Numbered from the stretch's first letter, positions 1 through 64,000 are shown. The stretch is 64,000 nt of DNA from Pseudomonadota bacterium (GCA_043821645.1 JBDRCO010000113.1:1-64000); one strand, 5' to 3'. Notes: generated from the letters alone by a model not told the origin. Numbers and translations are program-made.

Positions 1-160
1 GCACGCGCTGAACCAGGCGAACGCCGTAGGGTCCGCGATCGCCGTAGGTCGCCGGGGCCAGGGCATCGGGTTCAAGCAGGATCTCGCCGGGCTCCGTGCA
101 GGCCCCGACGAGCACAGTGAGGACGAGGAGCCACACGCATCCCCGTGGCTTGCTGATCAT
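1..160 (-). CDS. Partial lipoprotein (N-terminus only; gene continues past the left window edge), possibly an alpha/beta hydrolase
   Basis: ATG at 160 overlaps the ABC stop (ATGA). Reads MISKPRGCVWLLVLTVLVGAC (lipobox) ...GPYGV. Not in the ORF track. Confidence 0.6.
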   Translation of the reverse strand, partial: MISKPRGCVWLLVLTVLVGACTEPGEILLEPDALAPATYGDRGPYGVRLVQRV

Positions 161-2025
161 GCTTCCTCCTCTGCCGGCACCACGCCTGTCGCTCCGCCAG
201 CCGTGCCTCGCTGTTCTTCCTGCTGCTGATACTGCAATCGATACAGGCGCGGGTACAGGGTACCCTGGCGCATGAGCTCATCGTGGCTTCCCTGCTCGAC
301 CAGGTGACCGTCGTGCATCACCAGGATGCGATCACAGCTCTGGATGGTGGACAGGCGGTGGGCAATGACGATGGCGGTGCGATCGCGCAGGGCCACGTCG
401 ATGGCGTCCTGCAGGCAGTGCTCCGTGGCCGTGTCGATGCTGGCCGTGGCCTCGTCCAGGATGAGGATGTCGGGCTCGGTGATCAGGGTACGCAGCAGGG
501 CCACGATCTGCCGCTCTCCCAGGGACAGATTGAGACCGCGCTCGGACACCACGGCGTCGAGCCCACCACGACGGTCGATGATGTCGGCGGCGCAGGTCAC
601 CTGCAACGCCCGTCGCAGCGCCTCATCGTCGAGGTGCCGGGCGCCGAACAGCAGGTTGTCGCGCAGGCTGCCCCGGAACAGGAAGACGTCTTGCAGCACC
701 AGGGCAAAGCGACCGCGAAGGGAGGCCAGACGCAGCTCGCGCAGGTCGCGCCCGTCGAGGAGGATGCGACCTGACGTCACGTCGTAGTGGCGCACCAGGA
801 GCCTGCCGATGGTGGTCTTGCCACTGCCCGTGCGGCCGACCAGTGCCACGCGCTCGCCTCGGTGCACCGTGAAGCGGATGTCGGTGAGCACCGGAGAACC
901 GGCACGATAGGAGAAGTTGACCCGGTCGAACTCAACGCTTCGTTGCAGAGGCGCGACGTCGAGGGGTGCCGGGGGATCCTCCACCACGGGGCTCTCATCG
1001 AGCAGGCCGTAGGCGCGCTCGGCTGCAGCCAGAGCGCTCTGCACCAGGGTGTACTTGGACGATAGGTCGCGCAGGGGAGAGAAGAAGCGATTGAGGTACT
1101 CGATGAAGCCGACCACCACACCCAGGGTCAGGGCATCCGCCTGGACGCCCAGGGCGCCGTACCAGATGACCAGGGCAACCACGGTGGTCGAAACGGCCTC
1201 CACCAGTGCGTAGAGGGTGGCGTCGTAAATGTTGGCCGCGTTGTTGATCTGTAAAAAGCGCCGGCTGTGGCTGGCGAAAGCGCGCGACACGGGGTGCTCG
1301 CGCACGGCGGCCTGTACCACGCTCATGCCGCCCAGGTGCTCGGCAAGGTAGGTGTTGAGGGTGGAGGTCTGAGCGCGGATGGCCCGAAAGGCGCGACGTG
1401 ACGGCCCCCGAACAAAGCCCGTGACGACGAGGACCAGGGGCACGCTGAGCATGGCCATGGTGGCGAGCTGGGGATTCCACAGGAACAGCATCACCACGAT
1501 GCCAACGAGGGTGACGACATCACCCACGATGGTGACCGCCCCCGAAGCAAAGAGCTCGGCAATGGCCTCCATGTCATTGGTGGCACGGGTGAGCAGCCGT
1601 CCCACCGGACTGCGATCGTAGAAGGCCGCGTCGAGGTGCTGCAGATGGCTGAAGATCTGGTGGCGCAGGCGACGGATCACGCGCTGTCCCATGATCTGCA
1701 TGACCGTGAGCTGGCCGAACTGGGTCAGGTGCTGCACGGCCAGGGCCACAGCAAACAGCAAGACATAGCGTCCCAGGGCGTGGCGATCGCCCACCACGAT
1801 GGCGCTGTCGACGGCGGCGCCCATCAGCCGCGGCTGGGCCAGGGCCGCCGCGGTCAGGGGCAGATACAGCAGCAGCGCCGCGGCAAACATCGGACGCTCG
1901 GGTCGCATCGAGCGCCACATCTTGCCAATCAGCTGCGGGTCAAAGGCACCCTCGAACACCTGCTCACCGGAGCTCGCGCCTGCGCTCGCCGCGGGTGCGG
2001 CTGGCCGTGCTGCAGCGCGGCTCAT
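157..2025 (-). CDS. ABC exporter, fused permease/ATPase, subunit B of a heterodimer (MdlB/TmrAB-like)
   Basis: TM domain plus Walker A GRTGSGKT, degenerate signature LSLGERQ, Walker B ILILDEAT, IAHRL. ATG at 2025 overlaps the upstream stop. Confidence 0.92.
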   Translation of the reverse strand: MSRAAARPAAPAASAGASSGEQVFEGAFDPQLIGKMWRSMRPERPMFAAALLLYLPLTAAALAQPRLMGAAVDSAIVVGDRHALGRYVLLFAVALAVQHLTQFGQLTVMQIMGQRVIRRLRHQIFSHLQHLDAAFYDRSPVGRLLTRATNDMEAIAELFASGAVTIVGDVVTLVGIVVMLFLWNPQLATMAMLSVPLVLVVTGFVRGPSRRAFRAIRAQTSTLNTYLAEHLGGMSVVQAAVREHPVSRAFASHSRRFLQINNAANIYDATLYALVEAVSTTVVALVIWYGALGVQADALTLGVVVGFIEYLNRFFSPLRDLSSKYTLVQSALAAAERAYGLLDESPVVEDPPAPLDVAPLQRSVEFDRVNFSYRAGSPVLTDIRFTVHRGERVALVGRTGSGKTTIGRLLVRHYDVTSGRILLDGRDLRELRLASLRGRFALVLQDVFLFRGSLRDNLLFGARHLDDEALRRALQVTCAADIIDRRGGLDAVVSERGLNLSLGERQIVALLRTLITEPDILILDEATASIDTATEHCLQDAIDVALRDRTAIVIAHRLSTIQSCDRILVMHDGHLVEQGSHDELMRQGTLYPRLYRLQYQQQEEQRGTAGGATGVVPAEEEA

Positions 2026-3821
2026 GTGCCCCCCCCGACGACCTCGAGTTCGCGCTCGGCGGTCTGCTGGCGCCACAGGTCGGCATAGCTCCCCTGGCGT
2101 GCCACCAGCTCGTCGTGGCTGCCCTGCTCGATCACGCGCCCTTGGTCGAGGACCACGATCTGGTCGGCGTCCCGCACGGCGGACAGGCGGTGTGACACGA
2201 TCACCGTGGTCTGCTGGCGGGCGACCTGTCGCAGATCTTGCAGGATCGCGGCCTCGGTCTCGGCATCCACGGCGGACAGGCTGTCGTCGAGGATGAGCAG
2301 GCGCGGTTCCGCGAGGAGGGCCCGGGCAAGGGTCGTGCGCTGGCGCTGACCACCGGAGAGGGTGACGCCGCGCTCACCCACCAGGGTCTCCAGGCCCGCA
2401 GGCAAGGCCTGGAGATCAGCCCGCAGACGAACCAGATCCACGGCGTGCTGCAGCGCATCGTCCGGGGCATCGGGACGGGCAAAACGAATGTTGGCCGCGA
2501 GGCTATCGGAGAACAGAAAGGCGTCCTGGTCCGCGTAACCCACGGCGCGGCGCAGGGTGGCCAGGCGCAACTTCGTGGCGTCGAGCCCATCCACGAAGAG
2601 CTGTCCGGATGGAATCTCGACCAGCCGCAGCAAGGCCCTGACCAGGGTGCTCTTGCCGCTTCCCGTCTTGCCCACGACGCCGAGCACGCCTCCCGCCGGA
2701 ACCTCGAAGCGAATGTCCCGCAGCACGGGTTCGTCGCTGCCAGCGTACGCCACGGTCAGGCCTCGTGCCGACAGGCCTCCGCGGATCTCATGTTCGATCG
2801 CGTCGTCGTCGTCGCGAATGGTCGGCACCTGGGAGAAGACCTCGTTGATGCGCTCCATGCTGGCCAGGCCGCGCTGCCACATGCCCGCGACCCAGCCTAT
2901 GGCGATGGTGGGCCAGGCCAGGGCAGCCAGGCGAGCATTGAACTCGACGAACTCTCCCAGACTCAAGGCCCCGTCCATCACGCGCAGGCCGCCATAGCCG
3001 AGGACGGCGAGGGTGCCGATGCCGAAGAGGACACCGGCCATGGGCCACAGAATGTTGCGCACCCAGACCAGGCGCACGCTGGCGTCGTAGTAGTGCTGAT
3101 TGAATGCGTTGAAGGCCTCGATCTCGGCCTGCTCACGTCCGAACGATCGCACCACACCAATACCTGCCAGGTTCTCGGTGATGCGCGAGGACAGGTCACC
3201 GAGGGCCTTCTGCAGCTCCTGCGAGCGCAGGAAGATGGCGCGTGCGCCCCAGCGCGTGAGCAGGGTGAGGGCGGGCACCGTGGCCAGGGTGACGAGGGCC
3301 AGGGGAAGATCGAGGATGAACAGCAGGGGAATGTTGCCCAGGAAGACGAGCACGGTGTTGACGATGGTCAGCACACCGAAGCCGAGAAGGGCACGCACGT
3401 TGGACAGGTCGTTGGTGGCGCGGCTCACCAGATCGCCGACGGCGCTGGCCCTGAAGTACGAGGGCGGCTGCAGGCAGAGGTGGTCGAACAGCTCGGTGCG
3501 GATGTCGTGCTCGGCGGAGCGCCCGGCGTAGAAGAGGAATCCCCGGGATGCGATGCGCACCAGGGCTGCGGCGAGGGCCACGGCAGCGATGAGCCAGGCG
3601 GTGCCGGCGACCACCGAGGCCGGGTACCCCTGGCGCACCTGATCGATGGCGCGGCCCAGCAGCGAGGGCAGGAACAGGGCGAGCAGGTTGGTGGCGAGCA
3701 GCGTCAGCAATCCAAGACCGGTGTAGCCCCTGTAGCGCCACACATAGTCGCGAATGCGGCGTGGGCCGGCCGGTGACGACGGAAGTTTGACCGGTCCGGG
3801 AGCCTGTGGCGTCGTGGGCAT
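2022..3821 (-). CDS. ABC exporter, fused permease/ATPase, subunit A of a heterodimer (MdlA-like)
   Basis: Walker A GKTGSGKS, signature LSGGQRQ, Walker B LLILDDS, VSHRL. Start is 3821 or 3833. Confidence 0.92.
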   Translation of the reverse strand: MPTTPQAPGPVKLPSSPAGPRRIRDYVWRYRGYTGLGLLTLLATNLLALFLPSLLGRAIDQVRQGYPASVVAGTAWLIAAVALAAALVRIASRGFLFYAGRSAEHDIRTELFDHLCLQPPSYFRASAVGDLVSRATNDLSNVRALLGFGVLTIVNTVLVFLGNIPLLFILDLPLALVTLATVPALTLLTRWGARAIFLRSQELQKALGDLSSRITENLAGIGVVRSFGREQAEIEAFNAFNQHYYDASVRLVWVRNILWPMAGVLFGIGTLAVLGYGGLRVMDGALSLGEFVEFNARLAALAWPTIAIGWVAGMWQRGLASMERINEVFSQVPTIRDDDDAIEHEIRGGLSARGLTVAYAGSDEPVLRDIRFEVPAGGVLGVVGKTGSGKSTLVRALLRLVEIPSGQLFVDGLDATKLRLATLRRAVGYADQDAFLFSDSLAANIRFARPDAPDDALQHAVDLVRLRADLQALPAGLETLVGERGVTLSGGQRQRTTLARALLAEPRLLILDDSLSAVDAETEAAILQDLRQVARQQTTVIVSHRLSAVRDADQIVVLDQGRVIEQGSHDELVARQGSYADLWRQQTAERELEVVGGGT

Positions 3822-3922
3822 GAGCGGTCGCATCTTGTCAGCGTGGCCGAGCCACGGCAAGGTGGTCTGTCCGTGACGATATAGCGGTGCGCCCGGGCGG
3901 CGCACAGAGCGGAAGTGGAAGC

Positions 3923-4231
3923 ATGATCCTCGCCGAGTTCAGCATCGCACCCCTGGACGCCGGAGAGAGCCTGAGCGAGCAGGTGGCCGAGGCACTGGAC
4001 ATCGTGGACCGCAGCGGCGTGGCTTATCGCTTGAACCCCATGGGCACCGTGCTCGAGGGCGAGTGGTCCGAGGTGTTCGGGATCATCGAGCGCTGCTATC
4101 AGGCCATGCGTCAGCACAGCCGTCGTGTCTCCATCGCGATCAAGGTTGACGCCCGGGAGGGCGCAAGTGGTCGCCTGGACGCCAAGGTGGCAGCCGTGGA
4201 GCAGCGACTCGGCCGGGTGCTGAACAAGTAG
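3923..4231 (+). CDS. MTH1187/YqgV family thiamine-binding protein
   Basis: MILAEFSIAP...LNPMGTVLEGEW...RVSIAIKVDAR pattern, about 100 aa. Confidence 0.85.
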   Translation: MILAEFSIAPLDAGESLSEQVAEALDIVDRSGVAYRLNPMGTVLEGEWSEVFGIIERCYQAMRQHSRRVSIAIKVDAREGASGRLDAKVAAVEQRLGRVLNK

Positions 4232-4260
4232 GACAGTGAACGACGACCCAAGGAGCCCAC

Positions 4261-6354
4261 GTGGGATGGCTACCTTACGTCTACCAGTACGGCATAGGCG
4301 GACTACTGCTGCTGGTGGGACTGCTGTACGCCTGGCGACAGGGCGATGTGGGCCTGCGCGGCCGCGGCCTGCGAAATCTTGTGCTGGTTCTCGGCGGTCT
4401 CGCCTTCTTCATGCTGCTGCAGGGCTACTTGCAGTTCGTGGCGACGCGCGATCCGGAGCTGCCGCGCGGGCCGGCGGGTCCGGCCTGGACCGAGCACGGC
4501 GTGCTGGGCGCTCCCGTCGACTATGCCCTGATCGTACTGTACTTCATCGTCATCCTGGGTTTTGGCTCGCTGTTCGGACGCCACACCCGCACAACCCGCG
4601 ACTTCTTCTTTGGAGGGCAGCGGTTTTCCTGGTGGCTCATCGCCATGTCGCTGGTGGCCACCACCGTCGGCTCCTACAGCTTCATCAAGTACTCGCGCGT
4701 CGGTTTCGAGCACGGTTTCTCGTCGACACAGTCCTACCTCAACGACTGGTTCTGGGTGCCGCTGTTCCTGTTCGGCTGGCTGCCCATCATCTACTACTCG
4801 CGGGTGCGCTCGATCCCTGAGTACTTCGAGCGCCGCTTTGGCAGGGGTGCCCGTCACGTCGTCACCGCCCTGCTGCTGATCTACATGATTGGGTACATCG
4901 GCGTGAACTTCTACACCCTGGGCAAGGCCATGCACGGCCTGCTGGGCTGGGACGTGTTTTGGAGTGCCGCCCTGGTGGCCATGGTCTGTGCCATCTACGT
5001 CACTGCCGGAGGCCAGACCGCGGTCATCATGACGGACCTGGTGCAGGGGGTGCTGCTGCTGGTGGCCGGCGGCGTGCTGCTCTACCTGGGCATCGACAAC
5101 CTGGGAGGCTTTGACCAGTTCTGGGGCCACCTGCGCCCCGATCAGCGGGCAGCTTTTAGCAACTTCAACCAGGATCCCAAGTTCAACATGGTCGGCATCT
5201 TTTGGCAGGACGCCATCGCCAACAGTGCGACCTTCATCTTCTTGAACCAGGGCCTGATCATGCGCTTCCTCGCGGTCAAGAGTGTGCCCGAGGCACGCAA
5301 GGCGCTGGTCGTCACCATGATCGTGCTCATGCCCCTGGCGGCCATCGTGGTCGCGGGCGGCGGCTGGGTGGGCTCGGCCATGGTGCACGCCGGTCTGCTC
5401 GACCCGGCCACACCTCCAGACACCATCTTCGTGCGGGTGTCGTACGTGCTATGTCGGCCGGGCGTGTTCGGGCTGGTCATGGCGGCCCTGACCGCGGCTC
5501 TGATGTCGACAGCGGATACGTTGATCAACGCTGTGAGCGCGATCGTGGTCAACGACATCGTGCGTCCGTTCACGGCGGAGCGCCTGGACGATCAGGCCTA
5601 CCTGCGGGTGGCGCGCTGGACCTCGGTGGGGGTGTCCCTGGTGGGCCTGGCCCTGGTTCCCTTCTTCATGCAGTTCGACTCCATCTACGCGGCCCACGGA
5701 GCGTTCACCGCTGCGGTCACACCGCCCATGGTGGTGGCGGTGATCCTGGGCGTGTTCTGGCGCCGCTACACCGGCACGGCAGCACTGTGGACCATGGCAG
5801 GCGGCGCCGCCCTGATCGCGCTGTCCTTCGTCGTACCCGACGTCATCGCTCCCTTTGCCCACGGTATCCCGCGCGGTGGCGAGTACCACACAGCCTGGGT
5901 GTTCCCGCGGGCCCTGTACGGACTGGTGGTGTCGACACTGCTCGGGGTGGTCGCCACCGCGTTCACGCAGCCCGAGGCTGGACGCGACCTGGGCGGGCTG
6001 GTCTGGGGTTCCATTGGCCAGGCCATGCAGCGATTCAAGGGGAGCACGGGTCGGGAGCGAAGCGCACGCGGTCGCCTGGTGTCGGCCAGAGGCGGTCTGC
6101 CCCTGCAGCTCGCCGGTCCCATGGATCTTCCGCTGTGCCGGCTCACCGCCGCGCTCATGCAGAGTCTCGAGGTGGCCGAGGGCGATCTTGTCTACGTTGC
6201 GGACAGGCGGCGCTGGCTCGGCGGCCTGCGCTCGGCGCACATGGTGGTGGGGCCTGTCGTCGAGGGGGAGGGTGAGCTTGTGCTGCTCCCCGATGCCATC
6301 CACGCCGAAGTCGGCGCGAAGAGCGGTCGCGCCCGGATCGAGGCCATCCTGTGA
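4261..6354 (+). CDS. Sodium:solute symporter (SSS) with an extra N-terminal 2-TM module and a C-terminal soluble tail
   Basis: DFFFGGQRFSWW, SIPEYFERRFG, GGQTAVIMTDLVQ, AALMSTAD motifs; AGGAG RBS before GTG. Confidence 0.9.
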   Translation: MGWLPYVYQYGIGGLLLLVGLLYAWRQGDVGLRGRGLRNLVLVLGGLAFFMLLQGYLQFVATRDPELPRGPAGPAWTEHGVLGAPVDYALIVLYFIVILGFGSLFGRHTRTTRDFFFGGQRFSWWLIAMSLVATTVGSYSFIKYSRVGFEHGFSSTQSYLNDWFWVPLFLFGWLPIIYYSRVRSIPEYFERRFGRGARHVVTALLLIYMIGYIGVNFYTLGKAMHGLLGWDVFWSAALVAMVCAIYVTAGGQTAVIMTDLVQGVLLLVAGGVLLYLGIDNLGGFDQFWGHLRPDQRAAFSNFNQDPKFNMVGIFWQDAIANSATFIFLNQGLIMRFLAVKSVPEARKALVVTMIVLMPLAAIVVAGGGWVGSAMVHAGLLDPATPPDTIFVRVSYVLCRPGVFGLVMAALTAALMSTADTLINAVSAIVVNDIVRPFTAERLDDQAYLRVARWTSVGVSLVGLALVPFFMQFDSIYAAHGAFTAAVTPPMVVAVILGVFWRRYTGTAALWTMAGGAALIALSFVVPDVIAPFAHGIPRGGEYHTAWVFPRALYGLVVSTLLGVVATAFTQPEAGRDLGGLVWGSIGQAMQRFKGSTGRERSARGRLVSARGGLPLQLAGPMDLPLCRLTAALMQSLEVAEGDLVYVADRRRWLGGLRSAHMVVGPVVEGEGELVLLPDAIHAEVGAKSGRARIEAIL

Positions 6355-6355
6355 C

Positions 6356-9310
6356 TCAATACAGCTGGTACACGATGATGTAATCGAAGGTGGCGCTCAC
6401 CCCTCTGACGGAGATCCCCGCGTCACCCGAGCTTGGCCCGCCGGTGTCCGTGAAGTTGGTCGTCCCATAGCCCCCGTTGCAGCTCAGGGCGGTGCCATTG
6501 GCCGTAAAAATCACGGTCGAGGTCTGGGTCGGCGGGATCGCGTTGAGCCTCGTGCTCTCGGAGGCGTTGCTGAGCGCAGAATCGAGGCTGTACCAGGCCG
6601 TCACCGGCGTGATCTGAACCTGCTGTGACGCGCTCTGGTTCTCGTCGTGACGCATGCAGCCGCGGCCGGTGCCGGTGGTTCCCGTGCGCGCGATCAGGCC
6701 CACCCACTTCTTGTTGCCGGTCACCGCGGTGACGTTCATGCGCGACTCGACGCGCAGGTTGGGGAGATTGAGGGACTGGTCGAAGATGTAGCCATTCGCG
6801 GCGATCGTGGCCCCGGCCTTGTCACCAGCGACCGTGAAGGTTCCGCCCACGGTCCAGTTGCTCTTCAAGGCCGTCCCGCCAAAGCCGTCGAAGCGCGCGA
6901 TGGTGTCCTTGGAGCCAGGTCGTGGATCGCAGGCATCTCCCACCGTGTCGCCCGTGGCGGAATCCGCGTTGGCCTGGGTGTCATTGTCGACGTGCGGGCA
7001 GTTGTCACAGGCGTCGCCGCGCTGATCCCCATCCTCGTTGTGCTGGTCCGCGTTGGCGACAAGGGGACAGTTGTCGGAGACGTCGTTGACCCCGTCGTTG
7101 TCGGTGTCGAAGTCACAGACATCGCCCACGCCGTCGCCATCGAGGTCTTCCTGACCGGGGTTGCTGGTGGTGGGGCAATTGTCGAGCGTGCAGGTGTTGG
7201 CGGCGTAGCCCGGATTGCCGAAGCCGTCGTTGTCGGTGTCGGTGCAGGTATCGCAGGCGTCCCCCGTCGCATCGCCGTCGGCGTTTGCCTGGCTGGAGTT
7301 GGAGACGCCGGGACAGTTGTCGCAGGCATCGCCCCGCGAATCACCGTCGCCATTGTCCTGCGAGGTATTGGGGATGCCCACGCAGTTGTCGCAGGCGTCG
7401 CCCACCGTGTCGCCGTCGCCGTCGGTCTGGCTGGCGTTGCTCGTCGTGGGGCAGTTGTCGAGCGGGCAGGTGCTGGCGGCATAGCCAGGGTTGCCGTACC
7501 CGTCGTTGTCGGTATCCGTGCAGGTGTCACAGGCATCGCCCGTGGCGTCACCATCCGCGTTGGCTTGCGAGGCGTTGCTCACGCCAGGGCAGTTGTCGCA
7601 GGCATCACCCTTGCCGTCGCCATCTCCGTCCGTCTGGCTAGCGTTGGAGACATTGGGGCAGTTATCACACACGTCCCCCTTGCCGTCGTTGTCGGCATCG
7701 GTCTGGCTCTGGTTGGTGAGCCCCGGGCAATTGTCACAGGCATCGCCCAGGGTGTCGCCGTCGCCGTTGACCTGTGAGCTGTTGGAGACGCTCGGGCAGT
7801 TGTCGGTGGCCTTCTCGGTGAACTGGTAACCGCTGGGAGGGCTGCTGCCCACGCACTGGTCTCCCGCGCTGCCCGTAGTCCAGGTGTCGTTGTCGGCGTC
7901 GGTGAACAGTGCGCGTGTGACGAAGAGAGCGGCGTTGTCATCGTTGCAGTCATCGGGGCTCGTCTGGGACCCCCAGTAACCACTGGGTATCCCACCATCG
8001 GTGCACAGGACAAGGGCGTTCCCGATGGTGTAGTGGTCGCCGTCGCCGTCGACAAAGGCCGTGACGTTGCTGTGCTCGCTGGCGAGGCTGTCGTTGCAGT
8101 CGTCGTCGGTGGACGCGGTGGCTGCGTAGCCCTGAGGAGGCGTGCCGTCGCTGCACACCCTGACCGGACCACCCGAGGTGTAGGTGTCACCATCACCATC
8201 GACAAAGGCGCTGATCTCGACCCAGGCCCCCATATCCTGGTCGTCGCAGTCTTCCGTGCTCGAGGCCGTGGCGGCAAAACCCGTGGGTGGGGTGAGCGAA
8301 CACACCGCCACCGTGCCGCCGACAGTCCAGGTATCGCCGTCCGCATCGACGTAGACGTCGATGGTGTCGTGCAAGGACGCGTCGCCGTCGTCGCAGTCCT
8401 CGGTCGAGGAGGCCACAGCCGCATGCCCCGCGGGAACACCACCGTCGCTGCACACCCAGACCGCAGCGCCGATCGTGAAGGTGTCGCTGTCGCCGTCGAC
8501 GAAGACGTTCATGCCCGCGTGCCGGAGATTGTCGCCGTCGTCACAGTCATCGCTCGCCGAGGCCGAGGCCGCGTAACCAGAGGGCAGGACGCTGGCACAG
8601 ACCCGGGTCTCGGGGCCGAGGGTCCAGGTGTCATTGTCCGCATCGACGAAGGCCACCAGCCCGTCAGCAACGCTCGCGCTGTCGTCGTCACAGTCCGGGA
8701 AGACAGAGGCCACGGCCAGGTAACCCGCCGGGAGGTTACCCCCGGTGCACAGCTCGATCGCGCCGCCGATCGAGAGCCCGTCGCGATCGCCATCCATGAA
8801 GCCGCTGAGCAGAGTATGCAGGGCGCCATCGTCCGGGTTGCAGTCCGGCCCGGCCGGGCAGCCGGGGCCGTGCAGATCCTCGTCGAGGTCGATGCATCCT
8901 GCGTCTTCAAGCCCGACGTCCTCGACCGAGGCATCCTCGGCCGCGTCGATGGTGGCGAGATCATATCCACTGCGGTCGGTGACGATCCTGTCCTGAAGGC
9001 CTGCATCGAGGCCATCCGCATCGCGCTCTATGAGATCTGCCCCCGTGGTGTCGACCGACGCAGCGTCCGCAACGGCCACCGGCACGCAGAAGCCATTCTG
9101 GCAGTCGTGCCTCAAGGGGCAGTCCAGATCTGCGGTGCGGCAGCGCGTGAGTTCGTCTTCCGGAACGCAGGCGTCTTGGACGCACTGGTAGCCCTCGGCG
9201 CAGGAATGGGCCTGGTTGCATCGGTAGCCGACGAGTTCGACCTCGATGCACCCCGACAGCGCGATGAGGATCGCGCTCGCGACGGGCCACAGACCAAGTG
9301 ACTTGCGCAT
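6356..9310 (-). CDS. Large Asp/Cys-rich surface lipoprotein with thrombospondin type-3 and DCDD metal-binding repeats
   Basis: Lipobox LSGC; many DNCP..N..Q.D.DGD..GDACD units and several DxDxD...C...DCDD units. Confidence 0.88.
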   Translation of the reverse strand: MRKSLGLWPVASAILIALSGCIEVELVGYRCNQAHSCAEGYQCVQDACVPEDELTRCRTADLDCPLRHDCQNGFCVPVAVADAASVDTTGADLIERDADGLDAGLQDRIVTDRSGYDLATIDAAEDASVEDVGLEDAGCIDLDEDLHGPGCPAGPDCNPDDGALHTLLSGFMDGDRDGLSIGGAIELCTGGNLPAGYLAVASVFPDCDDDSASVADGLVAFVDADNDTWTLGPETRVCASVLPSGYAASASASDDCDDGDNLRHAGMNVFVDGDSDTFTIGAAVWVCSDGGVPAGHAAVASSTEDCDDGDASLHDTIDVYVDADGDTWTVGGTVAVCSLTPPTGFAATASSTEDCDDQDMGAWVEISAFVDGDGDTYTSGGPVRVCSDGTPPQGYAATASTDDDCNDSLASEHSNVTAFVDGDGDHYTIGNALVLCTDGGIPSGYWGSQTSPDDCNDDNAALFVTRALFTDADNDTWTTGSAGDQCVGSSPPSGYQFTEKATDNCPSVSNSSQVNGDGDTLGDACDNCPGLTNQSQTDADNDGKGDVCDNCPNVSNASQTDGDGDGKGDACDNCPGVSNASQANADGDATGDACDTCTDTDNDGYGNPGYAASTCPLDNCPTTSNASQTDGDGDTVGDACDNCVGIPNTSQDNGDGDSRGDACDNCPGVSNSSQANADGDATGDACDTCTDTDNDGFGNPGYAANTCTLDNCPTTSNPGQEDLDGDGVGDVCDFDTDNDGVNDVSDNCPLVANADQHNEDGDQRGDACDNCPHVDNDTQANADSATGDTVGDACDPRPGSKDTIARFDGFGGTALKSNWTVGGTFTVAGDKAGATIAANGYIFDQSLNLPNLRVESRMNVTAVTGNKKWVGLIARTGTTGTGRGCMRHDENQSASQQVQITPVTAWYSLDSALSNASESTRLNAIPPTQTSTVIFTANGTALSCNGGYGTTNFTDTGGPSSGDAGISVRGVSATFDYIIVYQLY

Positions 9311-9406
9311 GTGATGCCCCATTCCGGCAGCTTGATGCAAGCCTATCACGAGCCGAAGAAACCGTGCTCAGACCAGAGGCTGGGCTCCGTGTCAGAAGCG
9401 CAGAGG

Positions 9407-11971
9407 ATGGATGGACCAGGTATCCCACCCCCGCCGGCCCAAAAGTTTCCAATCCCCGTTTCTCAAGCAATAATAATGGGACAGGGAGACCAGCAACACG
9501 TGGTTCGCGAACCAAACAAGCCCGTCGACGAAGACGATGAGTTCGGGGAGGAGGATGCGCCGACCATTCGTGTCGACGCCCTGGACCCCGCTGAACTCTC
9601 TGTCCTGCTGTCCGGGGATGTTCAGCTCATCGAAGTCGAAGAGGATGCCGACGCCACCAGGGTAGCTCCAACCGTCTTTCCGGAGCCACCGCCCGCCGAT
9701 CCAGAGCCGCCGTCCCGAGGACCACGTCTCGGCCGCTACTCGCTGCGCAAGAGACTCGGCGTTGGGGGCATGGCCGAGGTGTTTCTGGCAGAGCAAGATG
9801 GGCCGGCCGGTTTCCGGAAGCAGGTTGTGGTCAAGCGCATCCTGCCGCAGCTCACGGCTTCACCCAAATTCGTCGAGCTGTTCCTGCGCGAGGCACGGCT
9901 GGCCGCCACGCTCAATCACAGCAACATCGTCCAGATCTACGAACTCGGCGAGGATGAGGGTCAGTACTTCATTGCCATGGAGTACGTCGACGGTGCCACG
10001 CTGCACCAGCTGGCCAAGATCTGCTGGCATTTTCACAGGCCGCTCCCTTTCGAGCTGGTGATAGGTCCCGCCGCCGATGCAGCGCTGGGACTGCACTACG
10101 CACACCACCTGCTCGACGAGGCAGGCGAGCCAGCGGGCCTGGTACACCGTGACATCAGCCCCGACAACTTGATGCTCAACCGCGAGGGCATCACCAAGAT
10201 CCTGGACTTCGGGGTGGCCAAGGGTCTCGCCGCTGCCGCCGGTAGCAACACCCGCGTGGGCGAACTCAAGGGCAAGATCCCCTTCATGGCGCCCGAGGTC
10301 ATCCGCGGAGCCCAGATCGACGGCCGCGTGGACCTGTACGCGCTGGGCGTCTGCATGTACTGGCTACTGACCGGGCACCGGCCACACATCGGTGACAACG
10401 ATGCTGATCTGCTGGATTCGGTGCTCAAGAAAGAACCTGCATCACCGCGATCGCTCAATCCCACGGTGCCGATCGAGCTGGACGCGCTGGTGATGTGCTT
10501 GCTGCAAAAAGACCGCGACAAACGCCCCCCCAACGGCGAAGTCCTGCACGATTTGCTGGTCCAGATCCTGCCGGTACAACACCGGCTGACCGCGCCCTTC
10601 GTGCGTCAGATCCTTGGCTGGGGCTCGGAGATCGCAGCCGGCATACCCCCTGGCGAGCGGCCGCGCACCTTCATCCCGGCGGGTCCCGCCTCCCTGTATC
10701 AAAACGGGGCACCGGGAATCCCTGGTGTCGGTGCCCTCATGGGACCGGTGCCGACACCGAGCTCTCTGTCGGTGAGCCCGACCTCGGACCTGCAACGGCT
10801 TTTGGAAACCGCGGAGATGATGGCGGCCAAGCCTGACCCCGAGGTCACCCGCCCCGCACAGCCGAGGGTCGACATCGATTCCGAGCTCAATTCGCAAGTC
10901 CTGGCCGAAGCGGGGATTTCTCTGGATGAACTGGCATCGGATGCAGCGGCCGGCGCCTCCGCGAGTCAAGAACCGTCGCAGGACATCGGGGCGCTGCTGG
11001 CGGATACCCTGGACGAACTCGGCGGGCCCACCCGTACGGGCATGCAGATCAATCCTGTGAGCTTCGAAGAGGCAGCCCCGGCGCCCCCGCCCGTGATCGA
11101 TTCCGCCGATTCCACCGTCGCCTGGAGCATGTCTGAAGAGATACGGCGACCCCGGGCCTGGTTTGCACTCGGGACCTTCCTGGGCTTGCTGGTCGTGCTG
11201 GGCGCCTGGCTGATCAGGGAATGGGACAGGCCGCCCGAGACCCCATCCACTGTCGACGAAAGACCCGGGAACACGGTCCCGGTGGCTGGAGCGACCGAGG
11301 ACAGCGGGACCCTGCTGGTGCAGACCCCGCAGGGAGTCATCGAATTCGATCCGGACCAGCTTGGCGCTGGTGGCGACGACAACACAGGCGCCGGTGTGGA
11401 TGGAGGCTCGCCAGCTCGTGGGGACAGCGGGTCCGCGACAAGCGTGGCGTCCGCGCACACACAGGACGCCGCAGCGGAGCCCACGGCCGACAACCCGCCG
11501 GGACAGGACGACGCCCGGGCTGACCGGCACCTGCAACCCGAGCCCCGAGAACCTCGCTCGCCGCGACCGAGCCAGCGCATCCAGCAGGTTCGTGCTCCCA
11601 GGCACGTGCAGTGGCTCAGCGACAAGCAGCGAGGGCTTGGTCGGGGCACGGACAGGCTGTCCCTGTCCAAGAATGCCCGCCATGTCTATGCCTACGATAC
11701 CCGGCGCCAGGTCATGACCCGCGTGTCTGTCGAGGACGGCGTGATCGACTACGGCAAGCTGCCCCGAGGATCCCTGGCCGTGCGGGCCTTCCCCTTCGCG
11801 GTGGTTTCGCTGGGCAAGGACAAGATCGGGACCACACCCTTCGCGCCGCTCGACGTCGTGGTCGGCACCTACAAGGTGACGCTGCAGCACGAGCAGACGA
11901 CCAAGGTGATCACGGTTGAGGTGCGCTCGGGCCAGACCGCGCTTGTCAAGGCCAACATGACGGAACCCTGA
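9407..11971 (+). CDS. Eukaryote-like Ser/Thr protein kinase (Pkn type) with TM segment and C-terminal PEGA-like region
   Basis: GVGGMAEV, VVVKRIL, HRDISPDN, DFG, APE. Start uncertain (9407 or 9476). Confidence 0.92.
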   Translation: MDGPGIPPPPAQKFPIPVSQAIIMGQGDQQHVVREPNKPVDEDDEFGEEDAPTIRVDALDPAELSVLLSGDVQLIEVEEDADATRVAPTVFPEPPPADPEPPSRGPRLGRYSLRKRLGVGGMAEVFLAEQDGPAGFRKQVVVKRILPQLTASPKFVELFLREARLAATLNHSNIVQIYELGEDEGQYFIAMEYVDGATLHQLAKICWHFHRPLPFELVIGPAADAALGLHYAHHLLDEAGEPAGLVHRDISPDNLMLNREGITKILDFGVAKGLAAAAGSNTRVGELKGKIPFMAPEVIRGAQIDGRVDLYALGVCMYWLLTGHRPHIGDNDADLLDSVLKKEPASPRSLNPTVPIELDALVMCLLQKDRDKRPPNGEVLHDLLVQILPVQHRLTAPFVRQILGWGSEIAAGIPPGERPRTFIPAGPASLYQNGAPGIPGVGALMGPVPTPSSLSVSPTSDLQRLLETAEMMAAKPDPEVTRPAQPRVDIDSELNSQVLAEAGISLDELASDAAAGASASQEPSQDIGALLADTLDELGGPTRTGMQINPVSFEEAAPAPPPVIDSADSTVAWSMSEEIRRPRAWFALGTFLGLLVVLGAWLIREWDRPPETPSTVDERPGNTVPVAGATEDSGTLLVQTPQGVIEFDPDQLGAGGDDNTGAGVDGGSPARGDSGSATSVASAHTQDAAAEPTADNPPGQDDARADRHLQPEPREPRSPRPSQRIQQVRAPRHVQWLSDKQRGLGRGTDRLSLSKNARHVYAYDTRRQVMTRVSVEDGVIDYGKLPRGSLAVRAFPFAVVSLGKDKIGTTPFAPLDVVVGTYKVTLQHEQTTKVITVEVRSGQTALVKANMTEP

Positions 11972-11985
11972 GCCCGGCCAGGCGA

Positions 11986-12687
11986 TCAGTCCGTCGTCAC
12001 CACGTCCACAGTAGCCAGGACAGTGCCGACACCGAACAGCACTGCGCCGATGCCGTAGCAGATCGAGGCTCCGGTCATCCAGGTGTTGGCGCTGTCGAGG
12101 GAGGCTTGTGCCTCGTCCTGGAACCGACCCTGATCCACGGCCGCGGTGAGGTTCGTGAAAGCGAGACCGCTGAGGACGGCCCCCCCAAGGACAGAGGCAG
12201 CTCCCAGCGCTGCCGCGCCAGCCCCGCCGATGAACAGGGCGGACAGTCCGGGGCTCTTCTGAGACTCGCCAGCCACGGAGGCCGTCGAGCTATCTGACCC
12301 GCCTGTCGCATCGCCGGTGTCTGTGGTTGAGCTGCTCTCTTTCGCGACGGCGCTTGTCTCCCTGGCCTTGGCCTGCAGCTTCGCGAACAACCCGTTGATC
12401 TTGGGAGAGGCCTGTACCGGAAGCTTGAGGTCCGGATCAAGCTCCAGACCCCGCACAAAGCTTTGCTCGGCCTTGGACATGTCACCGATGCCGGCGTGAC
12501 ACATTCCAACCCAGGCGTGAAGAAGACTCTGCTCCGATGACGGTCTGTTCTCGGCCACCAGCGCCACAAATTGCTCGAGCGCCGCCTCGTACTCGAGCTC
12601 CGTGTAGAGCTTCTGAGCTTGCTGAAAGCGCGGTTCGTCCGCCACGGAGGCGAGCAAAAAAGTCCCAAGCAGAGCAGTGGTCAGCAT
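11986..12687 (-). CDS. Secreted or membrane TPR protein
   Basis: Signal peptide, TPR-like helices (AEQSFVRGLELDP), C-terminal hydrophobic segments. Confidence 0.7.
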   Translation of the reverse strand: MLTTALLGTFLLASVADEPRFQQAQKLYTELEYEAALEQFVALVAENRPSSEQSLLHAWVGMCHAGIGDMSKAEQSFVRGLELDPDLKLPVQASPKINGLFAKLQAKARETSAVAKESSSTTDTGDATGGSDSSTASVAGESQKSPGLSALFIGGAGAAALGAASVLGGAVLSGLAFTNLTAAVDQGRFQDEAQASLDSANTWMTGASICYGIGAVLFGVGTVLATVDVVTTD

Positions 12688-12765
12688 GATTCACCTCGCG
12701 CTGCAGCCACTATACCCCCCAGCTCCCTTGCGTCCCAGGGTGCAGGTTGTCGGTCCTCGCCAGAC

Positions 12766-13344
12766 TCAGCTCTCGTGCTCGATCTTGTCGCGGATGTCCT
12801 CGGCGCAGCTCGGGCAATAGGCGGAGGTCACCTCGCAGCCAGAGCGCTGTTCGATGAACTTCTCGAGCGGCATCCAGGGCCCGCTGCCCGGAGCGTGCCC
12901 GCCGTCGTCGCGAATGGCCCCGCACACGCAACAGACCGGCAGCAGATCCTCGTACACACGAAGGCGACGTCTCTGCTGGGCCTTCTCGAGGGTCCGGGTG
13001 ACGCGGAACTGCAGCTCATCGGGTTCGCAGGGCTTCAGGATGTAGTCATCGGCATGCAGGCGTAACGCATCGATGGCGGACTCGAGATCCGCATGTCCGG
13101 TCACGATGATCACGGTTGCGTCGGCGCTGCGTTCCTTGGCCTTGCGCAGCACCGCCAGGCCATCGATGGGATCCATGATGAGGTCCGTGACGACGAGATC
13201 GTAGGACTTCCGGTCCAGGGCTAAAAAGGCCTCGGCGCCACCGTTGACCAGGGTGGTCTGGTATCCTGCCTCACCGAGGGTGCGGCCGAACAGACGCAGT
13301 ACGAGCGGATCATCGTCCACGAGCAGGATGGACTGCGTCGCCAT
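12766..13344 (-). CDS. Response regulator (receiver domain plus Cys-rich C-terminal domain)
   Basis: LLVDDD, VVTDLIM, IVTG, YILKP; tail LPVCCVC..IRDD...YCPSC. Confidence 0.88.
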   Translation of the reverse strand: MATQSILLVDDDPLVLRLFGRTLGEAGYQTTLVNGGAEAFLALDRKSYDLVVTDLIMDPIDGLAVLRKAKERSADATVIIVTGHADLESAIDALRLHADDYILKPCEPDELQFRVTRTLEKAQQRRRLRVYEDLLPVCCVCGAIRDDGGHAPGSGPWMPLEKFIEQRSGCEVTSAYCPSCAEDIRDKIEHES

Positions 13345-13460
13345 GACCCCTCGCACCGCCCCAGCGAACGAACAAGCGAGATGTCACCGCAGTACCCCGA
13401 CCCCGGCGCTGACATCCCTTACATGAGATAGGCACAGTGTACCCTGCAGCAGGGGGATCT

Positions 13461-14498
13461 TCACCACCAGATCCGGAATGCCAGGGACAGCTGAGGTCCC
13501 TCGGCGCCCCAGCCCATCCCGAGGGGCCAGGAGAGGTCTGCCAGCACCTGGAACGCGTCGTCCAGGTAGGTGGTGATGCTGCCCACGGTCATGCGGTGTC
13601 GCAGCGGTCCGGCGTCGAGCGCCCAGGATTCGTGGCGGAGCGCCAGGGTCCAGAAGTCGGGTAGCACCTCCACGCCGATTTCGGCGCGAAGGGCACCGCG
13701 CTCGAACAGTTCGGCCCCGGGCGCATCCGCGACCACGACCTGCGCCTCGACCGAGAACCGGTGTGCGCGAGCGCTGGCATCCGCAAGCACGAGAAGTGGC
13801 AGATCGGGGTCACTCGCCTGGCTCACCACGCCAAGCCCCGTCCTCAGGTCCAGCCATCCGGACACCGCGGGGTGGACGGGGTTCAGCTCGACCCGCATGG
13901 CGACCAGCGGCGCTGCAGAGGGATCGATGCGATTGGGCCCGGCGCCTGCGAAACTGCTGACCCAGGCGGCCAGCGGCCATCCATGGACGGCGTAGTTGAC
14001 GTGGTAGACGAAGCCCAGGTCGCGTCCAGGGAGAGCCCTCTCCTCGACCAGTGGACGGCGCGTGAAGCGCCAGTGCTCGGGCGGGCGCAGGCTCTCGATG
14101 CTGCTCGGCACGCGCTGCTGACCGAGCGACACCTCACCGAGGTCGAGCACCTTGCGATTGCCCACGCCGAGGCGCAGGAAGGCATCACGAAGCATTCCGG
14201 GGCCATTGAGATTGTCGCCAGCATCGGCAAGGGGCGAGGCCTCGAGTTCGAGCCGCATGCCGACAGGTACCATCGTGTCGACCAGAGCCTCGACGCGCAG
14301 GCGCGCATGCGGCAGAGCGAGACCGGCACCCTGGCCAGCCCTGATCTCGACACCGAGCAGGGCACCCAGATCCACCTCCACCCTGTCGTCGGCGACGTGA
14401 ATCTGACCGCGCTCGACAGGCACCGGTCCGTCGCGAACGACTTCGACTCCAGCACCGGCAAGAGCCGGGCACAGCAGGACCAGCAGTGCGGGTGTCAC
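13461..14498 (-). CDS. Putative outer-membrane porin (OprO/OprP-like)
   Basis: Signal peptide, LRDAFL, GQQRVP.S.E, GRDLG motifs, aromatic C-terminus. Confidence 0.55.
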   Translation of the reverse strand: MTPALLVLLCPALAGAGVEVVRDGPVPVERGQIHVADDRVEVDLGALLGVEIRAGQGAGLALPHARLRVEALVDTMVPVGMRLELEASPLADAGDNLNGPGMLRDAFLRLGVGNRKVLDLGEVSLGQQRVPSSIESLRPPEHWRFTRRPLVEERALPGRDLGFVYHVNYAVHGWPLAAWVSSFAGAGPNRIDPSAAPLVAMRVELNPVHPAVSGWLDLRTGLGVVSQASDPDLPLLVLADASARAHRFSVEAQVVVADAPGAELFERGALRAEIGVEVLPDFWTLALRHESWALDAGPLRHRMTVGSITTYLDDAFQVLADLSWPLGMGWGAEGPQLSLAFRIWW

Positions 14499-15817
14499 GG
14501 CATCTCCCTGCGTCGAGCTCTTAGGTTGGCCAGGACCTCGTCGGTGTCTGGCCCGAGGGTCTCGACGATGTCCACCGCTGCACCCTCACACTCCAGTGCT
14601 GCGACCACCTCGCCCTGGACCAGCAAGCGCGTGGTGGGCGGAGCCGACAGCACCTCGGTCGGTCTATAGCTCCGCTGCAGCAACCGGCGATACGCGGTGC
14701 AGAAGACCTGCGCATCCTCGTCGCTGTCCCAGCGCGTCGCCCACAGGAGACCGAGGACGCCGTCGGCAGCCTGAACCACGCGATAGCGATCCCCCCCCCA
14801 GCCCTCGGTGGCGACCCGAGCCGTGCCCGCGTCGAGCTCGCGGGTCAGCACGACGCGCAGTCCGAACTCACCCAGGCTGTCCTCGGCGAGCACGCGCACA
14901 TCGTTGCCATGCACCGCGTCCGCAGCAGGAAGAACCACGATCTGCGGCTCCGACTGTGGCAGCCCGCGAAGCTCCGGGTGCAGGATCTGCTCGGTCGACG
15001 CCGGAAGATCCTGGTAGGCGGCATCGATGCGAGAGAAGCCGCCCTCGGCGTAGAGTTCTGCCACGTACAGCCCTCCCGCCAGATACGGAAACAGCGAACG
15101 CTGGCTCAGGTAGTCGGGCACGCCCTCAATGCGGAATGCGCGCGCACCCCTTCGTTGAAGGAAGTGCACCCAGTCGGAAAACGACTGGAAGAAAGTGGCC
15201 GAGTACAGGAACCCAACCAGGCTGGCGTCACCTTCCACCAGAGCCCGCCGGGCGAGGCGCGCGTCGTCGCTGGGCGCCTCGCGATCGAGCCTGTCCAGAT
15301 CGAAGTGCATGTCCTGCAGGGCATGGCAGACTTCGTGGGCCAGCACCTCGCCGGCCACCACATCGCGGTTGCGCAGCGCGGACACGACTTCCATGATCTC
15401 GGAACGCATGACGGGACGCGCCACCAGGCGCAGGACCTCGTCGCTGCTGTCGTAGTATCCATAAGGAGCCTCGGCGGTCAGGCGGCGGTAGCTCTCGACG
15501 AGATCGACATCCGGGGGCAACACACCGAGCTTGGCCCACACCTTCTGACGGCGGTCGAGGTCCGCGGCACGCGCGGGGTCCCGCGCTTCCTTCTCGGCAC
15601 GCGCGCGCAATACAGCCGGTCCCTCGAGCGCGACGCGCAGTGTGCGCGACGGTGACAAGCCGCGCAGTTCCCCCACGGTGGAGACCAGCTCTTGCACGGC
15701 GGGGCGGCGGACATGCCCATCCTCGACCACCTTGACTGCACAGGCCTGCAGGACCGGCCCCAGAACCAGCAAGACAGTACCGCTGCCTCTCCATCGCGAC
15801 GACACCCTGGCCTCCAT
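14495..15817 (-). CDS. Lipoprotein, putative zinc metallopeptidase
   Basis: Lipobox LQAC; HEVCH (HExxH) plus EGDA; PASTEQILHP; GWGGD. Confidence 0.7.
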   Translation of the reverse strand: MEARVSSRWRGSGTVLLVLGPVLQACAVKVVEDGHVRRPAVQELVSTVGELRGLSPSRTLRVALEGPAVLRARAEKEARDPARAADLDRRQKVWAKLGVLPPDVDLVESYRRLTAEAPYGYYDSSDEVLRLVARPVMRSEIMEVVSALRNRDVVAGEVLAHEVCHALQDMHFDLDRLDREAPSDDARLARRALVEGDASLVGFLYSATFFQSFSDWVHFLQRRGARAFRIEGVPDYLSQRSLFPYLAGGLYVAELYAEGGFSRIDAAYQDLPASTEQILHPELRGLPQSEPQIVVLPAADAVHGNDVRVLAEDSLGEFGLRVVLTRELDAGTARVATEGWGGDRYRVVQAADGVLGLLWATRWDSDEDAQVFCTAYRRLLQRSYRPTEVLSAPPTTRLLVQGEVVAALECEGAAVDIVETLGPDTDEVLANLRARRREMP

Positions 15818-15903
15818 TCCATGACACTCTCCAGCTCAGACTACGACGCCGCGGGGTGAGCGCCAATCGCGCGAGAACATGGCGGTCCGGTCCCCGCCTG
15901 CGC

Positions 15904-15909
15904 TAGACT
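15904..15909 (+). promoter_or_regulatory. Putative -10 element (TAGACT) 8 nt before the kinase ATG
   Basis: TAnnnT hexamer; no Shine-Dalgarno before the ATG at 15918. Confidence 0.35.
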
Positions 15910-15917
15910 GCCGCGCC

Positions 15918-17259
15918 ATGGCCCAGAACGAGACCTCCATGCGCCGCATCATCGACCTCGTCGAGGTCACGGCCCGGGGCTTGGCCACCCAGCTCGATCC
16001 CCCCCCCCCGCCCGCCACGGCGCGACCCCCGCGAGGCCGTGCGACGCAAGCAGCGCTTCTCGACGCGCGCGCGGGCCCTGGCCATCACGCGCTTCGTGTT
16101 CCTCATCGTCGGCGCAGCGGTCCTCGCTGTACCCGCGTGGAGCCGCGCCCTGGGACTTTCGGGCTGGTTCCCGGCAGCGTGGTTGCTGGTCATGATCGTG
16201 TACACCGCGCTCGACTTCTGGCAGCTGCGGCGACTTCGGCTGGGGCAGTCCTTTACCATGGTGACCCTGTCGCTCGATCTGGTCACCGTCGTACTCCTGG
16301 TCGTGTCGTCGGGTGGGCTGCACAGTCCAGCCATGGGGGCCCAGCAGCTTCTCACGCTGTTCTTCGCCCTGCTCTTCCCCCGGCCGCTGGCGGTCTTGCC
16401 TCCCCTGCTGTCCCTGCCTGCAGCCGCTGTTCTCGGCGGCAGCTTCAACGGGCAGACACCGCTGACGACGGAGATCCTCGCTCTGGTCTGGTACACCGCG
16501 CTGACCATGATCGCGTTCTATGTGATCATCTATCTCACGCGCAGCCAGGAAGGACAGGAGAAGGAGATCGTCCAGCTCGAACAGGAACTCAAGACCATCG
16601 CCCTGCTGGACGAGCGCGCCCGACTCAGCCGCGAGATCCACGACGGCCTGGGCGCGGCGCTGTCTGGTCTGATCATCCAGGCCGAGTACCTGATCACCCT
16701 GGCCAAAGATCGGGCGATGAAGGATGAACTCGCCGAACTCAAGCAGGCCGCCGAGGAGGCCATTGACGAGCTCCGGCGCTCGCTGTCGATGATGCGCGAC
16801 GATTTCGAGCTGGTTCCAAGCCTGCGCAACACCTGCGAGACCTTCCGCAACCGCCACCGCTTGCCGTGCCAGATCGAGATCATGGGTCCGCCTCCGCGGC
16901 TCAGTTCGGAGCAGCAGCTGACCATCTTCCGGATCCTGCAGGAGTGTCTGAACAACGCGGCCAAGCACGCCCGCGCCAAGCGGGTGACCGTTCGCGTGCG
17001 CTTCTTCGTCGACGGGTTGACCTTGCAGGTCATAGACGACGGCAAGGGCTTCGATCCTCGCAAGGTGCCCTCGCATCACTACGGCCTGATCAACATGCGC
17101 GATCGGGCGCGCAAGGTGGGGGGTGATGTGGTGGTCGAGACAGAGGCTGGCCGTGGCACTGGCGTGACCTTTTCCCTGCGTGGCATCGGCATGGAAGCCA
17201 CCCGGGAGGCGGCGATCCCGGTGCGCTACACCGCCAAGAAGAAGGAGGCTCGCCGCTGA
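15918..17259 (+). CDS. HisKA_3 (NarX/DegS-type) membrane sensor histidine kinase, frameshifted at a poly-C tract
   Basis: ERARLSREIHD H-box, QECLNNAAKHA, DDGKGF, GLINMRDR. The N-terminal frame starting at 15918 joins the kinase frame if one C is removed from C11. Confidence 0.88.
15999..16009 (+). repeat. C11 homopolymer at the frameshift point
   Basis: gat-CCCCCCCCCCC-g read directly. Confidence 0.9.
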
Positions 17260-17284
17260 GCTGTCGGTGACCTGGCTTCGGCGC

Positions 17285-17290
17285 TATACT
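17285..17290 (+). promoter_or_regulatory. Putative -10 element (TATACT) for the response regulator
   Basis: Near-consensus hexamer in the gap between kinase and regulator, upstream of a GAGG RBS. Confidence 0.4.
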
Positions 17291-17313
17291 GGCTTGAGCA
17301 CAACGAGGTCGAC

Positions 17314-18021
17314 ATGGAACGCATCAGGGTCCTGGTGGTCGAGGATCAGCCGAAAATCCTAAAGAACCAGATCAAGCTCCTCGAGACCTTCGAGGATCTG
17401 GAGATCGTCGGCTCGGCCCTGTCCGGCGAAGCCGCGCTGACGGAGGTCGAGGACAAGAAGCCCGATGTCATCCTGTGCGACCTCGGTCTCCCGCAGATGA
17501 GCGGCATCGATGTCACGCGAGAGGTCAAGCGCACGCATCCAGCGATCGAGATCCTGATCTTCACCATCTTCGACGAGGAGGAGAAGGTCCTCGAAGCCAT
17601 CAAGGCCGGTGCCTCCGGCTACCTGCTCAAGGGCGCCGAGGCCGACAAGGTGGTGGATGCCATCAAGGAGGTGCACAGCGGCGGAAGCGTGATCCAGCCC
17701 AACCTGGCGCGCTCGCTGCTCCGGCACTTTCGCATGCCCGAGGAGGGACCAGCACCGGCGGAACCGGTCGCGACGGAACCCGAGCCTGCGGACCAGCCCT
17801 CGGGTCTCCAGGTCGAGGTGCACCGACCTCTCACCGCGCGCGAACTCGAGGTCTTGCAGATCATCGCCAAGGGGCTTTCGAACAACGAGACGGCCAAGGT
17901 CCTGGGACTTTCCAAGGCGACCATCCGCACCCACCTGGAGCATATCTATCAGAAGCTCGACGTCACCAACCGCGTCGAGGCCGTGACCGAGGGTGTGCGC
18001 CAGGGCATCATCGAGGTCTGA
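17314..18021 (+). CDS. NarL/LuxR-family response regulator
   Basis: Receiver domain (VVED, LCDLGLP, GYLLK) plus LTARELEVL...TIRTHLEHIYQKL HTH. Confidence 0.95.
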   Translation: MERIRVLVVEDQPKILKNQIKLLETFEDLEIVGSALSGEAALTEVEDKKPDVILCDLGLPQMSGIDVTREVKRTHPAIEILIFTIFDEEEKVLEAIKAGASGYLLKGAEADKVVDAIKEVHSGGSVIQPNLARSLLRHFRMPEEGPAPAEPVATEPEPADQPSGLQVEVHRPLTARELEVLQIIAKGLSNNETAKVLGLSKATIRTHLEHIYQKLDVTNRVEAVTEGVRQGIIEV

Positions 18022-18028
18022 GGGACCC

Positions 18029-20296
18029 GTGTTCCTGCTGTGTACCCTGCCCGTCCTCCTCGCTGCGAGCGCACTTCTCGACGTCGAAGGGATCGATAAG
18101 CTGGACCGTGCGGCTGTTCTCGACGACGTTTCTGCAGTGGAGGCTTACGGGAGGCTGCGTGCGAGCACCCGGGATCCAGCCCTGTTGACGGCCCTGGACC
18201 TGGCACGCGCGCGACGTGCCGAGCGCGCCCAGGGACCTGCTGCCGGCTACGCCATGCTGAAGCGCACCCGCCCGCCCGCCGCGATGGCTCCGGCCGTTGT
18301 GGATGAGCGACTGCGGCTCGCGCGGTCCGCCGGAGACGAGCGCGGGGTGCTGCACATCCTCAGCGCCCGGCTCAGGTCCGCTCCCCGTCGCGCACGCCAC
18401 GGACAGGTGAATGAGCTGGTGGACCTGGCACTGGGGAGCCACCGGAACGCCACACTCTCGGACGTGGTGACGGTCCTCGACGGGGACCTCGACAGCGAGA
18501 TGCTGCAGGTCCTGCATCTGGCTCAGGCTGTTGCCGCCCGTCGAGAGAGCGAGAGCGTGGAGCTTTCGCGCACCGCCTTGACGACGCTGCGCAGTCCCGA
18601 CGCCGTGCGCAGACTGGACAGGGTGCTGCGTGAAGCGACGCTCTGGAATACGGTGGTGGCGGGTCTGCCGCGGCGCGACCGCATCGCCACAGCACAGAAG
18701 CTCATCGCTGCAGGACAGCCCGCTCAAGCACTCGTCGTGCTGTCGACGCTGCGTGATGGGGTGGACAGCGATCTGACCTGGATCCAGGCCCTGGCAGCAC
18801 TCCGACGACACGAGGACGCCCTGGTGCGCTGCATGGCGGCGCTGACACGAACGCCGGCGCATGCCCGTGGCCCCCTGTTGCTTGAACGCGCTCGGCTCGA
18901 GTCCCGCCTGGGCCACGGTGCCGCGGCCAGGGCCAGTTACGGGGAGTTCGCGGCACTCTTCGAAAAGGACCCCGAGGCAGACCAGGCCTCGTTCTTTTCC
19001 GCGTGGCTGTCCCACGAGGAGGGGAGCAGCCAGGATGCCGCCGATGGCTTTGGCCGCTATCTCGAACAGCGGCCACGGGGCAGCTACGCCGAGCTCGCAC
19101 GCTGGCTCCAGGCACTCAACCTGTATCGGACTGGCGACGACGCGGCGACGCTGCGGGTGCTCGAACCGCTACGCCTGGAGTGCCGGGACGCCGAGATCCA
19201 GACCGCGGTGAGGTACCTGCATGCCAGAGCCCTGGCGCGGCAGGGGCTCTGGGACGAGGCGCGGGGCGAACTCGACGCCATGATCTCGGGTGCGCTGAAA
19301 CCCGCGGACAAGGCTCCCTACTACCGGACCCTGGCCCGGGCTGCGCGCCGGAGGCTCGACAAGGACAGCGCGGGTGTCAGCCCCGAGCCGTCCTGCGGCG
19401 GCAACGCTCGCTTGCCCGGAGCGTCGGTGGCGGACCTGCGTGCGGGCCCACCCGAAGGCTCCGCTCCTGCTGCGGCTGGCGTGCCGGCGTGTGTCATGCC
19501 ACTGCGCGCGGGTGTCCAGGGGATGCTCGGCGATCTCAAGAAAGACCAGGCCCAGGCACTGAAGGCCCTTGCGGCGGTGGGTCTGTGCGACGTGGCGGCG
19601 CGGGTCCTGCGTAGTGTGGGCCTGCCCCGAGCAGACGCGGCACGGAGGCGTCACCTCGAGACGGCCCTCGCGGCCGGGGATGCCACACGGGTGCTCCGAC
19701 TCGCCGGGCGACATTATCGAAGCGCACTCGAGCAACCGTTCTCCGACGAGAATCGCTGGCTGTGGCGCCTGGCCTACCCGGTCCCGAGCGCCTTCGACAC
19801 GCTGCCTGAAACGCGGGTGAGCCCTGCCCTGGTGCGGGCCGTGGCCCGGCAGGAGAGCCACTTTCTCATGGACGCGCGGTCGCGGGTCGGCGCGCTCGGG
19901 CTGATGCAGCTCATGCCTGCAACCGGAGCACGCCTCGGCATGCTGGCGGACGTCGGAGTCGACGACGATTCGGTGCTGCTCGAGCCCGAGACCAACATTC
20001 GCCTGGCGTCCTTTTATCTCGCGCTGCTGAGCGACGAGTTCAGAGGCTCGGTGCCCCTGGTCCTGGCGGCGTACAATGGAGGTCCCCGCAACGTGCAGAG
20101 CTGGCTCGAACGCCATGGCGAGCAGCCGATGGATCTGTGGGTCGAGAGCATTCCTTTTCGCGAGACCCGTGGCTACGTGAAGAAGGTCCTGTCGGCCGCC
20201 ATCGTGTACTCCTGGCTCGACGGGGATGCGCTGCCGCTGGACTGGCTCGACGCACCTTGTGCCGACGTCGAGACCGCACACCGCATCGAGTTCTGA
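18029..20296 (+). CDS. Soluble lytic transglycosylase (Slt-type) with TPR repeats
   Basis: ARQES catalytic Glu, GALGLMQLMP, AAYNGG, ETRGYVKKV. Confidence 0.9.
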   Translation: MFLLCTLPVLLAASALLDVEGIDKLDRAAVLDDVSAVEAYGRLRASTRDPALLTALDLARARRAERAQGPAAGYAMLKRTRPPAAMAPAVVDERLRLARSAGDERGVLHILSARLRSAPRRARHGQVNELVDLALGSHRNATLSDVVTVLDGDLDSEMLQVLHLAQAVAARRESESVELSRTALTTLRSPDAVRRLDRVLREATLWNTVVAGLPRRDRIATAQKLIAAGQPAQALVVLSTLRDGVDSDLTWIQALAALRRHEDALVRCMAALTRTPAHARGPLLLERARLESRLGHGAAARASYGEFAALFEKDPEADQASFFSAWLSHEEGSSQDAADGFGRYLEQRPRGSYAELARWLQALNLYRTGDDAATLRVLEPLRLECRDAEIQTAVRYLHARALARQGLWDEARGELDAMISGALKPADKAPYYRTLARAARRRLDKDSAGVSPEPSCGGNARLPGASVADLRAGPPEGSAPAAAGVPACVMPLRAGVQGMLGDLKKDQAQALKALAAVGLCDVAARVLRSVGLPRADAARRRHLETALAAGDATRVLRLAGRHYRSALEQPFSDENRWLWRLAYPVPSAFDTLPETRVSPALVRAVARQESHFLMDARSRVGALGLMQLMPATGARLGMLADVGVDDDSVLLEPETNIRLASFYLALLSDEFRGSVPLVLAAYNGGPRNVQSWLERHGEQPMDLWVESIPFRETRGYVKKVLSAAIVYSWLDGDALPLDWLDAPCADVETAHRIEF

Positions 20297-20359
20297 ACGC
20301 TGGTCCCTGTGCCAACAGGGTCCCACGCGTCCGCTGCTGTGCCGGTGGATGGACGTGGC

Positions 20360-21688
20360 CTAGTAGTCGTACTGGATGCCTATGCTCAGATCGAGAATCT
20401 GGCCTCCGGCCGTCCAGTTGCCGACGGGGTCATTCCCGTTCTCCTTGATGGCGCGCCGCTCGGCCAGCACGTAGACCGCCGCCGCGGCATCGATGGTGAT
20501 GGGGTTCTCGAAAAACTGGAGCGGGTCCGCGAAGGTGACGCCCACCCCTGTGGTCAGCCCGTGGGTGTTGTTGTCAATGTAGTTGGAGCCCGAGGTCTGG
20601 TTGGGGATGTGCGTCGGCTGATAGAAGTAGCCGAGGCGTACGGTCAGCAGGTCCAGGGGAGCGTACTCGACGGCCACGCGCGGCACAAAGACGTCGACGA
20701 AGGCGGGACGCACCTCGCGCTTCATCCCCGGCCCTGGCAGGTCGAGGCTGTCGCCGATGCCGAGCCGGTCGAGGTCGTCTCCCTCGGCGTCGATGCGAAA
20801 CTGCACGCTGGGATCGGGAGCGTCAGACCAGCGGATGTATTGCAGATCCAGGCTGATGGTCAGGCTGTCGTCGAGAAAAGTGTAGGCCAACCCCAACGAC
20901 GCCGTGTGCGGCGAGTAGATATTGATGGCGCCAAAGGCAATGTCGGTGCTCAGGTCCAGTCCGTCCACCTCGATGTGGGTCGGGAAGTCGATGGGCATGG
21001 CCAGTGAGCCCCGGTACACCGCCCCCGCACGCAGGCCGAAGAAGGGCCCCAGGCTGACACCGAGAACGGGCGCAAATACATACTTGAGCGCCGTGTCAAA
21101 CTCGCGCCGGTTGACCGTGCCGGCCACAGGATCGACGCGGTAGTTGGTGGGACCCATCAGGGCACCTGTGGCGCGCATCCCGACCCCCGTCGACAACCAG
21201 TCGAACCAGCGGACGGCGATACCTGGCATGACCTCCATACGCGAGGGGCTGTTCTCGTACAGGTAGTAGTGCGGGACCGCGGGGTCCGGGATACGCACGC
21301 GGGAGATCTCGAAGGCCGGCAAGTAGACACCCACACCCACGGCGAGCCTGTTGGCCAGGGCGCCGCCCACCGGAAAATCGAAACCCATCATCAGGCCCGC
21401 CTCGGGCGAGGGAAGGTTGGGCTGGTAGGGCGAATCCTCGGCCAGTTCCTGCTCGAGCTGCACGCTGACATTGGGATACACGATGTGAATGGCAGCGCCG
21501 AAGTTCAGCTTCTGGGTCCTGGTGAGGAGCGCTGGATTGTAGAAGGTCGCGGTGTAGTCGTCCGCGGTGGCCGTCTGCGAGCCTGCCATAGCCTTGCCCC
21601 GGGGATTGAACCCGAACAGCTCGAAGGGGCCCGAGGCGAGCGCCAGCGACGGGGTGACGAGCACGGACAGCGCTGCAAGAAACTTCAC
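20360..21688 (-). CDS. OmpP1/FadL-family outer-membrane transporter
   Basis: Signal peptide, RGKAMAG...ATFYNPALL hatch motif, beta-barrel pattern, terminal Tyr. Confidence 0.8.
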   Translation of the reverse strand: MKFLAALSVLVTPSLALASGPFELFGFNPRGKAMAGSQTATADDYTATFYNPALLTRTQKLNFGAAIHIVYPNVSVQLEQELAEDSPYQPNLPSPEAGLMMGFDFPVGGALANRLAVGVGVYLPAFEISRVRIPDPAVPHYYLYENSPSRMEVMPGIAVRWFDWLSTGVGMRATGALMGPTNYRVDPVAGTVNRREFDTALKYVFAPVLGVSLGPFFGLRAGAVYRGSLAMPIDFPTHIEVDGLDLSTDIAFGAINIYSPHTASLGLAYTFLDDSLTISLDLQYIRWSDAPDPSVQFRIDAEGDDLDRLGIGDSLDLPGPGMKREVRPAFVDVFVPRVAVEYAPLDLLTVRLGYFYQPTHIPNQTSGSNYIDNNTHGLTTGVGVTFADPLQFFENPITIDAAAAVYVLAERRAIKENGNDPVGNWTAGGQILDLSIGIQYDY

Positions 21689-22899
21689 GGGGGCTCCTGG
21701 ACGCAGGAAGAGAGAAAGAGGCGAAGGTCGTCCGCGATTTCCTGTGCGACGCCCTTGCCGCGGAGGTCCGACATGGCCGGAAGCATCTGCCGTGAGGAAC
21801 TCTCGCCGAGCAAGGGGGCCACCGACGCCAGAAAACTCCCGGCCAGCCTCGTATCGCGCTCGAAGATGCCGAAGATCTCGGCCACGTGAAAGAGCAAGGC
21901 GCTTCCGCCCTGGCTGTCATAAGCGTCCGCCGCGGCTTCGAGGATGTCGCCCATCTCGAGCCCGGGTGACACCGCGAAGTCGTAGCTGAGCCGCGCAAGC
22001 GCCTTGTTCTCGTCGTGACGGTGCAGACACCCGACGAAGATCTGCAGGTCGGCAAGCAGCCCGGCACCGGGATCCACAGCCTGGGCGACGAGGTCGAGCA
22101 GCGCGTCGAAGCGCAGGTGGGTATCGCCGGTCAGGTTCCGCGTCACGGCGTCGTCCACCAGACCGCGGACGTAGCTCCAGTCGAAGGACGGCGACGCCAG
22201 GTTCTGCAGGACCAGATCCATGAGCTGGGCATAGGCGTCGACACCGAGCCGCGTCTCGCCCTCGTGCACGAAGGTGAAGTCATCGAGAAACGTGACGAAG
22301 ACCGGATCCTGCAGCAGCGCGCTGGACGCGCGGAGCAGCTCCGGTGCGAAGAGCTGCCGCCCCCCGGGGCATGAGGCGCAGGGGATCTCGAACTGGAGCA
22401 GGCGGCGCAAGGTCGCGAAGTCGGCCCGCGGATCGCAGTAGCGAAACACTCGCTCGGCCACATTGGTCAGCTCGTAGTGCTCGCCGGGAACGTGGGGCGA
22501 ACGCCCGGTGATGTAGTCGACGACGTTGAACAGAGCCGGGAGCACGCTGCCACTGATACCGCTTTCCGCCATCTGGGTCGCCGCATCCAGGATGTCACGA
22601 AGGGGTGCCTGCCGGACCAGGGTGATGGCGACCTTGAAGAAGACCCGATACTGCCCCGTGTCGACGAGCACGCGCTTGAGCTGCTGCCCGAGGCGGTCGA
22701 ACAGGCCACCGTGCAGGGCGCTCCGGGTCACCTGCGTGATGGACTGCAGGGTGCCACAGGGGCCGGCCTCGCCAGGCGCAGCCACGAAGGGGGCATCGGT
22801 GCCGTCGGCGCCGCAGGCCTGAAGTCCGAGCACGAGGGCGATGCAACGGATCCTGCCGCCGATCCTTGGCCTCTCCCGGCGGCTCGATCGGCAGGTCAT
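21685..22899 (-). CDS. Hypothetical helical lipoprotein coupled to the FadL-like gene
   Basis: AGGAG RBS, lipobox LQAC, GTGA overlap with the downstream gene. Confidence 0.65.
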   Translation of the reverse strand: MTCRSSRRERPRIGGRIRCIALVLGLQACGADGTDAPFVAAPGEAGPCGTLQSITQVTRSALHGGLFDRLGQQLKRVLVDTGQYRVFFKVAITLVRQAPLRDILDAATQMAESGISGSVLPALFNVVDYITGRSPHVPGEHYELTNVAERVFRYCDPRADFATLRRLLQFEIPCASCPGGRQLFAPELLRASSALLQDPVFVTFLDDFTFVHEGETRLGVDAYAQLMDLVLQNLASPSFDWSYVRGLVDDAVTRNLTGDTHLRFDALLDLVAQAVDPGAGLLADLQIFVGCLHRHDENKALARLSYDFAVSPGLEMGDILEAAADAYDSQGGSALLFHVAEIFGIFERDTRLAGSFLASVAPLLGESSSRQMLPAMSDLRGKGVAQEIADDLRLFLSSCVQEPP

Positions 22900-22967
22900 G
22901 GTGAGCTCCTGGTGCCAGGCGGCGAGAACACAGCGTTGGATACCTGACCGCTCACGCGACAACCCCC

Positions 22968-25529
<2,562 letters not shown>

Positions 25530-25663
25530 CGCACGCCCCGCCGGGCATTATTTCACGGCCACACGCTCGCGCAATCCGCGCGGCACGCTTGACCCCGACG
25601 TCGGCACACAGCTACAAGTTTCATGTCGCGTCAGGACCGGGAACCACAGCACCAGGAGTCTCC

Positions 25664-26020
25664 ATGCCATACTGTCCACAGTGCCGCACCGAGTACCGGG
25701 AAGGTGTGACCCATTGCTCGGACGACGGAAGTGCCCTGGTGCCAGGGTTGCCCGACGACAAACTGACCGGTGCCGTGCTCCAGGAGATCTACGCCGCCTA
25801 CCACGAACTGGAGGCCGAGCGCATCCGCTCGCTGCTCGAGGACGTCGGCATCGCTTGCTTCACCCGCAACCTGCGGCGTGCCGCCTTTCCCACCGGGGCA
25901 GGCAGCGAGGCCACCTTCCTGGTGGCCGTGCCACAAGCCGACGCCGAGCGGGCCATCGCCTTGGTCCAGCAGGCACGTACGGACGGTGTGCTGAGCGACG
26001 AGGGCAGCTTTGTGCAATGA
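25664..26020 (+). CDS. Zinc-ribbon plus DUF2007-like protein
   Basis: MPYCPQCRTEY...CSDDG..LV; EAERIRSLLEDVGI; AGGAG RBS. Confidence 0.75.
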   Translation: MPYCPQCRTEYREGVTHCSDDGSALVPGLPDDKLTGAVLQEIYAAYHELEAERIRSLLEDVGIACFTRNLRRAAFPTGAGSEATFLVAVPQADAERAIALVQQARTDGVLSDEGSFVQ

Positions 26021-26804
26021 GCTCGAGCTGGCTCGAGAACTCATCGCGCGCGCCCCGCGCATCGTGGTCCTGACCGGGGCCGGTATCAGCGCCGACTCCG
26101 GCGTCCCGACCTTTCGCGGGCAGGACGGCCTGTGGAAGACCCATCGTGCAGAGGACCTGGCCACTCCAGAGGCCTTCGTCGACGATCCGCGGCTGGTCTG
26201 GGAGTGGTACGGCTGGCGGCGCCAGCTCATCGCGGGCTGCACCCCAAACCCGGCGCACCGCGCGCTCGCGCACCTGGCGTTGAACCATCCCAATGTGCTC
26301 CTGGTGACCCAGAACGTCGACGGCCTGCACGGTCAGGCCGCCCGGGAGGCCAGTGGAACGGGGGATCCTGGACCGGCTCTGCCCGTGGAGCTGCACGGCA
26401 ATATCTTCACCCTGCGCTGCACGTCCTGCTCGACGGTGTGGGAGGATTGGAACGCCATCGACACCAGCTCCCTGGAGACCCTGCCGCACTGCTCGCGGTG
26501 TCGAGGTCTGGCCCGGCCCCATGTGGTGTGGTTCGGCGAAGCACTCGACCGCTCTCTGCTCTCGCGTGCGCTGTGTCAGGCGGAGCTGGCTGCCGTGTGT
26601 CTGGTCGTGGGCACCACCGCCGTGGTGCAGCCCGCCTCGAGCATTGCCGCCGTCACGGCACAGGCCGGTGGCGACGTGATTGAAATCAATCCTGAAGAAA
26701 CCGAGATCTCGTCGCTGTGCTCGGTCTCGATCCGTTCGGGTGCCGCTGCGGCCCTGCCATCCATGCTCGGCCAGGACGTCGCCAATCACGCCGCCGGGGC
26801 CTGA
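26010..26804 (+). CDS. cobB: NAD-dependent protein deacylase (class III sirtuin)
   Basis: GAGISADSGVPTFRG, WYGWRR (YxxR), TQNVDGLH, HG, Cys4 zinc site. Confidence 0.92.
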   Translation: MCNELELARELIARAPRIVVLTGAGISADSGVPTFRGQDGLWKTHRAEDLATPEAFVDDPRLVWEWYGWRRQLIAGCTPNPAHRALAHLALNHPNVLLVTQNVDGLHGQAAREASGTGDPGPALPVELHGNIFTLRCTSCSTVWEDWNAIDTSSLETLPHCSRCRGLARPHVVWFGEALDRSLLSRALCQAELAAVCLVVGTTAVVQPASSIAAVTAQAGGDVIEINPEETEISSLCSVSIRSGAAAALPSMLGQDVANHAAGA

Positions 26805-26830
26805 GCCACCGTCGGACGTGGGGAGGAAGC

Positions 26831-27736
26831 ATGAAGAACATTGGCATCATCGTCGTGGGGGCCATGGTGCTCGCGGCCGTGGCCCATGCCGAGGACGTCG
26901 GCGAGACAGCATCGTCAGGTCCTGTGCAGGAACCTGCCGCAGCCTCTGGCTTGGTTGCCTCAGAAGGAAAGCCCAGTGGGCCCGTGAAGATGGCCGTGCC
27001 CCGCATGCACGCCAGCAAGCCCGAGGATGCCGAGCTGGCACTGATGCTCAGCGAGATCCTCACGGTCGAGGCACGCAAGGTTCATGGGATGCAGGTCCTT
27101 GGCATGAGCGACATCGAGGCCACCCTGGGTTTCGAGCAGCAAAAGCAGCTTCTTGGCTGCGACGACGTGAGCTGCATGGCCGAGCTGGGGGGAGCGATGG
27201 GCGCGCGCCTGATCCTCTCGTCCAAGGTCGGCCGGGTCGGAGACACCTACGTGCTGGCGCTGAGCGTCGTGGATACCCACGATGTCAAGGTGCTGAACAG
27301 CACCTATGACACCGTCGAGGGCAAGCCTGACGCCCTGATCGCCCGCATACGCAGTGCGGTCCCGGGACTGCTGGACCCCGTGATCCAGAAGCAGCAGGGG
27401 CCCGTGCTCACGACCAGCACCACCGCGTCTCCCAAGTCCGGGTCGGGCAACGAGCTGGTGCTGAACTGGCCCGCGCTCATCGTCGCCGGCGCCGGGGTCG
27501 GCCTGCTGATCGGCACAGGCGTGGCAGCCACCTTCGCCTACCTCGAGGGCGATCAGGTCTTGGATTCCCCGGGTGATTTCTTACCCGACAACACGACGCT
27601 GTACCCGCCGGGGAACGCATATCACACGGTGCAGAGTCAGATACTCTGGTACGTCGCGCTCGGACTCGGTGCGACGGGCCTGGCCGCAGCGGCGGGTGGC
27701 ATGGGATGGCAAGTGCTGTCCCAGGGAGGTGAGTGA
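26831..27736 (+). CDS. Secreted or membrane hypothetical protein
   Basis: GGAGG RBS, signal peptide, GCDDVSCMAELGGA motif, C-terminal TM segments. Confidence 0.7.
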   Translation: MKNIGIIVVGAMVLAAVAHAEDVGETASSGPVQEPAAASGLVASEGKPSGPVKMAVPRMHASKPEDAELALMLSEILTVEARKVHGMQVLGMSDIEATLGFEQQKQLLGCDDVSCMAELGGAMGARLILSSKVGRVGDTYVLALSVVDTHDVKVLNSTYDTVEGKPDALIARIRSAVPGLLDPVIQKQQGPVLTTSTTASPKSGSGNELVLNWPALIVAGAGVGLLIGTGVAATFAYLEGDQVLDSPGDFLPDNTTLYPPGNAYHTVQSQILWYVALGLGATGLAAAAGGMGWQVLSQGGE

Positions 27737-28242
27737 TGAGAAGCCTCTGGATTCTGCTCGCCCTGCCTCTGACGAGCCTGGGCTGCCTGGAACGCGATGT
27801 GGAGTACGCCTGCATCGGGCACGAGAACTGTGCGACGCAGCTCAATCAAATCTGCGGCGGGGTGAGGTCCATGCCCGTGCCTGACTCGGAGCCCTGCCCT
27901 TTTGCTGAAGACTATGAGCCGGTGAAGGACCACGGCTCCTGCTATTACCCGTACTGCACTCCCAAGGACACCATCGAGTGCGGTGGCGGGACCTGCAACG
28001 ACGGCAAAACCTGCGTCGTCGCGAAGACCGAGGATCGAAATACCACCCGACTCATGTGCCTCGACATGGATCAGGACAAGCTGCTCGGCGCCGAAACCTG
28101 CAAGGCCGTGGACTGGCTAGATTTCAACGTCTGCGGAGGTCGGGAAGCGGTGTGCGTGATCTCCTTCGAGCGCCGCGCCCTCAACGGCCCGGATGATCAA
28201 TATGCCTGCGTTCCGCCACTCAGTCTGATCCGGCTCGAGTAG
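27733..28242 (+). CDS. Cys-rich hypothetical lipoprotein
   Basis: Lipobox SLGC, many Cys; start overlaps the upstream stop. Confidence 0.7.
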   Translation: MMRSLWILLALPLTSLGCLERDVEYACIGHENCATQLNQICGGVRSMPVPDSEPCPFAEDYEPVKDHGSCYYPYCTPKDTIECGGGTCNDGKTCVVAKTEDRNTTRLMCLDMDQDKLLGAETCKAVDWLDFNVCGGREAVCVISFERRALNGPDDQYACVPPLSLIRLE

Positions 28243-28264
28243 TCCCGCTGCCCCGTTGCGAGCG

Positions 28265-28726
28265 TTAGCGCTTGAGCACCGTACGCAGCGTGGCCACATC
28301 ATCGGTGGCACCTCGCAGGCGCCGGGTGAGCAGGCCCGCGATGGCCTCGAAGAAGGCTGCTCGCAGCTCGGCGTCGGCGTCGAGGACGGGACGCAGCTTG
28401 TCGTGCTCGAGCAGGATGACCTCGGCGCGCTCGATGACCTCGACCGAGGTCGAGCGCGGTTCACCGTCAACGAACGCCATCTCGCCCAGAGTGGTACCCG
28501 CGCCGAGCAGCGCGACCTCCTCGACCGAGCCTCCGGGCTGACCTTTGAGCACCTTCACGGAGCCGCTGCCAAGAAGGTAGATGTTGCGATTGGCGGTGCC
28601 CTGCTTCACCAGATCTTGCCCCGGTGTGTAGGTGCGTTCGATGGCCGTACCGGCGAGCTTTTCCAGCAGGTGCGCAGGCATGTTCCGGAACAGTCGGCTT
28701 GCCTTGAGAACCTCGATCGGCTTCAT
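28265..28726 (-). CDS. Stand-alone cyclic-nucleotide-binding domain protein
   Basis: GEMAFVDGEPRSTSV phosphate-binding cassette; no HTH. Confidence 0.88.
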   Translation of the reverse strand: MKPIEVLKASRLFRNMPAHLLEKLAGTAIERTYTPGQDLVKQGTANRNIYLLGSGSVKVLKGQPGGSVEEVALLGAGTTLGEMAFVDGEPRSTSVEVIERAEVILLEHDKLRPVLDADAELRAAFFEAIAGLLTRRLRGATDDVATLRTVLKR

Positions 28727-29976
28727 GCGGATTCTCCTGCACCGGTCTCGTCGTGCGAGGCCAGCGTGTGGACGATGGCGTCGACCAGGAGCCTCGCCAC
28801 GTCGTGCTTGGAAACGGGTCCGAACTCCCTGGCGGTACCATCGCCGAAAATGATCGCTCCACGGCTGGTGTCGACGTCGAAGCCGCTATCCGCGCTACCC
28901 ACCAGGTTGGCGACCAGCAGGTCTGCCCCCTTGCGAGCGCGCTTGGCCTGTCCACGCGCGGTGACGTCCTGGGTCTCGGCGGCAAAACCAACCACCACAC
29001 GTGCCGGGCGCCGGGCGCACAGCTCCGCCAGGATGTCGGGGGTGCGCACCAGCTCGATGCGCTCGAGGGGTTGTTCCTGCTTGGACAGCTTGTGGTCCGC
29101 GACCTGGGCCGGCGCATAGTCCGCCACCGCCGCGGCCATGATCACGACGTCTGCGCCCCTGGCAGCATCGAAGGTCGCGGCATGCATCTGCTCGGCGGTC
29201 TCGACCGATACGGCCTGCAGTTGCTGCGGAATGGCAACGGTGAGCGGCCCGTGGACGAGCACCACCCTGGCGCCGCGTCGAGCGGCTTCGAGAGCCACAG
29301 CCACACCCATGCGGCCGGACGAACGATTGCTGAGAAAACGGACCGGGTCCACGGGTTCGCGAGTCGGCCCGGCGGTGATGACAACACGGCGTCCCTCGAG
29401 ATCCCGGCCCCTGGCTAGAATCTCCGACACGGCCTCCACGATGGCTTCGGGTTCCGCCATGCGTCCGTCGCCACTTGCCCCGCTGGCCAGGCTGCCACGC
29501 GCGGGTCCCACGGTGTAGATGCCACGCGCCAGCAGGCCGCGGAGGTTGGCCTGGGTCGCGTCGTGCCACCACATGTGGTGTTCCATGGCCGGCGCGATCA
29601 GCACCGGTGCCCGGGTCGCGAGGAGGATGGCGGCCAGGGGATCGTCGGCTCGCCCGTGGACAGTGCGTGCCATGAAATCCGCTGTCGCCGGTGCGACCAC
29701 GACGAGGTCCAGGTCCCGAGCCAGCTCGACATGACCGATGGGCGAGCGACCGTCCGCAGAGGGCTGAAGAGCCAGGACATCGAGGAGCACCGGGAGTCCC
29801 GACAGAGCTTCGAAACTGAGTGGACCCACGAAGGCGGTGGCGGCCCGGGTCATGGCCACGCGCACGACCGCGCCATGCTCCCGCAGACGACGCAGAACCT
29901 CGACGGCCTTGTAGGCCGCGATGCCACCCGTCACGCCCAGCAAGATACGCTTGCCCTGGAGCTCGCCACTGCACAT
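28723..29976 (-). CDS. coaBC: Phosphopantothenoylcysteine decarboxylase/synthase
   Basis: GVTGGIAAYK, APATAD, APAM, TAGPTREPVDPVRFLSNRSSGRMG, GFAAET. Confidence 0.96.
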   Translation of the reverse strand: MCSGELQGKRILLGVTGGIAAYKAVEVLRRLREHGAVVRVAMTRAATAFVGPLSFEALSGLPVLLDVLALQPSADGRSPIGHVELARDLDLVVVAPATADFMARTVHGRADDPLAAILLATRAPVLIAPAMEHHMWWHDATQANLRGLLARGIYTVGPARGSLASGASGDGRMAEPEAIVEAVSEILARGRDLEGRRVVITAGPTREPVDPVRFLSNRSSGRMGVAVALEAARRGARVVLVHGPLTVAIPQQLQAVSVETAEQMHAATFDAARGADVVIMAAAVADYAPAQVADHKLSKQEQPLERIELVRTPDILAELCARRPARVVVGFAAETQDVTARGQAKRARKGADLLVANLVGSADSGFDVDTSRGAIIFGDGTAREFGPVSKHDVARLLVDAIVHTLASHDETGAGESA

Positions 29977-30085
29977 GACGCGATGCTAGAGGTCCGGAAA
30001 GAACCGGTCAACGCAGCCCTTGCGATCTTCGGCACTTGCCCGTAATCGGTGACCATCGGGTCAAGGCGACCTCCCGGGGGCATGC

Positions 30086-31615
30086 ATGATGTCGGAGAGC
30101 AGCAAGGGGCCCACGCGCGCCGAGCTCCGCAAGAACCTCAAGGCGCTCAAGATTATTCTCGTCGAGAAGCCCCTTGACCTCGATGCCCGTGTGCGCATCG
30201 CGCGCACCCTGCGCTTGCTGGGCAAGCCGCGGGACGCCATCCAGCACTACCGCGCGGTGGCCCGTTACCTGGCCCTGGCAGGCCAGCCGCTGCAGGCCAT
30301 CGCGGTCCTCAAGGAGCTGCTGCAGATCGACCCCGATCACCAGGAGACGCTGCTGTTCCTGGCCAAGCTCTATGCGCGAACGCGCGGTGCCATCGTGAGC
30401 AACGTGGGTCGCATTGCTGTGCCTATCGACGACGGCCACATGCCCGGAACCGTGGCAGGTGGCTGGCCCATGACCTCGACAGGAGTGTGGCGCGCCATCC
30501 GCCCCCGAGACAGCCAGGAATTGCTGCGGGAGGCGTCCGCTGACGAGGTGGGCGTCGAGGACCTCGACGCGGCCATCGAGGTCGACGAGGACGATATCGC
30601 CGAGCAGCTCGACACCCTGGACGCCCTCGACGCCATCGACATCCCGGACTCCCAGATCGAAGAGGTCGAGCCCGTCGAGCGCACCGATCCTGACGCCAAG
30701 CCTCCCGAATTTGCCGAGAGGGACGATGCCTTCGAGATCCTGGGTGAGCCCAGCGAGGGTGAACTGGTCTTGCCCAAGGTCCCGCTCTTCTCGTCGCTGT
30801 CGCAGCGCGCGTTCATCGATCTCGCCACGGCCATGACCCCGCACCAGGCGGCCACCGGTGCGACGATCTTTGCCATGGGTGATCCAGGCGACTCGGTGTT
30901 CGTCATCAGCCGCGGCCGGGTGAGGGCTTACCGCCCCGGGGAGCATGGCAACACCTTGATCGAGACCCTGGGCGAGGGCGATTTTCTCGGTCTGCTGGCG
31001 TTCATCTCGCCCCGCGGCCGTGCGGCCACGGTCGTCGCAGAGACCGAGGTCGAGTACTTCGAGATCGCGCGCGAGATCATCGAGCGACTGATCCAGGAAC
31101 ATCCGACGGTGGAGCGCGGCCTCTACCGTTTCGTGCGGCACCGGTTGCTGATGAGTCTGCTCGCCGAGATGCCCGTCGTGCGCGCACTGCGCACAGACCA
31201 GCGCGAGGCCATGGCGCGTCGCTTCCAGCAGCGGGTCTTCGTGAAGGGCGAGGAACTGGTCTACGAGGGCGCCGAGTTCAACACGATGTTCATGCTACTC
31301 AAGGGGCGCGTGGCAGTGGGACCCGAAGCCGCCAGTGGTGACGTCGAGGAGCCCATCGTGCAACTCGAGGCCGGCGACCTCGTCGGCTGTCTGGCTGCCC
31401 AGGCCGGAGAGGGCGCGGATGTGGTGGTGCAGGCTCTCGAGGACGGCACCTGCCTGGTCATCCCGCACAAGGTGTTCGAGGATCTTGCCCTGGTCTACCC
31501 TTCCCTGCAATCGCTTCGCCAGGGACTGGACGAGGAGCGCTGCATGATCAGCAAGCACCTGTACAGCATCGGGGTCGGGCTCAAGGCCGAGAAGTTCGTC
31601 GTCGACGACGACTGA
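30086..31615 (+). CDS. TPR protein with two cNMP-binding domains
   Basis: N-terminal TPR-like helices; VPLFSSL...GDPGDSVFVI..G.V...RAATV; second, degenerate cNMP domain. Confidence 0.8.
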   Translation: MMSESSKGPTRAELRKNLKALKIILVEKPLDLDARVRIARTLRLLGKPRDAIQHYRAVARYLALAGQPLQAIAVLKELLQIDPDHQETLLFLAKLYARTRGAIVSNVGRIAVPIDDGHMPGTVAGGWPMTSTGVWRAIRPRDSQELLREASADEVGVEDLDAAIEVDEDDIAEQLDTLDALDAIDIPDSQIEEVEPVERTDPDAKPPEFAERDDAFEILGEPSEGELVLPKVPLFSSLSQRAFIDLATAMTPHQAATGATIFAMGDPGDSVFVISRGRVRAYRPGEHGNTLIETLGEGDFLGLLAFISPRGRAATVVAETEVEYFEIAREIIERLIQEHPTVERGLYRFVRHRLLMSLLAEMPVVRALRTDQREAMARRFQQRVFVKGEELVYEGAEFNTMFMLLKGRVAVGPEAASGDVEEPIVQLEAGDLVGCLAAQAGEGADVVVQALEDGTCLVIPHKVFEDLALVYPSLQSLRQGLDEERCMISKHLYSIGVGLKAEKFVVDDD

Positions 31616-31626
31616 CCCACCCCTCG

Positions 31627-32133
31627 TCAGCCCTTGCCCTGAGAACCCGGCTTCACGCCCCGAAAGCGCTCTTCGAGCCGCCGGTACACCGGATCGGGCA
31701 CCAGGGCCTTCACCGAGCCGCCCAGCCGGGCCACCTCGCGCACGAAATTTGACGAGATGTAGAAGTGCTCCTCGCTGGTCATCATGAAGATGGTCTCGAT
31801 GCGCGGGCTGAGCTTGCGGTTCATGTTGGCCATCTGGAATTCGTACTCGAAGTCGCTGACCGCGCGGAGCCCACGAAGCACGACCTGGACTCCCCGCTGG
31901 TCCGCGTAGTCGACGAGCAGCCCCTCAAAGCGGTCGACCTCGACACGGTCGTTGCCCTCGAAGCATCGCTGCAACAGATCCACCCGCTCGTCGAGGTCAA
32001 ACAGGGGATTCTTGCCGGTGTTGACTGCCACCGCGACGATGAGCTTGTCGATCAGGTGCAGACCCCGGTGCACCAGGTTGACGTGGCCATTGGTCACCGG
32101 GTCAAAGCTGCCTGGATAGATCGCGCACTTCAT
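31627..32133 (-). CDS. coaD: Phosphopantetheine adenylyltransferase
   Basis: YPGSFDPVTNGH, RGLRAVSDFEYE, ISS. Confidence 0.97.
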   Translation of the reverse strand: MKCAIYPGSFDPVTNGHVNLVHRGLHLIDKLIVAVAVNTGKNPLFDLDERVDLLQRCFEGNDRVEVDRFEGLLVDYADQRGVQVVLRGLRAVSDFEYEFQMANMNRKLSPRIETIFMMTSEEHFYISSNFVREVARLGGSVKALVPDPVYRRLEERFRGVKPGSQGKG

Positions 32134-32717
32134 GCCTTGTCCTCGTGGATCACCGCAGGACGAGGCGCACCGTGCGGCGGGCGTCGTCCCAGTGTGACCG
32201 CAGTATCACCATAGCGTCGAACCCGAACCTCGTCCGCTGCGCCAAGCTCCACCTGATCGCGCGCCGCGTGTTCGATCACCAGGCGTCCACCCGGGGCGAC
32301 CCTTTGCAGCAGGACCGTGTTCCAGAAGGCCGCCTCGGGCAGGTCCCGGTAGGGCGGGTCTGCCAGCACCGTATCGTAGAGACCGTCTTCGGGCCGAGAA
32401 ATAAAGCTGCGCGCATCCATGACGAGGACCTGGGCTCGGTCTGTCGCCCCCAGGCTATCGAGATTGGCCCGGATCACCTCGGCAACGCGTGGTGACTGCT
32501 CCACGAACACGGCCTGGCGTGCGCCGCGGGACAGGGCCTCGATCCCCAGGGCCCCGGAACCCGCGTAGAGGTCGAGGACACGCTCGTCGTCGAGGTGCTG
32601 ACCAAGGATGTTGAAGATGGCCTCGCGCACCCGGTCGGCCGTGGGCCGCACTCCCGCGACAGGCGTCCGCAGCCGCCGGCCCCGCCACGAGCCACCGACC
32701 ACGCGCAGCACGTTCAC
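32130..32717 (-). CDS. rsmD: 16S rRNA m2G966 methyltransferase
   Basis: RPTADRVREAIFN, LDLYAGSGALGIEALSRGA, DPPY; adjacent to coaD. Confidence 0.95.
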   Translation of the reverse strand: MNVLRVVGGSWRGRRLRTPVAGVRPTADRVREAIFNILGQHLDDERVLDLYAGSGALGIEALSRGARQAVFVEQSPRVAEVIRANLDSLGATDRAQVLVMDARSFISRPEDGLYDTVLADPPYRDLPEAAFWNTVLLQRVAPGGRLVIEHAARDQVELGAADEVRVRRYGDTAVTLGRRPPHGAPRPAVIHEDKA

Positions 32718-33571
32718 TCCATCCAGGTCAGCGAGGCCAGGCAACTGGAACCGGAGCCCAGCAGACCATGTTTTCGCAGTGCCAGACGCACCTCGGCATA
32801 GGTCACGCCCTCGATGCGGTCGCGGGTGATCGCGTCGATGGGTGCGAACAGGGCCTCGTCGTCATCGACCTCGAGGCTGCGGGCGATGATGCGCAGGAAG
32901 GTCTCGCCGGATAGCAGCCGGCGGTGCGCCAGTTCCGGAGACACCATGACGCCGTCCACGACCAGGCTGGCGTGGGATGCTCCTGCTTCGGTCAGGGTAC
33001 TAGGGGCCAAACCACAGCGGGCAAACAGGTCGAGGACGCGATCCGCACTGCCCGCAGGCAGATCCACGAGTTCGATCCCCAGGCCAAACTCTGCCACCAC
33101 CTGCATCAGGGCCAGCGTCCGGTGCAGTTCATCCTGCGCCTGGGGTATCGGGAACAGGAAGGAGGTGAAACCGGCATCGATCACGTCGTGCAGGATCTCC
33201 CCGGCGAGATCCACGGGCATGCCCCCGAGGGCCGCGTCAACGACCGTCGCCAGCACCAGGGGTGCTCCAAAATGCACCGCGTCAGCACCCCGCACCACCG
33301 CGCTGCTGGTGGTCAGCGCAGCCTGGCGTGAGCCTTCTCCATCCCAGAACGAGCCCGCGATGACGGTGAGCGCCGCGTCGAGATCCTCGCACGCGCGCAG
33401 CACGCCGGGCAGCACCTCAAACCGGTCCACCTCCACCGCCACGGTCCCCACCTGGGCTGCGGCAGCAGCCTCGACCAGAGCCGTCCCGGACAGCACCAGC
33501 GCGCGACTGCCGACCCCGAAGTGTCGCTGAACGGCCGTTGGCCGGAGAGCGTAGATCTCGTCACTGTGCAT
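32714..33571 (-). CDS. Degenerate class II fructose-bisphosphate aldolase-like protein
   Basis: RP....F..SRALVLSG, GVLRA, AGFTS resemble FBA-II; HxDH motif absent. Confidence 0.5.
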   Translation of the reverse strand: MHSDEIYALRPTAVQRHFGVGSRALVLSGTALVEAAAAAQVGTVAVEVDRFEVLPGVLRACEDLDAALTVIAGSFWDGEGSRQAALTTSSAVVRGADAVHFGAPLVLATVVDAALGGMPVDLAGEILHDVIDAGFTSFLFPIPQAQDELHRTLALMQVVAEFGLGIELVDLPAGSADRVLDLFARCGLAPSTLTEAGASHASLVVDGVMVSPELAHRRLLSGETFLRIIARSLEVDDDEALFAPIDAITRDRIEGVTYAEVRLALRKHGLLGSGSSCLASLTWME

Positions 33572-33699
33572 GGTGCGGGCTCACCTCGCTGTGCCCAAGA
33601 CCTATCAGGCTCGCCGAGTGCTGAGAAGTGGGGTGGCGGCCCGGCCCGTCGGTGCGAGGTGGTTCCGACGTCACCTCGGCCCCGCGTCGGTGGTGTCCC

Positions 33700-34635
33700 T
33701 CAGCCTGTGTTCAAGATCTCGCTCGCCTTGATGGCGCGCCGCAGCGCCGCCGGGTCCGGTGCCACCAGCCAGGCGTCCACCCTCTCGCGCCTCAGCCAGG
33801 TCCGCTGACGCTTTGCATAGCGACGCGTGCGCAACCGGGTCTGCTCGATGGCGGCCTCGCGCTGCAGGGTTCCGTCAGCCAGTGCCAGGGCCTCGGCATA
33901 GCCCAGGGTGCGCAGCACCTCTATCTCCCCATGGCGTGCTCGCAAGGCCACCGCCTCGTCGACCAGGCCGCCATCGAACATGGCACGTGCCCGCTGCGCG
34001 ATGCGCTTCTCGAGCAGCGGTGGAGGCTGGTCCACCACCAGCCAGCACACGGAGAAGGGGTGGTCGGAGAAACCATGTTCGCCCTGCTGCGCCGACAGGG
34101 GGCGTCCAGTGAGGACCTGTACCTCGAGAGCCCGGATCACCCGAACCACGTCGTTCGCGGGAAGCCGTGCGGCGGCCTCGGGATCCACCTGGAGCAGGCG
34201 GGCATGCAGCATCTCGTTACCGTGCTGGCGACGGAAGCTCTCCAGCTCCGCACGCAACCTGTCGTCGCGGCCGGCGACGGGCACCAGACCACGGCACAAC
34301 GCCCGCAGGTAGAGCCCGGTGCCGCCGACCACCAGGGGGACTCGCCCGCGTCCCCGGATCTTCTCCGCAACCGCCCGAGCGTCATCGACGAAACGCGCCA
34401 CATCGTAGGTCTCGAAAGGCTCAACCACGTCGAGGAGGTGGTGCGGAATCCGCGCGCGCTCGCTTGCACTTGCCTTGGCCGTGCCGATGTCGAGCCCGCG
34501 ATAGACCTGCCGCGAATCCGCCGAGATGATCTCGGCGTCGAGGTCCAGGGCCAGTTGAAGGGACAGCGCAGTCTTGCCCGCTGCGGTGGGTCCAGAAAGC
34601 ACGATCAGGGGGGGCGCTGCAGGAGCCGGTGGCAC
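33700..34635 (-). CDS. miaA: tRNA dimethylallyltransferase
   Basis: GPTAAGKT, DSRQVYRGLDIGTAK, VGGTGLY, TRRYAKRQRTW; start approximate. Confidence 0.96.
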   Translation of the reverse strand: MPPAPAAPPLIVLSGPTAAGKTALSLQLALDLDAEIISADSRQVYRGLDIGTAKASASERARIPHHLLDVVEPFETYDVARFVDDARAVAEKIRGRGRVPLVVGGTGLYLRALCRGLVPVAGRDDRLRAELESFRRQHGNEMLHARLLQVDPEAAARLPANDVVRVIRALEVQVLTGRPLSAQQGEHGFSDHPFSVCWLVVDQPPPLLEKRIAQRARAMFDGGLVDEAVALRARHGEIEVLRTLGYAEALALADGTLQREAAIEQTRLRTRRYAKRQRTWLRRERVDAWLVAPDPAALRRAIKASEILNTG

Positions 34636-34645
34636 GGTGGGGCGC

Positions 34646-35629
34646 TCAGATGCGGCGAGACAAGTAGATCGCGTAGGCGCTCTGGCAAGCGCCCTGCAGA
34701 CCATCATGAAGGGCACGCACGTCGCCAGCGGCCCAATTCGACGGATCGTCACGCAAGAACGAGGTCTTATCCACGCGGTTGTCGAAGCGTACCAGAGGCA
34801 GGGTGTAGGTGCGCTGGCCGACCTGGACCTCGAGCGCACCGGGCGTGCTCGACACCGACAGCAGGTGGTCGATGTCGTCGCAGCCGTAGTCCCTCATCAT
34901 GACCTCGAGGGGCACGCCGTGGTGCAGGATCGAGCCGGGATCGTCGGGATCCGTTCGCGCCGCGTTCTTTCGCCTCGACTCCTCGGGAGTCACCCACACG
35001 TAAAGAATCGCTGCACGGGCCAGGATCAAGTCAGAAAGCTGAGACAGCGTGTACTGGTAACCCATGGGGGCCTTGAGCGGCATGGCCGAGCCGTCGGCGC
35101 CTCCGCGCGCGAACTCGATGACCACGGTCTTGCCCTTGAGAGAGCCCGGGAGTCCTCGACGTCGTTCCTCGAGGTGCGCTGTGGCCTCGCGCTCGAGGAC
35201 ATCGGCCAGCCTGTACCGAGCATCCTGGCCAAGGGCGCTCAGCCGTGGTTCGATCCCGGCAGCTTGTGCGGCTCTGTCCAGCCGCTGCAGGAGGTGCTGT
35301 CCCGGCGAGCGCGGTTCCGCCACCTTGCCGATGACGAGTTCGTCGTAGTCCTCGTTGACCAGGTGAACCAGGGTTCCCCAGTCGAAGGGATTGGCGAAGG
35401 AGCAGTCCGGCGCCCGGAAGAACACCCGCGGCTGGCCCATGGCCACCAGTTCATCGTCGACCCGACGCATGACATGCACGTAGGGAAAGTCATCCAGCTG
35501 GACCGCACCGCCAATATGAAAATCCCGTTCACATTTTTGCGGCGAAACATTCTCGAGGTAACGCCGGATCTCGGACTTGCCCGACGCGGGCAGGGCCAGC
35601 AAGAGCAAAGTGTCAAAGACCTGCGCCAT
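34646..35629 (-). CDS. Hypothetical P-loop NTPase or kinase-fold protein
   Basis: LALPASGKSE Walker-A-like, VVIEFARG; GAGG RBS; GC-rich third codon positions. Confidence 0.7.
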   Translation of the reverse strand: MAQVFDTLLLLALPASGKSEIRRYLENVSPQKCERDFHIGGAVQLDDFPYVHVMRRVDDELVAMGQPRVFFRAPDCSFANPFDWGTLVHLVNEDYDELVIGKVAEPRSPGQHLLQRLDRAAQAAGIEPRLSALGQDARYRLADVLEREATAHLEERRRGLPGSLKGKTVVIEFARGGADGSAMPLKAPMGYQYTLSQLSDLILARAAILYVWVTPEESRRKNAARTDPDDPGSILHHGVPLEVMMRDYGCDDIDHLLSVSSTPGALEVQVGQRTYTLPLVRFDNRVDKTSFLRDDPSNWAAGDVRALHDGLQGACQSAYAIYLSRRI

Positions 35630-35728
35630 CGAGCACCTCGCCTGCATTGACGTCGTGGATTGCAGCCGTCACCATGGCAGTTGGGCCGATCATCGTCAAT
35701 TGTGGACGGCCGTCGCAGGGGGTGCGCC

Positions 35729-36442
35729 ATGAGGTCCACGCAGGTCGAGATTCCACCCATGCTCCGGACTCTGCGCCCTGAACGCGAAGGCGAACTTGTG
35801 GCCTTTGACGCCGACGGCGTGCTGTGGCCTGGTGACATGGGTGAGGACTTCATCGAGTGGCTCCTCGACGAGGGAGCGCTCGATGCGCGGGCGGCCTGGG
35901 CTGACTACAGGGGACGCTATCCTGCCAATGACCCCCAGGGCTGCCTGGTTCTCGCCAGCTTCTATGCGGGCATGACGCCGTCGCGACTTCGAACCCAGGT
36001 CGAGCGCTTCTGGCAGCAACGTCCACCTCCGCTGGACGAGAGGACAACGGGCGTGATGACCCGGTTGCATGACGCAGGCTTCGAGGTCTGCGTGGTCTCA
36101 GGCACGGTGCGGGCCCTGCTGCTGCCCGTGCTCCAGATCCTGCCCGTGCAGCACCTCCTCGCCCTCGAGCTCGCGGTCGATTCACCGGGCGTCTACACCG
36201 GGGCCGCCATCGGTACGGCAACGTTCGGGGAAGGTAAGGCTCGGGCCCTGCGCGCCGTGGCAGGATCGCGTCCCGTTCGCGTCGCCGTCGGCAATTCCGG
36301 ACTCGACATCGCCATGTTGGAACTGGCCAGCGACCTGGCCTGGGCCTACCAACCCGATGCTGCCCTGCGTGCCGCGGCCGAGGCGCATGGCTGGACCATC
36401 ACCGAGACCGAGCCCCTGGAACCCCCGGACAATCTCGGGTGA
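35729..36442 (+). CDS. HAD-IB family phosphatase (SerB-like)
   Basis: FDADGVLW, VVSG, GK, GNSGLD. Confidence 0.85.
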   Translation: MRSTQVEIPPMLRTLRPEREGELVAFDADGVLWPGDMGEDFIEWLLDEGALDARAAWADYRGRYPANDPQGCLVLASFYAGMTPSRLRTQVERFWQQRPPPLDERTTGVMTRLHDAGFEVCVVSGTVRALLLPVLQILPVQHLLALELAVDSPGVYTGAAIGTATFGEGKARALRAVAGSRPVRVAVGNSGLDIAMLELASDLAWAYQPDAALRAAAEAHGWTITETEPLEPPDNLG

Positions 36443-36466
36443 CGACGAGATCTCCGGTCGTCTGGC

Positions 36467-37087
36467 TCACAGGGAGATCGGATCAGCGATGCCGGGGTCT
36501 GGCGCAGTCGCCGGACCGGGCTGCGCCGCCGGCTGCTCGATCTTCCCGTTCGCGGGGATGCCCGCCTCGTCGATCACGCCTTGCGCCACGTAGATGGGTG
36601 CCTGCGCGCCAAGGGCCAGCGCCACGGCATCCGACGGACGGGCGTCGATGGCGATGAGCCGCCCCTCGCTGCGAACGTAGATCGTGCCCACGTACACGCC
36701 GCCGCGCAGCGCATCGATCTGAACGTGATCGAGGTGACCCCCGAGTTCGCGCATGGTGGCATCGAGCAGGTCATGGGTCAGGGGACGCTCAAAACGTCGG
36801 CGCTGCATTCGCAGATGAATGGACAGCGCCTCCCCCTCACCAATACCGATGGGGATGAAGAAGCTGCGCGTCGCGTCGTGAAGAAACAGGGTGTCGCCAC
36901 CCGAGGTGGGCATGACGCCTGCCACGAACATCTCCACGAAGCCTTCCGGCGCCACGATGGGAGGTGCTGATTCCACCTCCGACTTGCCCGCCGGTTCACC
37001 TGACGCTCGCGGGGCCATGGGTTGTGGCGCCGAGGCACAGGCCGCGACCAGACCCATCACACTCACAAAAATTGACCTGCCCGACAT
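36467..37087 (-). CDS. Bifunctional nuclease (DUF151) domain protein with lipoprotein signal
   Basis: IPIGIGEGEA, RPLTHDL, DARPSDAVALAL; LVAAC lipobox. Confidence 0.85.
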   Translation of the reverse strand: MSGRSIFVSVMGLVAACASAPQPMAPRASGEPAGKSEVESAPPIVAPEGFVEMFVAGVMPTSGGDTLFLHDATRSFFIPIGIGEGEALSIHLRMQRRRFERPLTHDLLDATMRELGGHLDHVQIDALRGGVYVGTIYVRSEGRLIAIDARPSDAVALALGAQAPIYVAQGVIDEAGIPANGKIEQPAAQPGPATAPDPGIADPISL

Positions 37088-37292
37088 GCGTCTTGCCCAT
37101 GAACCACGCGGCCCTGTCACAAGTGTAGCAGTGACTCCGGGGTGGCGCACGTCGTCGTCCGACGCTGGCCGCGACCATGTCGGGTGTGCGGGAGCAGCAC
37201 ACTAGAACTGTGGTTAGGGATCACCCGCTCCTGCGCATCGAGACAGCGGCGAGCTTGCTCGCGGGGAGCCTTGTTTCTATGGTCCCAAAGGA

Positions 37293-37745
37293 ATGCCCCG
37301 CGTCGCACAGCACGGCAACTCGATCCTGACCAGCCTCTGCACGTCCGCAGGCGCCCTGGCCGCCTGTGTTCGCGACGAGAGCTCGCCGATGACCTGGTGG
37401 CAGAGCCGCGGTGGCCGCAGAGTGCTGTGCCAGGCGGCTCTCGACCATCTCCTCGAGGAAGCTCTGGTAGAAATATCGGACAAGCCCTTGCGCTCGGGCC
37501 AACGCCTGCGCCTGTGCCGCGACGACACTCCGCCATTCGGCTTCGCGTATTCCTTTGCCGGAATCTACATCGCCCTGGTGGTGTTCGACGCACCCTTCAA
37601 CCGCTTCATCGCCGAGCCGCATCTCCGGCTCGCCCTGCCCCTGCTCGAGAGACTCGTGCCGCGCTTGCCTCCTCTCGACGACGATCGCACCGGCGTCGAG
37701 GGAACAGGGCGTGCACGCAGCGCCCGCCGCCCGAGATCCGTCTGA
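37293..37745 (+). CDS. Hypothetical protein
   Basis: Fills the intergenic gap; AAGGA RBS; protein-like composition (SFAGIYIALVVFD...LERLVPRLPP). Confidence 0.6.
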   Translation: MPRVAQHGNSILTSLCTSAGALAACVRDESSPMTWWQSRGGRRVLCQAALDHLLEEALVEISDKPLRSGQRLRLCRDDTPPFGFAYSFAGIYIALVVFDAPFNRFIAEPHLRLALPLLERLVPRLPPLDDDRTGVEGTGRARSARRPRSV

Positions 37746-37765
37746 CCTGTGGCCTGGCGGGAGTG

Positions 37766-39202
37766 CTAGCCCCTCGTGGACACCGCTTCGGCGCTGGCGC
37801 CACCCACATCCGGTGGCAACCTGAAAATGAACAACCCTGTCCAGGCATAGAAAAGCGCGATGAGCGGGATCAGGTAGTTGAGAATGGCCCAGGGCGCATA
37901 GGTGAAGGTGGCGACGCCCAGGGTGGCCGACATGAAGGCACCGCAGCTATTCCAGGGACACAGCGCCGAGGTCACGGTGCCCGCATCCTCGAGGGTGCGC
38001 GAGAGCATGCGTGGAGCCAGACCGAATCGCGGGTAGGTATCGCGAAACATGCGCCCTGGAAGGACGATGGCAAGATACTGGTCAGCAAGCAGGAAATTCA
38101 TGCCCACGGACGCGCCCAGGGTCGAGGCGATCAGTCCACGCACGCTATGCACTTTCTTGAGCAGGGCATCCAGCAGGGCCTGGATGAACCCCGCCCGCTC
38201 CATCACACCACCGAAGGCGGTGGCGCACAGGATCAGCGCGATGGTGTCGAACATCCCGCTCATGCCGCCCCGCGACAGCAGCTTGTCCACAGCGACATGT
38301 CCCGTACTCGACGTGAACCCGGAATAGCAGACGCTGAGGATCTGCCCCACATGCTGCCCCTGGAACAGCCACGCCATCACTCCTCCCAGCGCAGTCGACG
38401 CCAGGAGGGCCGGCACCGCCGGTACCCGCAGCAGGGCCAGGCCAATCACGAGGACCGGGGGCAGCATCAGCCACGGCGAGAGACGCTGGCTGTTGGCGAG
38501 GGCATGCTGCAGATTCTCGACGGCGGTAGAGTCAAACGAGCTGACGTGCGTGCTGCTCAGGAAGCCGATCCCGGTGTAGACCACCAGGGCGATGAGGAGG
38601 GCCGGCACCGTCGTGTAGAGCATGGCATGGATGTGCTCGAACAGCGTGGCCCCGGCGATCCCGGGCGCCAGGTTGGTGGTGTCGGACAGGGGGGACATCT
38701 TGTCGCCGAAGTAGGCACCCGAGATGATGGCTCCCGCAGTCATGCCGGGCGAGATGTCCAGGGCATGACCGATTCCCATCAGTGCCACGCCCACCGTGGC
38801 GGCGGTGGACCAGGAACTTCCGGTGGCCAGCGACACCACCGCGCAGATGAAACAGCTGGCGGGCAGGAACCAGTTCGGCGACAGGACTTCGAGCCCATAG
38901 GACACGAGGGCAGCCACGGTCCCCGATGCGGCCCAGGTTCCGATGGTGGTTCCGACGACGAGCAGGATGACCGCAGCCTTGAGCGCCAGGGTCATGCCCT
39001 TGACCAGCCCGTCCTCGACCTCGCTCCACGGCAGTCCGAGGCGCAGAGCGAGCACGCTGGGCGCGATGCAGGCGAGCAGGAGCAGGATGGGCACCGGCGC
39101 CTCGTCGCGGAGGAACACGATGCCGCTGGACACCAGTGCGGCAGCGATGACGATGGGCACCAGAGCTTCCCACAGGCGCGGTGCACGGGGCGTCGCGTTC
39201 AC
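37766..39202 (-). CDS. nhaC: NhaC-family Na+/H+ antiporter
   Basis: ATGSSW, SGAYFGDKMSPLSDTTNLA, LSRGGM, LSRTLEDAGT..PWN; GGAGG RBS. Confidence 0.93.
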   Translation of the reverse strand: MNATPRAPRLWEALVPIVIAAALVSSGIVFLRDEAPVPILLLLACIAPSVLALRLGLPWSEVEDGLVKGMTLALKAAVILLVVGTTIGTWAASGTVAALVSYGLEVLSPNWFLPASCFICAVVSLATGSSWSTAATVGVALMGIGHALDISPGMTAGAIISGAYFGDKMSPLSDTTNLAPGIAGATLFEHIHAMLYTTVPALLIALVVYTGIGFLSSTHVSSFDSTAVENLQHALANSQRLSPWLMLPPVLVIGLALLRVPAVPALLASTALGGVMAWLFQGQHVGQILSVCYSGFTSSTGHVAVDKLLSRGGMSGMFDTIALILCATAFGGVMERAGFIQALLDALLKKVHSVRGLIASTLGASVGMNFLLADQYLAIVLPGRMFRDTYPRFGLAPRMLSRTLEDAGTVTSALCPWNSCGAFMSATLGVATFTYAPWAILNYLIPLIALFYAWTGLFIFRLPPDVGGASAEAVSTRG

Positions 39203-39352
39203 AGAACCTCCTCGGATCGGATCGTCAGCGGCCTGGTCCAGTTCCCCTGTCACCGCGTCAGAACCTCAGGTATACTCGATCAGACCACGAGGACACAGGG
39301 CGTTCACGCCAGGTCATCGGATGTTGATGCCTGCTGAGGCAAGGGCGAGAGC

Positions 39353-40135
39353 ATGAACGCACCAACCAAGAGCTCTGCGTTCCACGAGGTCCTGGCCCAG
39401 CGTCAGTTCAAGATCGTGTACCAACCCGTCGTCGATTTGAACAACGGACGCATCTTCTCTTACGAGGCCCTGCTGCGCAGCACCAACCCGGCGTTTTCGA
39501 GCCCGCCAGAGCTGCTCAACGCCGCGGTGGCGCAGAACGCCATGGGCCACTTCGGCCGCCTGATCCGCGAGAAGACCATCACCGATGCACCCGAGGCCAC
39601 GCTGTTCATCAACGTTCACCCTGCAGAGCTGGGAGATAGCTGGCTGGTGCGCCCGGATGACCCCATCTTCGAGCATCCCGACGGCGTGTACCTCGAGATC
39701 ACCGAGTCCGTGCCGCTGACACACTTTGACCTCTGCCACAGCATCCTCGCCGAGGTGCGCGCGCGCGGGGTCAAGCTCGCCGTCGACGACCTGGGCTCGG
39801 GCTATTCCAACCTCAAGTACATCGCCGACCTCGCCCCGGAGGTCGTCAAGATCGATCGCGACCTCATCGCCAACCTACACACCTCCAAGCGTCAGCAGAT
39901 CCTGGTCGCCGCCATCGTTCGCCTGTGCAGTGACCTCGGTGCCACGGTGGTGGCCGAGGGTATCGAGACCACGGACGAGTTCAAGGCCGCCCAGGACACG
40001 GGCGCACAGTTCGGACAGGGTTACCTGCTGGCCCGCCCCGAGTTCCCGCCGCCCCTGGTACCCTGGCCTCCCAAGAACGGCACCGCCCCGAGCTCTGCAA
40101 GCAACCCTCCCGCGTTCTCGAAATCTGCACTATAA
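39353..40135 (+). CDS. Stand-alone EAL c-di-GMP phosphodiesterase
   Basis: [31 protein letters not shown]. Confidence 0.9.
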
Positions 40136-40181
40136 CGGGCGCGTGTTGCGGGCACTGGACGCTCGCCACGACGAGGTCACC

Positions 40182-42328
<2,147 letters not shown>

Positions 42329-42332
<4 letters not shown>

Positions 42333-43315
42333 GCAGCGACGAGCTGATCCAGGGTGTGCGCGCGGGCGACCGGCGCTGGCTGGCCAAGGCGATCACCCTG
42401 GTCGAGAGCGCGCGTCCCGAGCACCAGACCCAGGCCGCCGCCCTGCTCGACGGTATCCTCGACACCCCACGTCGCGCCGTGCGCCTGGGTGTGAGCGGTG
42501 CGCCCGGGGCCGGCAAAAGCAGCCTCATAGAATGCCTGGGCATGCAGCTGGTGGAGAGCGGGACCCGCGTGGCCGTGCTGGCCGTGGATCCGTCGAGCCA
42601 GGTGAGCGGCGGCAGCATTCTCGGCGACAAGACCCGGATGGAGCGGCTCGGAGTTCACCCCATGGCATTCATCCGCCCCAGCCCTGCGCGGGGAAGCCTG
42701 GGTGGCGTCGCCACACACACCCGCGAGGCCATGCTGCTGTGCGAGGCCGCCGGGTATGACGTGGTGGTGGTCGAGACCGTGGGAGTGGGTCAGTCCGAGG
42801 CCACGGTGGCTGACCTCGTCGACTTCTGCGCGGTGCTGATTCCTCCCGGTGCCGGTGACGCCCTGCAGGGGATGAAGCGCGGTCTCATCGAGCTGGCCGA
42901 CGCCCTCCTGATCAACAAGGTTGACGTCGACAGCGAGGCGGCCGCACGAACCGCGCGCGACTATTCCCAGGCCCTCGAACTGCTGGGCGTCAAGGACGAC
43001 GGATGGGCCCCCCAGGTGTTGCAGATCTCGGCGCACACCGGTCAGGGCGTCGACACGCTGTGGCAGCAGGTGCAGGCGCAACGCCATGTGCTCGGTGCTG
43101 ACGGCCTCGAGCAGCGGCGTCTCAGGCAGGCGGTCCGCTGGTTCCATGCCCAGCTCGAGCAGGGTCTGTGGCGGGCCTTGCGTGGCGATCCCACCCTGCA
43201 TGCCGAGCTTCGTGCCCTGGAACAGGCTGTTCTGCAAGGTCAGATGCACCCGGACCGGGCGGCCCGCAAGCTCATCGCCCACATGCTCGCGCCACGACAC
43301 GAACCGGCCGGGTGA
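42329..43315 (+). CDS. meaB: Methylmalonyl-CoA mutase-associated GTPase
   Basis: [42 protein letters not shown] overlap with scpA. Confidence 0.96.
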
Positions 43316-43399
43316 GCACAAACGACGACGGGTCGTTGCGTCGACGCTTCGTTCGGCGCTAGCCTGGGACAGGAGCCGCCCCAGAGCCACGGAGACGGC

Positions 43400-45331
43400 G
43401 TGCGCACCTCGCTCAGCATTCGCATCTTCCTGGGTTTTCTCGCCATGCTGGCGGTTTTCGGCGGCTCGTCGGTGTACGGCATCCTGCGCATGGACGCCAT
43501 CCGCCAGGACCTGCAGTTGACCAGCCAGGGCTACCTGCAGCTCACGCGATCCCTGACCCAGGTCAAGACCATCGCCGAGTCCCGCGATGCCTACGTCGAG
43601 CGCGCCCTGGCCGAGACCGACCCGCGCGTGCGTCAATACCTGGTCCGCTATGCGCGCGACTTCTATCCGCGGGTGCTGCGCGAGCGCCTGGCCGAGCTGG
43701 CGCAGTCGGCGCGCCGGCTCGCGGGGCAATCCCTGCCCGCCTCGGATGCCACCTTCGCGTCCGAAGTGGCTGCCCGCCTGGACCGCGCGGTGGAGCTCAA
43801 CCGGGCAGCGGACAGCGCCGCAGCCGAGTTCTTCGAGCTCGTGGCCGAGGCGCCCACAGCGATCCCTACCGAGGTCCTGGCACGACAGAAGGACAGTGCC
43901 ACCGCGCTCGGCCGCGAGCTCAAGCTGGTCTCGCTCAACCTCGACAACAAGATTGCCCAGGGCGTGCTGCGCGCCGAGGAACAGGAACGCAACGCCGTGT
44001 GGGCCCTGATTGCCCTGGCGCTGGCAGGCGTGGTGGTGGGCCTCACCATCACCGTGGTGCTGACGCGGGCGCTGCGCCCCCTCACCGACCTGACCGAGGC
44101 CGCGCGCGCCATCAGTCGCGGCGCCTTCGATGTGCGCATCGAGGCCACCCGCCGCCATGACGAGATAGGGACCCTGGCCCTGAGCTTCGCGGACATGGCG
44201 CGCGCGCTGCGCGATCGCGAGGTGGTGCTGGCGCGTCGCCGCGTCGAGTTCGAGAGCCTGAACGCCTTTTTGGAGAACGTGCTGCACTCGGTGAGCACGG
44301 GCGTCGTGGTGTGCAACCGCGAGCGCGGGATCACCGTGGCCAACCGGGCGGCGCGACGGCTCATGGGCCTGACCCTGGTGGACCCCGTGGGCCGCAGCAT
44401 CGATGAGATACCTCTGGGAGGCCTGCTCGAGGAGCACTGGACCGAGATCCAGCGTGTGCTCGACGACGCCACGCCGCTCAAGCGCGAGGCGCAGGCTCTG
44501 CGACCGGCCGACGGCCCTAGCGTGCTGGTGGACCTGCGCGTGCTGCCCTTCACCCAGCCCGGCGCGCCTTCCAATGTCGGCGGATGGGTGTTCCTGCTCG
44601 ACGACGTCTCGGAGCGTGAGCGCACCCGTGAGCGCTTGCTGCAGAGCGAGCGCCTGGCCGCCATGGGACGCCTGGCCGCCCAGGTCGCCCACGAGATCCG
44701 CAACCCGCTGTCCTCGATCGGGCTCAACTGCGAACTCCTCGCCGACGACCTGCAGCGGGTGGCCGCGGACGATGGCGACGTGCAGCGTTTGCTGGGCGCC
44801 ATTGCTGCAGAGATTGACCGCCTCACCGAGATCACCGACGGCTATCTGCGCTACGCGCGTCTCCCCGAAGCTAGCCTGCGGCCGGCCGACGTGGGCGACG
44901 TGGTGCGTGACGTGGCTGATTTCGTCCGCGCCGACCTCGAGCGCCGCGGTCTGTCTCTCGAGTTGCAGGTGGCCCGGGACCTGCCCTCGCTGTCCGTGGA
45001 CCCCTCGCGAGTGCGCCTGGCCCTCCTCAACCTCCTGCGCAACGCCGCGGACGCGACCCTTGACGGCGGTTCCATCCAGCTGTCGGTGGACAGGGTCGAC
45101 GACGCGGTGCAGATCTCCGTCGACGACCACGGCGCGGGCGTGCCCGAGGAGTTGGTGCCAAAGCTGTTCGAGGCTTTCTTCTCGACCAAGCCGGATGGGA
45201 CGGGCCTGGGCCTCAGCGTGACCCGCGATGTGGCCCTCGAGCACGGTGGCGTCGCAGGCTATGAGCCACGCTCGGAGGGAGGCTCGCGGTTTTTCCTTCG
45301 GCTGGCGGCCTTGCCTCCGCAAGATGGGTAA
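43400..45331 (+). CDS. Membrane sensor histidine kinase (HAMP-PAS-HisKA-HATPase, NtrB/PilS-like)
   Basis: Two TM segments, HAMP, AHEIRNPL, NLLRNA, DHGAG, FFSTK, GTGLGL. Confidence 0.93.
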   Translation: MRTSLSIRIFLGFLAMLAVFGGSSVYGILRMDAIRQDLQLTSQGYLQLTRSLTQVKTIAESRDAYVERALAETDPRVRQYLVRYARDFYPRVLRERLAELAQSARRLAGQSLPASDATFASEVAARLDRAVELNRAADSAAAEFFELVAEAPTAIPTEVLARQKDSATALGRELKLVSLNLDNKIAQGVLRAEEQERNAVWALIALALAGVVVGLTITVVLTRALRPLTDLTEAARAISRGAFDVRIEATRRHDEIGTLALSFADMARALRDREVVLARRRVEFESLNAFLENVLHSVSTGVVVCNRERGITVANRAARRLMGLTLVDPVGRSIDEIPLGGLLEEHWTEIQRVLDDATPLKREAQALRPADGPSVLVDLRVLPFTQPGAPSNVGGWVFLLDDVSERERTRERLLQSERLAAMGRLAAQVAHEIRNPLSSIGLNCELLADDLQRVAADDGDVQRLLGAIAAEIDRLTEITDGYLRYARLPEASLRPADVGDVVRDVADFVRADLERRGLSLELQVARDLPSLSVDPSRVRLALLNLLRNAADATLDGGSIQLSVDRVDDAVQISVDDHGAGVPEELVPKLFEAFFSTKPDGTGLGLSVTRDVALEHGGVAGYEPRSEGGSRFFLRLAALPPQDG

Positions 45332-45717
45332 TAGTTTAATTATATCTTTATCTTACAATTTTTTTGGCCTCTCACTTCACATGCAGCGGACGGCGGCAGG
45401 GTCGGGCAGCCCGCCTGGCCCGAGTATCCGTCTGTGTGGCACGACGGGCCCTGAGCCGACGATTCTCACGCTTTTCCTGATGGCACATGCACTACATGCA
45501 CTGTCACGTGCTGAACAGTCCGAAAATCGAACTTCAATCGGTGGGTCTCACTGGGTTTTTTGCAACGACTGGTCTTTTTCAGATGCTGTCAAAACCGATG
45601 CTGCCTTGAAGAAGGGACTGATTTGCGGCGCGATCACAAGTTTTCAAGATCGTGTTATTGCTTGCAGTTTGATCGCTGGAGGCCAGGCAGAGGGCCAGGG
45701 TCGTTTATTTTTATTTG

Positions 45718-45735
45718 TTATTTCATATAGATACA
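45718..45735. promoter_or_regulatory. AT-rich, possibly IHF-like site upstream of the promoter
   Basis: TTATTTCATATAGATAC with flanking T-tracts; loose match only. Confidence 0.3.
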
Positions 45736-45827
45736 GAACTTTTTGATATCACATGTTTTTTTGTAACCACCCTGAGGGGTGTGCAAATCTTAACCACCAC
45801 GATTGTTGAAACGCGCTTTTTCAAACC

Positions 45828-45855
45828 TTGACAAGGATCGGCCCCTGGCTAAGAT
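45828..45855 (+). promoter_or_regulatory. Sigma70-type promoter TTGACA-N16-TAAGAT
   Basis: Perfect -35 and near-consensus -10, with AT-rich upstream sequence, in a high-GC genome. Confidence 0.75.
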
Positions 45856-45861
45856 GCCAAG

Positions 45862-46061
45862 CAGTTGCGACGGGCTCTCTCTTGGAGGACGAACTGGGTT
45901 GACGTTTGGCGGACAGACAATCCTCGTAGCCATCTGGTCCTTCCGTTGAACGTCATCCCTGTTGGTCGGCCGAGAGAAGAGCCGCTCACGGTCGCCCTAG
46001 ACCTCAACACACACCGAGGTCTTCTGGTCTCCGGGTCGCCCCAAGGGGCGGCCCGGAGGCT
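45862..46061 (+). ncRNA. Candidate structured ncRNA with three stem-loops; family not recognised
   Basis: Rod hairpin 45867-45995, hairpin 45999-46022 and 16-bp hairpin 46026-46061, directly after the promoter. Confidence 0.6.
46026..46061 (+). terminator. GC-rich hairpin, possible terminator or 3' stabiliser (no U-tract)
   Basis: GGTCTCCGGGTCGCCC-CAAG-GGGCGGCCCGGAGGCT. Confidence 0.45.
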
Positions 46062-46184
46062 CCCCCGTCTCCCCCGGACTTCCTGTCACCCCTGCATAGG
46101 TTCTTCAGCAGTGAGCTGCGACCAAGGAGACAGGCCCCCAGTGTGCTGCCAGCCCCCTGGCGAGATGCAGCACAGTCCCGGGAC

Positions 46185-46553
46185 ATGAACTCCCTGCGCA
46201 ACGAACTCGTCGAGCAGCTGGTTCGCGAGCTGTGGCACGATCCGACCCAGGCCAGCCGCAACCGCCACTTTCAAGCCTTCCAGGGCGACCTGGGGCGCCG
46301 CGCCCTGCGCTGCTATCGCCTGCTGCGCTCGCTGCGCCGTGAGCTCCTGCTCGCCGACCGGGTGACGGTGGAGCGTGATGGGCGTGGCACCTCCGTCATG
46401 GTCGAACTGCACGGCGTGCATGCCCGCCGGCGGGTGTCCCTGACGCCCCGACTGTTCGCCTTGCTCCAGGACGACGAGGAACTGCGCCATCGCCTGCCGG
46501 GAGACGTGGCTGCGGGAGGTCCGATCGAGGGCCCGCTGCGCGGCCTCAGTTGA
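46185..46553 (+). CDS. Hypothetical protein
   Basis: MNSLRNELVEQLVREL...SRNRHFQAF; GC-rich third codon positions. Confidence 0.65.
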   Translation: MNSLRNELVEQLVRELWHDPTQASRNRHFQAFQGDLGRRALRCYRLLRSLRRELLLADRVTVERDGRGTSVMVELHGVHARRRVSLTPRLFALLQDDEELRHRLPGDVAAGGPIEGPLRGLS

Positions 46554-49500
46554 CCTTGTCGAGGATCTGGGAGTCGCTCTGTGTCCCCGCACGCCAGGTC
46601 AGGGTGGTGCGGTCCCGCGCCGTGTGATCGTCGAAGTCGAAGTTGTCCACCTTGAGCTGGAACAGGGTCCAGAAATGGTTGCCCGTGGGGATGTTGTCGA
46701 TCCGGGTCTCACCGCCCAGCTCGGGCAGGGTGATGGTTCGCGGGTCGCCCCTGACGATCACGGTCCACAGCGGCGTGAAGCTGTCGTTGCCGGAGTCGTA
46801 GACCGAGATGATGGTCATGTCAGGGGTGGCGCCCCCCGAACGCGCGAAGGTGAATCGGCCCTCGGTGGGGCTCTGGGTGGTGCCATTCTGGAACGAGCTG
46901 GAGGTGAACTGCGGGAAGAACACCCAGGTCGACAGCATGGGAGGCGACATGCTGGTCAGATTGCGCACGAAGGAGTTGGCAGTGGGGGTGGTGAAGTCCA
47001 CGATGGTGTTGCCATCGACCACCGGGGCGGAGACGTAGCCGCGTACCGTGTAGGTCCAGGCTCCCCGCAGCAGTGGCACGGGGCCGAAGTTGATGCCCGA
47101 ACCATCGCCCTTGAGCTGCCCCAGAAACACGAAGTTTCCACTGTTGCCCGTGTGCAGGTAGGCGTCCGCGGTGTAGGCCGTGCCGTTGGCCCCGAGGTAG
47201 GTCGGGTTGCTGTTGATGCTGGCGTTGAAGGCGACGGCAGGCACGTCGAGGTTGATGTTGTTGCCGCCGGTGGCTCCGCCTCCGCCTTGCACATTGATGT
47301 CGGTGGTGATGCCGTAGGTGGCGCCGATGGTGCCCCAGATGAAGAAGCCGAAGCCATCGTACCAGGCCGAGCCCAGCCAGCCCTCGCAGTTCTGATTGCC
47401 CTGCTGCTGGCACTGCGCCGTCCCCGACACGGGCTGGTTGCCACACACGCCGTCGACGGAATCCCAGAAGGCCACAGAGGCGATCACTGCGTGCACGCCG
47501 GGCGAAGAATTGACCGAGTAGCTGGCGTCCCCCAGCACGGTCGCGGTGCCGTCGGGGAGGACCAGGGAACACGTGGCCTGGTCGCTGCGAATCTCGATGG
47601 CCCAGGATTCGATTCCTGGCGGGTAGTTGCCGTTAAGGATATCGGAGTGCGACGGAACCACCTGGGCCACGCGGTAGTAGCGGTTGGCCGGGTTGCCCGT
47701 GGGGAGACCCGCATTGGACCAGCCCGTCACCGTTCCACTGATCACGCCGTGATCGTAGGGCTGCGCATTGGGGTTCTTGGGCGTCAACAGCACGGTCACA
47801 TTCTGCGCGTTGAGGCCGATGATGCTCGTGGTCTCGAAATCGGTGGCGCCGACCGTGATCATGAGCGGTCCCTGTAAAACCTTGTCACCCGACAGCACCG
47901 TCATTCCGTTCACGTCGGTGACACCCTTGTTGTACGAGCCCTCGGTCACGTTGCCGTCGTCACCGGCGAACACCACCGCGTTGCGCAGCCGGGTCAGGTC
48001 ATCGTCGCGAATGACCGTAATACTGAGGTTGTGAGCGATGGGACCGCCGCCGTGGACCGCGTCCTTGTCGGTGGGATCTACCACCTGCAGCACCTCGGTG
48101 TCCTCCTGACCCGTCTCGTTGTTGCGCACCAGCAGGGTCTTCTGCCCCTCGTTCATGGGCCCGCGCGAGCGGAAGGTCAGGATGTGCAGGTCGACCTGGT
48201 CGCGCTGCAGGTCGTCCACCGGGTTGCCGTCGATGGTGACCGTCATGTTGATGGCCTCGGCAAAACCTGTACCCACCACGGTGATGAAGGTGCGCCCAGC
48301 CTTGGACAGGATGCTGGGCGTCACGGTCTGGATGCGCGTGAATTCCCGGAAGGCCACACCCACCCACTCGGCCGAGGTCTCGAACTCCGTCTGCACCGTG
48401 ACCGGGATGTCCTCGCCCTCGGGATGCGGCGGTGCATTGCAGGTGAGCTCGGCCTGGTTGGTCACGATGACATTGGTTGCGGCCATGTTGCCGAAGAACA
48501 CCTGGGTGCTGCCAATGGTGAAGCCCTCGCCATTGACGGTGACGGTGTCACCCCCGGCCGAGGGCAACACCGTGGGCGTGACCTGGGTGATGACCGGTAC
48601 CCGATAATAAGTGAATCCATTTTCGAGCGTGGCGACGTCGGCCTGGCGGTGCGCGGTGACCGCCACAGGCTCTGACACCAGGGTTCCTGCCAGGGCGTAG
48701 GGCGGGGTCTGCACCCGGATGCTGGTGCTGGTCACCTGGTCGATGGCGGCCTCGGTGCCTGCAAACTGGATGGTGACCAGGCTGTCGAAGCCAGTGCCGG
48801 TGATCTCGACCTGGGTGCCACCCGCATTGCGGCCGATGCGCGGATTGACGTCGAGGATGCGCAGGGTCGTATCCGTCGAGCTGTAGTAGGTGAAACCGCC
48901 CGCCAGCATCCCTTCATCACCCGGCGCGCGGCGCACCACCACGTCGACGGAACCCGCGGTGCTGGCGACAGGCACCGTGGCGGTGATGGTGGTGGAGTTG
49001 ACCACCGTGTAGGTGACCGCGTCGTTGCCGCCAAACAGCACCGCGACGGCGCCATCAAAGGCACTGCCGATGATGGTGACCTGGCGGGTCTGGTTCATGA
49101 AGGCCCAGTTGGGGGTCACGCCCGAGACCACCACCGGATCGCGCACGGTCAGGCCCGCGGGCAACACCGCCTCCCGATTGTCGCCGTTGCGCACCAGGAC
49201 GTCGTAGCTGCCAACCGTGAGCGCGGGTAGCTGGGCCTCGATCGCGGTGTCGCTCGAGGAGATCAGGGCCAGCTGCTGCGTGCCGACGCGGACGACGGGA
49301 TCGATGGCGTCGACCACGAAGCCGCTGCCGTTGATGGTCAAGGTGGTCGCGGCATTGGCCGGGATGGCGAAGGGTGAGATGCCGGAGATGGTCACGGCCT
49401 GCTGATAGGTGAAGGCATCGAGCAGTTCTCCGGTGCCCGCCGACGAGGTGGCCTTGATGGAGACCACGCCGCGCGCGGCCGGCGGTGAGATCACGACCAG

Positions 49501-49746
49501 CTCACTGGCGGTGGCGGACTCGATGCTGGCGGCCGCCGTGCCAAAGGCCACGGTGGTGACGTTGGCAAGATTGGCACCAGCCAGGGTCACGGTGTCCGCA
49601 CCGCTGGTCAGGCCAATGCTTGGCGAGATCGCGATCAGGCTCGGTGCGGGGGGAGGCAGGGGTGGCGGCGGTGGATCCGGTGGAGGCTCACAACCCGCAG
49701 CACCCAGGACTCCCAACACCACAAGCCATGCGACATGACGATGCAT
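46546..49746 (-). CDS. IPT/TIG-domain surface lipoprotein
   Basis: AGGAG RBS, lipobox AAGC, tandem 'ISP..G...GG..VTI.G..F' IPT/TIG units. Confidence 0.88.
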   Translation of the reverse strand: MHRHVAWLVVLGVLGAAGCEPPPDPPPPPLPPPAPSLIAISPSIGLTSGADTVTLAGANLANVTTVAFGTAAASIESATASELVVISPPAARGVVSIKATSSAGTGELLDAFTYQQAVTISGISPFAIPANAATTLTINGSGFVVDAIDPVVRVGTQQLALISSSDTAIEAQLPALTVGSYDVLVRNGDNREAVLPAGLTVRDPVVVSGVTPNWAFMNQTRQVTIIGSAFDGAVAVLFGGNDAVTYTVVNSTTITATVPVASTAGSVDVVVRRAPGDEGMLAGGFTYYSSTDTTLRILDVNPRIGRNAGGTQVEITGTGFDSLVTIQFAGTEAAIDQVTSTSIRVQTPPYALAGTLVSEPVAVTAHRQADVATLENGFTYYRVPVITQVTPTVLPSAGGDTVTVNGEGFTIGSTQVFFGNMAATNVIVTNQAELTCNAPPHPEGEDIPVTVQTEFETSAEWVGVAFREFTRIQTVTPSILSKAGRTFITVVGTGFAEAINMTVTIDGNPVDDLQRDQVDLHILTFRSRGPMNEGQKTLLVRNNETGQEDTEVLQVVDPTDKDAVHGGGPIAHNLSITVIRDDDLTRLRNAVVFAGDDGNVTEGSYNKGVTDVNGMTVLSGDKVLQGPLMITVGATDFETTSIIGLNAQNVTVLLTPKNPNAQPYDHGVISGTVTGWSNAGLPTGNPANRYYRVAQVVPSHSDILNGNYPPGIESWAIEIRSDQATCSLVLPDGTATVLGDASYSVNSSPGVHAVIASVAFWDSVDGVCGNQPVSGTAQCQQQGNQNCEGWLGSAWYDGFGFFIWGTIGATYGITTDINVQGGGGATGGNNINLDVPAVAFNASINSNPTYLGANGTAYTADAYLHTGNSGNFVFLGQLKGDGSGINFGPVPLLRGAWTYTVRGYVSAPVVDGNTIVDFTTPTANSFVRNLTSMSPPMLSTWVFFPQFTSSSFQNGTTQSPTEGRFTFARSGGATPDMTIISVYDSGNDSFTPLWTVIVRGDPRTITLPELGGETRIDNIPTGNHFWTLFQLKVDNFDFDDHTARDRTTLTWRAGTQSDSQILDKVN

Positions 49747-49885
49747 TGCCCACTCCTTTGGCTTCGCTCGCACCACGCCAGACCAGCGCACGCCTGTACC
49801 CGGAGCGCCGATCCCGCGTTCCCAGACCCATATTATCGCATCCTGCGCCCAGGGAGTGCCCCCGGTGTCCCGGGCCCCCCGGAAC

Positions 49886-50716
49886 TCACCACCAGGGCTG
49901 GAGCTGCCCCTCGAAGACCACCTCGCTGGGACCGCGCAGCCAGGCCTGCCAGCGATCGTCGATGGTGACCTGCAGCAACCCACCTGGCATGCGCACCTCG
50001 ATCGATCGACCGGCCTCGACTTGCCCCGCGAGGATCAAGGCTCCGACCGCCGCGCAGGCTCCTGAACCACAGGCCAGGGTGCGGCCCACGCCGCGCTCGT
50101 AGACCTCGACCTCGCAACGATCGCCATCGATCCGCTGCACCCACTCGACGTTGGTCCCTTCGATGAAGGAGGGATGACCGCTCAGGGTGGCGCCCAGCGT
50201 TTCCACCTCGTCGGGCAGGCCGTGGCGGAGCAGCACGAGGTGCGGGTTGCCCAGGGACAGCGCAAAGGCGGGTACCTGGCTCGTCCCGAGGTGCATCAGG
50301 TGGCCCTGCCAGGTCTCCCCACCGGCCACACCCTCGCTCTGGACCGTTCCCATCTCGACCTCGACATCCGCCCGTCGCCCCTGGCCACCGCCATGGATCA
50401 CGCAGCGTCGCATACCCATGTCGGTCTCGAGGCGAAGCGAGGTCGGCAGGCCGTGCTGCCAGACCAGGTAGTGGGCAGCGCAGCGAAGGCCGTTGCCACA
50501 CATCTCGGCCCGGCTGCCATCGGCGTTGAGGAACACGACGCGACCGCCGTCCGGTGGGTTCGAGCGCACGAGGATCAGGCCGTCGGCCCCGATGCCCTCG
50601 TGCAGCGCGCACAGGTGCCGGGCGATTGCCGCGGGGTCCTTGACCGTTCGCTCTCCCTCGTCGAGGATGACGAAGTCGTTGCGGGCGCCGTGCATCTTCA
50701 CGAAGCGGAGTTCCAT
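49886..50716 (-). CDS. dapF: Diaminopimelate epimerase
   Basis: KMHGARNDF, NADGSRAEMCGNG, GNPH, ERGVGRTLACGSG. Confidence 0.96.
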   Translation of the reverse strand: MELRFVKMHGARNDFVILDEGERTVKDPAAIARHLCALHEGIGADGLILVRSNPPDGGRVVFLNADGSRAEMCGNGLRCAAHYLVWQHGLPTSLRLETDMGMRRCVIHGGGQGRRADVEVEMGTVQSEGVAGGETWQGHLMHLGTSQVPAFALSLGNPHLVLLRHGLPDEVETLGATLSGHPSFIEGTNVEWVQRIDGDRCEVEVYERGVGRTLACGSGACAAVGALILAGQVEAGRSIEVRMPGGLLQVTIDDRWQAWLRGPSEVVFEGQLQPWW

Positions 50717-50717
50717 G

Positions 50718-51515
50718 ATGAAGCGCTCTCTTTTCGCCAGCCCACGCTATGGCCTGCTCGTCGTGGCGTCAATCGCGCTTGCCGGCCTGCTGGCCGCCTG
50801 TCCGTCGCGGACCCGGCTGGAGGGCGCGGACATGGATGCCCTGCGCGAGAGCTACCAGGGGCAGACCTTCTACCTCCGGCAGTCGCTCTACCATGGCCGC
50901 TTCTACGACGACGATCACCGACGCTTGGTGGACGCCCACGCGTTCAAGGACCTCAAGCTGATGACCGCGCCGGACGGTGAGATCATCATCCCGCCGCCCC
51001 CCGACGGCATCCTGCCCGCGGGCACCAGGGTCGAGGTCCTCGATGTGGAATTCCCGACCAGCGGTGCCATCGTCAAGCGCCCGCTGTTCACACCCCGTTA
51101 CAATGTCTGGGTCACACTCAAGGTCGGGCGCGTCAGTGGCGACCTCGCGTTGTTCAAGCCCGAGGAACACGTCTGGGTCCTGCCCACCACCGTGCGCAGC
51201 ATGGACGCGATCCGCGCGTCCCTCGAGGCCTTGCTGAGCGCGGAGCCCCTGGACCCCTGGCTTGCCCGACGCAGTGAGGCAGCGCGCCTGGCCATCTTCG
51301 AGAAGCGCGCAGAACAGGGGCTGAGCACCGAGGAACTCACCGCAGCACTGGGTCTTCCCGAGACCCTGCACCGCAGCTTCGAGGGCGAGCAGCGCATCGA
51401 GCGTGCGCTGTTCGGCGGGACGGAGGTCACCCTGGTCGATGGTGTGGTGACCGAGATCCGGGATGCGGCACCGTCGGAGAATGCGTCGTCGAGCAGCTCC
51501 AGCCCCGCCGAGTGA
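50718..51515 (+). CDS. Hypothetical lipoprotein
   Basis: Lipobox LAAC; GC-rich third codon positions; start is 50715 or 50718. Confidence 0.7.
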   Translation: MKRSLFASPRYGLLVVASIALAGLLAACPSRTRLEGADMDALRESYQGQTFYLRQSLYHGRFYDDDHRRLVDAHAFKDLKLMTAPDGEIIIPPPPDGILPAGTRVEVLDVEFPTSGAIVKRPLFTPRYNVWVTLKVGRVSGDLALFKPEEHVWVLPTTVRSMDAIRASLEALLSAEPLDPWLARRSEAARLAIFEKRAEQGLSTEELTAALGLPETLHRSFEGEQRIERALFGGTEVTLVDGVVTEIRDAAPSENASSSSSSPAE

Positions 51516-51563
51516 GCCGCCGCAGCCCGGTGCCACCGTCTCCTGACACCAACGGAGCCCGTG

Positions 51564-52877
51564 TCATGACGAGGCGGCGGTACCCGCCACCCATCCGGTG
51601 AGGGCGCACAACCCGAGCCCTGCACCGTGAACCAGGCGGTCGTTACCCGCGATCACGGCCCCGGCCGCGAACAGCCCTGGATGCACCGGACGAATGCCAC
51701 TGGCGTCGAGGGGGCGCAGGGACTCGTCGACGAGCAGGCCCGCCCGCCACAGCGGACTCCCCTGACGCCCGGGGCCATGAACCAGGTCCGCCACCCGGGG
51801 ACGGACCAGCCGTGCGCCATCGGCAAACAACGGCGCCCCGCTGAGAACCTCACAACAAGAAGACAGGGCCGCGGCCGGCGCGGAGGTCCAGGACCCGGTC
51901 GCCAGTATCACCCGGCGGCAGTGCAGGGCCGAGCTAACGTGAGGGGCGGCGAACTCAACCCGGAGCACCGCGGGATCGTCGACGTGAATGCGCCCGATGC
52001 GCTGGCGTGCGACCTCCACCCGCGCGCGGCACAGACCGTTCTCGATCGCGCGAACCAGGCGAAGTCCAGGGACCGAGGGCAGGCCACCGCGCAGCTCGGC
52101 CACCGGGAGGCCGGCCAGGGCCTGCAGACGGAACAGCATCTCGCGATGGCGCTGCAGGCCGATCAGGGGCGGCATCAGCAGGCCATCGAGCTCGCTGCCG
52201 TGGCGCATGCTATCGAGGATGCAGCGCGCCAGGGAGTCCAGGGCAGGCTCGTCGTCGAGCCAGCGGGCAGCCTCCACCGGAGACAGGTGCTGGTCGCGGC
52301 CGCGGCGAAAGTAGGCGACGGTCAAGGGGTAGAGCTGCACCGGGTGCATCCCGGACGCGTGCTGGCGCAACACCGCTGCGGCGCCGCGGCCCTCGTGCGC
52401 ACCCAGCCCCGGAAAATCGACCAGTCCCCAGCGCTCGTCGCGAAGGGATCGGAGGTCCCCGCGCACCTGGGCGCGCGGAGCCCGATCTGCCAGCTGAACT
52501 CTGCCATCGACGTCCGCCAGCAGCAGGCCACACTGCGGTGGGTTCGCCCCCACCAGCTCGATGTCCAGCAGAAGGTCGGCGAGCAGGCCCAAGGCCTCGT
52601 TGAGGTGCTCGCGGCCATGGACACCGATCCGGGCATAGGGGTGCCAGGGTGCGAGGTGGGCCAGCTCGGCCACCCGCTCGGCCAGGAGGACCGTCGACGG
52701 ATCGGCGGCGCCGTCGTGCAGAGCGCCAGCCACGGCGATGCTTCCGGAGCTCATGCCGGTGTGCGACGCACCCGCGTGGCAGACCAGAACGCGCGCACCA
52801 CCGCGGGCGGCCACAGCGGCGGCCACGGCTCCGGCAATCCCGCTGCCGATCACCAGCACGTCGACGTGCGTCGTCAC
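51564..52877 (-). CDS. GlpB-like FAD-binding protein
   Basis: VIGSGIAG, SSGSI, PSVPGLRL, ILATG, LFAAGAVIAG; coupled to the glpA-like gene. Confidence 0.7.
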   Translation of the reverse strand: MTTHVDVLVIGSGIAGAVAAAVAARGGARVLVCHAGASHTGMSSGSIAVAGALHDGAADPSTVLLAERVAELAHLAPWHPYARIGVHGREHLNEALGLLADLLLDIELVGANPPQCGLLLADVDGRVQLADRAPRAQVRGDLRSLRDERWGLVDFPGLGAHEGRGAAAVLRQHASGMHPVQLYPLTVAYFRRGRDQHLSPVEAARWLDDEPALDSLARCILDSMRHGSELDGLLMPPLIGLQRHREMLFRLQALAGLPVAELRGGLPSVPGLRLVRAIENGLCRARVEVARQRIGRIHVDDPAVLRVEFAAPHVSSALHCRRVILATGSWTSAPAAALSSCCEVLSGAPLFADGARLVRPRVADLVHGPGRQGSPLWRAGLLVDESLRPLDASGIRPVHPGLFAAGAVIAGNDRLVHGAGLGLCALTGWVAGTAASS

Positions 52878-54493
52878 TTCGGCTCCCCTGTGGTCTCCGG
52901 ATCCGCCTCCCCGGAGGGCTCAGAGATGACGCCGGCCCAGCCCAGATTCAGGGACTCCACCTGGGTGTCCGTCAGGTGCGGGCCGAGCTCGACGACACGC
53001 TGCCGCAACACCTCGGCCAGCTCCTGCTGCATCTCCACCACCGACCGCTCGCCGACCGCACGCCAGATCCGGGCACAGCGATCCAGGCAGCGCGCACCCA
53101 GGCACGCGCCATGCCCTGCCTCGGTCCGCCGCAACAGATCGGCCAGGTGGTTCACGTGCTCGTGGTCCGCCGCGTGGCGCAGCTCGGCCAGGGTGATCCC
53201 GGCACAGCGGCACACCAGCGTGGCACCCCGGTCCAGGCCCTCGGTCTGCTGCAACAGATCGTGGGTCGCGCTGCCATGGCGCTGCACGAGGCCCTCGATG
53301 GTATCGGCAGCCACCGGGTATTGCTCGACCCAGCGCTCCTCGTCGCACCGCCCGCGACCTCCAGGCAATGGCGACACCTGGGTCGTGCAGGCCCTCGCCT
53401 GGGGGAACCCGGCCGCGATGCGATCCACCACGCGCTGGGCAACCCAGCGCTGCTCGAGCGCAAGACCACCGACGACACTGAGCATCCCAGCACAGCCATG
53501 GTCCGCGTGGTCGACGATGCGGGGCGCGCGCGCTGCAGCTGGCCGCAGGTCCTCGGTCTTGCCCAGCCTGGCCTGCGCCGCGACGCGAAGGCTGATCACG
53601 GGTGCCTCGCGTGCGGCAGGTATCCACCGGCTCGCCGCGTGGCGGAGCTGCCGCATCTCGTCAGGTGTGACCGGCGCGTGCAGGCCGGCACTGCGCGCGA
53701 CCTGCGCCAGTGGACCCAGCCAGCTCGCGCGTGGGGTGGGAAGCAGGCGCAGGCCACCTCCCAGATCGACGGCGCAGTGGCTCAGACGACGGTCCAGGCA
53801 CGCGAAGATCCTGGGCACGACCCGCAGGGGCAGTCGGTGGCCGAGCTGTTCCGCGAGCAACTGGAGCCCGGCCCCCGTGGCATTGACCACAACGCTGGCG
53901 CGGAGAGCTTCGGTACGGCCCGTGCGCTGCTCGACAGCGACGAGGCCGACGACACGCGCGCCTTCACGAATCACATCTGTGGCGCGCCAGCCCACACAGA
54001 GGCGGGCGCCATGGTCCTCGGCATCGCGGGCATTGAGGACAGCCAGACGCTGTGGCAGCACGCTCCAGCTGGCGGTGACCAGCACCCCACCGCCGACCGT
54101 CAGGGCGGGTTCCAGCAGCGTGCGTGTCGATGCGTCGACGACACGCCAGGGCTCGTGGGCCGTGCCGCTCTCCAGCACCTGGGAGGCAGTCGCGCATCGC
54201 GCGGCACCCAGCAATCCGCCGTTGACCTCGGCGAGCCACAGCAGGTGACGCCTCTGGACCAGGGTCCCACCGATCGTGCGCAGCGCCTCGAGCTCACGCT
54301 GGAGGCGGCGGCGCCTGGGCCTCTCGCAGCCCAGGGGACCACCGTCGAGGAGTTCGGGCACCTGACCACTTGCGCCGGCACCCAGATCCTTGTGCTCGAC
54401 GAGGACGGTGTGAAGTCCGCGCAGCGCCGCGTCGCGGGCGATGGCCGTGCCTGTCAGCCCACCCCCGACGATGATGACATCCAGCTCCGGCAC
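52874..54493 (-). CDS. Divergent GlpA-like FAD oxidoreductase with BFD-like [2Fe-2S] tail
   Basis: IIVGGGLTGTAIARDAALRGL, VVNATG, C-terminal CRC...GACLGARC. Confidence 0.75.
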   Translation of the reverse strand: MPELDVIIVGGGLTGTAIARDAALRGLHTVLVEHKDLGAGASGQVPELLDGGPLGCERPRRRRLQRELEALRTIGGTLVQRRHLLWLAEVNGGLLGAARCATASQVLESGTAHEPWRVVDASTRTLLEPALTVGGGVLVTASWSVLPQRLAVLNARDAEDHGARLCVGWRATDVIREGARVVGLVAVEQRTGRTEALRASVVVNATGAGLQLLAEQLGHRLPLRVVPRIFACLDRRLSHCAVDLGGGLRLLPTPRASWLGPLAQVARSAGLHAPVTPDEMRQLRHAASRWIPAAREAPVISLRVAAQARLGKTEDLRPAAARAPRIVDHADHGCAGMLSVVGGLALEQRWVAQRVVDRIAAGFPQARACTTQVSPLPGGRGRCDEERWVEQYPVAADTIEGLVQRHGSATHDLLQQTEGLDRGATLVCRCAGITLAELRHAADHEHVNHLADLLRRTEAGHGACLGARCLDRCARIWRAVGERSVVEMQQELAEVLRQRVVELGPHLTDTQVESLNLGWAGVISEPSGEADPETTGEPK

Positions 54494-54512
54494 TCCGGCC
54501 CCCGCGTCGCTG

Positions 54513-56321
<1,809 letters not shown>

Positions 56322-56378
56322 GAGCGTTCTCCGTCGAGAAGAGAAGGCGAGCACGCTAGCAGCGTGGCCTCTGGCGGG

Positions 56379-57719
56379 TCAAGATGACGCTCCTCGCCGT
56401 CGGGACGGAGCGTCGCGAAAGGCGCTGGGACGCAGGTCCCAGGGCAGCAGACGGAGCACGATGGGCAGCAGCAAGGCCCCGCCGGGGAGTGCAAACAGGG
56501 CCAAGGACGGGACCGCGCGGACGATATCCAGCAACTGCTCCCGCACGCGGGCGCGCTCGCTGTCGTCCAGGCTGTGCCCGCCAGCAGCCCGGGTCAGCAA
56601 GGTCGCAAGCTCCCCGGTCTGGCGGATCTCCGTGACCAGGGCGTCGAGGTTGCGCTGAACCAGGCCCACCACTCGCTTCTGAACCAGGCCACCAAGCCGG
56701 CCGTAATACTGCGTCTCGGTGAACAGATCGAACAGGTCGCGGTGCGCTTCAACGAAGCGCCGCACGCGGACCTCGATACGGCGGAGCTGCAGATCCGGGA
56801 CCTCGAGCTGGGCGGCCAGCTGATCGACGAAGCGACGCTCGTCACGATCGATGTGGCCATCGATGACCGCGGCCAGGAGCACCTGTTCGAGCAGGTAGCC
56901 CACGGAGCGTCGACCCTCGACCATGTCCGCGACCTGTGATGCCGTCAGAGGCTGCTCGAGCAAGCGCTTCAACGCGCGCACCTGGCCACGTGAGAAACCG
57001 CAGCCACCGAGCTGACCGGCAGCCATGCGCCTGGCTTCGGGAGGCAGTCCCTGCCCTCCCGCCACCAGGGCACCCAGGGAGGCCACCAGCATGTAGCGTT
57101 CGCGCTGAAAGAAAGCCCTCAGCTTGCTCAACACCTCGAGATCGACACCGCCACTTGCAGCCACCGCCAGCGTGATGCGCCCGACCAGGCGCGCGTCGCT
57201 GTAAAGCAAGCCGTTGCGCAGGGGCAAGCCGAGCAGAGGGTTGCCCACGGCGTACTGGCGCGCTGCCAGCATACTCTCGAGGGTGGAGCGGATGCGGGTG
57301 AGCTGGCGCCGCGTCAAGGAATGTCCCTGGCAAACCTGGAACAGCTGCACGGCCATCGCGTCCTGCTCGACCAGCAGTGCCAGGCAGCACAGCAACCAGG
57401 CCTCAACCTGCTCGGTGCGCACGCGACTGGACGAGACAGCCTCGATCTCGATGATGAGGTCGCACCAGATCGCCAGGAAGGGCTCGAAGGCTTCTTTCCA
57501 GGCTCCGGACTCCACCGCGTTGAGGAGTTCAGGGCGGGCCAGGGGCAGCCCGTAGGCCACGCCACGGCGATGCAGGCTCCAGAAGATCCAGCGCTTGGCA
57601 GCCCCCTTGCGGTCCGTCGTCCAGGGTCGCAGGATGCGCCCTACCCTCCACTCGACGGCGGCAACGTCGTGCGCACCAACATAGCGCTGGAGGAATCTCT
57701 CGAGCCATCCGCGCTGCAT
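56379..57719 (-). CDS. TerB-like / LETM1-related protein
   Basis: IDGHIDRDERRF (TerB-like); EQLLDIVRAVPSLALFALPGG.LLLP...PSAF (LETM1-like C-terminus). Confidence 0.65.
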   Translation of the reverse strand: MQRGWLERFLQRYVGAHDVAAVEWRVGRILRPWTTDRKGAAKRWIFWSLHRRGVAYGLPLARPELLNAVESGAWKEAFEPFLAIWCDLIIEIEAVSSSRVRTEQVEAWLLCCLALLVEQDAMAVQLFQVCQGHSLTRRQLTRIRSTLESMLAARQYAVGNPLLGLPLRNGLLYSDARLVGRITLAVAASGGVDLEVLSKLRAFFQRERYMLVASLGALVAGGQGLPPEARRMAAGQLGGCGFSRGQVRALKRLLEQPLTASQVADMVEGRRSVGYLLEQVLLAAVIDGHIDRDERRFVDQLAAQLEVPDLQLRRIEVRVRRFVEAHRDLFDLFTETQYYGRLGGLVQKRVVGLVQRNLDALVTEIRQTGELATLLTRAAGGHSLDDSERARVREQLLDIVRAVPSLALFALPGGALLLPIVLRLLPWDLRPSAFRDAPSRRRGASS

Positions 57720-57943
57720 CGTCGAGCGCCTCGCTTAAGGGAACCGGTCGTGCCACCCGCAGCCCGTCGAACAGGGTCCCGGCGACAGAGACCGCAGGAA
57801 GCAGGGCTCGGCGCGGTGGCACGCCCACGTCGAGCGGCCACCTCCGAACCTCGCGACCATAGCGCAGCCGGTCAAAGTCGGCGAGTCACATCGCAGCCCA
57901 GCAGGTGCTTGACCAGCCACGAGGCAGGGCGAAAGATGACGCG

Positions 57944-59779
57944 ATGACAGGACGGTCACTCGTCATGCGCCTGGCGCTGACCGCGGGAGCGGTGATCCTG
58001 CTCCTGCTGGTGCTGGCTGCCATCGTGCTGTGGCCCCTGCAGCGGCGCGCCGTGGAACCCATGGTGCGGGCGCACCTCCGGACCCTGACCGACAGAGTTG
58101 CGGCAAGCTACGACAGCTTCGACGAGGCCTCCCGTCTGCACCCCGTGGGCGACCTTCTCCTCGACGTGACCAGGCTGGACTTCGTGGTCGGTGCTCTGAT
58201 CCAGACTGCCAGCGGCACCGCGTCGCACCGCAGCGGCGAGATCCCTGCCGAGGGGAAGCGCTGGATCCATCTGCAACGTCCCTTGCCTCGCCGCGCCGGC
58301 TGCGCCCGTTGCCACCGCGAGCCCATCGAGTCGCTGGGCAGTGTGTTGCTGGTCGGGGACCTGGAGCGCGCCGCGGCACCCGTGCTCGACGCGCACCGGG
58401 TCTCGATGCTGGTCCTCGCCTTCGTGGTCCTGGGCGCGCTGCTCATCGTGGCCGTGGCGGCGCGACGTCTGATCACGCGACCGCTGTTACAGCTGGTTGA
58501 CACCATGAGCCGGGCCAAGGAGGGCGACTTCCTGGTGCGAGCCCCGACCGATCGTGACGACGAGATCGGGCACGTCGCCCGGACCTTCAACACCATGCTC
58601 GCCGCGATCACCGATCTGCAAGCCTCGCGCATCGAGCAGGCCCAGGACCTGGCCGTCGCCCAGCATGAACTCGCACTTCGCCAGCAGCTCGAGGAACGCA
58701 ATCGGGTCATCGCCGAGACCAACGCCAGCCTGCAGCGCAAGGTGGACGAGCTGACCCTGCTCACGGATCTGACCCGGGCCGTGACCTCGACCCTGGAGCT
58801 GAAAGCCGTACTAGATGAGGTGTGCCGGCGCGCCGGGACCTTCATGGGTGTCGACGAGGCCGTGGCATTGCTCAACGAAGATCAGCGGCAACGCGTGCGC
58901 GTGATCTCGATGCACGGGGTCCCTGCCTCGGTGGACCTGCGGGACCTGACCTTCAAGCACGGCGACGGAATCACCGGCCGTGTGGCTCTCTCCGGACGCA
59001 CCATCCTGGTCAGGGATACCACCGCGGACCCGCGCTACTTGCACTACAAGGGGCAGCGTCCCGTCGACGGGTCCTTCCTCTCCGTGCCCATGCTGGCCAA
59101 GGGCCGGGTGCTCGGAGTGCTCGACTTCTTCCGGGCTCAGGTCGACGCCTTTGATGAACGATCCATCACCTTGCTCACCGCGGTGGCCGGCCAGGCCGCC
59201 CTCGCGGTGGAAAACGCTCGGCTGTACCAGATGCAGACTGAGCTGGCCCTGACCGATGCCCTGACCAGCCTGCACAACAGGCGGGCGCTGGATCAGCGCC
59301 TCGAAGACGAGGTGCACCGCGCGTCGCGCTTTGGCAATGCCCTGTCCGCCCTGATGATCGACGTCGATCACTTCAAGGATTTCAATGACCAGCACGGGCA
59401 TCTGGTGGGTGACCTCGTGCTGCGCCAGGTGGCGCGCGTGCTGCGACGGCAAGTGCGGAAGGTCGACACCATTGCGCGCTTCGGCGGCGAGGAATTCTGC
59501 GTGCTGCTGGTGCGGACCCCGCTGGCTGATGCCCTCGACGTGGCCGAGAAGCTTCGCCAGACCGTCGCCGACAGGCGTTTCTCCAGGCTTCGCCGGGACG
59601 CCAAGCTCCAGGTCACGGTCAGCATTGGTGTGGCCGAACTCGGCGCCGAGATGAGAGGCCCCCAGGAACTCCTGGATGCGGCCGACGGCGCGCTCTATGA
59701 CGCCAAGCACGGCGGACGCAACCGCGTCTGCGTGTGGCAGGGTGCGGCCGGTGCCTCGACGACGATTCCCCAGAAGTGA
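57944..59779 (+). CDS. Membrane diguanylate cyclase (periplasmic CxxCH, HAMP, GAF, GGEEF)
   Basis: CARCH between TM segments; HAMP; GAF; DVDHFK.FND.HGH, RKVD I-site, GGEEF. Confidence 0.92.
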   Translation: MTGRSLVMRLALTAGAVILLLLVLAAIVLWPLQRRAVEPMVRAHLRTLTDRVAASYDSFDEASRLHPVGDLLLDVTRLDFVVGALIQTASGTASHRSGEIPAEGKRWIHLQRPLPRRAGCARCHREPIESLGSVLLVGDLERAAAPVLDAHRVSMLVLAFVVLGALLIVAVAARRLITRPLLQLVDTMSRAKEGDFLVRAPTDRDDEIGHVARTFNTMLAAITDLQASRIEQAQDLAVAQHELALRQQLEERNRVIAETNASLQRKVDELTLLTDLTRAVTSTLELKAVLDEVCRRAGTFMGVDEAVALLNEDQRQRVRVISMHGVPASVDLRDLTFKHGDGITGRVALSGRTILVRDTTADPRYLHYKGQRPVDGSFLSVPMLAKGRVLGVLDFFRAQVDAFDERSITLLTAVAGQAALAVENARLYQMQTELALTDALTSLHNRRALDQRLEDEVHRASRFGNALSALMIDVDHFKDFNDQHGHLVGDLVLRQVARVLRRQVRKVDTIARFGGEEFCVLLVRTPLADALDVAEKLRQTVADRRFSRLRRDAKLQVTVSIGVAELGAEMRGPQELLDAADGALYDAKHGGRNRVCVWQGAAGASTTIPQK

Positions 59780-59787
59780 CGGGATGC

Positions 59788-60756
59788 TCAGGATGTGGTG
59801 GCCGCGTCCGTCCCGCGACGGAAGGAGTCCGGCACACACAGAACCTGCTGACTCCTGAGCACGCGGACCGCCTGTCCGCAGTTGCTCCCGATCTGGTCCT
59901 CGCGAGGGTCTCCGACGCTGAGGATCACGTCAAAGCCGCCCGCCCGCAGGCGCTGCACCGCCACATCGACCTGGTCCCGTGCCCCAGCTCGCAGCACCGT
60001 GTGCAGCGCATGCGCATCGCCGCGGGCCGTCGGGTTGAGCGGTGTGAGCTTGATCGTGAAGAGGAGGGGATCGAAGCGGCACAGCAGGACCGCGGGATCG
60101 AAGGGCACACCCTCGGCGAGGGCAAAGTTGAGCACGACGCGACGATCCCCCGCCACGACGAAGCGCTCGCCGTAGTCCGCGATGGCGTCGGGACCCCAGT
60201 GCGGCACCGGGATGAGTTGACGTCGCAGCGCGTCATCGGTGGTGTTGAGCGAGAACTGGAGCTGGAAACGCCCGCGGTACAACGCCCGCTTGACGTCGAG
60301 AAGTGCATCGAAGAAGCGCTCCTGCCCTCGCGGAGCCACGGTCGCCAGGCAGGCCCACAGGCCCGGGCTTTGCACCACCTGCGGCAGCTGCCACAGGGCC
60401 TCGATGACGGCGTCGTTGTAGGCCGGCTCCCCCATGCGCGCGAAGTGGATTTTGAGCTTGCGACAGCTCGCCGCCTGGTCCGGGTGCTGCGACAGCACCC
60501 AGCGCACCTGGGCCAGCAGCTCGGCTGCACTGAGGTGACCCTGAAAGTCGCCACCCGCGTCGCAGTAAGGGCAGCCGACGGGGCAGCCGATCTGGGTCGA
60601 GATGTTGACGATCCACTTGTCGAGCCGAGGCCGTGGCGGATCGAGTCCATCCACCATCTCGACGAGCAGGCGCGGGTCCTGGCGTAACCTGGCCACATGC
60701 ACCACCGCGACCTCGGGCATCCCGTGGCTGCCCACCACCTCGAGGAGCTCACTCAT
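59788..60756 (-). CDS. RlmN/Cfr-related radical SAM protein (atypical)
   Basis: STQIGCPVGCPYC, RMGEP, SNCGQ. Confidence 0.85.
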   Translation of the reverse strand: MSELLEVVGSHGMPEVAVVHVARLRQDPRLLVEMVDGLDPPRPRLDKWIVNISTQIGCPVGCPYCDAGGDFQGHLSAAELLAQVRWVLSQHPDQAASCRKLKIHFARMGEPAYNDAVIEALWQLPQVVQSPGLWACLATVAPRGQERFFDALLDVKRALYRGRFQLQFSLNTTDDALRRQLIPVPHWGPDAIADYGERFVVAGDRRVVLNFALAEGVPFDPAVLLCRFDPLLFTIKLTPLNPTARGDAHALHTVLRAGARDQVDVAVQRLRAGGFDVILSVGDPREDQIGSNCGQAVRVLRSQQVLCVPDSFRRGTDAATTS

Positions 60757-61667
60757 GCGCGCCCACCTCCTCCGATCCGTGTCGCAAGATAACCGTGTGC
60801 CAGGCAGGCGGCGTGCACACCATCGCCGAGAGCGGGTGCGATGTAGCGCTGGCTGTCCCGGGTCAGGTCACCGGCAAGATACAGCCCAGGCACGGGCTGC
60901 AGACGCTGCAGAGGTCGATCCCCGGGCAGCCCTAGCCCCCGCAGCAGCTGGGTCTCGGGTTCGCGCCCGATGCAGGCGACGACGTGGGCGACTTCGACCT
61001 GTGTGCGGGGCGCGGCCTCCCCACCAAGAATGGCAAGCAGGCCCTCGCGGGTGGGCTCGCAGCGGCGGGCGGTCAGCCCCGGCCAGATCTCGACGCCAGA
61101 CGCCCGTGCTTCATGCAGCAGGGCTGGACGAGCGCGGAATCGGTCCCCTCGCAGCGCGACAGCCACGCGAGCGCCTCGGTCCGCCAGGGACAGCGCCGTA
61201 TCCAGGGCGACCTCGCCACCTCCGAGCACCAGGATCCGCTTGCCTTCCGGGAGATCCAGCAAGGTGCGCAGATCGCGGTGTGCGAGCCCGCGTTCGGTGC
61301 AACGATCCCAGCCCTCGACGTCGACAGTCCGTGGTCGAGTGCCACTGGCCAGCACCACGGCGTGAGCGACGATGGTGCCGTGATCCTGCTCGGCAACGAA
61401 CTCCTGGTCGCGGCGCGTGAGGGAGCGGACACGGCCCGCGATGGACGTGATGCCAGCCTGCCCGAGCTGTGTCTGCAGCCGCTGCCCCAGACCGATGCCA
61501 CTGATACGAGGCAAGCCCGGAAGGTTGTCGATGCGCCTGGCCGCCCGGGCAAGTCCTCCCGCGGGTTCATCCGCGACCAGGGTGATCTCGATTCCGAGGG
61601 CCGCGGCCTGTAGTGCCGCCGCCACGCCCGCGGGTCCCGCGCCGATGACGAGCAGGGCGGTTCGCAT
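60753..61667 (-). CDS. NAD(P)/FAD-dependent oxidoreductase, TrxR fold without CxxC
   Basis: IGAGPAG, NLPG, LASG, GGGEVALD, GLYLAGD; ATG at 61667. Confidence 0.85.
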   Translation of the reverse strand: MRTALLVIGAGPAGVAAALQAAALGIEITLVADEPAGGLARAARRIDNLPGLPRISGIGLGQRLQTQLGQAGITSIAGRVRSLTRRDQEFVAEQDHGTIVAHAVVLASGTRPRTVDVEGWDRCTERGLAHRDLRTLLDLPEGKRILVLGGGEVALDTALSLADRGARVAVALRGDRFRARPALLHEARASGVEIWPGLTARRCEPTREGLLAILGGEAAPRTQVEVAHVVACIGREPETQLLRGLGLPGDRPLQRLQPVPGLYLAGDLTRDSQRYIAPALGDGVHAACLAHGYLATRIGGGGRA

Positions 61668-62323
61668 CAGTGCTGCCACCCCCAGGCGTCGAGGATCTCG
61701 TCGACGGTGGCGACGTGCGCGTGCCCAGCTGCCAGCGTCTGCAGCGCGGCCAGGTGCTGCTGCGCGCTGCGGGCTGCGGTGGCGTCGATGCTGACCACGG
61801 GGACCAGGCCGACCTGTGAGGCGTCCAGGGCACTGGCGGCGATGCACAGAGGAGTCTGCACGCCCGCGAGCACTAGCGCATCGCAGCCGTCGAGGAGCGC
61901 GGGCAGTTCGGCGGCGCTGAAGATGCTGTGTCGGCACTTGTCGACGACGGGGCCTGTGGACCAGAGATCCTCGAGCGCCGGATCCAGGGCAGCCAGGACC
62001 TCACCCGCGCGAGGCAAGCGGTCGAAGAAGCGCCCCATCAGACCCCCCACGTCGTCGTCGGGATGCACGTGGCGCGTGAAGATCACTGGACACGTGGCCC
62101 TGCGAAAAGCCGCGACCAGAGCCCGCAGCGGCAGGACACAGGCAGGCCAGTCCGGCAGGGCGGCAGGACTCGCGGGGTCGCAAAACAAGCGCTGCAGGTC
62201 CACCACCACGAGCGCGGGCCGATGCAGATCGTCAAAAGTTCGGCGTCCCCGCAGTGGTGCCAGCGCATGCAGGACCCCGGATATCCCGGCGGCGGCATGC
62301 ATCGGACGGACCCCATCCGTCAC
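61667..62323 (-). CDS. Isochorismatase-family cysteine hydrolase
   Basis: VVDLQ (Asp), VDKCRHS (Lys), GVQTPLC (Cys) triad. Confidence 0.88.
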   Translation of the reverse strand: MTDGVRPMHAAAGISGVLHALAPLRGRRTFDDLHRPALVVVDLQRLFCDPASPAALPDWPACVLPLRALVAAFRRATCPVIFTRHVHPDDDVGGLMGRFFDRLPRAGEVLAALDPALEDLWSTGPVVDKCRHSIFSAAELPALLDGCDALVLAGVQTPLCIAASALDASQVGLVPVVSIDATAARSAQQHLAALQTLAAGHAHVATVDEILDAWGWQH

Positions 62324-63417
62324 CGCACACCTCCTGTGGTCGTGGGGACGCGAATGCTCCGGCCGTCGACGGCACGCAAGGTCCAGGCATCCTCATCGCG
62401 CGCGATCACACGTCCGGGGTGCAGGCGCACCTTGCCTCCGGCCTCGGGGAGGTCGACCACCAGATCGGGCAAGGCCAACCCAGATACGCGGTCACGCAGT
62501 GTCTCGATGAGCGCCATGGCGCGCTCGAGCGGCACCCGGACATGTGCGCTGCCGCTCACCAGATCACACTGGTGCAGGTAATAGGGGACCACGCGCTGCT
62601 GCAACAGGGCTCTAAAAAGGTTCTCAAGGACCTGGGCGTCGTCGTTGATCCCGCGCAGCAGCACGGTCTGGCTCAGTACAGGCACTCCGGCGTTCACCAA
62701 TCGACCCAGAGCGCCCGCCACCTCCGCATCCAGTTCCACAGCATGGTTGATATGCACGAGCACAAACAGAGGCTGCGCCCGCCTGAGCACACCGACCAGA
62801 CGCGCCGTGATACGCCTCGGCACGAACACCGGCAGCCGCGTGCCGAGCCGGATCACCTCGACGTGACGCAGGGTCCGCAGCTCTCGCAGCAGCAGCTCGA
62901 GACGACGGTCGTCGAGCATGAGCGGATCGCCCCCGGACAGGATGACCTCCCGGATCTCATCGTGGGCATGCAGGTACTCGAGGGCCGCATCGAGACGGGG
63001 TGGCGGCGTACCCGCCAGCCGCGCACGCGTGCAGAAACGGCAATAGGCCGCACACGTGCCGGTGACGAGGAGCAGGGCCCGATCAGGATAGCGGTGCACC
63101 AGCCCGGGCACGGGCATGTGCTGCAGCTCGGCCAGGGGATCCCCGTGCTCCCCTTCTGCCACCGCGAGTTCCGCCATGCGCGGGATGAGCTGCCGGCGCA
63201 GGGGATGGTCGCGATCGGCCCGGGGCAGGTGGCGCAGCACATGGGGGGTCAGCGCCAGCGCGCGGGCTCCATGCAAGCTCCGTATCGCCGCGCGCTCGTC
63301 ATCATCGAGATCGAGGTGCCGCTCCAGACCCGCCAGGTCGGTGACCACGCGGGCGAGTTCCCGCTGCCAGGGGGACGGAGGGGTGCGGCGATGACTCCGG
63401 CGAAGGGCGCTGTGCAC
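62320..63417 (-). CDS. KamA-family radical SAM amino-acid 2,3-aminomutase
   Basis: HRYPDRAL, CAAYCRFC, SGGDPL, QTVLLRGIND, PYYLHQCD, GGK (PLP Lys). Confidence 0.9.
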   Translation of the reverse strand: MHSALRRSHRRTPPSPWQRELARVVTDLAGLERHLDLDDDERAAIRSLHGARALALTPHVLRHLPRADRDHPLRRQLIPRMAELAVAEGEHGDPLAELQHMPVPGLVHRYPDRALLLVTGTCAAYCRFCTRARLAGTPPPRLDAALEYLHAHDEIREVILSGGDPLMLDDRRLELLLRELRTLRHVEVIRLGTRLPVFVPRRITARLVGVLRRAQPLFVLVHINHAVELDAEVAGALGRLVNAGVPVLSQTVLLRGINDDAQVLENLFRALLQQRVVPYYLHQCDLVSGSAHVRVPLERAMALIETLRDRVSGLALPDLVVDLPEAGGKVRLHPGRVIARDEDAWTLRAVDGRSIRVPTTTGGVR

Positions 63418-63702
63418 GTTGAGCCTCGCGCGGGGCCTGAGGCCCCATCGACAGCCCCCTGAAGACGGCGATGCCCCGGCAGCAGAGACCAGCCGGGTAG
63501 CGCCATGTTCGAATCACCCGCCGGAACCCTCGATTTTCCTGCGCGGGACGCGGCTGTACCATCAATCCTCGCGCAGAGGAACAGCTTATGCCCGGGCGGG
63601 GAGAGACCTCCACCTTCGAATGGGAGAGCGGTGTGGGAACGCGCACTGCGATGAGGACGCGGAGCTCGGGTCAGCGGAGAGAAGCGGCGATTCGCGGTTG
63701 GC

Positions 63703-64000
63703 TCACGGAGTGAAGGTCTGACAGCTTGCCTTGTTGCCGTCCCCTGCGGTGATGGTGACGGCGTACTCGGTGCCGACCTCCAGGGTCTTGGCCACACCCT
63801 CGGCCTCCAGTGCCCCGGTGGGCACGGTGCCGTAGGTCACCGGTGACGGGAAGGGAGATCCCGACATGCTCAGGGTCCACTGCCGCTCGGTGGTCTCGGG
63901 GAACTTGGTCACGGCCAGGCCTGCGGCATCGCCATCCCAGGAGATCTCGGGTGTGATACCCGAACCCACGGTGACCGCAAAATCACCTTCGCACCCCGTG
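63703..64000 (-). CDS. Partial small lipoprotein (start lies beyond the window)
   Basis: Frame open to the window edge: ...TGCEGDFAVTVGSG... Confidence 0.55.
   Translation of the reverse strand, partial: TGCEGDFAVTVGSGITPEISWDGDAAGLAVTKFPETTERQWTLSMSGSPFPSPVTYGTVPTGALEAEGVAKTLEVGTEYAVTITAGDGNKASCQTFTP

Follow-up and report, generated by a model that had tools for sequence, protein, structure and literature searches.

A structured 5' leader RNA of an uncultured Myxococcota family, with a rod loop complementary to the start of a histone H1-like gene

Between a large divergent ORF and a small protein gene, the DNA analysed here (the window, 64,000 nt of contig C113 from the 7.07-Mb, 140-contig draft genome G000) appears to encode a highly structured RNA behind its own promoter, at 45828-46061. 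The locus raises the question of what such an RNA acts on: the gene that follows it, a transcript made elsewhere in the genome, or both, and which of its parts would be responsible. A sequence-only reading had proposed a novel RNA of about 200 nt, either an abundant small RNA or a long leader, whose CA-rich second loop might pair with targets. We examined the promoter, the fold, the distribution of homologues and the complementarity of the RNA to the rest of the genome.

Promoter, fold and relation to known RNA families

The sigma-70-type promoter TTGACA-N16-TAAGAT lies on the plus strand at 45828-45855, where the sequence-only reading had placed it, and in the promoter scan it is the sole sigma-70-like site in 45000-47000 (shuffle mean 0.2); the same scan found no minus-strand promoter in that interval. 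The promoter is present in all four homologous loci (the window and the three relatives described below), with CTTGACAAG, a 16-nt spacer and a -10 element TAATAT or TAAGAT, the spacers having been counted by eye. Transcription probably starts near 45862. A near-consensus promoter of its own is a feature of trans-encoded base-pairing small RNAs. Upstream of the RNA, G+C content falls to 43-50%, compared with 63-75% in the rest of the window. This AT-rich gap 5' of the promoter also holds a terminator-like plus-strand hairpin with a T-run (45538-45562), and since no plus-strand gene obviously ends there, another small transcript is possible.

On the plus strand, 45860-46065 folds at a minimum free energy of -113.0 kcal/mol (z -6.78), with 0 of 200 shuffled sequences as stable, into an imperfect 45-bp hairpin, which we call the rod (45867-45995), followed by hairpin 2 (45999-46022) and hairpin 3 (46026-46061). 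The rod of about 129 nt, the 7-bp hairpin and the 16-bp GC hairpin described earlier were all recovered at their positions. The minus strand of the same interval reaches -97.8 kcal/mol (z -3.82). G.U pairs account for 4 of the 45 pairs in the rod and 3 of the 16 in hairpin 3, and the 1x1 mismatches of the rod are G.G, U.U and U.U, with no A.C. The G.U pairs and the mismatch types favour the plus-strand RNA as the selected strand, in agreement with the earlier argument from G.U pairs. In L064, a metagenomic homologue whose rod folds alike, the two strands are nearly equal in free energy (plus -111.7 kcal/mol, minus -114.9 kcal/mol), so that free energy alone gives the plus strand no advantage there, but its z score is the stronger one (-5.82 versus -4.75). 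We conclude that this is a real structured RNA region, under selection and placed behind a conserved strong promoter.

The Rfam 15 covariance models gave no match at gathering score anywhere in the 64-kb window, which bears out the proposed novelty with respect to Rfam. At E <= 10, the interval 45600-46300 returned four matches at chance level, to two miRNA families, one snoRNA family and one Burkholderia sRNA family (best E 0.73). It is extremely improbable that the RNA is a diverged member of a housekeeping or otherwise described family, such as 6S RNA, a retron msr-msd or Pxr. The rod shape recalls both 6S RNA and msd, and 6S RNA (RF00013) is also similar in its length of about 200 nt and its strong promoter. 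However, the large central bubble of 6S RNA is absent from the rod, whose interruptions are limited to small bulges and internal loops of 1x1 or 2x2 nt, and the genome has a separate, canonical 6S RNA (C68:78177-78389, 61.6 bits). A retron would bring a reverse transcriptase, and neither flanking ORF has a reverse-transcriptase domain in Pfam. Pxr of Myxococcus xanthus comes from the same phylum and has several stem-loops, but the likeness to Pxr suggested earlier finds no support beyond the number of stem-loops, three: no Rfam family scored above chance in the region, and the RNA is restricted, as sampled, to a single uncultured family, in which two of the four homologues are missing the rod altogether.

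A two-hairpin module ahead of a 122-residue protein gene

The RNA is single-copy in G000, with one match in the 7.07-Mb draft genome, and has three homologues, one in genome G001 and two on metagenome contigs (L056 and L064), all from one uncultured Myxococcota family. G001, which is 82% complete and is the only other species of this family in the genome collection, was the sole true homologue found by BLAST of the RNA among 61 related genomes. BLAST matches in G010 and G028 cover 25-30 nt of hairpin 3 (E about 0.006) and were set aside; the G028 match lies about 7.9 kb from the orthologue of the downstream gene, and G010 has no orthologue. The two metagenome contigs came from a second metagenome scan, which used a pattern built from the window and G001 sequences and gave 21 matches, the other 19 of which lack the hairpins. 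None of the 213 stretches from a first metagenome scan by protein patterns was confirmed, and a word-based search for the protein recovered nothing beyond the query. A protein-guided search of genomes yielded 13 loci, with the leader present only in the G001 record (L006).

We also searched 151 genomes with a covariance model of hairpins 2 and 3 (R1). Strong matches occurred in G000 and G001 only, so that the RNA is confined, as sampled, to one uncultured family. Five further matches at E 0.006-0.1 lie on a contig other than that of the orthologue (G012, G042 and G084) or in genomes with no recorded orthologue match (G087 and G049). Among the contigs of four DNA runs examined, those of run X2 contain an identical copy of 45715-46100, and run X7 contains a variant of 46040-46361 that stops short of the rod. 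The DNA runs that include the stretch derive from groundwater and biofilm, and no RNA run is listed among those containing it.

All four loci share the promoter, hairpin 2, a UCUYCUGG linker, hairpin 3 and a C-rich tail with a run of at least five C. The rod, which had been taken for a constant part of the RNA, is absent from G001 and L056, where roughly 30-40 unrelated nt are found instead. The proposed CA-rich seed fares no better: hairpin 2 of the window has a 7-bp stem and a 10-nt CA-rich loop, AACACACACC, but the three homologues have a CCUCGC/GCGAGG stem in a different register and a 3-nt loop (AAA, AUU or AAU), so this seed is peculiar to the window and is not conserved. What is conserved is GAGGUCUYCUGG, formed by the 3' arm of hairpin 2 and the linker (46016-46027) and invariant in all four loci save for the Y. 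Hairpin 3 is GC-rich, with no U-tract after it. When the module is aligned across the four sequences, 96.6% of the 88 pair cells are paired, compared with at most 50% when the 3' partner columns are slid by 1-3 positions, and hairpin 3 contains two pairs in which both bases differ between sequences (G-C/A-U and C-G/U-A). The covariation expected in homologues appears as two compensatory pairs, but 32 of 500 shuffle trials reach the observed score, and for four related sequences we regard the covariation of hairpins 2 and 3 as supportive, short of proof.

An intrinsic terminator is absent, as hairpin 3 is followed by CUCCCCC in all four loci and the terminator scan lists nothing there. U-tracts are present at other terminators, namely those after the H1-like genes of G000 and G001 (see below) and the one at 45538-45562. 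The spacer that leads to the downstream gene (46062-46184) is C-rich, containing 49 C in 123 nt, with 23 C and 8 G in its first 49 nt, and may be a Rho loading site. In the X7 strain variant, 11 of 15 differences fall within 46088-46140 and none within 46040-46087, so the former part is loosely constrained.

The downstream gene encodes 122 amino acids on the plus strand (46185-46553), its ATG separated from hairpin 3 by 123 nt in the window. Only 13 nt lie between the base of hairpin 3 and the start codon (TTG or GTG) in G001 and L056, so that transcription of the gene must pass through both hairpins there, making the RNA its 5' leader. As in a cis-regulatory 5' leader, the RNA of these two loci lies between promoter and gene with no room for another promoter. 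The gene is next in line in all three loci that have downstream DNA; L064 ends 37 nt past hairpin 3. The earlier alternative of a small RNA or a long leader was thus well framed: the RNA has a promoter of its own and is, in G001 and L056, a 5' leader. In the G001 leader (L006 1385-1500), the 5' part is predicted to pair with downstream codons 3-9 and so to enclose both hairpins; by eye, GUGGU/ACCGC is the only part of this pairing that recurs in L056. Hairpins 2 and 3 may protect the 3' end of a released fragment, bind a protein, or control the downstream start, which has no Shine-Dalgarno (SD) sequence.

The 122-aa protein belongs to a Myxococcota-wide family, its profile matching 194 of 301 sampled genomes of the phylum (a tally that includes genome G195). 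Assemblies with relatives include Bradymonadia, Lujinxingia and Myxococcales, and an SRNR motif is invariant across the family loci L007-L048. Searches of Pfam (29 members included), NCBIfam, PDB profiles and the ESM Atlas found no relatives, nor did Foldseek (best E 0.45); the AF2 model (pLDDT 83.5) shows helices followed by a three-stranded sheet. In the upstream regions of about 34 of 40 folded orthologous loci, the promoter and hairpins are found only in L006. Most of the orthologues in this set (loci L008, L015 and L021-L048) have the motif TGnTAnnnT at 7-10 nt upstream of the start codon, a hint that their mRNAs are leaderless. Since orthologues outside the family (about 34 of 40 loci) are without the leader, the leader is an addition of this family. 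The other neighbours are a divergent 1122-aa ORF upstream of the RNA (41954-45322, minus strand), which has no Pfam or NCBIfam family, and, beyond the small gene, a convergent 1145-aa ORF identified by Pfam and NCBIfam as a choice-of-anchor-Z protein with TIG domains.

The rod loop and an H1-like gene start

The rod can be compared in two sequences, the window and L064. The rod core, 45880-45975, is the only part kept in L064, and the basal 13 bp are not conserved. Compensatory changes occur at 45880/45975, 45889/45966 and 45892/45963, together with several one-sided changes. Alternatively, the rod could be an inserted palindromic DNA element, now degenerate, that is MITE- or REP-like or was made by replication slippage and is transcribed by chance, leaving hairpins 2 and 3 as the only parts that matter. 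Its palindromic form would fit, as would its presence or absence as a clean block of about 100-135 nt between alignable flanks. We nevertheless consider an insertion improbable, because of the compensatory changes relative to L064, the presence of 4 G.U pairs with no A.C among the 1x1 mismatches, and the lack of visible terminal inverted repeats with a target-site duplication. MITE and REP elements are also expected in many copies, and the 7.07-Mb assembly has one match, a count to be read with the caveat that draft assemblies of uncultured organisms can lose repeats.

Between these two rod-bearing sequences, identity varies greatly along the rod. The apical loop (45919-45936, plus strand) has a mean unpaired probability of 0.90. 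The loop core, 45921-45938, is identical at 17 of 18 positions, GGGUUGACGUUU at 12 of 12 and the partner arm, 45948-45959, at 10 of 12, compared with 6 of 15 and 6 of 9 in the segments beside the loop core and 5 of 13 and 7 of 20 at the rod base. This loop, which the sequence-only reading had overlooked, is likely to be the seed of the RNA, and a specific candidate target can be given for it.

Because the loop is the conserved single-stranded part, we scanned the genome for its complement; the search was chosen after loop conservation had been seen, and so is one principled but post hoc test. The best non-self duplex for the loop in the 7.07-Mb genome is on contig C87, at -40.3 kcal/mol (20 shuffled loops gave best values of -38.0 to -28.6 kcal/mol). 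The C87 site, CAGAUGGCUACGAGGA, is a 16-nt perfect complement of 45921-45936; a perfect match of 16 nt anywhere in the genome exists for just 17 of 2000 shuffled loops. The complement falls on the start of a small minus-strand gene (G000:C87:63198-63359, equal to L079 299-460, with its ATG at 63359). Past one bulged A the duplex continues over GGAGGAC, so that 45921-45948 is complementary to the SD sequence, the AUG and codons 2-4 of the target (-15 to +12, about 27 bp), at -51.2 kcal/mol by duplexfold. The whole RNA pairs with the C87 start region at -60.3 kcal/mol, an energy unmatched in 1000 dinucleotide shuffles of that region (mean -39.1, sd 3.1, minimum -50.4 kcal/mol). A conserved unpaired seed with a complement beyond chance at a distant mRNA start is characteristic of trans-encoded base-pairing small RNAs. 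Among 401 genomes of the phylum, the exact 15-mer of this match occurs in G000 alone, at the RNA and C87 loci only; matches with one mismatch are scattered over 141 other genomes, and the one examined, in G001, does not belong to an H1-like gene.

The C87 gene has a TTGACA-N16-TAAAAT promoter, a leader of about 30 nt, a GGAGG SD, an ATG, 53 codons (MATRKTAKKAAKKPAKKVAKKK...) and a hairpin-plus-U terminator. Its product is a Lys/Ala-rich protein of 53 aa that we call histone H1-like. As the protein has no Pfam or NCBIfam match, this name rests on its Lys/Ala repeats, the form of the gene and what is known of such bacterial proteins. The exact protein sequence is absent from a collection of 15 billion proteins, so the gene is probably unannotated, and a DNA search with the C87 start region returned mostly Lys-codon repeats. 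An exact 15-mer, CGAAAATCGAACTTC, is also common to window positions 45521-45535 and G000:C87:63487-63501; its 14-nt core is otherwise missing from the 7.07-Mb genome, and the 15-mer is absent from L064 and the other loci. This second shared 15-mer relates the two regions beyond the loop match, and might be a site for a common regulator, a piece of another small transcript, or a sign of common descent of fragments.

The rod-less genome G001 provides a contrast. Its syntenic H1-like gene (MPAKKKAKKAVKK...; L114 436-585, from G001:C433, plus strand) adjoins the orthologue of the same 458-aa neighbour as in G000. It was found by this synteny, a HMMER search for the 53-aa protein in G001-G003 having returned nothing, which for G001 was a false negative; low-complexity proteins such as this one escape HMMER-type protein searches. 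The start region of the G001 gene differs from that on C87 (GGGAGGAGACCUCAUGCCCGCG..., encoding MPAKKK...). Pairing of the window RNA with this start is equalled by 475 of 1000 shuffles, that of the G001 leader with the start region of the H1-like gene on C87 by 455 of 1000, and that of the L056 leader with the G001 start by 121 of 1000. The G001 leader does contain GAGGUCUCCU, a 10-nt complement of its own H1-like start AGGAGACCUC (SD to AUG), but 73 of 1000 shuffles do as well, which is not significant. It is conceivable, though doubtful, that the two-hairpin module exerts a weaker form of the repression proposed below in relatives that have no rod. Rod and matching start region co-occur in G000 and are both absent in G001, which is a single contrast, and one that involves a genome only 82% complete. 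In the organism of L064, the predicted H1-like target site would contain ...GAAGGAACCAGAUGGCUACGAGGU....

These observations can also be accommodated by a purely cis-acting 5' leader that tunes the stability, termination or translation of the 122-aa gene, with the H1-like complementarity being a relic that has no regulatory role, for example of a small inverted duplication of the start of the H1-like gene. We consider this possible, though rather unlikely. It would account for the start codon lying 13 nt past hairpin 3 in G001 and L056, for the constant module being the part common to the four homologues, for the rod being dispensable in two of them, and for the lack of a leader in orthologues elsewhere, which makes leaders a lineage-specific addition; the similarity to the target even takes in the SD with one indel, as a duplicated fragment would. 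Neutral decay of a relic should, however, be even, yet the loop is 17/18 identical to that of L064 and the adjacent rod 40-67%, and the match sits exactly in the single-stranded tip.

Very improbably, the product could instead be on the minus strand, either a small ORF at 45790-45933 (47 aa, beginning MATR after a GGAAGGA SD) or a decoy of the H1-like start. This ORF does exist, and it begins with a region similar to the start of the H1-like gene. Yet the same frame stops after 9 codons in L064, there is no minus-strand promoter in 45000-47000, and it is the plus strand that has the conserved promoter and the G.U pattern.

Proposed mode of action and comparison with known systems

We lean slightly towards a modular 5' leader with a trans-acting antisense rod aimed at the start of the H1-like gene, and on the complementarity described above, pairing of the rod tip probably turns off translation of that gene. 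From the observed structure, conservation and complementarity, with its statistics, we infer repression, transcript ends and processing along the following lines. The strong housekeeping-type promoter would produce an RNA with its 5' end tucked into the rod, the constant part being the two-hairpin module and the rod of about 100-130 nt lying between the transcription start and the module in the window's lineage. The exposed 18-nt loop would nucleate pairing with the H1-like mRNA at its AUG and codons 2-4. A 16-bp helix can be accommodated by an 18-nt loop only if the weak apical stem gives way, and the co-fold minimum keeps the rod closed; we propose that this stem (3 bp beside a 2x2 loop) opens and that pairing enters the 3' arm of the rod, crosses the one bulged A and covers the SD sequence. 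The 30S subunit would then be excluded, and the long duplex may be cut, such that when the promoter is active less H1-like protein would be made. Loop nucleation, occlusion of the SD and AUG, and duplex cleavage are the standard logic of trans-acting antisense RNAs. The acting form could be the whole leader-mRNA or a fragment of about 200 nt with hairpin 3 at its end; this hairpin may then shield the 3' end once Rho-type termination or processing has taken place.

This proposal names a concrete RNA-target pair that is open to a simple reporter assay with compensatory mutations. An antisense rod that is present in one lineage and absent from its sister would also offer insight into how an existing 5' UTR can acquire a trans-acting function. 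Should the pairing prove to be without function, the locus is still a structured leader of an ordinary, lineage-specific sort. The RNA represents a new family, one that most likely works by a well-known principle. To our knowledge, regulatory RNAs are almost unexplored in Myxococcota beyond Myxococcus, and we know of none from its uncultured deep branches. Judged by titles and abstracts, none of the papers listed by a search on small-RNA control of histone-like protein translation in Myxococcus describes such a regulator.

The closest parallel is IhtA of Chlamydia trachomatis, a small RNA predicted to have three stem-loops, the first of which pairs through its loop over the initiation codon of hctA (encoding the histone-like Hc1) and blocks translation; the functional pairing is 6-7 nt and does not touch the SD (PMC4355289). 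As far as that account goes, the two systems would have in common three stem-loops and a first-stem loop directed against the start codon of a distant gene for a small, very basic, histone-like DNA-binding protein. They differ in the pairing, predicted here to be 16 nt perfect and about 27 bp overall with the SD included, and in the nature of the RNA, IhtA being free-standing and the window RNA being the 5' leader of a protein gene in at least two homologues. The window RNA, moreover, shows no evident sequence or taxonomic relation to IhtA: no Rfam family matched the region, the phyla are different, and only the proposed working principle is alike.

Two other systems resemble the proposed RNA in part. 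Riboswitch-derived SreA of Listeria is a trans-acting RNA that derives from a leader (5' UTR), and it shares with the window RNA the arrangement of a cis-located leader of one gene with a segment that pairs with the mRNA of another locus; unlike SreA, the window RNA has no evident ligand-binding aptamer. Plant MIR hairpins are born by inverted duplication of their target and are, like the rod, long imperfect hairpins with a near-perfect antisense copy of part of the target. In the bacterial case, however, the antisense segment occupies the loop and one arm, there is no diced duplex, and such an origin is speculative. It is doubtful, but conceivable, that the leader captured a hairpin grown from an inverted copy of the H1-like start, giving an antisense module like that of a miRNA gene and convergent with the IhtA-HctA switch; synthesis of a nucleoid-compacting protein would then be inversely tied to that of the downstream gene. 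Should the proposed pairing be true, control of a histone H1-like nucleoid protein by RNA would have evolved in a second, independent instance, the first being the one that governs cell-type differentiation in chlamydiae.

Follow-up and report, generated by a model that had tools for sequence, protein, structure and literature searches.

Gene content and layout of the operon

The window (i.e. the whole 64,000-nt stretch of DNA from a Pseudomonadota bacterium analyzed here) carries four ORFs on the minus strand between positions 59788 and 63417, each where a preliminary description of this DNA had placed it. The genes and associated features are:

62320-63417, minus strand: KamA-like gene (365 aa, GTG start); first gene of the operon, lineage-specific
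61667-62323, minus strand: isochorismatase-like (Iso) gene (218 aa, GTG start); cassette gene 1
60753-61667, minus strand: thioredoxin reductase (TrxR)-fold flavoprotein gene (304 aa from ATG); cassette gene 2
59788-60756, minus strand: RlmN-like radical SAM gene (322 aa); cassette gene 3
62330-62335, minus strand: AGGAGG Shine-Dalgarno sequence within the 3' end of KamA, 6 nt ahead of the Iso GTG
60766-60773, minus strand: GGAGGAGG Shine-Dalgarno sequence, 9 nt ahead of the RlmN-like ATG
63418-63702, minus strand: intergenic stretch of 285 nt preceding KamA, where the promoter/leader of the operon is presumed to lie

The longest ORF for the flavoprotein (to 61937) was rejected as an over-extension, and the 304-aa version starting at ATG was preferred. 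Read directly from the sequence, the junctions between consecutive genes are GTGA for KamA/Iso (62320-62323), TGATG for Iso/flavoprotein (61665-61669), and ATGA for flavoprotein/RlmN-like (60753-60756), exactly the overlaps on the minus strand that had been described before. A GGDEF/GAF/HAMP gene is convergent with the operon and ends 8 nt from the RlmN-like stop codon. No sigma-70-like site was found in 59500-63900, and Rfam gave no match at E ≤ 1 across 56000-64000. The assignment of all four genes to one operon is supported. Since overlaps of start and stop codons are a common feature of high-GC operons, those seen here show co-transcription, not a shared pathway.

Family assignment of the four proteins

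Profile scores (TIGR00238, PF00857, Pyr_redox_2, and weak matches to RlmN/Cfr models) bore out the families to which the four proteins had been assigned. The KamA-like protein scored 297 bits against TIGR00238 (KamA family, cut-off 199), but stayed below all equivalog cut-offs, i.e. those for AblA (TIGR03820; 321 of 525), EpmB (TIGR03821; 279 of 369), AblA_like_2 (319 of 396), and the Glu-mutase and Arg-mutase models. It aligned to 2a5h with 277 bits over residues 17-352. In this alignment, the radical SAM motif CAAYCRFC falls on C125/C129/C132 of 2a5h (CxxxCxxC), the QCDL and VVD...GGK stretches match residue for residue, and the GGK lysine and both aspartates of the lysine-binding pair are conserved; we take these to be the PLP-binding lysine and the two residues that hold the epsilon-amino group of lysine. 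The Zn-site Cys268 of 2a5h is not conserved. Lysine-2,3-aminomutase chemistry thus appears to be kept, and the enzyme would therefore make beta-lysine.

In size, the KamA-like protein resembles EpmB (365 aa, without a C-terminal domain). It differs from KamA, AblA, and EpmB in having the cassette as its neighbor instead of kamDE, efp, or epmA. The preliminary description had already remarked that these partners do not adjoin. We located epmA on contig C51 (EpmA, 311 bits, above its cut-off) and efp on contigs C43 and C72, the EF-P of C43 carrying a KPGKG loop, i.e. being of the Lys type; kamD was not found in the host genome (94.7% complete) in a search with a working positive control. The tree places the gene on a long branch (1.33 vs. 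a median of 0.31), in a clade with kamA genes from genomes of the same class. These same-class relatives have kamD as a neighbor, which the gene in the window lacks. The closest relative among 60 kin genomes was 52% identical, and no ortholog was found in the one genome of the same family (82% complete).

The RlmN-like protein matched RlmN/Cfr models only weakly: 44.7 bits against TIGR00048 (cut-off 290) and, at best, 63 bits against NF011034 (E = 1.6e-17, cut-off 422). The match begins at profile position 103 of 355 (protein residue 46), and about 100 N-terminal residues of RlmN are missing. An AF2 model (pLDDT 91.7) found RlmN, 6fz6, and Cfr as its best Foldseek matches (E 3e-15 to 6e-9, TM 0.57-0.69; next fold 3e-7). 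The protein shares with RlmN/Cfr (3rfa, 5hr7, 9p0p, 6fz6) the fold, the CxxxCxxC cluster motif (C58/C62/C65), the beta extension before this motif, and the cysteine of the C-terminal CGQ loop. This cysteine (C293, in SNCGQ) lines up with C355, the methyl carrier of RlmN, and all 21 sequences compared have it; in this respect, the earlier reading of an RlmN-like enzyme is supported.

Several features set the cassette enzyme apart from RlmN/Cfr. It lacks the N-terminal RNA-binding domain and is near neutral, the median pI of the family being 6.26. The resolving cysteine (C118 in E. coli), located seven residues ahead of the cluster motif, is replaced by an invariant asparagine (N51), or by methionine in the fused form from Elusimicrobiota. 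There are two further invariant cysteines, C98 and C136, and a flavoprotein and an amidohydrolase are encoded beside the enzyme or form a fusion with it. The host genome also encodes a canonical RlmN (335 bits) and two paralogs; these three RlmN-type proteins keep a C118-type cysteine and are basic (pI 8.3-9.9).

The flavoprotein scored 106 bits against Pyr_redox_2. Among solved structures, TrxRs are its nearest relatives (E = 1e-21), and it shares with them the two-Rossmann-domain fold and the FAD and NAD(P)H motifs. The CxxC motif is present only in TrxR: both of its cysteines align to arginine in the flavoprotein, and a conserved H-x-D-x-R-x-L-P stretch stands in its place. Across the family (n = 21), no cysteine column is conserved, while the GxGxxG, GG, GxGxxA, and GD motifs are invariant. 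With CxxC missing and a score of 124 bits against TIGR01292 (cut-off 343), the protein falls outside the thioredoxin reductase family proper.

Iso, an isochorismatase-fold cysteine amidohydrolase, matched PF00857 with 103 bits (cut-off 27), but any NCBIfam equivalog with only 10-50 bits. Its best solved relatives are the 'cysteine hydrolase' 3irv and N-carbamoylsarcosine amidohydrolase. With isochorismatase-like cysteine hydrolases (N-carbamoylsarcosine amidase, nicotinamidase, 3irv) it has in common PF00857 and the Asp-Lys-Cys triad (Asp42-Lys129-Cys160). All 21 aligned sequences have Cys160, and conservation of Asp42 and Lys129 is at least 85%. Iso differs from these hydrolases in that, in Elusimicrobiota, it forms one protein with the radical SAM enzyme.

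Conservation of the three-gene cassette

Relatives of the RlmN-like protein were found in 218 species genomes, and the best 80 loci, all from other species, were examined. Among these, 71 had enough flanking sequence, and in 64 of the 71 a flavoprotein without CxxC adjoins the RlmN-like gene. A TrxR-like gene lies immediately upstream of the radical SAM gene in 54 of the best 80 loci (tblastn, E ≤ 1e-8); nine further loci have a TrxR-like neighbor by weaker blastp or Pfam matches, and in one locus it lies downstream. Iso adjoins the radical SAM gene in 40 of the best 80 loci and is fused to it in frame in ten of these 40, as read directly in L074. In 23 of the best 80 loci, the flavoprotein is present and Iso is not nearby. 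One locus (L079) has no flavoprotein, and a 2x[4Fe-4S] ferredoxin adjoins its radical SAM gene. Further, independent fusions join the radical SAM gene to the TrxR-like gene (P0241, P0246, and P0256) and to Iso (P0264 and P0273). The cassette is scattered over Myxococcota, Elusimicrobiota, Aminicenantes, Acidobacteriota, and Planctomycetota, and occurs in one Heimdallarchaeote MAG. In the window, the three genes are adjacent and co-directional, and the radical SAM protein has the SNCGQ motif and no C118-type cysteine, in line with how the cassette is defined.

KamA is adjacent to the cassette in none of the best 80 loci (lowest tblastn E-value 1.2). Conversely, Iso, the flavoprotein, or the RlmN-like gene occurs in none of 99 KamA-bearing loci, a count that leaves out the close relatives P0122-P0127 (56-62% identity). 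Co-occurrence, which the preliminary description had suggested as a check for the four genes, thus holds for the hydrolase-flavoprotein-radical SAM trio, which recurs, and fails for KamA. We consider it highly probable that the trio is a functional unit of which KamA is not a conserved member.

The preliminary description had itself named a failure of the genes to co-occur in other genomes as a finding that would speak against its proposal, and the KamA counts are such a finding. It had also stated that no characterized pathway with this four-gene set was known; none was found in the literature searched, nor was any paper on the cassette.

Function of the cassette and its relation to KamA

The locus is probably a single operon whose two parts differ in history: the conserved trio, and a lineage-specific KamA joined to it here only. 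For the trio, we propose that NAD(P)H would reduce the FAD of the flavoprotein, from which electrons would move on to the [4Fe-4S] cluster in the radical SAM enzyme. In this enzyme, C293 of the C-terminal loop would serve either as a methyl/methylene carrier, as in RlmN, or as a radical relay. The substrate would be a small non-RNA molecule, and the amidohydrolase would act on the same molecule, one step earlier or later.

Whether the flavoprotein acts as reductase for the radical SAM enzyme seems to us evenly balanced, judging from sequence features. An own electron donor, as suggested previously, is plausible in that the protein has kept the FAD/NAD(P)H motifs but not CxxC and, in three cases, forms a fusion with the radical SAM enzyme. 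The ferredoxin beside the radical SAM gene of L079, where the flavoprotein is missing, points the same way. On these general features, the flavoprotein can be likened to TrxR-type ferredoxin/flavodoxin-NADP+ reductases, which have the TrxR fold and the FAD/NAD(P)H motifs and lack the redox disulfide. On the other hand, the H-x-D-x-R-x-L-P stretch could bind a substrate, in which case the flavoprotein would be a catalyst and more than a reductase. Eukaryotic TYW1 has a flavodoxin-like flavin domain, unlike the TrxR fold seen here, and belongs to a radical SAM family not related to that of the cassette. As a radical SAM enzyme with a fused flavin domain, it offers a precedent (PMC8941971).

A non-RNA substrate of the RlmN-like enzyme is probable, because the resolving cysteine and the RNA-binding N-terminal domain are missing, the protein is not basic, and the host genome has a canonical RlmN as well. 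Methyl transfer as its reaction is put forward more tentatively, at somewhat below an even chance: with the resolving cysteine missing, transfer of the RlmN type cannot run unchanged. The enzyme might instead be a lyase or another radical enzyme, possibly kin to enzymes of the queuine lyase type that salvage imported bases, and C293 would then do no more than relay a hydrogen atom; we regard this as rather unlikely. The missing resolving cysteine would suit such a role, as would a sister clade (E ~ 1e-34 to the family profile) that is fused to a QueT-like, transporter-like membrane domain and an MTA/SAH nucleosidase. Consecutive genes of Clostridioides difficile encode QueT, a queuosine hydrolase, and QueL, a radical SAM queuine lyase (PMC11570991), and this gene order is a further point in favor of a lyase. 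However, the QueT match is weak (30-40 bits, around the cut-off), and the nucleosidase fusion equally suits a methylase that uses two SAM.

A role of the cassette in pantothenate/CoA or related 2-oxoacid metabolism (acting on e.g. pantoate, pantothenate, pantetheine, or an analogue) appears fairly unlikely, and we treat the recurring link to PanB and CoA genes as a lead only. Genes of the pan or coa type occur at ten of the best 80 loci: (i) in a clade of five Elusimicrobiota loci, the cassette closes a DUF2520-PanB-PanC-CoaC-CoaB-CoaX-PanD operon; (ii) in three Myxococcota loci, PanB is divergently adjacent; (iii) one locus has PanB with FolD and FTHFS; and (iv) another has CoaBC downstream. 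Each of the four Myxococcota genomes that have PanB close to the radical SAM gene contains two PanB copies, and among 61 kin genomes two copies were found in six of 14 with the radical SAM gene vs. none of 47 without it. Against this, 70 of the best 80 loci have no pan/coa neighbor, and the Elusimicrobiota operon lies in a vitamin cluster of a general kind, which also has BioY, BioD, and a TPP riboswitch nearby. Moreover, the PanB duplication signal comes from two families only (f4 and f17), whose members are kin and not independent, and in these the second PanB does not adjoin the cassette and has uninformative neighbors. Replacement of PanD by the cassette was rejected, as 12 of the 14 genomes with the radical SAM gene, the host among them, were found to have PanD.

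That all four genes form a self-contained pathway in the host, in which KamA makes beta-lysine or another beta-amino acid and the cassette methylates, reduces, and hydrolyzes this product or an amide of it, is unlikely. The tight translational coupling at three junctions, with Shine-Dalgarno sequences, speaks for it, as do the long branch of KamA, the loss of the kamD neighbor of its same-class relatives, and the amidase type of the hydrolase. The counts of 0 of 80 and 0 of 99, however, mean that the cassette works without KamA everywhere else examined, and nothing beyond the host genome backs the methylated or otherwise modified beta-amino acid product suggested in the preliminary description. 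KamA may instead be the EpmB of this genome, supplying EpmA for beta-lysylation of EF-P, because EpmA and a Lys-type EF-P are encoded elsewhere in the genome. We rate this role somewhat more likely than one in feeding the cassette, although the EpmB model is matched well below its cut-off. Other observations argue against KamA standing apart from the trio. Its long branch would fit a functional change, and its overlap with Iso, together with the strong Shine-Dalgarno sequence inside KamA, means that co-expression is built in, and a genuine metabolic connection in the host might lie behind this. A combined reading would make the cassette the first class-A-type radical SAM system (RlmN fold, Cys-methyl) acting on a small molecule, with its own NAD(P)H flavoprotein, tied to pantoate/pantothenate/CoA chemistry through a second PanB, and, in the lineage of the host only, with a fast-evolving lysine aminomutase wired in front, leading to an undescribed C-methylated metabolite derived from beta-lysine; we hold this to be quite improbable.

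Finally, it is very improbable that the RlmN-like enzyme is still an rRNA/tRNA methyltransferase with a private reductase and an incidental hydrolase: no other folds or profiles come nearly as close as RlmN, 6fz6, and Cfr, the methyl-carrier cysteine is kept, and JGI annotates relatives as 23S rRNA methyltransferase, but the RNA-binding domain is missing, an invariant asparagine replaces the resolving cysteine, the family pI is near neutral vs. 8.3-9.9 for the three RlmN-type proteins of the genome, the amidohydrolase is fused in ten loci, and members of the sister clade carry a fused membrane domain resembling a transporter.

For the operon itself, the window is a caution that overlaps between stop and start codons speak for an operon and do not by themselves show a pathway; among the loci examined (0 of 80 and 0 of 99), the pairing of two radical SAM enzymes was found in the host genome only. 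The cassette is distinguished by the loss of the RNA domain and the resolving cysteine, by its flavoprotein partner (64 of 71 loci) and, often, an amidase (40 of 80), and by fusions to these partners, in at least six phyla of mostly uncultured organisms. To our knowledge, no class A radical SAM methyl synthases other than RlmN and Cfr, which both act on RNA, have been assigned a function. The cassette would widen the chemistry of this class and would provide a test case for the in vivo electron supply of radical SAM enzymes.

Structure and surroundings of the operon

The region 59788-63417 is filled by four co-directional open reading frames, all on the minus strand, as proposed in the preliminary description, and Pfam and NCBIfam scans agreed with the family given there for each of them. 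In operon order these are:

62320-63417, minus strand, KamA-like protein, 365 aa
61667-62323, minus strand, isochorismatase-like hydrolase, 218 aa
60753-61667, minus strand, TrxR-fold flavoprotein, 304 aa counted from ATG
59788-60756, minus strand, RlmN-like radical SAM enzyme, 322 aa

The overlaps at the junctions (GTGA, TGATG, and ATGA) read exactly as claimed, and a strong Shine-Dalgarno sequence was read in front of both the second and the fourth gene. The operon is bordered by a convergent GGDEF/GAF/HAMP gene on one side and by a 285-nt intergenic region on the other. A consensus scan of the operon region detected no promoter-like site. No terminator was found between the genes; two terminator-like sites (0.9 expected by chance) are both intragenic. 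An Rfam search of window positions 56000-64000 gave no match at E<=1. Likewise, no Rfam element was found upstream of the last three genes (hereafter the cassette) in 10 other loci. The sole match there, in locus L074, was to a TPP riboswitch located some 2.6 kb downstream of the fused gene. Two further explanations were discarded: a foreign origin judged by composition, as the difference in GC3 between the first three genes (0.74-0.80) and their neighbours (0.84-0.85) is too small to be of use, and a role in defence, as none of the four proteins matched a PADLOC family.

The window belongs to a contig of 215 kb in a genome of 7.07 Mb (140 contigs, 94.7% complete), which the names of its homologs place in the Myxococcota. 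Long antisense ORFs overlie the KamA gene (62254-63462, plus strand) and the flavoprotein gene (60984-61613, plus strand). These by-products of the 67% GC content match the real genes in GC3 and misled a simple GC3-based gene caller. Elsewhere, the window carries a methylmalonyl-CoA mutase with B12-binding domain followed by its MeaB GTPase (39726-43315, plus strand), as well as several Ser/Thr kinase genes, which are typical of Myxococcota.

Conservation of the trio and distribution of KamA

Using the radical SAM family alignment (21 sequences), a search of species-representative genomes returned 218 relatives, and the best 80 loci were kept. A flavoprotein gene lies directly upstream of the radical SAM gene in 54 of these 80 (tblastn, E<=1e-8). 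Since nine loci have less than 900 bp of upstream DNA, 71 had room for such a gene. Fifteen loci with room gave no tblastn match, of which nine hold a more divergent flavoprotein, recognized by blastp or cluster labels (by Pfam for L065); in one archaeal locus the flavoprotein gene is downstream of the radical SAM gene. In total, among the best 80 of 218, 64 of the 71 loci that had room pair the radical SAM gene with a flavoprotein. The amidohydrolase is present in half of the best 80 (40/80), either upstream of the flavoprotein (28 loci) or immediately after the radical SAM gene (12 loci), and in 10 of these 12 it is fused in frame to the latter; one such fused ORF, of 512 aa, was read directly. 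Searching 1.84 billion representative proteins with the family profile yielded 137 proteins at E<=1e-30, which include flavoprotein-radical SAM fusions (P0241, P0246, and P0256) and radical SAM-hydrolase fusions (P0264 and P0273).

KamA was absent from all of the best 80 cassette loci (best E-value 1.2), and none of the other three genes was found near KamA in 99 KamA-bearing loci (19 of them in kin genomes, where about 1.5 kb of flanking DNA was covered, and 80 in metagenomes, where the flanks reached up to 6 kb). The co-occurrence in other genomes expected for the four genes is thus seen for the trio but not for KamA. The idea of a single self-contained pathway for a modified beta-amino acid with two radical SAM enzymes finds no support outside this genome, to which the pairing is specific; the four-gene arrangement could be a chance outcome of how the genes are ordered. 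Across 61 genomes (this one and 60 kin), every genome has a KamA-family gene, whereas the RlmN-like gene occurs in only 14, and in none of the three closest kin; it was also present in 3 of 81 sampled Elusimicrobiota genomes. Scanning viral contigs with the family alignment revealed no phage relatives, and phage radical SAM clusters are listed in the Atlas as structural neighbours only. A literature search, with subscription journals largely outside its coverage, found no paper on this gene set.

Candidate roles of KamA and the pantothenate neighbourhood

The KamA-like protein passes only the broad family cut-off (TIGR00238, 297 bits, cut-off 199). It matches the solved lysine 2,3-aminomutase 2a5h with 277 bits and shares with it the cluster cysteines, the PLP lysine, and both aspartates aligned with the lysine-binding pair, but lacks the Zn-site cysteine and the C-terminal domain. 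Its closest relatives (P0122-P0127) are 56-62% identical. In a quick tree it sits on a long branch (1.33 vs a median of 0.31), within a well-supported clade of eight rows that includes the KamA genes of two same-class genomes; in those genomes KamA adjoins kamD of lysine 5,6-aminomutase. No kamD was found in the window's genome (94.7% complete); the positive control of the search worked. Replacement of kamDE by the cassette was considered and rejected: the window shows no flank synteny with the KamA loci of four kin genomes (G002, G003, G034, and G027), KamA itself being the only match.

An ordinary and serious reading is that the first operon gene encodes the EpmB of this genome, and that its product, beta-lysine, would be supplied to EpmA for EF-P modification. 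EpmA is present (311 bits, above its cut-off); 47 of the 61 genomes have an EpmA above the cut-off. The genome carries a pair of EF-P genes, at C43:9230-9778 with a Lys-type KPGKG loop and at C72:75744-76301 with TPSARGAS at the same place. Given EpmA and an EF-P with the KPGKG loop, one of the two KamA paralogs of the genome should serve as EpmB. In the quick tree the window KamA clusters with the KamA genes that most kin have in single copy, and the second paralog does not. This position, together with EpmA and EF-P, makes this reading a serious one; against it, the window KamA scores below the EpmB cut-off (279 vs 369 bits). The second paralog is of AblA type (493 bits) and lies in an apparent operon on contig C42 (L084, 4131-9578, minus strand), after a gene whose 594-aa product has a histone-deacetylase-type domain and before two D-Ala-D-Ala-ligase-like ATP-grasp genes. 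That operon could encode a beta-lysine peptide or conjugate pathway.

Apart from the trio, the neighbours of the cassette are heterogeneous, the only recurring theme being pantothenate and CoA (10 of the best 80 of 218 loci). These loci comprise (i) five from one Elusimicrobiota clade, in which the cassette ends a DUF2520-PanB-PanC-CoaC-CoaB-CoaX-PanD operon; (ii) three from Myxococcota with PanB divergently adjacent; (iii) one with PanB, FolD, and formate-THF ligase; and (iv) one with CoaBC downstream. All four Myxococcota genomes in which PanB lies close to the radical SAM gene have a second copy of it. Among the 61 genomes, 6 of the 14 with the radical SAM gene hold PanB twice vs none of the 47 without it, but these six represent only two families and their second copy is not adjacent to the cassette. 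This lower-scoring copy (348-355 bits; G005, G024, G026, G031, G038, and G051) is confined among the kin to genomes also having the RlmN-like gene. Its neighbours were uninformative; in three of the six, the next gene encodes an unannotated ~420-aa protein. The pantothenate link is a lead only, and an unlikely one. A role of the cassette as a substitute for PanD was rejected, since PanD occurs in 12 of the 14 genomes with the radical SAM gene (own genome counted); PanD was not found in the own genome and the three closest kin, regardless of cassette presence. The own genome has PanB (C113:200985-201773), PanC, CoaX, and CoaBC (window 28723-29976).

In the Elusimicrobiota loci L073-L075 and L077, the operon (about 20-6100) consists of genes for a Memo/AMMECR1 fusion, a DUF2520 protein, which we take to be possibly a ketopantoate reductase, PanB, PanC, CoaC, CoaB, CoaX, and PanD. 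Downstream lies a TonB-dependent receptor, with BioY and the TPP riboswitch in L074. The related locus L064 has BioD. Taken as a whole, these genes make up a 'vitamin' supercluster.

Properties of the cassette enzymes

The hydrolase carries the Asp-Lys-Cys triad known from cysteine amidohydrolases; the triad cysteine is present in 21 of 21 sequences. The flavoprotein scores far below the TrxR equivalog cut-off (124 vs 343 bits). Thioredoxin reductases are its best solved relatives, but both of their CxxC cysteines align to arginine. No cysteine is conserved across the 21 family members. Invariant FAD and NAD(P)H motifs are present, and an H-x-D-x-R-x-L-P stretch stands in place of the disulfide. 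The chances are about even that the flavoprotein is the dedicated reductase of the radical SAM enzyme, a role supported by the fusions of the two proteins and by a ferredoxin gene that adjoins the radical SAM gene in L079, a locus without flavoprotein. A catalytic role is conceivable as well, given the conserved His/Arg stretch.

The radical SAM enzyme gave only weak matches to RlmN/Cfr profiles (best 63 bits). The nearest folds to its AlphaFold2 model (pLDDT 91.7) are RlmN, a Sphaerobacter homologue (6fz6), and Cfr (E 3e-15 to 6e-9; next fold 3e-7). Its C293 (SNCGQ) aligns with the methyl carrier C355 of RlmN, but an invariant asparagine occupies the place of the resolving C118, and the N-terminal RNA-binding domain is missing, as the profile match begins only at position ~103. 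A canonical RlmN (335 bits) is encoded separately, together with two paralogs (C118:48826-49704 and C106:28505-29407; 244 and 212 bits, below cut-off), which match from profile position 52 onwards and keep both catalytic cysteines. The C118-type cysteine is kept in all three, and all three are basic (pI 8.3-9.9), in contrast to a median of 6.26 for the cassette family. Judging from these differences, the cassette enzyme probably acts on a substrate other than RNA.

In a sister clade of the radical SAM family (E about 1e-34), the enzyme comes joined to a QueT-like membrane domain and to an MTA/SAH nucleosidase; the name of the queuine lyase QueL is not carried by any of its cluster members. P0360, P0369, and P0343, from other organisms, are single proteins of 586-820 aa with QueT-like membrane and RlmN-like radical SAM domains, the nucleosidase being additionally fused in P0360 and P0369, and may be transporter-coupled salvage enzymes. 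These fusions again point to small, imported molecules.

Three defining features of RlmN/Cfr, namely an equivalog score above the cut-off, the resolving cysteine, and the RNA domain, are lacking in the cassette enzyme. In its working the cassette would most resemble RlmN/Cfr with a built-in reductase, yet classing it as RlmN is not warranted. The trio is a real orphan enzyme module of moderate interest.

Follow-up and report, generated by a model that had tools for sequence, protein, structure and literature searches.

A widespread three-gene cassette encoding an RlmN/Cfr-like radical SAM protein with a single conserved non-cluster cysteine

Introduction

The 64,000-nucleotide stretch of DNA from a Pseudomonadota bacterium analyzed here (GCA_043821645.1, JBDRCO010000113.1:1-64000; hereafter the window) encodes an RlmN/Cfr-like radical SAM protein that has, outside its cluster motif, a single conserved cysteine. 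Its gene belongs to a cassette, completed by the genes of a flavoprotein and of a cysteine hydrolase, that is real, widespread and previously uncharacterized. The reading that we prefer, with a probability of about 0.4, is that the product of the radical SAM gene forms the catalytic core of a conserved enzyme with three components that would act on a small metabolite, initiating its reaction as the class A enzymes do, and that would not be an rRNA methylase.

RlmN is the dual-specificity C2-methyltransferase of 23S rRNA A2503 and tRNA A37, and Cfr is the C8-methyltransferase of 23S rRNA A2503. To our knowledge, a mechanism with two cysteines is the defining feature of class A radical SAM methylases, all characterized members of which act on RNA. 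As described in excerpts of PMC9692996, RlmN C355 is methylated by a first SAM molecule, and the 5'-dA radical from a second one produces a Cys-S-CH2 radical, which then adds to the substrate at an sp2 carbon. In the same excerpts, C118 is the general base, deprotonation triggers the fragmentation of the cross-link, and a cysteinyl radical, possibly stabilized by M176, regains its electron from a donor not yet identified. The resolving or base cysteine, located in beta-1 (C118 in RlmN, C105 in Cfr), is reported there to be indispensable; RlmN variants at C118 remain cross-linked to RNA, and the titles of the PDB entries 5hr6 and 5hr7 agree with this statement.

Results

The radical SAM gene is a 322-amino acid ORF located at positions 59788..60756 of the minus strand. 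Direct translation of this region bore out the motifs recognized in a first-pass annotation. The CxxxCxxC motif (C58, C62 and C65; 60562..60585, minus strand), which contains the predicted ligands of a [4Fe-4S] cluster, is invariant in the 120 nearest sequences (120/120) and in 79 diverse family members (79/79). MGEP occupies residues 108-111, and the SNCGQ loop (59872..59886, minus strand) includes Cys293, which aligns with RlmN C355 and Cfr C338. The segment 60562-60612 of the minus strand translates directly to IVNISTQIGCPVGCPYC. The same annotation had read asparagine at the position of RlmN C118, and two kinds of alignment agreed. HMMER aligned Asn51 (codon at 60604..60606, minus strand) to the mutated alanine of the C118A RlmN chain 4pl1_B and to a cysteine in 6fz6 ('TTVCVSCQVGC'), and MAFFT placed it under the cysteine of three RlmN-type proteins encoded in the same genome ('ALCISTQ', 'TLCVSTQ' and 'SVCLSSQ'). 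The proposed equivalence between the SNCGQ cysteine and RlmN C355 was also upheld, since Cys293 fell under the AACGQ/AACGM cysteine of the same three proteins.

Comparison to curated models placed the protein far from the named enzymes. Its Pfam match was Radical_SAM only and below threshold (21.7 bits vs 29.5), and Pfam detected no RlmN_N domain. The NCBIfam scores were far under their cut-offs for PRK14464 (63.3 vs 422 bits) and TIGR00048 (43-44.7 vs 290), as well as for the Cfr models TIGR04432 (21.4 vs 550 bits) and NF000424 (25.6 vs 530). No Pfam, NCBIfam, PHROG or PADLOC model supplied a name for the family. The top sequence match among solved structures was the RlmN-type enzyme 6fz6, with an E value of 2.1e-11. 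An AF2 model built from 120 homologues had a pLDDT of 94.4 and a pTM of 0.90, and a Foldseek search with this model returned RlmN first (5hr7, 4pl1, 3rfa and 6fz6; E 3e-15 to 5e-14, TM 0.62-0.69), followed by Cfr (9p0p, E 1.6e-8), the RlmN and Cfr matches spanning TM 0.58-0.69. Spore photoproduct lyase was found among the distant matches (4rh0, E 5.9e-5; 4fhg).

The genome has its own RlmN-type proteins. One of them is a canonical RlmN that scores over the TIGR00048 cut-off (334.9 bits), and two more RlmN-type genes score 244 and 212 bits. All three proteins carry both cysteines, i.e., the C118 and C355 equivalents. Judging from these sequences, the 322-amino acid protein is not the housekeeping RlmN of the genome, because a canonical RlmN and two paralogues, all of them with two cysteines, are encoded elsewhere in it. 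In the MAFFT alignment, the three proteins have 60-100 extra N-terminal residues with respect to the radical SAM protein, a finding that, together with the Pfam result for RlmN_N, confirmed the initial impression that the N-terminal extension of RlmN is short or missing. Their pI values are 8.9-10.7, while the median of the single-cysteine family is 6.1-6.6 and that of the window protein is 6.4. Net-acidic proteins, however, are still able to bind RNA.

A word-indexed search, in which 8000 candidates were scored, returned 1837 proteins with E<=0.001. Leaving the query aside, the best 119 of these 1837 share 52-66% identity with it (BLASTP). A profile HMM was also run exhaustively against 1.84 billion cluster representatives (clusters at 50% identity); the matches comprised 195 clusters for an E value threshold of 1e-30, 1969 for 1e-10 and 6103 for 0.001. 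A scan including one genome per species located a family member in at least 585 species genomes, and 80 loci were retained from these (at least 585) genome stretches, of which 79 sequences from diverse phyla were aligned. According to the record titles, the 80 loci include the bacterial phyla Myxococcota, Elusimicrobiota, Chloroflexota, Acidobacteriota/Aminicenantes and Planctomycetota, as well as WOR-3, Zixibacteria, Fermentibacteria and several archaeal lineages. The distribution is patchy. The gene is present in 1/4 genomes of the window's own class; in another class it is full-length in 61/201 genomes and represented solely by fragments in 7 others, two of which contain internal stops.

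In the alignment of the 120 nearest sequences, the residues N51, C58, C62, C65, C98, C136 and C293 are invariant. The substitution at the C118 position is therefore conserved among close relatives (N51 in 120/120), and in the 79 diverse members this position is occupied by N (24), M (22), I (22), L (7) or T (4) and never by cysteine. Asn51 thus appears, from these alignments, to be a clade feature and not a catalytic residue. The two additional cysteines were considered as stand-ins for the resolving cysteine and rejected: C98 and C136, although invariant in the 120 nearest sequences, are cysteine in only 26/79 and 36/79 of the diverse members. Since both are clade-specific and the only cysteines conserved in the 79 members are C58/C62/C65 and C293, no conserved cysteine takes the place of C118, and the absence of a resolving cysteine that had been noticed in a single sequence extends to the whole family. 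C293 is kept in 79/79 members, and G294 and Q295 are likewise invariant. The polar residues D66, located right after the third cluster cysteine, K102, R107, Q165, Q167, K236 and E286 are invariant in the family but are other residues in the aligned RlmN paralogues of the genome. E33 is invariant in the single-cysteine family too, but it is common to RlmN. M108, the methionine of MGEP, is invariant across the family and the RlmN paralogues in the MAFFT alignment and reaches at least 90% in the family alignments.

In the window, the radical SAM gene belongs to a local operon on the minus strand. It is preceded by the gene of a 304-amino acid flavoprotein (60753..61667), a thioredoxin-reductase-like FAD/NAD(P)H protein that lacks the redox CxxC (Pyr_redox_2, 7.9e-30; TRX_reduct, 122.8 vs 343 bits), and this by the gene of an isochorismatase-like cysteine hydrolase (61667..62323; PF00857, 2.2e-29) of 218 amino acids counted from the longest ORF start, with an Asp-Lys-Cys triad. 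The first gene of the local operon (62320..63417) encodes a KamA-family radical SAM aminomutase (TIGR00238, 297 bits vs a cut-off of 199). The start of the radical SAM gene overlaps the flavoprotein stop by 4 bp, the flavoprotein start and the hydrolase stop share one base (TGATG), and the longest hydrolase ORF overlaps the stop of the KamA-family gene by 4 bp.

The radical SAM gene is almost always found beside the flavoprotein and hydrolase genes and is sometimes fused with them. In the 80 loci, tblastn detected the flavoprotein gene adjoining the radical SAM gene in 58 and the hydrolase gene in 56; Pfam analysis of 98 flanking ORFs raised these counts, with a Pyr_redox_2 protein directly upstream in 9 additional loci and a hydrolase in one additional locus. 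Several loci with no detected partner start or stop at the radical SAM gene, so that the presence of a partner cannot be judged in them. At least one partner was present in 20/20 further loci of another class, which by tblastn were distributed as 13 with hydrolase, flavoprotein and radical SAM genes in this order, 4 with the flavoprotein only and 3 with the hydrolase only. In 16/80 loci, mostly titled Elusimicrobia, the hydrolase gene is downstream of the radical SAM gene. The KamA-family gene was discarded as a member of the cassette, as tblastn found a homologue beside it in 0/80 loci, and all-against-all clustering of the ORFs of the 80 loci identified no further conserved neighbor beyond the three genes. 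No account of the hydrolase-flavoprotein-radical SAM cassette was found in the literature searched.

Gene fusions tie both partners to the radical SAM protein. At locus L034, the radical SAM part and, behind it, an isochorismatase domain (residues 329-503) form a single 512-amino acid ORF, and the Atlas cluster of this radical SAM::hydrolase form has 58 members. Word-based searches yielded two complete fusions of the flavoprotein::radical SAM form, P0121 (617 aa) and P0122 (648 aa). The exhaustive HMM search returned further candidate fusions of 503-544 and 553-625 amino acids, the match positions of which fit the two types. With respect to the individual partners, the hydrolase triad, D42, K129 and C160, is invariant in 54/54 sequences, and the closest solved relatives of this protein are a cysteine hydrolase and N-carbamoylsarcosine amidases. 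Neither a conserved cysteine nor a CxxC was found in 58 homologues of the flavoprotein, which keeps a conserved arginine, R263, that visual inspection assigns to the segment of thioredoxin reductase where NAD(P)H binds.

The genes that flank the cassette are heterogeneous across loci, and several pathway roles suggested by them were rejected. In 5 Elusimicrobia loci, the cassette is preceded by coaC-coaB-coaX-panD; an alternative route to pantoate was discarded, as PanB and PanC are encoded elsewhere in 4/5 of these genomes. At locus L071, the cassette is preceded by the operon bioB-bioF-bioH-like-bioC-bioD-bioA; replacement of biotin synthase was dismissed because this operon is complete and itself encodes BioB. 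Nucleobase-related genes were found in the vicinity of a few cassettes: pyrK upstream and pyrD downstream (L058), Ham1 and adenine phosphoribosyltransferase (apt) genes (L123 and L128), the gene of Ogt (L133), and two adenosine deaminase genes on the opposite strand (L071). These nucleobase-related genes are few in the roughly 100 loci, and their presence may be due to chance. Electron-transfer genes were also found near cassettes, namely those of an [FeFe]-hydrogenase with a NuoE-like protein (L121), a Nuo51/RnfC-like protein (L026), or a 4Fe-4S dicluster Fe-S protein followed by a CCG-domain ORF (L035).

In scans of 75 loci (L001-L075) with the Rfam gathering thresholds, no cassette had a riboswitch upstream; the only matches were tRNAs and two riboswitches located far downstream, one for cobalamin (L037) and one for TPP (L034). 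Queuosine salvage in replacement of de novo synthesis was also rejected. In the genomes of one class, counted by hand, QueC was present in 51/61 that have the cassette and in 119/140 that do not, and this equal frequency gives no sign of a salvage role; there were no queuosine genes near the cassette in the flanks examined. A defense system was discarded as well, as the four proteins of the operon had no PADLOC match, and no link to antibiotic resistance genes was seen at any locus examined.

Relatives outside the cassette were found in phages and in a sister clade. Phage genomes encode proteins that are closer to the single-cysteine family than RlmN is. The relative in Bacteroides phage Versailles (29% identity, E 7e-33) has threonine at position 51 and a TCGN loop, and gp133 of Salmonella phage Arash has cysteine at position 51 and a CGQ loop. 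Both belong to phrog_24834, of unknown function, and occur without the flavoprotein and without the hydrolase. A scan of viral_contigs found no relative. The sister clade was retrieved by the exhaustive HMM search with E values of 1e-35 to 1e-51. Two of its members, P0232 (814 aa) and P0236 (820 aa), consist of an N-terminal QueT transporter domain, an RlmN-like domain and a C-terminal MTA/SAH nucleosidase (223.9 bits vs a cut-off of 169 in P0232), and a third one, P0206 (586 aa), combines QueT and radical SAM domains. Based on this domain composition, at least one branch is physically tied to the import of a small compound of the 7-deazapurine type and to the removal of SAM by-products. Position 51 of the sister clade is T, M or L, not cysteine, and the loop cysteine is kept (CCGQ, TCGN or TCGK). 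Since the sister clade also lacks a cysteine at this position, the single-cysteine state is older and wider than the cassette.

Discussion

The enzymes with the best fold match are RlmN proteins (3rfa, 5hr7 and 6fz6; TM 0.66-0.69), with which the radical SAM protein has in common the CxxxCxxC motif, the methionine of MGEP, a beta-strand extension ahead of the barrel, and the C-terminal Cys-Gly-Gln loop at the position of C355. It differs from them in several respects: the identity is about 20%, the cysteine at the C118 position is absent across the family (79 members), the N-terminal helical domain is missing, and the single-cysteine family is acidic to neutral and has the flavoprotein and the hydrolase as obligate partners. 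Spore photoproduct lyase is a radical SAM enzyme with a single catalytic cysteine that acts as H-atom donor. It belongs to another subfamily, its substrate is DNA, and it has neither the Cys-Gly-Gln loop nor flavoprotein and hydrolase partners, so it is a mechanistic analogue of a single-cysteine reading rather than a relative in the narrow sense. Cfr is of the same fold class and shares the principle of the cysteine loop, with C338 as methyl carrier, but excerpts of PMC9692996 state that it needs C105, the equivalent of C118, which is absent from the single-cysteine family. The radical SAM protein was not filed as RlmN or Cfr because it lacks the resolving cysteine and the N-terminal domain and scores below the curated cut-offs, all three being defining traits of that family.

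A further comparison is with QueL, which passages in PMC11130926 and PMC12632869 present as a radical SAM queuine lyase that converts queuine to preQ1 and that is encoded, in the published system, beside the gene of the QueT/QrtT transporter. This likeness is a lead only, which consists in the QueT domain fusions of the sister clade. Unlike QueL, the cassette has no queuosine genes nearby, and its distribution is not complementary to that of QueC.

From the missing resolving cysteine, the first-pass annotation had anticipated different chemistry or a different substrate, including a stable adduct among the options. A stable adduct is unlikely to be the normal function in a family conserved across hundreds of species. 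A substrate different from that of RlmN, on the other hand, gained indirect support, because a canonical RlmN and two paralogues are encoded elsewhere in the genome, the gene is tied to or fused with those of a flavoprotein and a cysteine hydrolase, family members have an acidic to neutral pI and the RlmN-type proteins one of 8.9-10.7, the family also exists in archaea, and the sister clade is fused to the QueT transporter and the MTA/SAH nucleosidase. The last of these is a lead to a small molecule; the fused clade also lacks the C118 equivalent and keeps the loop cysteine.

The preferred reading of a three-component enzyme would proceed as follows. NAD(P)H electrons would reach the [4Fe-4S] cluster through the flavoprotein, which perhaps would also re-reduce a Cys293 radical; alternatively, the flavoprotein might act on the substrate and not on the cluster. 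After a class A start, in which SAM would methylate Cys293 and the 5'-dA radical would generate a Cys-S-CH2 radical, the latter would add to an sp2 carbon. This carbon would be part of a small metabolite, probably an anionic one, instead of RNA; that the substrate belongs to the purine-, deazapurine- or pyrimidine-type bases is our best guess, but only a guess. The deprotonation carried out by C118 in RlmN would be the task of a family-specific acidic residue, and the conservation pattern makes D66 and E286 the candidates for this base. The role of the hydrolase, either ahead of the radical step or following it, would be to act on an amide or ureido group of that metabolite. A more specific version is improbable in our estimate: the methylene bound to Cys293 would be joined to the sp2 carbon of a free nucleobase-like metabolite, a hydride or electron from the flavoprotein would resolve the adduct with no second cysteine, and the hydrolase would trim the amide or ureido group. 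If true, this would amount to a radical SAM equivalent of TrmFO and of ThyX, the flavin-dependent thymidylate synthase.

The same components could also serve an enzyme that does not methylate at all, a possibility that we regard as less likely than the preferred reading but as its main rival. Cys293 would then be the H-atom donor or thiyl site in a radical reaction on a small molecule, of the lyase, reductase or isomerase type, with the flavoprotein supplying or removing the electrons and the hydrolase finishing the product; a C-N or C-C cleavage such as the one ascribed to queuine lyase QueL is conceivable. A second conserved cysteine is absent in the family, in the phage relatives and in the QueT-fused sister clade, as would be expected of such an enzyme, an obligate NAD(P)H flavoprotein suits a net redox change, and spore photoproduct lyase is among the Foldseek matches (4rh0, E 5.9e-5). 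The fusion of the sister clade to a queuosine-precursor transporter domain points in the same direction, QueL itself being a radical SAM enzyme according to passages in PMC11130926 and PMC12632869. However, the Cys-Gly-Gln loop and the methionine of MGEP, both kept here, carry the methyl group and its radical in RlmN and Cfr, and a fused MTA/SAH nucleosidase would clear SAH besides 5'-dA, which fits two uses of SAM. The QueL-like form of this explanation has against it the QueC counts (51/61 with the cassette vs 119/140 without it), which show no sign of queuosine salvage.

That RlmN and Cfr are the closest characterized relatives by sequence and fold raises the question of whether the protein is an RNA C-methyltransferase with another target, in tRNA or rRNA, and with a resolving group provided in trans, e.g., by the nucleophilic cysteine of the hydrolase. 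This cysteine, C160, is invariant, and in one phylum the hydrolase is fused right behind the cysteine loop. Nonetheless, we find this explanation quite unlikely: the RNA-binding N-terminal domain is absent and the pI is acidic to neutral, the genome already has a canonical RlmN, the patchy spread (1/4 in its own class and about 61-68/201 in another) is atypical of a core RNA modification, and some members, as well as the phage relatives, have no hydrolase to supply the group. With C118 lost, the protein could instead be sacrificial, working for one turnover only, or it could form a stable covalent adduct of the Cys-CH2-substrate kind, much as RlmN C118 variants stay cross-linked to RNA (PDB titles 5hr6 and 5hr7; excerpts of PMC9692996). 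This outcome seems very unlikely for a protein with a full catalytic set and two dedicated partners that are under selection in hundreds of species, and the by-product nucleosidase fused to the sister clade points to repeated turnover.

Conclusions

The single-cysteine branch is large and phylogenetically broad; it has kept the methyl-carrier loop, lost the resolving cysteine and the RNA-binding domain, and gained redox and hydrolase partners. The sister clade fused to QueT and the nucleosidase offers an experimental entry through small-molecule nucleobase chemistry. The identity of the substrate would show either how a cross-link is resolved without a second cysteine or that the cysteine loop now serves a different radical chemistry, and it would also give a function to a cassette that is common in uncultured anaerobes and archaea.

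Genomic surroundings of the cassette

The radical SAM gene of the window (59788-60756, minus strand) and the gene of a 624-aa HAMP-GAF-GGDEF diguanylate cyclase, recognized by domain and family profile matches (57905-59779, plus strand), are convergent, with only 8 bp between their stop codons. A minus-strand gene at 56379-57719 codes for a 446-aa protein whose C-terminal part matches the profile of a LETM1-related biofilm-associated family at 118.7 bits, below the cut-off of 250; a DUF533 match in the same protein is weak.

Other loci carry the cassette in different company. In L071 (144-7951, plus strand), it directly continues a complete bioB-bioF-bioH-like-bioC-bioD-bioA operon and is followed by two 302-aa ORFs, which had no family match, and then by two neighbouring adenosine deaminase genes on the opposite strand (9816-12260, minus strand). 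A DUF192 (COG1430) gene sits immediately 3′ of the cassette, in the same orientation, in three low-GC genomes belonging to one class (L124, 9846-10301, plus; L125, 7197-7634, minus; L127, 7776-8288, minus). A cobalamin riboswitch (L037, 10545-10725, minus strand) and a TPP riboswitch (L034, 11114-11226, plus strand) follow the cassette at a distance of several kb and have no link to it. Copies of the radical SAM gene in two genomes, G150 (contig C6, 1027575-1028391) and G188 (contig C48, 9230-9547), are split or have internal stops (one TGA; two TAA), which suggests that the cassette is decaying in some genomes.

Relatives of the radical SAM protein

The genome that holds the window also has three RlmN-type genes, located on contigs C68 (L081, 1498-2628, minus strand), C118 (L082, 1492-2649, minus strand) and C106 (L083, 1363-2448, plus strand). 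Both catalytic cysteines are present in all three products; only one passed the RlmN cut-off and the other two are extra paralogues. Short RlmN-like proteins are also encoded by the Salmonella phage Arash (gp133; L086, 5887-6816, plus strand) and the Bacteroides phage Versailles (L085, 5965-6972, plus strand), both assigned to phrog_24834, a PHROG of unknown function. Arash gp133 lacks the N-terminal domain and keeps both RlmN cysteines; of the two, the Versailles protein retains the loop Cys alone.

Within the sister clade, P0232 (814 aa) and P0236 (820 aa) are triple fusions of a QueT transporter, an RlmN-like radical SAM domain and an MTA/SAH nucleosidase, and P0206 (586 aa) is a fusion of QueT and the radical SAM domain. 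Each of these three proteins is a candidate queuosine-precursor processing enzyme.
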